DNA of 28,401 bases from Candidatus Wolframiiraptor sinensis (GCA_023261815.1 JALNKA010000015.1:1-28401), one strand, 5' to 3'; positions 1 through 28,401 are shown, counted from the first letter of the stretch. Made by a program: numbers and translations. Notes: generated from the sequence alone by a model not told the origin.

Positions 1-124
1 TCCTGCGGGCCGTAGACCTAACGAATAACAGGGAGATAACCGACAACACGATCGAGATTATCGCTAGGATTATTATCAGGAGAATGAGAAACGATAACTC
101 GCCAATGAATGATATACCGTTCAT
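1..124 (-). CDS. Partial (runs off left edge) membrane-anchored hypothetical protein
   Basis: Not in the ORF track. Manual translation from ATG at 124 gives MNGISFIGELSFLILLIIILAIISIVLSVISLLFVRSTARR..., a long hydrophobic helix followed by basic residues. TTATATAA lies at 143-150 upstream. Confidence 0.75.
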   Translation of the reverse strand, partial: MNGISFIGELSFLILLIIILAIISIVLSVISLLFVRSTARR

Positions 125-142
125 TTCAATCGAAATAATGGA

Positions 143-150
143 TTATATAA
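143..150 (-). promoter_or_regulatory. Archaeal TATA box for the leftward partial gene
   Basis: TTATATAA begins 26 nt upstream of ATG 124, compatible with a leaderless transcript. Confidence 0.45.
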
Positions 151-214
151 GCCGCTTATAATTCTTCTCCCCGACGACCCGCCGGTCATCGAAAATAAAA
201 TATGTCTGTTTTGC

Positions 215-2077
215 ATGAGATTTAATCTGCAAGGAATGGGCTTGAAGAGGGGAAAGAAGGGCAAGGTCGAGGAGCTGCCGAATCCCTGGAAGGGCATAGA
301 GGTAAAGCCGATCCCGGAGAACTACGAGGTACTGGACCGCTACCCTATTAGGGAGGGGCTGGCGGAAGTCGTGATCGCGACGCCTCCCACCGAGACCCCC
401 GAGCCAACATACTTCGCCGTAGAGATCCAGCTCATGCCGCAGGAAGCTTTGGCCCTAGAAAAGCTAAAAGAAATTCTCTCTAAGGAGCTGGAGCCGCCGA
501 AGCCCGGCGAGGAGGAGGATGCCAGGAGAATTCTCCTGGAAACGGCTGATAAGTTGCTACGAAAATACGAGAGAGCGCTTGGAAGGTTCGACGAAGAGTC
601 CAAGCAGAAGCTGTTCTACTACTTGGAGAGGGATATGACGGGATTCGGCCCCCTCAATATAATAATGGAGGATTATAGGATCGAGGACGTCTCATGTGAT
701 GGCGTAAACATCCCGATATACGTCTGGCATAGAGATTACGAGAGCATTCCAACGAACATAATGTTCACGGACCGAGACGCCCTCGACGACTACATAATCC
801 AGCTAGCTCACAAGTCAGAGAAGCACATCTCATCGGCATTCCCGATACTGGATGCCATGATCTACGGCAAGCACAGGCTCGCCGCGACATTCAGGGAGGA
901 GATCTCGCCGCGCGGAAGCACATTCACGATAAGAAAATTCAGGGAGAAGCCATTCAGCGTAACAGAGCTGCTGCATTCGAGGCTTCTAAGCCCGGAGATG
1001 GCCGCATACTTCTGGCTGCTGATCGAGCATAAGGCGAACATACTCGTGGCGGGCGCGACGGGAAGCGGGAAAACAACAATCCTGAATGCGCTCATGTGCT
1101 TCGTCAAGCCCAGAATGAAGATCGTAACATGCGAGGAGACGGCCGAGCTGAATATACCGACCGAAAACTGGGTGAGATTCGTCACGCGAGAGAGCTATGG
1201 CCTCGGAGCGCAGAAAACCGGGGAGATAACGCTATATGATCTAGTCAAAACGAGCCTCAGATACAGGCCCGACTACCTCATAGTCGGAGAGGTAAGAGGA
1301 GAAGAAGCCTTCGTCCTCTTTCAAGCCATAGCTACCGGCCATGGAGGCTTATCCACAATTCACGCTGAGAGCATAGAGTCTGTTATGAAGAGGCTCGTGA
1401 GCCCGCCCATGAATATTCCGCCCAGCCATATTCCGCTGCTGGATGCCGTGGCGCTCGTCGAGAGAGTTCACCTTCCCAGATCGATTGACGGGAAGACTTA
1501 TGCTAGGAGGATGAGGTATGTATGGGAGGTCGTGGATTACGGGAAATATGTTACGATCGCGGAGTGGAATCCGGCGACGGATCAGTTCGTGACGGACTTC
1601 ACGAATAGCGTCGTCCTGGAGAGGATAGCAGCTAGAACCGCGAAGACTAAGGAAGAGATAATAGCTGAGATCGAGAGAAGGGCAGCGCTCCTCAAATCCC
1701 TCGTGGAGAAGGGTTTGATCGAGATAGGAGACATAGCCAGAGAGGTATATGCGTATTACTCGAACCCCGAGCAAGTCCTGAGAAAATATGGGATAGCCGT
1801 GGAAGCCATCCAAGTTCCCGCGGTGCCTTTTAGAGCCGGCGCTGAGAGCGCTGAGGTCAAGTCTCATGGGATCGCGAAAACATGGGCTGACGAGGAGAGC
1901 GAGTCATTGATCGCCGAGAAGGTGCTCAGCCTCCTGAGGCAACATGGAGGAGTATACCCGCTGTGGAGGATATTTGTTGAGACGCCGGCCTCGAAGATCA
2001 TGGTCTTCAGGGCCTTAAAGAGGCTGAGGGAGAGCGGGAAGATAGAGATGTCGAGATCAATGGTGATGCTGAGGTAG
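215..2077 (+). CDS. Type II/IV secretion system (VirB11/TadA/FlaI-like) pilus assembly ATPase with C-terminal winged-helix extension
   Basis: Walker A GATGSGKTT, Asp-box-like TCEETAEL, Walker B RYRPDYLIVGEVRGEEA, His-box TGHGGLSTIHA, and FTIRKF. The C-terminal ~55 aa are wHTH-like. Start could be ATG 236. Confidence 0.93.
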   Translation: MRFNLQGMGLKRGKKGKVEELPNPWKGIEVKPIPENYEVLDRYPIREGLAEVVIATPPTETPEPTYFAVEIQLMPQEALALEKLKEILSKELEPPKPGEEEDARRILLETADKLLRKYERALGRFDEESKQKLFYYLERDMTGFGPLNIIMEDYRIEDVSCDGVNIPIYVWHRDYESIPTNIMFTDRDALDDYIIQLAHKSEKHISSAFPILDAMIYGKHRLAATFREEISPRGSTFTIRKFREKPFSVTELLHSRLLSPEMAAYFWLLIEHKANILVAGATGSGKTTILNALMCFVKPRMKIVTCEETAELNIPTENWVRFVTRESYGLGAQKTGEITLYDLVKTSLRYRPDYLIVGEVRGEEAFVLFQAIATGHGGLSTIHAESIESVMKRLVSPPMNIPPSHIPLLDAVALVERVHLPRSIDGKTYARRMRYVWEVVDYGKYVTIAEWNPATDQFVTDFTNSVVLERIAARTAKTKEEIIAEIERRAALLKSLVEKGLIEIGDIAREVYAYYSNPEQVLRKYGIAVEAIQVPAVPFRAGAESAEVKSHGIAKTWADEESESLIAEKVLSLLRQHGGVYPLWRIFVETPASKIMVFRALKRLRESGKIEMSRSMVMLR

Positions 2078-2104
2078 GGCTGAAGCCCGGGGGCCAAGTC
2101 CACT

Positions 2105-2614
2105 CTAAAGTTTTATCATGCCCAGCAGGAATCTTAGAAGATTCATCGCGCTCTCCCTATCGAGGGCGACCGTCGGTATTACCGGGATCTCCGAGGGAGC
2201 CTTAAGGGCATGCCGCATCACTTTCTCAGGAATAATGTTTCCCCCATCAGCCTTATTCGCGGCGATCACGTGAGGCTTATCCGGGAAATTCCTCCTAAAA
2301 TAATCATATATGAATGCTGCATCCACGAGGCTTTTCGGGTCCTGGGAGTCGACCATGAGTATGTATCCATCCATCCCCTTGGCCAGGACCCGCCACATGA
2401 AGAAGAACCTCCGCTGGCCCGGAGTACCGAAGAGCCTGACGCGCTTATCATCAACCTCCAGGAGACCGAAGTCTAATGCGACCGTCGTCGTCTGCTTAAC
2501 AGTCTCGACCAGAAGCCTCCTATCTGACTCCAATATTTTTCCACATAAAGTTCTTATGAGCGTTGTCTTTCCCGCGTTAAACGGCCCCGTGACGACGATC
2601 TTATAGGTCCTCAT
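2105..2614 (-). CDS. MglA/CvnD-family small Ras-like GTPase (169 aa)
   Basis: G1 GPFNAGKTT, G2 TTTVALDFG, G3 LFGTPGQRRFFFMW, G4 NKAD, G5-like TVA. True start is ATG 2614, overlapping the upstream Roadblock stop (ATGA); the 45-aa extension in the ORF track lies inside the Roadblock gene. Confidence 0.92.
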   Translation of the reverse strand: MRTYKIVVTGPFNAGKTTLIRTLCGKILESDRRLLVETVKQTTTVALDFGLLEVDDKRVRLFGTPGQRRFFFMWRVLAKGMDGYILMVDSQDPKSLVDAAFIYDYFRRNFPDKPHVIAANKADGGNIIPEKVMRHALKAPSEIPVIPTVALDRESAMNLLRFLLGMIKL

Positions 2615-2976
2615 TTCGAGAGATAAGCCTCGAACACCAGATTTATGAATCCGAGATTTGGATTGGGCTTGGTGACTGCCACGACGTAATAGTCCCTGTA
2701 TCTTCTGATGAGGAAGTATCGCTTCTCCTTGAGTTTCACGTCCACGCAATCGAAGCCTTTGGAGTTTATCAGCTCTAAGACGGCGTCGGTTGCGCCGGCT
2801 ATGGATGATGTGGCCGCCGCGACGTAGTCAGGATCGAGGTCTATGTTAGCGCTGTACGCGATGGGCACACCATCCTGCGAGACTATGATTATCGCGTCCA
2901 CCCATCCCCTGCAGCTGATCATCATGTCCTCGATCAGCGATTTGAGCTCCGAGCGAACAGACTCCACATCCTTCAC
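2611..2976 (-). CDS. Roadblock/LC7 (MglB/CvnB-like) protein
   Basis: 121 aa; AIIIVSQDGVPIA...DPDYVAAATSSI...VAVTKPNPNLGFI is the Roadblock pattern. Four-base overlaps with both neighbours. Confidence 0.88.
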   Translation of the reverse strand: MKDVESVRSELKSLIEDMMISCRGWVDAIIIVSQDGVPIAYSANIDLDPDYVAAATSSIAGATDAVLELINSKGFDCVDVKLKEKRYFLIRRYRDYYVVAVTKPNPNLGFINLVFEAYLSK

Positions 2977-3515
2977 CTCCTACTAATCACACTCTCAACA
3001 TATCTCTGCAAGATTTCGCGGGCATACTCGGCATCCTCCGCCGTCGCGGAGCCTCCTATAATGAGGCAGTAGGGTGTCACATCGCCCACCTTCCTTAACT
3101 CAACTACAAGACTAGTGCCACTATTCTTGAATATAAGAATCTCGGCTGGAAACCCTAACCCCTTTAGCATATTTATGAGCTCCGCTAAGGAGGCAGCGGC
3201 CCTCGCGCCGTACTCCTTGGACATATTATAAGTCTCGATAATGAGCCCCTGATTATCAAAAAGCACTAAGATCTCGGCTCCGAGGATCACCGCCGCCTCG
3301 GCAAGTGAATTAACGCGCCTCATGGGTAATCTCCTTATCCCCAAAGATCTCTCAACAGCCTCTCCGTAAGCTCCCATAAGCGTCTTCACTACTCTTCCCT
3401 TAACCGTCCTTCTGAAGCTTTTAATAGCTAGTATAAGGGCGGCTGTAGCGAAGAGTAGCGAGGTAATGGCGAGGGCTACCGCAAACAGAAAATTAATCAC
3501 CCCCAAGGACAACAT
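2973..3515 (-). CDS. N-terminally membrane-anchored protein with a divergent Roadblock/LC7-like domain
   Basis: Hydrophobic residues ~5-31, then basic KSFRR; then ILVLFDNQGLIIE...ARAAASLAEL, matching the Roadblock strand-xxG-strand-helix pattern. Coupled to the Roadblock gene (GTGA). Confidence 0.68.
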   Translation of the reverse strand: MLSLGVINFLFAVALAITSLLFATAALILAIKSFRRTVKGRVVKTLMGAYGEAVERSLGIRRLPMRRVNSLAEAAVILGAEILVLFDNQGLIIETYNMSKEYGARAAASLAELINMLKGLGFPAEILIFKNSGTSLVVELRKVGDVTPYCLIIGGSATAEDAEYAREILQRYVESVISRR

Positions 3516-3556
3516 GGGTTATAACTAGATATACTTTCTTCTCAAGCGGGCTAAAA

Positions 3557-3570
3557 AGAAAATTTAATAG
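3557..3570 (+). promoter_or_regulatory. BRE/TATA promoter of the 3597 gene
   Basis: AGAAAA followed by TTTAATAG, ending 26 nt before ATG 3597. Confidence 0.55.
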
Positions 3571-3596
3571 CGATGAGTTTAATTTCCTAATTTGGA

Positions 3597-4370
3597 ATGC
3601 CTCATAGGATTCAGTTATTCATGACAGATGACGAGCTTTCGAGAAACATGCTTAGAATGGTGGATAAAATAACCCGGGTTCTTATGGAAAGATTTGGCCA
3701 GAGAATGAAGTCTTTCTCAAAGGATTATGTTGCCTATGTCCTCACGAGTAATACAGTTACGCTTAGCCCGAAGCAGGGGCCATCAGAAGTTGTTCAAATA
3801 GAGCTATTTTTTATTCTAAAGACGTATCGAGAGGAGCTTAAGACCAAGTTCGATCTCGTGGACTTTCCAACAGCTAAGTTCGACGGCAAGACTTATATCG
3901 GGCGGGATGCGCTCGAGATCGTATCCAGATTACATGATGCCCTAAGCAGAACTCCAAGCATAAGCGATGATGAGTTGCTGGCAGAGATTAAGAGCATCGC
4001 CAGTCAAGAGCATGTGCTGGAGAGCAGGGTAGCTGCCGAAAGGCTTTCAGTCCTATCGATCCTACAGAGGGGAGTAGAGCCGGCGATTAAGGCTGTTGGC
4101 AGAGTTTCATCGAGCTTGACGAGAATTGTTCAACTAACTCCACCTACCCCGTCCGAGGAGAAGAGCGTGGAGGTTGCCGCCAAAAAGCCGCAGCTTGAGG
4201 CGGAATATGCTTCTAGGAGCTTAATCGATAAAGTCGTTTTTGAGCGTAATGTGGTGAGGGCGGGAATTGCGGAGTGCTTGGCTAAGCTTGAGAAGCTGCG
4301 GGAAGAAGGCCGAATCGACGAAAATACGTACAAGAAAATGAAGGAGGTTTATAACGCGTTTTTGGGCTAG
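3597..4370 (+). CDS. Hypothetical protein: CxxC-less thioredoxin/glutaredoxin-like N-domain, linker, C-terminal SHOCT-like helical pair
   Basis: ELKTKFDLVDFPTAKFDGK resembles the cis-Pro region of the Trx fold; LAKLEKLREEGRIDENTYKKMK fits SHOCT. The N-domain is paralogous to 6391..6930. Confidence 0.6.
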   Translation: MPHRIQLFMTDDELSRNMLRMVDKITRVLMERFGQRMKSFSKDYVAYVLTSNTVTLSPKQGPSEVVQIELFFILKTYREELKTKFDLVDFPTAKFDGKTYIGRDALEIVSRLHDALSRTPSISDDELLAEIKSIASQEHVLESRVAAERLSVLSILQRGVEPAIKAVGRVSSSLTRIVQLTPPTPSEEKSVEVAAKKPQLEAEYASRSLIDKVVFERNVVRAGIAECLAKLEKLREEGRIDENTYKKMKEVYNAFLG

Positions 4371-4430
4371 TGGATGGGCTTCAGAAACGCATATATCCAG
4401 CTCATTAAACCTCCTCAATAGGTGGTTGAA

Positions 4431-4802
4431 ATGATGTCATCTAGATTTGAGGTGATGCGGGAAGTTTTAACGGCTCTCTCGCGTGGTAACCCCGATATTC
4501 TGGGATCAGCCATAGTGAGCGAGGAGGGTCTCGTTATAGCGAGCTTCCTTCCTGAAGGATATGATGATCAGAGAGTCTCGGCGGTTACCGCGGCCCTTCA
4601 CAGCATAGCTAATCGCGCGGCTCAGCAGATAGCGCTGGGCGAGGTTCAGCGAATGATGTTATTTGCCGAGAAGGGTGGAGCCGTCCTGTGCTCCGGGAAG
4701 AGGGCCTCACTTGTGGTCTTGACCAGGCCTAACGCCAAGATCGGTCTCGTGCTGATGGATATCATGGACGCTGTTGAAAAGCTCAAAGATGTGCTGGGTT
4801 AA
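4431..4802 (+). CDS. Roadblock/LC7 (MglB-like) protein
   Basis: NPDILGSAIVSEEGLVIAS...DQRVSAVTAAL...LVVLTRPNAKIGLV. AGGTG lies 6 nt before ATG 4431 (ORF track uses GTG 4422). Confidence 0.92.
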   Translation: MMSSRFEVMREVLTALSRGNPDILGSAIVSEEGLVIASFLPEGYDDQRVSAVTAALHSIANRAAQQIALGEVQRMMLFAEKGGAVLCSGKRASLVVLTRPNAKIGLVLMDIMDAVEKLKDVLG

Positions 4803-6244
4803 TGAGTTTTCACCATAGCTTCAGCCCCACCTTTCATAATGATACTCCCCCTCAGGCACCCGGGATCCGCTGCTAAGTAATCTCCGAAATATGCGTAGGC
4901 CCTCGCCCTACATCCGCCGCAAACATACCTATACTCACAGCTTCCGCATGGCCCCTTGAGCAGATCCTTGTTCTTCAGGTCATTTATCGTCTTGCTATTC
5001 TCCCATATATCCTGGAGCCTATCCCTTCTCAGGTTTCCGACGGGGATTGGCATGAAGACGCATGGCGTGACCGTTCCATCCGGCTGTATCGCCATATATA
5101 TTCTCCCGGCCCCGCATCCCCCTATGAATTCGGCGACCGCCCTCAGGGTTGAGCTGTTGGGAATCGTGAAGTGCGTTGGGAGAACATCCTCGCCGCGGCT
5201 CATCTGCCAGGAGACCCGTGCCAGCTGCGGAGCCGTGGAAACCACTTGAATGCTGGATCTAGCTGATTCGCGGTAAATTCTCCTCAGCACGTCCTCCCTC
5301 TCCTCCGGGGATAAGTCGAGCTCCACGGCCTCCTTCCCCCTGCCCGTGGGAATGAAGTTGAAGAACACGACCCTATTTACTCCCAGCTCCTCGCCCAGCC
5401 TCACCATATCCTCGATCCTATCCTTATTGAGCTTGGTGACCGTGGCGGCTATCCCGATGGAGACCCTGCCTTCACCGTATTTGACGATGTTCCTTATGCC
5501 CTTCACCGCCAGCTCCCAGGCGCCCCTAACCCCCCTGAAGCCATCATGCTCCCCAGGTTCTGTGGAGTCGAGGCTAACCTCCACGTATCTCAACCCCGCC
5601 TCGATCGCGCGCCTAGCGAACTCATCATCCGCGAACCTTATCCCATTAGTCGCGACCGCCATGTAAATTCCCCTCCTCGCGCCCTCCTCAACCACTCGAA
5701 GGAAATCGGGGTGTATTGTCGGCTCCCCGCCGCTCAAGGCCACGACAGGTATCCCCATCTCATCTATCTGCCTAATCACCTCGACTCTCTCCTCAGAAGT
5801 AAGCTCATCAGGCCCGGGAGTTGGCCCCGCGCTCTGATAACAGTGAACGCACTTGAGGTTACAGGCATTAGTGAAATTCCAGACTATGAGGAATGGGGCC
5901 GCCAGCTTCTGGGGCACGGTCACGCCGTATCTCAGCAGGCTCCTCAGGACCAGCTCAAGCCCCCTCCTGATCGCGGGGTCCCTTATCCCTAGCTCAAACT
6001 CCTCCTGCCTTATGTGCATGAACTTCATCGCCGCCCCAAAAAGCAGCTTGCAGAAATAGTAGTCTAGCACGCAGCTGAAGCTCACACTGCTCTTTTCCTT
6101 ATACGCGAGCATTCTTAGAACGTGCTCAAGCCTAGTTCTCGCGCCAGCGGGATCGGGCTCCAGAAATCTCCTGAGGAAGGCTCTCGAGATCCGGCCTCCG
6201 AAAATCCTTCTAGCAATCTTGAGGCTGTCGGCCTCGAGCGACAG
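4799..6244 (-). CDS. Radical SAM/SPASM enzyme, candidate GMGT synthase (Gms)-like; probable CTG start
   Basis: CNLKCVHC, SGGEP, and SPASM cysteines (GCGAGR, PCVF, CGSCEYRYVCGGCRARA, DPGC). The frame stays open upstream of ATG 6112 to a TGA at 6253-6251, and GGTGA-N6-CTG lies at 6244. The Gms call is from recalled similarity and is tentative. Confidence 0.85.
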   Translation of the reverse strand: MSLEADSLKIARRIFGGRISRAFLRRFLEPDPAGARTRLEHVLRMLAYKEKSSVSFSCVLDYYFCKLLFGAAMKFMHIRQEEFELGIRDPAIRRGLELVLRSLLRYGVTVPQKLAAPFLIVWNFTNACNLKCVHCYQSAGPTPGPDELTSEERVEVIRQIDEMGIPVVALSGGEPTIHPDFLRVVEEGARRGIYMAVATNGIRFADDEFARRAIEAGLRYVEVSLDSTEPGEHDGFRGVRGAWELAVKGIRNIVKYGEGRVSIGIAATVTKLNKDRIEDMVRLGEELGVNRVVFFNFIPTGRGKEAVELDLSPEEREDVLRRIYRESARSSIQVVSTAPQLARVSWQMSRGEDVLPTHFTIPNSSTLRAVAEFIGGCGAGRIYMAIQPDGTVTPCVFMPIPVGNLRRDRLQDIWENSKTINDLKNKDLLKGPCGSCEYRYVCGGCRARAYAYFGDYLAADPGCLRGSIIMKGGAEAMVKTH

Positions 6245-6354
6245 GGCTGTTCACCGGAAGCCGGATGCTCAGCGCCCAAGAATAAATTTTCGCCCACCTT
6301 CCCAAGGATAGGTCTTAAGAAGGGTGGGCCTAAGCGGTTAAATGCCGCTACGGG

Positions 6355-6368
6355 GAAAAGTTATAAGA
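6355..6368 (+). promoter_or_regulatory. BRE/TATA promoter of the 6391 operon
   Basis: GAAAAG-TTATAAGA; the TATA starts 30 nt before ATG 6391, canonical leaderless spacing. Confidence 0.65.
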
Positions 6369-6390
6369 CATATCGCTAAGAATTGTTAGC

Positions 6391-6930
6391 ATGCCTCAGA
6401 TGATATTCTTCTTTATAGCGGAGGATGAGCTTTCAAATAAGGTATCTGCGATCCTAAACAATCTCGTAGGCAAGATTAAGGGCTCCGCGAAGATAAGGTA
6501 CTCGGAGAGCGTCGACGTATCCATGACAAATGTTAGAATCGGGCTGAAATCGGCTCTCGGAAAAGAGGATGCCCTGGAGCTCAGAATACACGCGATGCCA
6601 GAAGCCTATGCAGAATCGCTCAAGATCAGGTATGGGTTGCCGGGGATTCCTGCGGTGAAGCTGGGCGAAGCTGTTCGCTGGGGCGAGGACGCTGTCTCAG
6701 CTGCTTCAATACTTCACTCCCTGCTCGTGGAAGGCGGCACCCTAACGGCTGAGCAAGTATTCTACGAGATCGCGAACTACATACAGGGCTCCGCCGGGGC
6801 AGTGAGCATGCCGGAGAAAGAAGTCCCGATGGTCGGCGCAACAGCATCCAGAGATAAGATTCAAGGCATCGTGGATTTCCTCTTGAAGGACAACCCGGAT
6901 ATAATGGGGTGCGCTATCTTAAATGATTAA
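6391..6930 (+). CDS. 5' part of a frameshifted Trx-like domain-Roadblock fusion gene
   Basis: N-domain aligns with the 3597 protein (FIAEDELS vs FMTDDELS; YAESLKIRYGLPGIPAVKLG vs YREELKTKFDLVDFPTAKFD). It ends in the first Roadblock strand, NPDIMGCAILND*. Confidence 0.75.
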   Translation: MPQMIFFFIAEDELSNKVSAILNNLVGKIKGSAKIRYSESVDVSMTNVRIGLKSALGKEDALELRIHAMPEAYAESLKIRYGLPGIPAVKLGEAVRWGEDAVSAASILHSLLVEGGTLTAEQVFYEIANYIQGSAGAVSMPEKEVPMVGATASRDKIQGIVDFLLKDNPDIMGCAILND

Positions 6931-7216
6931 GGGGATGATAATGGCGTGCAGCATGCCGTCTGAAATAGGTGAGGAGAGGATCTCCGCAGTCTTCACCGCC
7001 CTTCAAGACATAATCGAGAATGGAGTCCAGCAGATGGCGCTCGAGAGGATAAACCAGCTAATGATCTTCGCGGAGAAGGGAGGCGCCCTACTCCACAGGC
7101 ATAACAACCTCTTCCTGCTGGTACTCATAAAACCAGAAGCAAAGCTCGGAGCGATACTCATGGACTTGAAGAATGCCATTGACGAGCTTGATCAGATCAC
7201 CGCTACAAAGCCCTAA
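6923..7216 (+). CDS. 3' part (rest of the Roadblock/LC7 domain) of the frameshifted fusion gene
   Basis: KGMIMACSMP...ERISAVFTAL...MIFAEKGGALL...KPEAKLGAILMD aligns with the 4431 Roadblock from its EGLVIAS onward, in the +1 frame. Confidence 0.78.
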   Translation: MIKGMIMACSMPSEIGEERISAVFTALQDIIENGVQQMALERINQLMIFAEKGGALLHRHNNLFLLVLIKPEAKLGAILMDLKNAIDELDQITATKP

Positions 7217-8238
7217 TGTCGAGATCCATGAAGAGGGCAGCGCTTTACGGGAAATCCGGCGAAGACGTCACATGCCTCGTATGCGAGAGAGCTTGTAGAA
7301 TAAAGCCCGGAGCCCATGGAATATGTGGAAATTATCGAAACATCGATGGAGAGCTCATTCACGTGGGATACGGGGTTCTAAGCGCGATCGAGAGCAGGCC
7401 CATTGAGATTAAGCCTCTCTTCCACTACTGGCCAAATAGCACGGCTCTGACATTCTCAGGCTATGGGTGCAATTTCTACTGCCCATGGTGTCAGAACAGC
7501 CACCTGAGCTTCTCAAGGCCTCCGCCTGGAGCCGAGCCAACCCCTCCCGAAAAGCTGGTGGAAATGGCCATTAGAAACCGAGATGAAGGCCTCTGCACGA
7601 GCTTCAATGAACCCGCAACGTTATTCGACTACCTCCTAGATCTATTCGAGCTCGGATCTAGGAAGGGGTTATACGGCACGGTCGTGACGAACGGCTACTT
7701 CACCGAGCGAGCGATGAAGATGCTTATCGAGGCGGGCGCAGACGGCTTCAGCATAAACATCAAGGGATGCCCACTCGCCAAACAAGCATTAACAACAATA
7801 GACCACCTAAAGGTCTTCAGAAACGCCCGGAAAATCTTAGACCTAGGAGGCCACGTGGAGATGGTATACCTCGTCGTAACGGGATTCAACGACTCAGAGG
7901 AATGCGCAGAGTGGATATTCGAAAAACACCTAGAATATCTCGGAGAATCCACTCCAATACACATTAACAGATATTATCCCGCAAACTTCTGGAAAAATCC
8001 CCCAACACCACTGAGCAAGCTCCTAAAATTTAGGGAAATGGCGGCGAAAGAGGGCATAGAATACGTCTACGTGGGAAATGTCGGGATACCGGATCTTGAG
8101 ACAACAAAATGTCCGAAATGTGGAAAGAAGTTGATTATAAGAAATCTCCACCGCGTAGTATACTATAAACTTGATGGAGATAGGTGCCCTAACTGTGGAT
8201 GCAAAATAACGCTAAGGGGGAAATATATCCGAAAATAA
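7216..8238 (+). CDS. amrS: AmmeMemoRadiSam system radical SAM enzyme (PFL-activating-enzyme-like)
   Basis: N-terminal CLVCERAC...GICG, PIEIKPLFHYWP, GCNFYCPWCQN, FNEP, YVYVGNV, C-terminal CPKCG/CPNCG. TAATG overlap with the upstream gene. Confidence 0.85.
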   Translation: MSRSMKRAALYGKSGEDVTCLVCERACRIKPGAHGICGNYRNIDGELIHVGYGVLSAIESRPIEIKPLFHYWPNSTALTFSGYGCNFYCPWCQNSHLSFSRPPPGAEPTPPEKLVEMAIRNRDEGLCTSFNEPATLFDYLLDLFELGSRKGLYGTVVTNGYFTERAMKMLIEAGADGFSINIKGCPLAKQALTTIDHLKVFRNARKILDLGGHVEMVYLVVTGFNDSEECAEWIFEKHLEYLGESTPIHINRYYPANFWKNPPTPLSKLLKFREMAAKEGIEYVYVGNVGIPDLETTKCPKCGKKLIIRNLHRVVYYKLDGDRCPNCGCKITLRGKYIRK

Positions 8239-8319
8239 GCTATGTGATAGGGCACCATAAGAATCTCCATTTTAAGATAACACGGCGGAAAGGCAACCTA
8301 CAGCGCTCTCTAGACTTAA

Positions 8320-9231
8320 TTATGCAGGCTTACATATGAGAGCATAGTTTGTGGCGTTCAATCTGCATACAAAGATGTATCTTTGAATTTCAGCGAAATC
8401 CATATCAGAGCTACTATACTTTTTCTGAGTAAATTCTCCTATAGCCTCTACTATTCTAATCCTATACCCTATGAGGCCACCGAATCTCTTAGAATCATCT
8501 GACGTATCATCTGTTACTCTTATCGTAAAGCCGCTAAAATAGGACTCTCCAGGGGTCAACCTGCTAACGATATTTACAGATGTTGACACATCACAGCCAC
8601 TGAGCCCAGAGCATGCTAGAATACTTATTTCTATCCTTATGTTTCGCAATGGCTCTGAGTTATTCCCAAGAGAGATCATGTATGGTATGTATATGCTCCC
8701 ACTCTGCTGCTGAAGCACCACAGTAGTGCTATCTGATAGTGCTGAATCTATTCTGAGGGGGGCTTTTGCCGGCAGAGATGGTTCAGGCAATGTTATTCTC
8801 AAGACTGTATCCTGAAATACCTCAACCTCTTGTGATGGTATGCCTGAGGGAGCATTATCCTTGAAAAGTTCAATTCTATATTTCCCTGGCGCAACCATGA
8901 AAACGGCCACTCTAGATTCCCCTGGAGTAAGGGTTGTTAAGTTGTATCTAGCAATGTCACCGCAGGGATTATTACTAGCTACTCCTGCTAATACACATCC
9001 ATATTCTGTCCCCGATCTACTCACTACGATGGTATAAATAGTTCCTGAGATCATGTTTTCTAGGGAAACTAATAGTAGATAGGGTAATTTCCTAGGCCCT
9101 ATACTTTCAGAAGTAAAGCCGTTCCCCCTTAATGTGACCACTTTCGCCCTAATCACCTCATCATCACTCCTGAAATACTGCCCGGTACCTCTCTCGAACA
9201 ATTCACCTGGCGCGAAAAAAGGACTTCCCAA
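8320..9231 (-). CDS. 3' part of a frameshifted large pilin-like protein (end of pilin head plus beta-rich Ig-like domains)
   Basis: No signal peptide; opens with APGE...KVVTLRGNGF, typical of archaeal pilin-head C-terminal strands. LTPGES occurs twice, with paired cysteines. Confidence 0.65.
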   Translation of the reverse strand: MGSPFFAPGELFERGTGQYFRSDDEVIRAKVVTLRGNGFTSESIGPRKLPYLLLVSLENMISGTIYTIVVSRSGTEYGCVLAGVASNNPCGDIARYNLTTLTPGESRVAVFMVAPGKYRIELFKDNAPSGIPSQEVEVFQDTVLRITLPEPSLPAKAPLRIDSALSDSTTVVLQQQSGSIYIPYMISLGNNSEPLRNIRIEISILACSGLSGCDVSTSVNIVSRLTPGESYFSGFTIRVTDDTSDDSKRFGGLIGYRIRIVEAIGEFTQKKYSSSDMDFAEIQRYIFVCRLNATNYALICKPA

Positions 9232-9559
9232 GCACCTCCTCCGAGGAAAAGGTCATTAATCCGCGCCCCGTGCTTTCGAGATAAACCGTTGGCACGTTGA
9301 CGCTTAGCGTTCCAGTATTCTCTATTATCAAGAATATTACGTAGCCTTCTCCAGGGCGTAGGGCCAGCGATAGGCGCACATTCAGCTTCTCATGTATTCT
9401 CTCGAGCTCATATTGCAGTCTCCTAGAAACCTCTTGCATGAATAATGATTGGAGGCTCTGTATGTAGAGAAGCGCGGGGATTATCACCGTGAAGAATATC
9501 GCTAATGCTATTGCGGTGCCCAGTACCGCCGACACTGCTTTACGAGAGCCTCTCCACAT
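9203..9559 (-). CDS. Archaeal type IV pilin-like protein, 5' part
   Basis: Class III signal peptide MWRGSRKA|VSAVLGTAIALAIFF and IENTG motif. Start reassigned to ATG 9559, overlapping the end of the upstream pilin. Confidence 0.8.
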   Translation of the reverse strand: MWRGSRKAVSAVLGTAIALAIFFTVIIPALLYIQSLQSLFMQEVSRRLQYELERIHEKLNVRLSLALRPGEGYVIFLIIENTGTLSVNVPTVYLESTGRGLMTFSSEEVLGKSFFRAR

Positions 9560-10682
9560 ACACCTCAATCCTCCAAACATCAAACATGCTGGGATAGGGA
9601 TATACACGAATCATATAATCCTCATAGCTACCGGAGGAAACACCATTTCTCACTAACTCTCCCAGGGAGATGACGGCTCCATTACAGTCTTTTAACACGG
9701 CCTTAACTTTGTAATTACCCGAATATCCGTGATATACGGTCACGTAAACGCTATAAACTCTATAGTTAAAGGTGTTCCAGAATAACTTGATGAGCTCTAC
9801 AGATGAATAGGTGCTGGATGGTGTTGATAATCTGTGGAAATACCATTCTCTTTGAGGTATCTCCCAATTTTGTGTTGAACTTATGATTTGTATCGTCTGA
9901 GGATAATACTTTCCAGAGGTATCCGCTTTAACCATTTGATGACTTTCACCCGCGGATGTAACTATATTTTCTCTAAGATTGGTTACTCCTACCTTTATCT
10001 TTATGTTTTCTATTGCTGAGGCTTTGGGGAGCCTAATTCTGATATTCTCGGACAATCTACCGCTGGAGATTGATGACTCTTCAGGATCAACATAATCTAC
10101 CCAAGTCCAGTTCTTTCCTTGGAAGTATAAATAACATTGTGGTGAGGAACCGCCGCCCAAATATCCCCAGCGAGCCTCCTCAGATTTAAATGATTTAACT
10201 TGGAAAAGCACAGTCTCCGGGTTTACCTTAATGATATCTTCCTCTGAAAGCAGTTTTACGGGTACATAATACACGCTGAGCGTCACATACTTATTGGGGT
10301 TACATGATGGGCAAACAAATCTATATAGTCCCACTTCGGTGGGTCTTAGCACGTATTCTCCAGCTTTGTCCTCTCGACGTATGGGGCCTAGTTTGGAGCT
10401 CCACCCGAGACGCCCCTCGCTGTCATAAACCACGAGTCTTACTATTACTACATCTTCGGTGCCGATATTTCTGATCCAAGCTAATCCCTCAGGCCATAAG
10501 ACATAGTCTGCAGATATCATGCTCCTCATTATAATCGAGTTTTCATTTAGCTTCCTATGGCTTTCGAGGCGCGATATCGCGATGTATCCTGACAAGAAGC
10601 TCCATGCGAATATCCCCGCGGATAAAATGAAAGCCGCCAGAATCACGGTTGAGACGATTTCGCTTAATCCCCTTTTATCCAA
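9540..10682 (-). CDS. Archaeal type IV pilin-like protein with C-terminal beta-rich domain (minor pilin/adhesin)
   Basis: MDKRG|LSEIVSTVILAAFILSAG class III signal; IRNIG; CPSC; paralogous to 10675..11868. Confidence 0.85.
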   Translation of the reverse strand: MDKRGLSEIVSTVILAAFILSAGIFAWSFLSGYIAISRLESHRKLNENSIIMRSMISADYVLWPEGLAWIRNIGTEDVVIVRLVVYDSEGRLGWSSKLGPIRREDKAGEYVLRPTEVGLYRFVCPSCNPNKYVTLSVYYVPVKLLSEEDIIKVNPETVLFQVKSFKSEEARWGYLGGGSSPQCYLYFQGKNWTWVDYVDPEESSISSGRLSENIRIRLPKASAIENIKIKVGVTNLRENIVTSAGESHQMVKADTSGKYYPQTIQIISSTQNWEIPQREWYFHRLSTPSSTYSSVELIKLFWNTFNYRVYSVYVTVYHGYSGNYKVKAVLKDCNGAVISLGELVRNGVSSGSYEDYMIRVYPYPSMFDVWRIEVYVERLS

Positions 10683-11868
10683 TCTTGGTCACCTCGCTCT
10701 CCACATAATAAATCTGATCTAATCTAACTGGATTACTTAACGTGATAAAGGCAGTAGCCTTAGCGCTCGAGGAACCGTCCAGATTTATATTCATAGAAAT
10801 GCTTCCGGTGGCAATAACTTTTCCATTACAGTCCTTTATGGTTATAGAGATGCGATATGTTCCAGAGCGACCAAATCCCAGCTCAGCGAGCACGGCATCT
10901 ACGAGCTTATCATCTGTTCTCCATGAAAGGATTAGGCCACTGATGTGCGCGACATTTGGTTGCCCCCCGAAAATCCACTCTCCTGGAATCATCTGCATAT
11001 TTGGCGAACTTAAAGTGACTTTGAATGGGACGCATATTCGGCTTATAGACCCGGATAAGGAGATACTGTACTGCTGGGACTCTCTTGGAACATTTATCGA
11101 GGCCGAGCCGGATGCGGAGGCCGTTCCACCTATTTTTCTCACAGCAACATTAACCGTAATTACGTCCACTCCAGATGCGAGTGGAGCTTCTATCCAAACT
11201 CTTCCATAACCGCTGTAAGAATAAAGACACCCAGAAGAGACTACAGTCACGGGGTCTACCAAATCCATTAGGGTCCAGCCATTCTCTGGTAGAGGACACT
11301 CTAACTTAATGCTAGGATTCGTGATCACGGAGTCCCCAGTCGGTATCTCTGTTGTTGAGAGGCGAAGCCCTCTCTCATATATGCTTAATGGTATATAATA
11401 AGCTCTATACGCTATCCCACCGCTTGAGCGACACTCTTCACGTAGCTCCGGCCGATCTAAGCCCTCGCAGGTTGGTAAATCCTTTATTACAATACTTTCT
11501 CCACGTTTTAATACATATTCTTCATCACTTGAGAAATATTTAGTATAGAAAACCTTAAACGTTTCGAGTGATCTCAACTCAACCCTGGATATAACTACGG
11601 CAATTTCCTCGTCTGAAACGTTTCTCAAAACTAAGCTTATATCACCATCTTCATCAAATGACATGGATTCTATCACGACCAATGACCTCACTACTTCTAT
11701 GTTTCCCTGGGTTTCCCTCGTGGCTGTTAGGAGAGAATTATGGGTCCATCCATTCACAATTAATAATAGTAGAAGGCCAAGAGCCACGGTTACGGCGGAG
11801 AGAATGCAAGCTTCTACAATAGTTATGGCTCTTTTAGAGCCCCATCGAAGGCAAAGCCTCAACTCCAA
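10675..11868 (-). CDS. Archaeal type IV pilin-like protein with C-terminal beta-rich domain
   Basis: SKRA|ITIVEACILSAVTVALGLLLL signal with Glu at +5; LRNVS; shares WT..D.VDP and KDCNG.VI..G motifs with the neighbour. Confidence 0.8.
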   Translation of the reverse strand: MELRLCLRWGSKRAITIVEACILSAVTVALGLLLLLIVNGWTHNSLLTATRETQGNIEVVRSLVVIESMSFDEDGDISLVLRNVSDEEIAVVISRVELRSLETFKVFYTKYFSSDEEYVLKRGESIVIKDLPTCEGLDRPELREECRSSGGIAYRAYYIPLSIYERGLRLSTTEIPTGDSVITNPSIKLECPLPENGWTLMDLVDPVTVVSSGCLYSYSGYGRVWIEAPLASGVDVITVNVAVRKIGGTASASGSASINVPRESQQYSISLSGSISRICVPFKVTLSSPNMQMIPGEWIFGGQPNVAHISGLILSWRTDDKLVDAVLAELGFGRSGTYRISITIKDCNGKVIATGSISMNINLDGSSSAKATAFITLSNPVRLDQIYYVESEVTKIG

Positions 11869-11890
11869 ATCATTTAAAAAACTCGAGGTT

Positions 11891-11904
11891 ATATATAAGT
11901 CTTT
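11891..11904 (-). promoter_or_regulatory. BRE/TATA promoter of the large-pilin operon
   Basis: Minus strand AAAGAC-TTATATAT; the TATA starts 30 nt before TTG 11868. Confidence 0.6.
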
Positions 11905-11950
11905 AAAATCATACGCAACGCCATTTTCGCCAGTAATTATCCAGTAATTA

Positions 11951-12475
11951 TCATGTAGTGAATCCTTTCTTCGTAAATGCCATTTCCAGGATCCTAATCA
12001 CCGAAGACGCCTCACCGGGATTCATTTTCTCTAGGATTTCGGAGGGTGCGTACCAAATCCTGTAAACGAGTTCCTCGCCTGGCTCGCAATAAGTGCATGT
12101 TGGGGCATCTATGCCTGCGGAGTCGCCTATTCTACTCAGTTTCGCCAATTCTCCGATTCCATTCGGCGGGGTGGCATTTACGATGAGGGACCTTCGTGAT
12201 GAATATAGCTCAATTCTGCAAATAGTAATCGATATATTGTATTTTGACACGTTTCTTGCGTAAATCGTAGATTTTTCATCTGAATAGTTCATGGCTTCAA
12301 TCACTAGGATCGCCCGCATGAGTTGCGTGTACTTATCGAATTCTCCGGTGATGTTGACACCATATGTCTGAACCCAGGACGCGGCTAGGTACATTATGAA
12401 GAGGCCGAGTGTAAGCGTTATTGCGGCAATGATTATTACTCCGATAGTCGCCATGCCCAGCTTCAATCCGCACAT
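11951..12475 (-). CDS. Small archaeal type IV pilin-like protein (174 aa)
   Basis: LKLG|MATIGVIIIAAITLTLG signal; head domain (LVIE..., ARNVS, PTCTYC, YRIWYAP) is homologous to the N-domain of the 397-aa pilin. Confidence 0.75.
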   Translation of the reverse strand: MCGLKLGMATIGVIIIAAITLTLGLFIMYLAASWVQTYGVNITGEFDKYTQLMRAILVIEAMNYSDEKSTIYARNVSKYNISITICRIELYSSRRSLIVNATPPNGIGELAKLSRIGDSAGIDAPTCTYCEPGEELVYRIWYAPSEILEKMNPGEASSVIRILEMAFTKKGFTT

Positions 12476-12716
12476 CGCTTAATCTAACTTGTGTTATGCT
12501 ACTAGATGGTTTAAAATCTTTTCATAATCATACATATAAGCGCCCCCATCATTTGCCAGCACATTTCTTATAATGCCGAATCACCAATACTTATTCCAAG
12601 GCTCCTGCGATTATGTCTTGCCATTCTCTCAAGAGTAATAGCTGATGGTAGAATGTGTATAAGCTCTCGCTCTATAGGTTTATTTGCTGGCTGGGTTTGT
12701 TTCTGGCTGATCGCCG

Positions 12717-14294
12717 ATGCCCGAGGTGAGGTTTGAGAAGATTTCGCCGGCGGACTTCTTTTACAGGAACAGGGATATTGCCGGGTTTAGTAGCCCGGCT
12801 AGGTCGCTCTACATGAGCATAAGGGAGCTTGTGGAGAACTCGCTGGACGCGGCTGAGGTCGGAAAGATTACGCCGAGCATAATCGTCGAGCTCTCCTGCG
12901 AGGGGAACTCGGATGAGGGCGTGGACATTTACAGGCTTAAGGTCGAGGATAATGGCATCGGCGTGGCCCCGGAGCACATTCCGAAGGCCTTCGCCACGGT
13001 CTTCTATGGAAGCAAGTATGGCTACAAGCAGAGCAGGGGCACCTTCGGGCTCGGCGGGACGATGGCGCTCCTCTACGGCCAGATCACGACGAATAGGCCT
13101 GCGACGGTGATCTCGAGCACGGGCGGTAAGGAAATCCACAGATTCGTCCTCATGATAGACATCGTGAAGAATGAGCCCAAGGTATTCGAGCACGAGGTCA
13201 TCGAGAACAAGAATAGGTGGCGCGGAACGATAGTCGAGTTCCACCTAGAGGCGGATTACTCGGCCAGCAAGGCGAAGATAATACAGTATTTCGCGCACAC
13301 GGCCATGGCGAACCCATATGCCTCGATAATGTTCATAGATCCAAAGGGCCGGCTCTACTACTACCCGAGGGTCACCACGGAGGTCCCGGAGCCGCCTAAG
13401 GAGGCTCTCCCGCACCCGGTCGGCGTTGACGTTGAGACTATGTCGAGGCTTCTCGCCACGGCTAGGGACAGGAGCATGCTGAGCTTTCTCATGAACAATT
13501 TCCAGAAGGTCGGGGAGAAGACGGCTAGGGAGGTGTTGCAGCTGGCCGAGATTCCAGAGGACAAGAATCCGCGGAAGCTGAGCCATGAGGAGGTCACGAG
13601 GCTCGTAGACGCTATCAAGCGCTATGGCAAGTTCAGGGCCCCGGACCCATCGAGCCTCAGCCCCATCGGAAAGAACCTTCTAGAGGTCGGGATACGCAAC
13701 ATGCTGAACCCGGATTTCCTATATGTCGTCCAGCGGCCGCCCTCATCCTACTCAGGCTACCCCTTCGTCGTCGAGGTCGGGCTAGCTTATGGAGGTAGCA
13801 TACCGGTCTCGGACACGATCCAGCTCTACAGGTTCGCCAACAAGATCCCGCTACTTTATGATGAGAGGGCGGATGTCTCTTGGAAGGTTGCAAGCGAGCG
13901 GATAGACTGGTCCACGTATAAGGTCAGGTTCCCGGCGCCGATAGCCATAGTGACCCATATATGCTCTCCCAAAATACCTTACAAGACTGTCGGTAAGGAG
14001 GCGATCGCGGATAGGCCGGAGATAGAGAGAGAGCTCGTCGCGGCCTTGAGGGAGGCTGCTAGGGCTCTCAGGCTATACCTGAGCAAGGTGGAGAAGCGGG
14101 AGATCGCAAAGCGTAAGCTCGATATCTACGCCCGATACCTGCCCCTAATCGCGAAATACTCGGCCGAGCTCGCGGATAGGAAGAAGCCGCCCAGCATAGA
14201 TAAGCTGCTAAAGTCCCTCGGGATAGATGAGAAGATGGTCGAAGAGGCTAAGAAAAAGGCGCTGGAGAAGCTCCAGGAGCTATATGCCGAGTAG
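12717..14294 (+). CDS. top6B: DNA topoisomerase VI subunit B
   Basis: ISPADFFYRNRDIAGF, GHKL motifs ELVENSLDA, DNGIG, QSRGTFGLG; LYRFANKIPLLYD; KIPYKTVGKE. Confidence 0.97.
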   Translation: MPEVRFEKISPADFFYRNRDIAGFSSPARSLYMSIRELVENSLDAAEVGKITPSIIVELSCEGNSDEGVDIYRLKVEDNGIGVAPEHIPKAFATVFYGSKYGYKQSRGTFGLGGTMALLYGQITTNRPATVISSTGGKEIHRFVLMIDIVKNEPKVFEHEVIENKNRWRGTIVEFHLEADYSASKAKIIQYFAHTAMANPYASIMFIDPKGRLYYYPRVTTEVPEPPKEALPHPVGVDVETMSRLLATARDRSMLSFLMNNFQKVGEKTAREVLQLAEIPEDKNPRKLSHEEVTRLVDAIKRYGKFRAPDPSSLSPIGKNLLEVGIRNMLNPDFLYVVQRPPSSYSGYPFVVEVGLAYGGSIPVSDTIQLYRFANKIPLLYDERADVSWKVASERIDWSTYKVRFPAPIAIVTHICSPKIPYKTVGKEAIADRPEIERELVAALREAARALRLYLSKVEKREIAKRKLDIYARYLPLIAKYSAELADRKKPPSIDKLLKSLGIDEKMVEEAKKKALEKLQELYAE

Positions 14295-14403
14295 ATGCTT
14301 CGGGAGAACAGCGCCCAAAATCCCGTCTTCCACACTTTCCGCGATTCACCTTAATAAGAGGCTCAAATCAGCTTACATCATCGCTTGATGTGGGGTGTTT
14401 TGC

Positions 14404-15600
14404 GTGAGGATCGCGCTCGCGTATAGCGGCGGGCTGGATACCACGGTCCTCTGCCGATGGCTTAAGGAGAATTACCGGGCCGAGGTGATAACGGTTACCG
14501 TTGATGTCGGGCAGCCGACGGACTTCAGGGCGATAGAGGAGAGGGCTTACGCGGCCGGCGCCTCCAAGCACTACCACGTGGACGCGAGGAGCAGGTTTGT
14601 CGAGGAGTTTGTGGCCCGTGACATATTGTTCAACGGGCTTTATGAGGGCGAGTACCCGCTCTCGACCGCGCTCAGCAGGTACCCGATAGCGGAGGAGGTC
14701 GCGAGAATAGCTCTCATGGAGGGCTGCGACGCCGTCGCTCACGGGTGCACGGGCAAAGGCAATGATCAGCTTCGGATGGATGCCTCGCTCTCATACTTCC
14801 TTCCCGACGACGTGAGGATCCTGGCTCCGGTTAGGGAGCAGAACTGGAGCCGAGACTGGGAGATCGATTACGCCATCAAGCGCGGCCTGCCGATAGAGGT
14901 TAAGGAGAGCAGGTTCAGCATAGATGAAAATATCTGGGGCAGATCCGTGGAGGGCGCCGAGCTCGAGGATCCCTGGACAGGGCCACCGTGGGATGTCTTC
15001 AAGTGGATTAAGCCTCCGAGCGAGTGGCCGAATGAGCCCGAGGAGATCGTGATAAGATTCGAGTCGGGTCTGCCCGTGGCCTTGGATGGCAGGAGGATGA
15101 GCCTTTGGGAGATCATCAGCGAGCTTAACGTGAGGCTTGGAAGATATGGATTCGGCCTGATAGATCATATCGAGGACAGGGTGATAGGATTGAAGAGCAG
15201 GGAGGTTTACGAGGCTCCGGCAGCCCTCGCGCTGATCAAGTGCCACCAGGATCTGGAGAAGATGGTTCTGCCCGCGAGATGCCTGAAATTCAAGGCTCAT
15301 GTAGATAGGGAGTGGACGGAGCTGGTCTACGCGGGCTTATGGTATCACCCGCTCCGTGAGGCACTGGACAGGTTCGCAGATGAACTGGAGAAGAATGTAA
15401 GCGGCGAGGTTAAATTGACGCTTGAGAAGGGGTCCGCGAGGATCTCGGGAAGACGCGCTGAAAAGAGCCTCTACGTGAAAGACCTGATAACGTACTCAGC
15501 TGAAAGCCTATTCGATCAGCGGCACAGCGATGGATTCTCAAGGATCTGGAGTCTCGATGTCAGGCTTCAGAAGATCATGCGCGGGCCTAGCGCGAGGTGA
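14404..15600 (+). CDS. argG: Argininosuccinate synthase
   Basis: LAYSGGLDT, YEGEYPLSTALSR, HGCTGKGNDQ, SIDENIWGRSVEG, GLKSREVYEAP. GGGGTG lies 6 nt before GTG 14404. Confidence 0.96.
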   Translation: MRIALAYSGGLDTTVLCRWLKENYRAEVITVTVDVGQPTDFRAIEERAYAAGASKHYHVDARSRFVEEFVARDILFNGLYEGEYPLSTALSRYPIAEEVARIALMEGCDAVAHGCTGKGNDQLRMDASLSYFLPDDVRILAPVREQNWSRDWEIDYAIKRGLPIEVKESRFSIDENIWGRSVEGAELEDPWTGPPWDVFKWIKPPSEWPNEPEEIVIRFESGLPVALDGRRMSLWEIISELNVRLGRYGFGLIDHIEDRVIGLKSREVYEAPAALALIKCHQDLEKMVLPARCLKFKAHVDREWTELVYAGLWYHPLREALDRFADELEKNVSGEVKLTLEKGSARISGRRAEKSLYVKDLITYSAESLFDQRHSDGFSRIWSLDVRLQKIMRGPSAR

Positions 15601-15607
15601 AGTAGAT

Positions 15608-16690
15608 TCAGGCTCTTCTGACGCCGGCGAGCTCGTGAAGCGTGGCCGACACGATCTCCGCGGCCCTTATTATCTCTTGGACCGATACCGCCTCATAGCT
15701 CGTGTGGGCCAGCCTAGAGTCTCCCGGCCCGAAGGCGGCTATGCTCCCCGTCAACCTCACGAGTATATTCATGTCGCTCGTCCCGGTCTTCTTCACTATT
15801 CTCGGTCTCAAGCCTGCTCTGATGCATCCCCGAATGAGGGCTCTGATTATCGGCGCGCTCAAACTTACTTCAACGGGCTGTGTAACATCTATTATCCGGA
15901 GCTCGATCCCACGCTTCTCCGCGAGCTCGCGAAGCTCCTCGAGAAGCCGCCCATGATCCTGTGAGCTCGGGAATCTTATGTTGAGGTGCGCTCTAGCCTC
16001 CTCCGGGAGCTTGCTGGGCCAGTCGCCTGAAGATAGCATCGTGATCGCGGATGTGACCTGCTCGTAGCTTGTTCCCCTGAACTTTGACCTAAACTCGCTT
16101 AGAAAGTCTAGCATCCTGTCAAGCGCGGACTCGCCGATGTATGGCGCGGAGCTATGGCCTCCTCGAGCAGATGAGCGGGCCTCCACGGTTATGCTCCCCC
16201 TATATGCTATGGCTATTCCGAGGTTCGTCGGCTCGCCGACCAGCACGTGATCCGCCCTGACTCCAGTCTCGACGAGGTGCCTGGCCCCGGCGCCATCAAG
16301 CTCCTCCCTTACAAGGCCGGCTACGACGACCCTCAGATCCCTGACATACTTCATGGCCATGCTCGCGCCGAGTATGTAGGATAGGAGCGGGCCCTTGGCA
16401 TCCACCGCGCCCCTCCCTCTCACCAGCTCGCCATCATATGAGACCTCGAGCCTGCCCGGGATCGTGTCGAGGTGGCTTGCCAGAATCACGGTCTCGCCAT
16501 CGCCATATGATGCGAGGAAATTCCCGACGCCATCGACCCTGCACTCCTCGAAGCTCAGCCCGCTGCACATGTCTCTCAGGATTCCATGGAGCTTGGTCTC
16601 GCTGCCCGGCGGAGTATAGGCCTCGAGAAGCCTGACGAGCATCATCGCGACCTCATCTTTGCCGAGCCCCTTCACGCCACCCACCCTCAT
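15608..16690 (-). CDS. lysK: [LysW]-lysine/[LysW]-ornithine hydrolase (M20 peptidase family)
   Basis: SHLDT, GRGAVDAKGPL, VREE, GEP, KTGTSDMN, GPGDSRLAHT; TAATG-coupled to lysJ. Confidence 0.88.
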   Translation of the reverse strand: MRVGGVKGLGKDEVAMMLVRLLEAYTPPGSETKLHGILRDMCSGLSFEECRVDGVGNFLASYGDGETVILASHLDTIPGRLEVSYDGELVRGRGAVDAKGPLLSYILGASMAMKYVRDLRVVVAGLVREELDGAGARHLVETGVRADHVLVGEPTNLGIAIAYRGSITVEARSSARGGHSSAPYIGESALDRMLDFLSEFRSKFRGTSYEQVTSAITMLSSGDWPSKLPEEARAHLNIRFPSSQDHGRLLEELRELAEKRGIELRIIDVTQPVEVSLSAPIIRALIRGCIRAGLRPRIVKKTGTSDMNILVRLTGSIAAFGPGDSRLAHTSYEAVSVQEIIRAAEIVSATLHELAGVRRA

Positions 16691-17862
16691 TAGCCGCCCG
16701 GCTTCTTCGCGGCCAGCGTCTTGAGAGAATCATCGAGCTTCTCGCCGAGCTCCTCTATATCCCGCCCCGTGATCATGTATGGTGGTAGAAGCCTCAACAC
16801 GGTTAGCCCGGCCCTGAGAGCGAGAACGCCCCTCGACTGGAGCTCTTGGATGCATGGCGCCGGATTCCACCTGAGCTCGAGCCCCCTCATCAGCCCAAGC
16901 CCCCTTACGCCTCTAACGCTCTCCGGGTTATCCGACGCGACCTTCTCCAGCATTCTGCCCATGAGCTCGCCGGCCTCAGCAGCCTTCTCAACGACGCGAT
17001 CCTCGAGCAGAGCCCTTATCCCGCCTTTGAGCGCCGCTAGGGCCAGGGGGTTTCCGCCATGCGTTGAGCCGTGCGCGCCGGCCTCGATCTTCTCGCCGAC
17101 CTCCTTCCTCACGACCGTTATGCTCACGGGGAAGCCCCCGCCTATGCTCTTCCCAGCCACGAGTATATCCGGCTCGACGCCGCTTCTCTGATAGGCCCAG
17201 AGAACCCCGGTCCTACCAAAGCCCGACTGAACCTCATCGATTATCATGAGCGCGCCGGCCGCGTCGCATCTATCCCTTATCGCTTTGAGGAACTCGGGCG
17301 TCGCGGCGGAGAGCCCGCCCTCCCCCTGAACCGGCTCGACGATCACTCCCGCCGCCCTCTCATCCACCGCCCTCTCAACGGCTCCGGCATCGTTGTAGGG
17401 CAGGAACTCGACCTCCCAGGGAAATGGATCATAATCCCGCCTGTAGCTTGGGTTCCACGTCATGGCGAGGGCGCCCATCGTCCTCCCATGGAAGCCGTTG
17501 ATGAAGGAGATGAACCTCCTCCTCCCCGTTATTCTTCTAGCGAGCTTGAGGGAGAGCTCGACCGCCTCGCTACCCGAGTTCAGGAGATAGAAGTGCGTGA
17601 GACGTCTCGGGAGAATCTTCTCGAGAAGCCTGATTACCTCATCCTTCAAATCCGAGTCGAAGACCGGCGATAAGACCATGATCTTCTCGAGCTGATTCCT
17701 GATTTCCTCGACGACTATGGGGTTCCTATGCCCTAGGAAGGCGACGCCGTGGCCCGTGTGGCAGTCGAGATATCTCCTCCCCGCGTCATCCCAGACATAC
17801 TGGCCCTCGCCCCTGACTATCTTGAGATTTCTCGGAGCATAGAAGCTCATGAGCTTGAGCAC
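16690..17862 (-). CDS. lysJ: [LysW]-aminoadipate/glutamate semialdehyde transaminase (class III PLP aminotransferase)
   Basis: NSGSEA, FHGRTMG, VEPVQGEGG, DEVQSGFGRTG, AGKSIGGG, HGSTHGGNPL; lies between lysX and lysK. GGAGGTG favours GTG 17862 over 17871. Confidence 0.9.
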   Translation of the reverse strand: MLKLMSFYAPRNLKIVRGEGQYVWDDAGRRYLDCHTGHGVAFLGHRNPIVVEEIRNQLEKIMVLSPVFDSDLKDEVIRLLEKILPRRLTHFYLLNSGSEAVELSLKLARRITGRRRFISFINGFHGRTMGALAMTWNPSYRRDYDPFPWEVEFLPYNDAGAVERAVDERAAGVIVEPVQGEGGLSAATPEFLKAIRDRCDAAGALMIIDEVQSGFGRTGVLWAYQRSGVEPDILVAGKSIGGGFPVSITVVRKEVGEKIEAGAHGSTHGGNPLALAALKGGIRALLEDRVVEKAAEAGELMGRMLEKVASDNPESVRGVRGLGLMRGLELRWNPAPCIQELQSRGVLALRAGLTVLRLLPPYMITGRDIEELGEKLDDSLKTLAAKKPGG

Positions 17863-17913
17863 TTCGCGCACCTCCTGAAGCGGCTAAACGCCGGCTTAAT
17901 ATGGTTTGCCGAA

Positions 17914-18756
17914 TCACCTTCTAAGCCTCTCCACAGTCTTCTCGATTATTAGCCGCGATATGTCGATGCCGGTGACGGAGGCCACGTTCTTGTATTGGGG
18001 TATCCCGTTAACCTCGAGGGCCATGCACTTCTCTCCCTCCTCCACGAGGTCCACGCCGAGGACCCCTCCGCCCATTATGTCGCCAACTCTTCTGACCAGC
18101 TCGATCTGATCCTCAGATAGCTCGGCCTTGACTGCGCGGCCCCCGAGCGCGGTATTCGTCTTCCAGCGCTCGCTCACCCTGTAGATCGCGGCCGGAACAT
18201 CGCCCCAGACATAGCAGGCCCTAATATCCCTGCCCGGCTTATTCACGTATCTCTGGAGATAATGGACCTTGAAGTGGGGGCTCTGCATGTTCTCCCTGAA
18301 CTCTATTATTTCCTCGAGGCTCTCCCTATCCAGCGCCCTGGCTATCATCCTCCCCCAGCTCCCGTAAATGGGCTTTATGACTACCGGGTATCCGAGCTTC
18401 TCGGCGGCCTCGATGCACGCCTCCCTGCTGAAGGCTATCACGGTCTCTGGGACCGGTATGCCGTTCCTCGCGAGCCTGGCGGTCGTGAGAAGCTTATCCT
18501 CGCAAGCGTAAATTATCTCCGAGGAGTTCACGACGGGTATGTCCCAGCCCTCCAAGATTATCGTCGAGGCTAAGGCGCGGTAGAAGCTGACGCATCGCTG
18601 GAAGACCGCATCCAAGTTAAAGCTCCTTGCACCATTAATCCAGAAGGCTCTCTTGGTAACCTGCAAGGGCACAGCTTCGTGTCCGAGATCCCGTATCGCC
18701 CTCGCGAGATCCTTCTCCTCCCACCTAATTACATCATAGGCTATCCCTATCCTCAA
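17914..18756 (-). CDS. lysX: LysX/ArgX-family ATP-grasp amino acid-LysW ligase
   Basis: IRWEEK, QRCVS, KPIYGSWGR, KPGRDIR, IYR...WKTNTALGG, EVNGIP; GGTGA lies 9 nt before the TTG. Confidence 0.9.
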   Translation of the reverse strand: MRIGIAYDVIRWEEKDLARAIRDLGHEAVPLQVTKRAFWINGARSFNLDAVFQRCVSFYRALASTIILEGWDIPVVNSSEIIYACEDKLLTTARLARNGIPVPETVIAFSREACIEAAEKLGYPVVIKPIYGSWGRMIARALDRESLEEIIEFRENMQSPHFKVHYLQRYVNKPGRDIRACYVWGDVPAAIYRVSERWKTNTALGGRAVKAELSEDQIELVRRVGDIMGGGVLGVDLVEEGEKCMALEVNGIPQYKNVASVTGIDISRLIIEKTVERLRR

Positions 18757-18927
18757 AGCAGCTATTCACCTTCCCCCAGCCAATCCACGCTTAACTTAAT
18801 CCACCCGATTATTAGGAATAACCTCCGGAAGCAGGCCGCGTCATCAGGTCTTTTGAAGCCGGTTTAAATAACTAGATCCCCCCTCGACATTTAAGCTTTA
18901 ATTATTGCGCAGATTTCCCTTGATCCC

Positions 18928-19293
18928 TTGGGGGCCGGCTCTTTGCTCTCTCAGGGATTTCTCAAAATCTGGTTTGCCGGCGAGCTAGATGATGAAGCTA
19001 TTGAGCGGCTTAGGAGGAAGATCGCGGAAGCCCTAGCCCGCCATGAGCGGAGAATACTCTTCAGATTCTACTTGAATGAGGGTTCTCGCGAGCCCTACTA
19101 CGAGGCCCTGCGAAGAATTCTTCTGGACAATGTTTCGCTAAGCATCGTTATCGAGGAGAGGCCGGCTTCCGAGCTCCAGAATGATCTCGAGAGGGAGTCG
19201 GGCGAGATACTGCTCATAGTTGGCAGGGGTGCTCCGAGAACTTTGCCGGGCCCTAATCTGGTGGTTGAGGAGGTGGGGAGAGGTGGCCGGTAA
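18928..19293 (+). CDS. Hypothetical protein (121 aa)
   Basis: Fills the gap after an AT-rich promoter zone, has alpha/beta-like composition, and overlaps the start of the next gene by 11 nt. Start uncertain. Confidence 0.65.
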
Positions 19294-20836
19294 CGGGCTT
19301 GAGATAATCTTGACGACTGATCGGAGCATGATGACGACGCATCACGGGAAGGAGTTTCTAGGATTCATGGCGACGGCGCCCGCGATAGGGATGCCGGAGA
19401 AGCTCTGGATGTGGATAGCCTGCCCGAAAATGAAGACGGATTCCGCGGGAAGGCCCTGGCAGGCGCCCTACGCTCTGAGGAAGCTCGAGGCCCTCCTGCA
19501 GGACCACGGATACGATGCAGCGGTAATAGACCCGGATCACGTGAACAGGTATCTGGCGAGGGCCAAAGTGCTTATGCTCAGCCATCACGACTACTTCGCG
19601 CTGTGCCCGCCGAGCAGCGAGTGGTGGGTCGTCACGAAGAAGGAGCCCGTGAACGCCAAGAGCTTCAAGAGCTTCATGAAGAGCTTGAACCTCGCTGAGG
19701 CGAAGAAAAGAGGCCTGAAGATAATCGTCGGAGGCCCGGCGGCGTGGCAATGGCTCTACAAGCCGGATCTAGTCGAGGAATGGGGGATAGATACGATCGT
19801 CGATGGCGAGGGCGAGCGCGTGGTCTTAGATTTGCTCGAAAGGATTTACGCGGGCGAGCCGCTACCGAGATATATCTTCGTCGGCCCGAGCGATGTTCCA
19901 TCAATAGAGGAGATACCGCTGATAAAGATGCCGAGCATTAACGGGCTCATCGAGATAATGCGGGGATGCCCAAGGGGCTGCAGGTTCTGCTCGGTAACCC
20001 TCAGGCCCCTACGCCACATACCGCTTGACAGAATCGAGAAAGAAATGCTCGTGAACCTAGAGGGGGGAGTTGATTCAGGGATACTGCACTCGGAGGATGT
20101 TCTTCTCTACGGCGCGAGGGGCCTTAAGCTGAACCCCGACGCGCTGATAAAGCTCCATCATCTGGCGAGAAAATACTGGAAATCAATAGCCTGGAGCCAC
20201 GCAAGCCTGGCGGCGATAAAGAACGCTGAGGAGGAGCATCACCTCATATCCAAGATAATGGAGATAGTTAAGAGCGGTGGGCAGGAGTACCTGGGCGTCG
20301 AGGTGGGAATTGAGACCGGGTCGGTGCGGCTCGCGAAGAAGATTATGCCCGCGAAATCCGCCCCCTACCCGCCCGAGAAATGGCCTGAGATAGTTGAGGA
20401 TGCTTTCGCGATAATGCACGAGAACAACATAGTTCCCGCCGCAACCCTGATACTCGGCCTGCCCGAGGAGACGCCGGACGACCTGATGAAGACCGCCGAA
20501 CTACTCGACAGGCTCAGGCCATATAGATCACTCATCGTGCCCATGTTCTTCGTCCCGATGGGCATCTTGAAAAATAAGGACTGGTTCACAGACGTGAAGG
20601 TGACGGATGAGCACATAGAGGTCATGAGAAGATGCCTGTGGCACAGCATATACTGGGCCGAGAAAATCATAGGCGAATTTTATCTCAAGAATCCGAGATA
20701 TTTCCCGCTGAAATGGATGCTCCAGCTTTTCCTGAAATACGTCACATTCAAGGGCAAGCTGGTTGAGAGGAAGCTCGAGTTGACGCCGCTGGGCCGCAGG
20801 GAACGCGGGAGAGAGGCTCTCGCGGCGGCTCAGTAA
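19283..20836 (+). CDS. grsB: B12-binding-like radical SAM protein, GDGT ring synthase (Grs) family candidate
   Basis: GCPRGCRFC; [49 protein letters not shown] and GIETGS recall Sulfolobales Grs proteins. GrsB versus GrsA is not certain. GGAGGTG lies 7 nt before GTG 19283. Confidence 0.7.
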
Positions 20837-20850
20837 GGCCTCCTCGCAAA

Positions 20851-21792
20851 CTAGACTACTGAGGCAAATGTTACTGCCTGGAAGACCACATGTGACGTGA
20901 AGAAGATTATGAGCGCAGCTAGGGCGGCGGTCGCGCCGTCAAGCCTCCTGCCATATGCTATGAGGCCTGTGAGAAGCGGTAGTGCTAGCACCTGAGATAT
21001 CGTTGAGAGCGTGCCGGTTACTAGGTAATATTGCGCGGTCCTCTCAGCCGGGATTATGCTCAGGCTGAAAAGCCTGTTCACAGATAATATTGCTGGATAG
21101 AGCATCAGAGGTAGCTGAGCGACCGCTAAAGCCCCCACGAACTTGACCTCATCCCAGATAGAATGCCATGCAATGCTTCTAATTCTGGCCATAAGTCCTC
21201 CTTCGCCTCCTCTGAACAGCGCGCCCGAGAATATTATCGAGAGCACCGTTGATAAGATATAGAGGATACCAATGTTCAGCAGATATTGTCCGGCTATTCG
21301 AAGTACATTGGGTTCAACCCTGTAGAAGTGGAGCATGAGCGGCGCTTGGCGAGTGTAAATGAGGAGGGCGACGGATAGGATCGCGCTGAGAGCCGGTAGT
21401 ATCATGAAGACGGTCCTTTGCTCGTAAAGCGGCGTGTAGAGCCATAGGGGAAAGAACATGCTCTTGAATATCGAAAGAACTCTGCTCCGCTGGTTCTGTT
21501 CCATCAAGTCCGCCGCGGTGATCGTTCCCTTCTCCTTCAACGCCCTATACACCCTCAGCCCCTCCTCGGTTAGCATGTAGTTCTTGTCGCCATCCTGTGT
21601 TACGAATCTTCTCAGCTGCCTTAGATTGTAGTAGAGCGACCCCGTGCTTATCTTCAGGGTATCCCTGAGGGTGGTCGCGCTTATCTTACCGGCGTCGCCT
21701 ATGGCCAAGAGTATCCTCCTCCTCGTCTTGTATCTGAGAAGCCAGACAAGCTCATCCTCGCTAGGCTCTCTAAGGGCTGCGACCAGCATCAC
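20851..21792 (-). CDS. ArsR-like winged-helix regulator fused to a polytopic membrane domain
   Basis: TRRRILLAI...SATTLRDTLKISTGSLYYNLRQL...YMLTEEG, followed by about 5-6 hydrophobic segments. Confidence 0.8.
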   Translation of the reverse strand: MMLVAALREPSEDELVWLLRYKTRRRILLAIGDAGKISATTLRDTLKISTGSLYYNLRQLRRFVTQDGDKNYMLTEEGLRVYRALKEKGTITAADLMEQNQRSRVLSIFKSMFFPLWLYTPLYEQRTVFMILPALSAILSVALLIYTRQAPLMLHFYRVEPNVLRIAGQYLLNIGILYILSTVLSIIFSGALFRGGEGGLMARIRSIAWHSIWDEVKFVGALAVAQLPLMLYPAILSVNRLFSLSIIPAERTAQYYLVTGTLSTISQVLALPLLTGLIAYGRRLDGATAALAALIIFFTSHVVFQAVTFASVV

Positions 21793-21904
21793 ATTTCCCC
21801 AGTTACTTCTGGAGATGGGAGGATAAAAGTCCTAATCCCCCCGTCGAGAGATCAGCTTAAATAAGGATAAATCCGAGATAAGACTTGGAGATGATCGAAA
21901 TAAT

Positions 21905-22480
21905 ATGAGCTGGGTTGAGGACGCGGTATCATTTCGAGCAGCGATCAGGCGCAGCGGAAACAGCTTAGTGATAACGATCCCAGTAGAGCTGAGCCAGAGA
22001 TTTCTTCTCAAGGAGGGGCAGGAGCTCCTGATCTACGGGCTCTCGAGAAGCGGCCCAGACTTCGAGGGCGCCCTCCAAGTATATCTGGGCTACTTCGTGG
22101 TTCATGAGAAGGCTCCAGCTCTCCTCATGAAAATTGATGTGGGAGACAAGCCGCTGAGAAGATTGCAGGAAGTTGTTGATGAGATTTGTAGAAGGCACTT
22201 CCCATCTAGGGCGGGACTAAGGATGCTGGGCGAGTCCGAGGCGGAGATAGAACTTGTTTTCGGCGCAATAACACCTACAGCCATTCGAAGGTTGAGGGAG
22301 GTGAGCGAGGTGGAGGCGGCGGCCGCCGAGCTCGAGTTCGCCCTATCATCCGCGGGATTCAAGGTTCTCGAGAAGAGAATCGAGGAGAAGATAGTCGAGT
22401 GGAGGGGCATAGATCCCGCGAAGATCTCAAAGGCGCCATACAAAGTCTCGGAGGTCGTCAGGTGGCGGTGGGAGCTATAG
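21905..22480 (+). CDS. AbrB/MazE/SpoVT-family DNA-binding domain protein with C-terminal alpha/beta domain
   Basis: IRRSGNSLVITIP.E....F.LKEGQEL swapped-hairpin signature. Confidence 0.75.
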   Translation: MSWVEDAVSFRAAIRRSGNSLVITIPVELSQRFLLKEGQELLIYGLSRSGPDFEGALQVYLGYFVVHEKAPALLMKIDVGDKPLRRLQEVVDEICRRHFPSRAGLRMLGESEAEIELVFGAITPTAIRRLREVSEVEAAAAELEFALSSAGFKVLEKRIEEKIVEWRGIDPAKISKAPYKVSEVVRWRWEL

Positions 22481-22501
22481 AATTCGTGAGATGATGCGGC
22501 A

Positions 22502-23788
22502 ATGAAGCTCTTCGCTGACCTACATCTGCATAGCAGATATTCCGGCGGCACATCTCAGCGGATGAACATTCCAGAGCTGATGGCATTCGCGAGGCTTAAG
22601 GGCCTAGACGTGCTCGGCACCGGCGACGCACTGCACCCCTCTTGGCTAAGAGAACTCAAGAGAGATCTGGAGCCTGATCCAGGCGGTCTTTATAGGCCCA
22701 AAACAGGCCAAAATATCTACTTCATCCCCCAGGCCGAGGTGGCCACAATCCACCAGCACAAGAACAGGGCTAGAAGGATTCACCACGTGATCTTGATGCC
22801 GAGCCTAGAGATCGCCGAGCAGCTCTCGGAAATGCTCAGCCGATTCGGCGACATGTCCTCGGATGGGAGGCCTGTTCTAAGCATGCATCCCGCGGAGCTC
22901 GTCGAGCTTGCCATGAACCTCGACTCGAAGAACGTGATCTTCCCGGCCCACGTTTGGACTCCATGGTGGTCCATATTCGGCGCGAGAAGCGGTGTTGACA
23001 GCATGGAGGAATGCTATGAGGATCAGGTGAAGCATATTCACGCAATCGAGACCGGGCTGAGTAGCGATCCGCCGATGAACTGGAGGGTTAGCGGTCTCCA
23101 CCGATACACGATCCTCAGCTTCTCGGATTCCCATAGCCCATACCCCTACAGGCTTGGAAGAGAGGCGACGGTCTTCGAGGTAGAATCGCCCACCTATCAG
23201 AACATCCACGAGGCGATAGTGAAGAGAACCGGAAAGAATCGCGTCGAGCTCACGATAGAGGTTCCGCCAGCCTATGGGAAATACCACTGGTCTGGTCACA
23301 GGAAGTGTGGCGTCGGCCCCATACCCCCCGAGGAGGCCAGGAGAATGGGTTACAAGTGCCCGGTTTGCGGAAAGACCTTGACGAAGGGCGTTGATGACCG
23401 GGTTGAGGAGCTGGCCGATAAGCCCCGGGGATACACGCCCGAGAATGCTCAAGGCTTCATCTACCTACTGCCGTTGCAGGAGCTGATAGCGCTCGCGATG
23501 GGCGTCGAGCCGGAGTCCGAGGCAGCGCTGAACTCAAAGAAGGTCTGGAGCATCTATGAGCAGCTTGTAAGCGCGTTCGGAAGCGAGCTCAAGGTTCTGC
23601 TTGAAGCCGACTTGGAAGAGATTGCCAGGGCCTCGAGCAGGGAGATCGCAAGCATAATCGCGAAGCTTAGAGGCGGCGAGATAAAGCTGATACCCGGCTA
23701 CGACGGCGTCTACGGCAAGATTGTTCTAGAAGAGCAGGCTGGCAGGAAAATCGGCATAGACTTCAAAAGGCTTGAGGACTTCTTATGA
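22502..23788 (+). CDS. endoQ: Endonuclease Q family protein (PHP domain plus zinc finger)
   Basis: ADLHLHSRYS, GTGD, DGRP, PAHVWTPW, ETGLSSD, SDSHS, GKYH...CPVCG...GV..RV.ELAD, PGYDGVYG. Confidence 0.88.
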   Translation: MKLFADLHLHSRYSGGTSQRMNIPELMAFARLKGLDVLGTGDALHPSWLRELKRDLEPDPGGLYRPKTGQNIYFIPQAEVATIHQHKNRARRIHHVILMPSLEIAEQLSEMLSRFGDMSSDGRPVLSMHPAELVELAMNLDSKNVIFPAHVWTPWWSIFGARSGVDSMEECYEDQVKHIHAIETGLSSDPPMNWRVSGLHRYTILSFSDSHSPYPYRLGREATVFEVESPTYQNIHEAIVKRTGKNRVELTIEVPPAYGKYHWSGHRKCGVGPIPPEEARRMGYKCPVCGKTLTKGVDDRVEELADKPRGYTPENAQGFIYLLPLQELIALAMGVEPESEAALNSKKVWSIYEQLVSAFGSELKVLLEADLEEIARASSREIASIIAKLRGGEIKLIPGYDGVYGKIVLEEQAGRKIGIDFKRLEDFL

Positions 23789-24048
23789 CATCAAGCGGCG
23801 CGCCCGATCAAAAGATTCAACGAAGTTAAGAGCTGATCAACCACGAGGATCATCCTAAAGCTATTCGGTGGGCAAGCCGAGTTGTGGATGCCATGAGGAA
23901 GCCCCCGGGAGCGGATAAAAAGCATTTTCTCAAAAATGTGAGGGGCTGAAAGCAGAGGGGAACCTTTCAGGCCGTTACTTCATTAAAACTATATTTGGCG
24001 GTGCTTTCTCTAACTTTCAAGCTTATTTGGGGGTTGAGGGCATGGCAG

Positions 24049-25671
24049 GTGTTTCACAAATCGGCTCTTAAGACGCTTCCACGCGAGGTCGAGATATTAG
24101 ATGCAACCCTGAGAGAGGGCCAGCAGTGCAGGGGCGTAAACTTCACCCTAGATGCAAGGATCAGGATAGCTAGGGAGCTCGACGAGCTCGGAGTTCACTT
24201 CATCGAGGCCGGATGGCCCGCCGCCAGCCCGAAGGATAGGGAGGTTTTCGAGAGGCTTTCCGAGATCGGGCTCAAGAACTCCGGGGTCGCGGCCTTCACG
24301 ATGACGAGGAGGAGGGAGGTTCCAGTGGAGAAGGATCCGAGCCTAAATGAGGTGATTCAATGCGGCGTTAACATTGCTGTCGTTGTCGGGAAGAGCTGGA
24401 GCCTTCACGTGAGAGAGGTTCTCAAAACGACGCTGGAAGACAACTTGAACATTGTGGCTGATAGCATCCAGTACCTCAGGGATCATGGCATTGAGGTGAT
24501 CTTTGATGCTGAGCACTTCTTCGACGGCTATAAGGAGGATCCGGACTATGCGCTGAGCGTTCTTAAAGCTGCCGAGGATGCCGGCGCGAGAACCCTCGTT
24601 CTCGCTGATACTAATGGTGGCTGCCTACCGCATGAGGTCGCGGAAATAGTCGCCGAGGTGAGGAAGAGGGTTGGAAGGCCCATCGGCATCCATGCGCACA
24701 ACGATTCGGGAAATGCCGTGGCGAACACGCTGATGGCAGTCTTATCCGGGGCAACCCATGTTCAGGTTACCGTGAACGGCATCGGGGAGAGGGCGGGAAA
24801 TGCTGATCTATGTCAGGTCATACCGAACTTGGAGCTGAAGCTGGGAGTCAGGACCGTGAAATCTGGACTGGAGGGGCTCAGGAAGCTCACTAAGCTCTCA
24901 AACCTGGTTTACGAGCTCTCGGGGATCCCTAGGAATAGGTATCAGCCATATGTCGGGGAATATGCTTTCGCTCATAAGGCCGGCCTGCACATAGACGCGA
25001 TAATGAAGAATAGGAGGGCGTATGAACACGTGGACCCGGAGCTCGTCGGGAATAGGAGGCTTCTGACTGTCTCTGATCTCAGCGGCAGATCAGCCCTCAT
25101 AGCTAGCTTAAGCGATCTCCTCGGAATAGAGCTCGACAAGAGATCCGATGAGCTTTCGAAAATGCTCGAGGAGGTTAAGCAGCTGGGGCTGAGGGAGGTC
25201 AGCTTAGATGACGCCACCGGAACAATCTCCCTGCTATTCCTGAAGCGCTTCGGAAAGTATGAACCGAAATTCGAGATCCTCGAGTGGGCCTCGCTCGCAG
25301 GAGGAGGAAGAGATGGGCCGAAAGCATATGGCCTCGTCAAGGTCAGAATCGGCGATAAGGTCAGGGTTGAGGGTGGCGAGGGAGTCGGCCCAGTCCACGC
25401 GATAGACATAGCTCTCAGAAAAGCGCTGGAGCAGGAGTATCCGGAGCTTGGGAGGGTCAAGCTAATAGATTACTGGGTGATATTGCCGGAGGCCGAAAGG
25501 GATACAGCATCCCTAGTAAGGGTCTTCGTGAAATTCACGAACGGTTCTGAGACTTGGACAACCACCGCGACCTCGACCAACATAATAGAAGCCAGCTTCG
25601 ACGCCCTCATTCAAGGGCTAGACTATTATCTCCAGGTAAAGAGACTAAAACTCGTAAGACCGGAAAAGTGA
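24049..25671 (+). CDS. cimA: Citramalate synthase (LeuA-like, DRE-TIM)
   Basis: DATLREG, GKSWSLHV, DAEHFFDGYK, DTNGG, HAHND, GERAGNAD, AFAHKAGLH, plus a LeuA regulatory domain (GVGPVHA). Start uncertain (TTG 23995, TTG 24034 or GTG 24049). Confidence 0.85.
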   Translation: MFHKSALKTLPREVEILDATLREGQQCRGVNFTLDARIRIARELDELGVHFIEAGWPAASPKDREVFERLSEIGLKNSGVAAFTMTRRREVPVEKDPSLNEVIQCGVNIAVVVGKSWSLHVREVLKTTLEDNLNIVADSIQYLRDHGIEVIFDAEHFFDGYKEDPDYALSVLKAAEDAGARTLVLADTNGGCLPHEVAEIVAEVRKRVGRPIGIHAHNDSGNAVANTLMAVLSGATHVQVTVNGIGERAGNADLCQVIPNLELKLGVRTVKSGLEGLRKLTKLSNLVYELSGIPRNRYQPYVGEYAFAHKAGLHIDAIMKNRRAYEHVDPELVGNRRLLTVSDLSGRSALIASLSDLLGIELDKRSDELSKMLEEVKQLGLREVSLDDATGTISLLFLKRFGKYEPKFEILEWASLAGGGRDGPKAYGLVKVRIGDKVRVEGGEGVGPVHAIDIALRKALEQEYPELGRVKLIDYWVILPEAERDTASLVRVFVKFTNGSETWTTTATSTNIIEASFDALIQGLDYYLQVKRLKLVRPEK

Positions 25672-25851
25672 AGGGCCCTTACATGATTAAGGCTTAAATG
25701 AAAATATGCGCCTAAAAAGATCCCGGAGCCGTAAACTGATTCACCATACAAAATTTTGGCGGTTAAGTATGAGGAAAGCCGGGTATTTAGAGCAGTGTAG
25801 GTCCTTAAATTAACATCTTTGGTAGGGCCATGTATGTTGTGTGAGAGGTTT

Positions 25852-25926
25852 TGGGCCCGCCGGGATTTGAACCCGGGACCTCCGGCTCCGCAGGCCGACG
25901 CCCTATCCAAGCTAGGCCACGGGCCC
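25852..25926 (-). tRNA. tRNA-Arg(GCG), intronless, CCA not encoded
   Basis: GGGCCCG acceptor stem, D arm GCCTAGCTTGGATAGGGC, anticodon arm TCGGC-CTGCGGA-GCCGG, T arm CCGGG-TTCAAAT-CCCGG. Confidence 0.97.
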
Positions 25927-26016
25927 TTCTAACAGCTTTTCTCAACCCGCCTGCTATTGACTTTTTCAGTTGAGAGTAAGCTTTTTCTTGAGGACTGGTA
26001 CCCGGCTTTCTAGTTC

Positions 26017-26937
26017 ATGAAGCTGAGGTTAAAGGCGCCTGCAACCTCCGCGAACTTGGGCCCAGGCTTTGATGTTTTCGGCCTCGCATTAATGGAGCCC
26101 TACGATATCGTAGAGGCTGAGCGCATTTCAGATAAACATGTTGAGATCGAGGTGCTAGAGGGCTATCCCGTTCCCACGAAGCCCGAGGAGAATACCGGCG
26201 GCTATGCCGCACTGAAGATGATCGAAGATTTTGGGCTCTCTGAGGGCGTAAGGCTTAGAATCCGGAAGGGGATAAGGCCGGGAAGCGGACTCGGGAGCTC
26301 AGCGGCCACGGCGGCCGCGGCGGCCTACGCGGTCAACGAGCTCTTTAACCTGGGCTTGAGCAGCGAAGAGCTCGTAAGATACGCCGCGCTGGGAGAGCTC
26401 GTCTCGGCGGGCGCCCCCCACCTCGATAATGTCGCTCCAGCGATTTATGGCGGATTCGTCATGGTCTCGCAAGAGCCGAGGCTGAGGATATATTCCATGG
26501 AGCCTCCGCCCGATCTGGGCGTTGTTGTGGCCCTCCCGGATGTCGAGAAGGGATCGACGAGGAGGGCGAGGGAGGTTATTCCGAGGGAGGTCCCTCTTCG
26601 ATCGCTTGTGCATAACGTGGCTAAGGCCTCGATACTGGCCGCCGGGATCGCCCTGAAGAACATTAATATGATCAGGGAGGGCATGAATGATGCGGTCGTT
26701 GAGCCCGCGAGGGCGAGAGCGGGAATAATACCGGAGTATGAGGGGGTTAAGAGGTTGGGCGAGGAGCTTGATGCCGGGATAGCGGTGAGCGGCGCAGGCC
26801 CCGCGGTGATCTGCGTGATCGAGAAGAGTCGAAGGAATGTGGCGGCCGAGGCCCTGAAAAAATTCTATGAATCGCGCGGCTACAGAGTCCAACTCTATAT
26901 TACCGAGCCTGGGCCAGGGGTCGCTGTGATAGGGTGA
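26017..26937 (+). CDS. thrB: Homoserine kinase
   Basis: APATSANLGPGFD, PGSGLGSSAA, HLDNVAP, SGAGP. Confidence 0.96.
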   Translation: MKLRLKAPATSANLGPGFDVFGLALMEPYDIVEAERISDKHVEIEVLEGYPVPTKPEENTGGYAALKMIEDFGLSEGVRLRIRKGIRPGSGLGSSAATAAAAAYAVNELFNLGLSSEELVRYAALGELVSAGAPHLDNVAPAIYGGFVMVSQEPRLRIYSMEPPPDLGVVVALPDVEKGSTRRAREVIPREVPLRSLVHNVAKASILAAGIALKNINMIREGMNDAVVEPARARAGIIPEYEGVKRLGEELDAGIAVSGAGPAVICVIEKSRRNVAAEALKKFYESRGYRVQLYITEPGPGVAVIG

Positions 26938-26944
26938 ATGGGGG

Positions 26945-28198
26945 GTGCATGGGCCTCTGCCGAGATATTGGCTCCGCTGCATTGGATGTTGCGCCGAGTA
27001 TCCGGGGTCCAGTAGGCTATACTCTTGCCCTAGGTGCGGCGACCTGCTCGACATAGTCTATGATTTAGGTGAAGAGGCTTCTAGGATACCGTGGTTGAGG
27101 AATTTCGAGTCTAGACCACTCGGCGTCTGGAGGTATAGGGAGCTTCTCCCAGTGGAGGATCATCGCCTTATAGTCTCGATGAATGAGGGCGGGACGCGGC
27201 TGATAAGATGCAGGAACCTTGAGCGGGAGCTCGGGATCAGGGAGATCTACGTGAAATATGAGGGCGATAATCCGACCGGGTCGTTTAAGGATAGGGGAAT
27301 GACGGTCGGCGTGACGAGGGCCGTCGAGGTCGGGGCTGAGACGACGATATGCGCTTCAACCGGGAACACGAGTAGTAGCCTCGCAGCCTACTCGGCTCGC
27401 GCGGGCCTCAAGTGCGCGGTGCTGGTTCCCTCTCAGAGAATCGCTCTCGGAAAACTCAGCCAAGCCCTGATTCACGGCGCGAGGGTCCTGGCGGTTAGAG
27501 GAAACTTCGATGACTGCCTCAAGATCGTCAGGGAGCTGAGCAGGGATCCGCGATTCTATCTCCTGAACTCGATAAACCCGTTTAGGCTTGAGGGCCAGAA
27601 GACCGCTGCCTACGAGATCTACGAGCAGCTCGGCGGAGATGTTCCCGACTACCTGCTGATACCGATCGGGAACGCGGGAAACATCGTCGCATACTGGAAG
27701 GGCTTCAGCGATCTGAAGAACATGGGGCTGATTGATGCGCTCCCGAGGTTCATGGGCGTTCAGGCCGAGGGTGCGTGCCCGATCTACAGGGCCTTCGTGG
27801 AGGGTTCGAGCGAGATAAAGCCCGTCGAGAACGTTGAGACAGTCGCGACTGCAATCAGGATAGGCAATCCTGTGAACTGGAAGAGAGCGCTTAGGGCTGT
27901 GAGGGAGACGGGAGGTCTTGTGGAGGCCGTATCGGATGACGAGATTCTCACTGCTCAGAGGCTCTTAGCATCAAGGGAGGGGGTATTTGCGGAGCCTGCC
28001 GGCGCATCGCCGATAGCGCTTCTTATGAGGGCCGCGAGAAGCGGCTTAATCGAGCGCGATAGCAGGGTAGTCTGCGTCGCAACCGGCCATGGGCTGAAGG
28101 ATCCCGACATAGTTCTAAGAACATCCAAGAACTTAATCGAGGTTGACTCCGAGATGGGCGCGATCTTGAGGGCCCTGGAGATGGCCCCTCGAGCCTAA
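26945..28198 (+). CDS. thrC: Threonine synthase
   Basis: N-terminal Zn ribbon, EGGT, NPTGSFKDRG, CASTGNTS, NSINPFRLEGQKT, PIGNAGN, TGHGLKD. Confidence 0.96.
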   Translation: MHGPLPRYWLRCIGCCAEYPGSSRLYSCPRCGDLLDIVYDLGEEASRIPWLRNFESRPLGVWRYRELLPVEDHRLIVSMNEGGTRLIRCRNLERELGIREIYVKYEGDNPTGSFKDRGMTVGVTRAVEVGAETTICASTGNTSSSLAAYSARAGLKCAVLVPSQRIALGKLSQALIHGARVLAVRGNFDDCLKIVRELSRDPRFYLLNSINPFRLEGQKTAAYEIYEQLGGDVPDYLLIPIGNAGNIVAYWKGFSDLKNMGLIDALPRFMGVQAEGACPIYRAFVEGSSEIKPVENVETVATAIRIGNPVNWKRALRAVRETGGLVEAVSDDEILTAQRLLASREGVFAEPAGASPIALLMRAARSGLIERDSRVVCVATGHGLKDPDIVLRTSKNLIEVDSEMGAILRALEMAPRA

Positions 28199-28208
28199 CT
28201 ACTCTCCG

Positions 28209-28401
28209 CTAGATCTCCGCAATCATCCTCGACAGCATCTCCTCGACATATGGATACTTCTGCATGTTCTCCCTCATCACCAGGAATCTTCTCTCGATTA
28301 TGTCCAGCGCCACTCTCGCGGCTAGGGCCGGCGTCCAGCCCTCGCCGACCCCCACGAGATGAACTCTATCCGTGTTGAGCCTGGCCCTGCAGTGGATCAT
28401 A
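28209..28401 (-). CDS. Partial gene (3' end); HPF/RaiA-like C-terminal domain as in archaeal CBS-HPF hibernation proteins
   Basis: IHCRARLNTD....VGVGEGW....A..VALDIIERR: two strands, a GEG(W/Y) turn and the ALDxxER helix. The 5' part is outside the window. Confidence 0.5.
   Translation of the reverse strand, partial: MIHCRARLNTDRVHLVGVGEGWTPALAARVALDIIERRFLVMRENMQKYPYVEEMLSRMIAEI

What the first reader, a model, noticed from the sequence alone, without database searches (positions are those of the whole stretch)
215..12475. Candidate archaeal MglAB-like GTPase/Roadblock switch linked to a type IV pilus system
Seen: within 12 kb lie a pilus-type ATPase, an MglA/CvnD GTPase, four Roadblock-domain genes (one membrane-anchored, one fused to an unknown domain), two paralogous uncharacterised Trx-like domains and four pilins. 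Established: MglA with its Roadblock GAP MglB controls type IV pilus polarity in Myxococcus xanthus and Thermus thermophilus, and GTPase-Roadblock modules relate to eukaryotic Rag/Ragulator. Inference: this is an archaeal pilus positioning or motility switch with its own accessory proteins, which I do not know to be characterised. The genes are in several transcription units, so co-location alone does not prove linkage.
Basis: partly seen in the sequence, partly recalled or inferred. Interest (0 to 1): 0.85.

Follow-up and report, generated by a model that had tools for sequence, protein, structure and literature searches.

The report
Archaeal pilus locus with GTPase switch
A hot-spring archaeon keeps a small Ras-like GTPase and several Roadblock proteins, the same kind of switch that steers pili in some bacteria, inside the gene cluster for a type IV pilus, an arrangement conserved in its family but not yet tested in any archaeon.

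Summary
Window 215-12475 encodes:
- a FlaI-like type IV filament ATPase;
- an MglA-family small GTPase with the GTPGQ motif;
- four Roadblock-fold genes, one membrane-tethered and one fused to an unknown domain;
- two paralogous domains with a weakly thioredoxin-like fold;
- four pilin-like genes.

The membrane platform gene is missing only because the contig ends; near relatives carry it just upstream.

In the window's family, whose closest named records are Candidatus Wolframiiraptor and kin, 18 of 23 genomes with the GTPase have it within 5 kb of the platform gene. In three other genera it sits in the order TM-Roadblock, Roadblock, GTPase, platform, pilin. The link recurs in 2 of 12 other Thermoproteota genomes examined. 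T2SSE ATPases lie near 12 of 41 homologs outside the order.

Against a universal link:
- the sister family has both systems but unlinked (0 of 16);
- two families have the pilus without the GTPase;
- one genus keeps the Roadblock pair but lost the GTPase.

No interaction was shown. Best reading (0.6): an MglA/MglB-type switch, membrane-tethered through Roadblock proteins, regulates this pilus machine. It is a new variant of a known kind. The only prior mention I found is one sentence on Roadblock genes in archaeal pilus loci.

The parts
215..2077 (+). Type IV filament assembly ATPase (FlaI/PilB-like, 620 aa) with a C-terminal extension of about 90 aa that matches no family
   Evidence: Pfam T2SSE 1.9e-34 and a weak PilB3_C hit. 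NCBIfam FlaI 353 bits against a cut-off of 550, BasE 231 bits. Orthologs at 55-78% identity lie in pilus loci of relatives.
2105..2614 (-). MglA-family small GTPase (169 aa from the ATG at 2614), GTPGQ type
   Evidence: Pfam and NCBIfam small-GTPase hits. Invariant GxxxxGKT, TTV, FGTPGQ and NKxD. PDB profile search: 8oun 62 bits, Thermus MglA 3t12 60 bits over the full length, Arf about 52 bits. The start overlaps the Robl1 stop as ATGA.
2611..2976 (-). Soluble Roadblock/LC7 protein (Robl1), MglB-like, upstream of the GTPase in the same operon
   Evidence: Pfam Robl_LC7 5.6e-8. Invariant Asp35-Gly36 in 18 homologs. Best PDB profile hit is a Roadblock protein, 9jue, 8.5e-5. Its start overlaps the TM_Robl stop.
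2973..3515 (-). Membrane-tethered Roadblock protein (TM_Robl): N-terminal TM helix, variable linker, C-terminal Roadblock domain
   Evidence: AF2 model, mean pLDDT 84 and above 90 in the domain. Foldseek finds MglB, Rag C-domain and LAMTOR at probability 1.00, E from 4.7e-5. Sequence-only evidence is weak: hhalign probability 6%, E 0.006. Lys/Arg residues after the helix suggest a cytoplasmic domain (inference).
3597..4370 (+). TrxL_A: lineage-specific protein with an N-terminal alpha/beta domain (1-136), a disordered middle and a C-terminal helical hairpin
   Evidence: No Pfam or NCBIfam hit. AF2 N-domain pLDDT above 90. Weak thioredoxin-fold matches. Only 37 relatives among 1.84 billion cluster representatives.
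4422..4802 (+). Soluble Roadblock/LC7 protein (Robl2), downstream of TrxL_A
   Evidence: Pfam Robl_LC7 1.1e-11. In other genera the gene order is ATPase, TrxL, Robl2 on one strand.
6391..7216 (+). TrxL_B-Roadblock fusion gene, split in this strain into 6391-6930 and 6923-7216 by a 1-base shift
   Evidence: A single 287-aa frame in a near relative. DNA alignment shows the extra base and the TAA stop. Contigs of runs X2, X5 and X19 lack one base at 6927, while X3 is identical to the window. The Roadblock part is 39% identical to Robl2.
8320..9607 (-). Pilin-like gene of about 430 aa in relatives, split here into 9203-9607 (signal peptide and N-part) and 8320-9231 (C-part)
   Evidence: tblastn of the 425- and 444-aa relatives hits the window in two frames. 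Runs X2 and X5 lack one base at 9215, inside an A6 run. Weak UpsA similarity, 1.2e-5.
9540..10682 (-). Large pilin-like protein (380 aa) with a class III signal peptide
   Evidence: NCBIfam TIGR02537, archaellin/type IV pilin N-terminal domain, 22.2 bits against a cut-off of 20. Orthologs lie in pilus loci of both families.
10675..11868 (-). Large pilin-like protein (397 aa)
   Evidence: Charged leader plus hydrophobic helix by reading. No family hit. Orthologs co-occur with the other pilins in relatives.
11951..12475 (-). Small pilin-like protein (174 aa)
   Evidence: N-terminal hydrophobic helix by reading. Only a weak DUF7548 hit, 0.0028 and below cut-off. Weak homologs lie in the sister family's pilus loci.
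4799..6112 (-). Radical SAM/SPASM enzyme inside the locus; membership in the system is uncertain
   Evidence: Pfam Radical_SAM 1.9e-26 and SPASM 2e-12. NCBIfam AhbD 263 bits, below its 500 cut-off. A neighbour of the locus in genera g1, g2 and g4 but not in the g5 loci.
7216..8238 (+). Radical SAM enzyme (AmmeMemoRadiSam-like); its start overlaps the stop of the TrxL_B-Roadblock gene; membership is uncertain
   Evidence: Pfam Radical_SAM 8e-16. NCBIfam TIGR04337 183 bits, below its 220 cut-off. Coordinates.

Best explanation
The region is most of a non-archaellum type IV pilus locus of a Caldarchaeales archaeon. A small-GTPase switch of the MglA/MglB kind has been built into it.

Shown:
- the genes and their folds;
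- tight start/stop overlaps joining TM_Robl, Robl1 and the GTPase;
- the conserved placement of this trio next to, or in one co-directional string with, the pilus platform gene;
- the ATPase followed by TrxL and Robl2 in sister genera.

Inferred:
- TM_Robl, with its Roadblock domain on the cytoplasmic side, pairs with Robl1 to form a membrane-tethered Roadblock dimer.
- This dimer binds the GTPase and sets its nucleotide state, as MglB does for MglA.
- The GTP-bound GTPase acts on the platform/ATPase motor, deciding when or where pili are assembled. It may do so through the TrxL-Roadblock proteins encoded with the ATPase.

In the genus that lost the GTPase, the Roadblock pair stays with the platform gene. 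The Roadblock dimer is therefore probably the part that touches the machine, and the GTPase is its modulator.
For: - **Family hallmarks.** FGTPGQ in G3 is invariant. A Thr sits where Group 1 MglA has its Arg finger. Both are the features given for MglA Groups 2-5 in PMC4316618 (passages). Robl1 has the invariant Asp-Gly pair described there for the coupled MglB proteins.
- **Roadblock fold of TM_Robl.**
- **Operon structure.** ATGA and GTGA overlaps join the three genes.
- **Linkage in the own family.** In 20 of 20 loci (L058-L077) the GTPase lies within the fetched flanks of an ATPase, platform or pilin hit; 19 of 20 have an ATPase or platform hit. In 18 of 23 family genomes with the GTPase, it is within 5 kb of the platform match on the same contig. 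The other 5 have the two on different contigs or lack a platform match.
- **Linkage survives rearrangement.** Genus g1 has the order pilin, platform, Robl1', TM_Robl' | ATPase | GTPase, Robl1, TM_Robl. Genera g2, g4 and g5 have Robl2, TrxL, ATPase | TM_Robl, Robl1, GTPase, platform, pilin. The flanking TopoVIB and ArgG genes of g1 are not seen in the g5 loci.
- **Recurrence elsewhere.** In Thermoproteota family f38 (G227), TM_Robl, Robl1 and GTPase lie on one strand with pilins and a T2SSF platform, next to a T2SSE ATPase. In family f48 (G406) a T2SSE ATPase lies 1.8 kb from the GTPase.
- **Homologs outside the order.** 12 of 41 loci have a T2SSE-like ATPase within the flanks. All 11 such ORFs that I scanned are Pfam T2SSE.
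- **Gene fusion.** TrxL_B is fused to a Roadblock domain in relatives.
- **Own genome.** Both Pfam-detectable Roadblock genes (2 of 2) and the only GTPase of this family lie in this locus. A prepilin peptidase gene exists elsewhere in the genome.
Against: - **Sister family f2.** 19 of 19 genomes have the GTPase and most have the orthologous pilus locus. In 0 of the 16 genomes that have both are they near each other; in G025 they are 620 kb apart on one contig. The f2 pilus loci contain no Roadblock or TrxL hit. The f2 GTPase operon sits among proteasome, dehydrogenase, tRNA endonuclease and PhoU genes.
- **Caldarchaeales-like loci.** 0 of 19 loci outside the own family (L078-L094, L097, L098) show a pilus gene within the flanks.
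- **Pilus without GTPase.** Families f3 (0 of 4) and f4 (0 of 18) lack the GTPase yet have the platform ortholog. The pilus therefore works without it.
- **Genus g3** of the own family lacks the GTPase in 0 of 7 genomes, while 3 of 7 keep the platform.
- **Other Thermoproteota.** 10 of 12 genomes examined are unlinked.
- **Non-independence.** Genomes within a family are kin, so the counts within f1 are not independent events.
- **No direct evidence** of binding, GTP hydrolysis or a pilus phenotype exists.
- **This strain** carries frame disruptions in two genes of the locus. The system may be impaired here.
Confidence: 0.6

Rival explanations
1. The TM_Robl-Robl1-GTPase trio is a general membrane-associated switch with another target, such as envelope, division, transport or signalling. 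Its position in the pilus locus of one family would then be an accident of gene order kept by descent, not a functional tie.
For: - The trio stands alone, away from pilus genes, in the sister family: 0 of 16 genomes linked, and 0 of 19 loci.
- It is also unlinked in 10 of 12 other Thermoproteota genomes examined.
- The f2 neighbours are housekeeping genes.
- The pilus exists without the GTPase in f3 and f4.
- Related bacterial GTPases (conservons) serve non-pilus outputs (abstract listings).
Against: - The linkage persists through rearrangement in four genera while the outer flanks change.
- In three genera the GTPase sits directly between Robl1 and the platform gene on one strand.
- Linkage arises again in families f38 and f48 with a different gene order.
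- T2SSE ATPases lie near 12 of 41 homologs outside the order.
- The Roadblock pair stays with the platform gene even where the GTPase is lost.
Confidence: 0.22
2. The Roadblock proteins and TrxL are structural or assembly accessories of this pilus motor, a cytoplasmic scaffold comparable in role to the accessory proteins of the archaellum motor. The GTPase would be a dispensable add-on, and no on/off or polarity switching would be involved.
For: - Genus g3 keeps TM_Robl'-Robl1'-platform-pilin and the ATPase without any GTPase.
- Wolframiiraptor genomes carry two TM_Robl/Robl1 pairs, one of them with the platform and without a GTPase gene beside it.
- TrxL and Robl2 follow the ATPase gene directly.
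- Makarova et al. 2016 report Roadblock genes in various archaeal T4P loci and name no GTPase (passage).
Against: - The sister family's orthologous pilus locus has no Roadblock or TrxL gene at all, so they are not core parts.
- The GTPase keeps all nucleotide-binding motifs invariant.
- It is present in 23 of 34 family genomes, which argues for selection on its activity.
- Every solved Roadblock match of the TM_Robl model that comes with a partner is a GTPase platform or a dynein light chain.
Confidence: 0.13
3. In this particular strain the locus is decaying and no longer makes a regulated pilus.
For: - Two 1-base frame disruptions are present, in the TrxL_B-Roadblock gene and in a pilin. Near strains have intact frames.
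- The platform gene, the small pilin and the second Roadblock pair were not found in the assembly.
Against: - The window is a whole contig that starts 214 bases before the ATPase gene, and the genome is 92% complete. The missing genes are most simply an assembly gap.
- All other genes of the locus are intact.
- One disruption lies in an A6 run and could vary.
- Paralogs TrxL_A and Robl2 are intact.
Confidence: 0.05

Closest known systems
MglA/MglB polarity module of Myxococcus xanthus and Thermus thermophilus (bacterial type IV pilus motility)
   Same: - A single-domain Ras-like GTPase is encoded beside a Roadblock/LC7 protein.
- Thermus MglA is a top solved match over the full length (60 bits).
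- MglB is among the top structural matches of the TM_Robl model.
- The module is functionally tied to type IV pili in bacteria (PMC9481161 and PMC2910265 abstracts).
   Different: - The G3 motif is GTPGQ, not TVPGQ, and the intrinsic Arg finger is replaced by Thr. This places it with Groups 2-5 rather than Group 1.
- One Roadblock protein is tethered by a TM helix.
- There are four Roadblock genes plus a lineage-specific TrxL family.
- The genes lie inside the pilus locus.
- The pilus is an archaeal FlaI/FlaJ-type machine.
- No RomR/RomX, SgmX or Frz homologs were looked for.
Actinobacterial conservons (CvnA-D; MglA Group 2)
   Same: - A GTPGQ-type GTPase is paired with an MglB-type Roadblock protein and a membrane-anchored partner in one operon (PMC4316618 passages; PMC13343842 abstract).
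- The Pfam ATP_bind_1 hit is shared in kind.
   Different: - None of the 15 ORFs scanned in 215-12475 matched a histidine-kinase family or a CvnC (DUF742) family at E <= 0.01.
- The membrane component is a Roadblock protein rather than a kinase.
- The neighbours are pilus genes.
Rag GTPases with Ragulator (LAMTOR) in eukaryotes
   Same: - A Roadblock-fold platform held at a membrane would receive a small GTPase.
- Rag C-domains and LAMTOR chains are among the structural matches of the TM_Robl model.
   Different: - The GTPase here is a 169-aa single domain with no fused Roadblock domain.
- Tethering is by a TM helix rather than a lipidated subunit.
- The similarity is one of fold and logic only. 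No orthology was tested.
Archaeal type IV pilus loci as catalogued by Makarova, Koonin and Albers 2016 (PMC4858521)
   Same: - The locus has an ATPase, a FlaJ/TadC-like platform and pilins with class III signal peptides.
[quoted passage not shown]
   Different: - In the main text the only GTPase mentioned with T4P loci is an FtsZ-family one (find mode).
- Its Supplementary Table S4 could not be opened and may list such loci.
- The TM-tethered Roadblock, the TrxL family and the operon with the platform gene are not described there.
Archaellum motor (FlaI, FlaJ, FlaH, FlaX/FlaCDE)
   Same: - FlaI is the best NCBIfam model for the ATPase.
- The system is a FlaI/FlaJ-type machine with cytoplasmic accessory proteins.
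   Different: - The FlaI score is 353 bits, below the 550 cut-off.
- Archaellin genes of relatives lie on other contigs or far from this locus, and none was found in G000 or G007.
- The small pilin has no Arch_flagellin hit.
- No KaiC-like FlaH was seen among the ORFs scanned.

Membership tests
MglA family of small GTPases, Groups 2-5 (Wuichet and Sogaard-Andersen 2014) | Ras-superfamily single-domain GTPase with a G1 P-loop, G2 Thr and G4 [NT]KxD | tested here: met
   GPFNAGKTT, TTV and NKxD are invariant in 11 homologs. Small-GTPase Pfam and NCBIfam hits.
MglA family of small GTPases, Groups 2-5 (Wuichet and Sogaard-Andersen 2014) | G3 motif GTPGQ instead of DxxGQ | tested here: met
   FGTPGQ: G63, P65, G66 and Q67 are invariant and T64 is at least 90% conserved. 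The definition was read in PMC4316618.
MglA family of small GTPases, Groups 2-5 (Wuichet and Sogaard-Andersen 2014) | Thr in place of the Group 1 intrinsic Arg finger next to the G2 Thr | tested here: met
   In the HMMER alignment to Thermus MglA 3t12, the Arg of ...DERTLFFDF aligns with the invariant Thr43.
MglA family of small GTPases, Groups 2-5 (Wuichet and Sogaard-Andersen 2014) | Gene coupled to an mglB (Roadblock) gene whose product has a conserved Asp-Gly pair | tested here: met
   The Robl1 stop overlaps the GTPase start. Asp35-Gly36 is invariant in 18 Robl1 homologs. Whether it is the same alignment column as in the paper's figure was not checked.
MglA family of small GTPases, Groups 2-5 (Wuichet and Sogaard-Andersen 2014) | Placement within a named group by phylogeny | not tested
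   No tree with reference members was built. The paper's sequences were not on hand.
Roadblock/LC7 (MglB-like) domain, for TM_Robl 2973-3515 | alpha-beta-beta-alpha-beta-beta-beta Roadblock fold | tested here: met
   AF2 secondary structure over residues 71-179. Foldseek finds MglB, Rag, LAMTOR and Asgard Roadblock at probability 1.00, with 43 hits at E <= 0.001.
Roadblock/LC7 (MglB-like) domain, for TM_Robl 2973-3515 | Sequence match to Pfam PF03259 | tested here: not met
   No hit at E <= 0.01. The paralog in L035 scores 0.028, below cut-off. hhalign against the Robl1 profile gives probability 6%, E 0.006. Membership therefore rests on the predicted fold.
Archaeal type IV pilus system | FlaI/PilB-type secretion ATPase | tested here: met
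Archaeal type IV pilus system | Polytopic platform protein with T2SSF domains | tested here: inconclusive
   Not in the window and not found in the own assembly with the relatives' protein. The only T2SSF in the genome belongs to another ATPase on contig C9. In relatives it is present directly beside the orthologous genes: 592 aa, PF00482 1.1e-23. The window's contig ends there.
Archaeal type IV pilus system | Pilins with class III signal peptides and a prepilin peptidase in the genome | tested here: met
   TIGR02537 is over cut-off for 9540-10682, and there is a weak UpsA hit for 9203-9607. The two other pilins were judged by reading only. Peptidase_A24 lies at C12:32065-32388, 29.6 bits against a cut-off of 26.5.
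Archaellum | FlaI equivalog score and archaellin genes in the locus | tested here: not met
   FlaI scores 353 bits, below 550. Arch_flagellin matches of relatives lie elsewhere, and none was found in G000. The small pilin has no PF01917 hit.
Conservon (CvnA-D) | Histidine-kinase-like CvnA and DUF742 CvnC in the operon | tested here: not met
   None of the ORFs scanned in 215-12475 matched such a family.
Thioredoxin-like fold, for TrxL 3597-4370 and 6391-6930 | Structural match to thioredoxin-fold proteins | tested here: inconclusive
   Foldseek best E is 0.01; Trx, SasA-N and KaiB rows have probability 0.85-0.95 and TM about 0.5 on the target. VIA Z is 5.5-6.6 for GST-N, Trx, SasA-N and KaiB over residues 1-136, below the tool's Z 8 guide.
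Thioredoxin-like fold, for TrxL 3597-4370 and 6391-6930 | CxxC redox motif | tested here: not met
   No Cys is among the invariant or nearly invariant columns of the 15-sequence alignment. If the fold is thioredoxin-like, it is a non-redox form.

The most novel reading that the evidence does not exclude
A membrane-tethered Roadblock heterodimer and an MglA-type GTPase form a Ragulator-like platform that docks on an archaeal type IV pilus motor. It would switch the single ATPase between states, such as assembly versus disassembly, or active versus idle at a chosen site. The lineage-specific TrxL-Roadblock proteins would act as the ATPase-side adaptor. That would be the first GTPase-controlled surface filament in archaea. 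It would also be a prokaryotic example of the logic of a GTPase on a membrane-anchored Roadblock platform, known from eukaryotic Rag/Ragulator.
Probability: 0.25. Interest if true: 0.8.

Novelty: new variant of a known kind. Interest (0 to 1): 0.62.

Why it matters
How archaeal type IV pili are switched on, placed or retracted is poorly understood, and these machines have a single ATPase. In bacteria an MglA/MglB switch sets where pili work.

Finding the same kind of switch written into an archaeal pilus operon gives a concrete, testable candidate regulator. Here it is tethered to the membrane through a Roadblock protein and accompanied by a family-specific adaptor.

It also bears on the deep history of GTPase-Roadblock platforms, which in eukaryotes became Rag/Ragulator. 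Named relatives of this lineage have been grown in enrichment culture (PMC9246946 abstract), so experiments are conceivable.

Tried and rejected
- **Complex prediction.** The ATPase (alignment A6) was run with TrxL_A (alignment A2) as partner. Verdict 'no answer', scores 0.00 and 0.20 against a mark of 0.32, and the controls were not folded. This says nothing either way. It used the only job, so GTPase with Roadblock or with ATPase was not run.
- **ESM Atlas.** The search with the TrxL N-domain gave no usable hit.
- **Profile comparison.** TM_Robl against Robl1 by sequence was too weak to use (probability 6%). The fold model was used instead.
- **Own-genome tblastn.** A search for the platform, small pilin and second Roadblock pair of relatives found only Roadblock paralogs. 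One is on contig C4, among unrelated genes, and was set aside.
- **Archaellum reading.** Considered and rejected.
- **Conservon reading.** Considered and rejected.
- **'The platform of g3 genomes is a pseudogene'.** One search reports 1 TAA in two matches. The 595-aa frame in L153 is open, and the stop lies past its end, so I rejected this.
- **RNA-library contigs of run X19.** They lie on the ATPase, GTPase, Robl1, TrxL_A, Robl2 and TrxL_B-Robl3 genes and both radical SAM genes at 95-99% likeness. The tool warns that DNA can be present in such a library, so I do not count this as expression. Parts of the pilin region without X19 cover are not interpreted.
- **Not checked.** No promoter or terminator scan, tRNA search or repeat search was run. 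No phylogenetic tree was built.
- **Literature.** Searches found no paper linking an archaeal pilus to a small GTPase. PMC9246946 and PMC12979851 contain none of the words pili, pilus, pilin, motility, archaell- or GTPase in their main text. Supplements are closed. Supplementary Table S4 of PMC4858521 may list Roadblock or GTPase genes in T4P loci.

Full report
**What is in the window.** The window is one whole 28,401-base contig (C20) of a 1.18-Mb genome that is 92% complete. The closest named records belong to Candidatus Wolframiiraptor and allied genera of the Caldarchaeales (record titles). GTPase identity to them reaches 86%.

ORF listing and family scans give this map for 215-12475:
- ATPase, 215-2077 (+): T2SSE 1.9e-34. 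FlaI is the best NCBIfam model at 353 bits, below its 550 cut-off.
- GTPase, 2105-2614 (-).
- Robl1, 2611-2976 (-): Robl_LC7 5.6e-8.
- TM_Robl, 2973-3515 (-): no family hit.
- TrxL_A, 3597-4370 (+): no hit.
- Robl2, 4422-4802 (+): Robl_LC7 1.1e-11.
- Radical SAM/SPASM gene, 4799-6112 (-).
- TrxL_B, 6391-6930 (+), and a Roadblock fragment, 6923-7216 (+).
- Second radical SAM gene, 7216-8238 (+).
- Five ORFs on the minus strand, 8320-12475, four of which begin with a short charged leader and a hydrophobic helix.

It omitted the two radical SAM genes.

**The individual parts.**

*GTPase.* It starts at the ATG at 2614, which overlaps the Robl1 stop as ATGA. The Robl1 start overlaps the TM_Robl stop as GTGA, behind an AGGAGG. 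In 11 homologs the P-loop, the TTV of switch I, FGTPGQ and NKxD are invariant. A profile search of solved structures puts Thermus MglA (3t12, 60 bits, full length) level with an unnamed GTP-binding protein (8oun, 62 bits) and above Arf and Sar (about 47-52 bits). The Arg finger of Thermus MglA aligns with the invariant Thr43. Wuichet and Sogaard-Andersen state that MglA Groups 2-5 have GTPGQ in G3 and Thr in place of that Arg. They also state that the coupled MglB proteins share an Asp-Gly pair (passages). Robl1 has an invariant Asp35-Gly36.

*TM_Robl.* The model shows a TM helix, a disordered linker (residues 41-61) and an alpha-beta-beta-alpha-beta-beta-beta-alpha domain with pLDDT above 90. 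The domain matches MglB, Rag C-domains, LAMTOR and Asgard Roadblock proteins at probability 1.00. The Lys/Arg cluster after the helix suggests that the domain faces the cytoplasm. This is inference.

*Roadblock fragment, 6923-7216.* It is 39% identical to Robl2.

*TrxL_A and TrxL_B.* They are paralogs. The N-domain of TrxL_A folds with high confidence. It matches thioredoxin-fold proteins (GST N-domains, thioredoxins, SasA-N, KaiB) only at Foldseek E >= 0.01 and VIA Z 5.5-6.6. It has no conserved Cys. The family is tiny: 37 hits among 1.84 billion cluster representatives.

**The missing half of the machine.** The own genome has only one T2SSF gene, and it lies beside another ATPase on contig C9. 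In near relatives the genes just upstream of the orthologous ATPase are a second TM_Robl/Robl1 pair, a 592-aa platform protein (PF00482 1.1e-23) and a small pilin. None of these is in the own assembly. The window starts 214 bases before the ATPase gene, so a contig break is the simplest reason. A prepilin peptidase gene is present on C12. Archaellin genes of relatives lie elsewhere, so this is a pilus and not the archaellum.

**Is the linkage conserved?**

*Own family (f1).* In the class (76 genomes) the GTPase is found in f1 in 23 of 34 genomes, in f2 in 19 of 19, in f3 in 0 of 4 and in f4 in 0 of 18. The platform ortholog is found in all four families, 55 of 76 genomes. In f1, 18 of the 23 genomes with the GTPase have it within 5 kb of the platform on one contig. 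In the other 5 the two are on different short contigs or the platform was not found. All 20 family-like loci (L058-L077) show the GTPase with an ATPase, platform or pilin hit.

*Gene order.* It differs between genera:
- Wolframiiraptor-like genomes have pilin, platform, Robl1', TM_Robl' | ATPase | GTPase, Robl1, TM_Robl, then TrxL_A-Robl2 and TrxL_B~Robl.
- The other three genera, and one Wolframiiraptor-like genome (L044/L077), have TM_Robl, Robl1, GTPase, platform, pilin on one strand. The three genera also have ATPase, TrxL, Robl2 on the other strand.
- The outer neighbours of g1 (TopoVIB, ArgG) are absent from the g5 loci.

So the cluster holds together while its surroundings change.

*Genus g3.* It has lost the GTPase (0 of 7) but keeps TM_Robl'-Robl1'-platform-pilin and the ATPase.

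**Evidence against a universal tie.**
- In the sister family f2 the orthologous pilus locus is present: ATPase at 55-57% identity, platform at about 61%, the small pilin and the three large pilins. It has no Roadblock or TrxL gene.
- The f2 TM_Robl'-Robl1-GTPase operon lies elsewhere. It is 620 kb away in G025 and on other contigs in the remaining 15 genomes that have both. Its neighbours are proteasome, dehydrogenase, tRNA endonuclease and PhoU genes.
- None of 19 such loci has a pilus gene in its flanks.
- Families f3 and f4 have the pilus without the GTPase.

The module is therefore an accessory that has been recruited to the pilus locus in one family.

**Recurrence outside the class.** A sample of 401 genomes of the phylum gave 63 with a match at E <= 1e-20, 32 of them outside the class. 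I examined 12 of these 32.
- In G227 (family f38), TM_Robl, Robl1 and GTPase lie on one strand with pilin-like genes and a 612-aa T2SSF platform, next to a T2SSE ATPase.
- In G406 (f48) a T2SSE ATPase fragment lies 1.8 kb from the GTPase, at the contig end.
- The other 10 are unlinked.

Among the 41 loci outside the Caldarchaeales (39 bacterial by title), 12 have a T2SSE-like ATPase within the flanks. All 11 such ORFs that I scanned are Pfam T2SSE. In Actinomycetota the order is PilB, Roadblock, DUF4388, GTPase, PilB. Association of this GTPase family with type IV pilus motors is therefore recurrent across both domains.

**How it most likely works.**

Shown: the folds, the motifs, the tight operon, the conserved neighbourhood, and the TrxL-Roadblock fusion in relatives.

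Inferred:
- TM_Robl and Robl1 form a membrane-held Roadblock dimer at the pilus platform.
- The dimer receives the GTPase and controls its GTP cycle, as MglB does.
- The GTPase state is passed to the ATPase/platform motor, perhaps through TrxL and Robl2, which are encoded with the ATPase.
- The result is control of when or where pili are built.

Because g3 keeps the Roadblock pair without the GTPase, the Roadblock dimer may be the part that contacts the machine. I give this reading 0.6. The rivals are a switch with another target (0.22), a purely structural accessory (0.13) and decay in this strain (0.05).

**State of this strain.** Contigs of three other runs (X2, X5 and the RNA-library run X19) lack one base at 6927, which restores the TrxL_B-Roadblock fusion. 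X2 and X5 lack one base at 9215, in an A6 run, which joins ORFs 9203-9607 and 8320-9231 into one pilin of about 430 aa, as in relatives. Run X3 is identical to the window at both places. The window's population thus carries two frame disruptions in the locus.

**What is known.**
- Makarova et al. [quoted passage not shown] The only GTPase their main text names in such loci is FtsZ-like. Their supplement was not readable.
- Wuichet and Sogaard-Andersen 2014 mention type IV pili only in the introduction, by word count.
- Four full-text searches found no study of an archaeal pilus with a small GTPase.
- The two papers on this lineage that I checked do not mention pili or GTPases.

**Verdict.** The function is untested. 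It is a new variant of a known kind.

Noticed in passing
window 6920-6932: A 1-base difference splits the TrxL_B-Roadblock fusion gene into two overlapping ORFs (ATG at 6923, TAA at 6928-6930). Contigs of runs X2, X5 and X19 lack one base at 6927 and would read through. Run X3 matches the window.
   Followed up: yes
window 9215-9220: An A6 run holds a 1-base difference that separates the pilin N-part (9203-9607) from its C-part (8320-9231). Relatives and runs X2 and X5 have one continuous gene. A homopolymer could vary by slippage, but this was not tested.
   Followed up: partly
window 4799-6112 and 7216-8238: Two radical SAM genes sit inside the locus. One is SPASM-type and AhbD/NirJ-like; the other is AmmeMemoRadiSam-like. 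Both score below the NCBIfam cut-offs. The second starts on the stop of the TrxL_B-Roadblock gene. The pair lies beside the locus in genera g1, g2 and g4 but not in the g5 loci. Their role, if any, in the pilus system is unknown.
   Followed up: partly
L035:3990-7361, and by frame length L058, L059, L060, L070, L072: The orthologous ATPase genes of several relatives are 1085-1127-aa frames. The L035 copy has a Pfam Intein_splicing hit (1.2e-14) after the Walker region. The window's copy has no intein.
   Followed up: partly
window 1-214 and the own genome: The contig begins just before the ATPase gene. The platform, small pilin and second Roadblock pair that relatives carry upstream are absent from the 92%-complete assembly.
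   Followed up: yes
L081:8516-8902: In the sister family a 129-aa ORF with a B-box zinc finger hit (5.7e-5) precedes the TM_Robl'-Robl1-GTPase operon.
   Followed up: no
L031-L034 (G020:C11, G024:C19, G016:C19, G022:C6): Four genomes of genera g4 and g2 carry a second, 403-419-aa frame with a GTPase domain 37% identical to the window's. Its other domains were not examined.
   Followed up: no
L095, L096, L099, L108, L109, L110, L114: Actinomycetota and Coriobacteriia loci show a GTPase 40-43% identical to the window's. In L095 it sits in the order PilB-type ATPase, Roadblock protein (293 aa), DUF4388, GTPase, second PilB-type ATPase.
   Followed up: partly
L040:11781-12494 and L043:2833-3552: A gene of about 240 aa, with weak winged-helix hits and a hydrophobic C-terminus, lies between Robl2 and the radical SAM/SPASM gene in two genera. 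No counterpart was looked for in the window.
   Followed up: no
window 1909-2910, 3627-5941, 6410-7581: Contigs of a metatranscriptome library (run X19, 95-99% alike) lie on the GTPase, Robl1, TrxL_A, Robl2, TrxL_B-Robl3 and radical SAM genes. The tool warns that DNA may be present in such libraries, so this is only a hint of expression.
   Followed up: partly
own genome C4:11768-12298: A further Roadblock homolog (E 6.6e-23 to Robl1) lies among genes that gave no hit to any pilus-locus query.
   Followed up: partly
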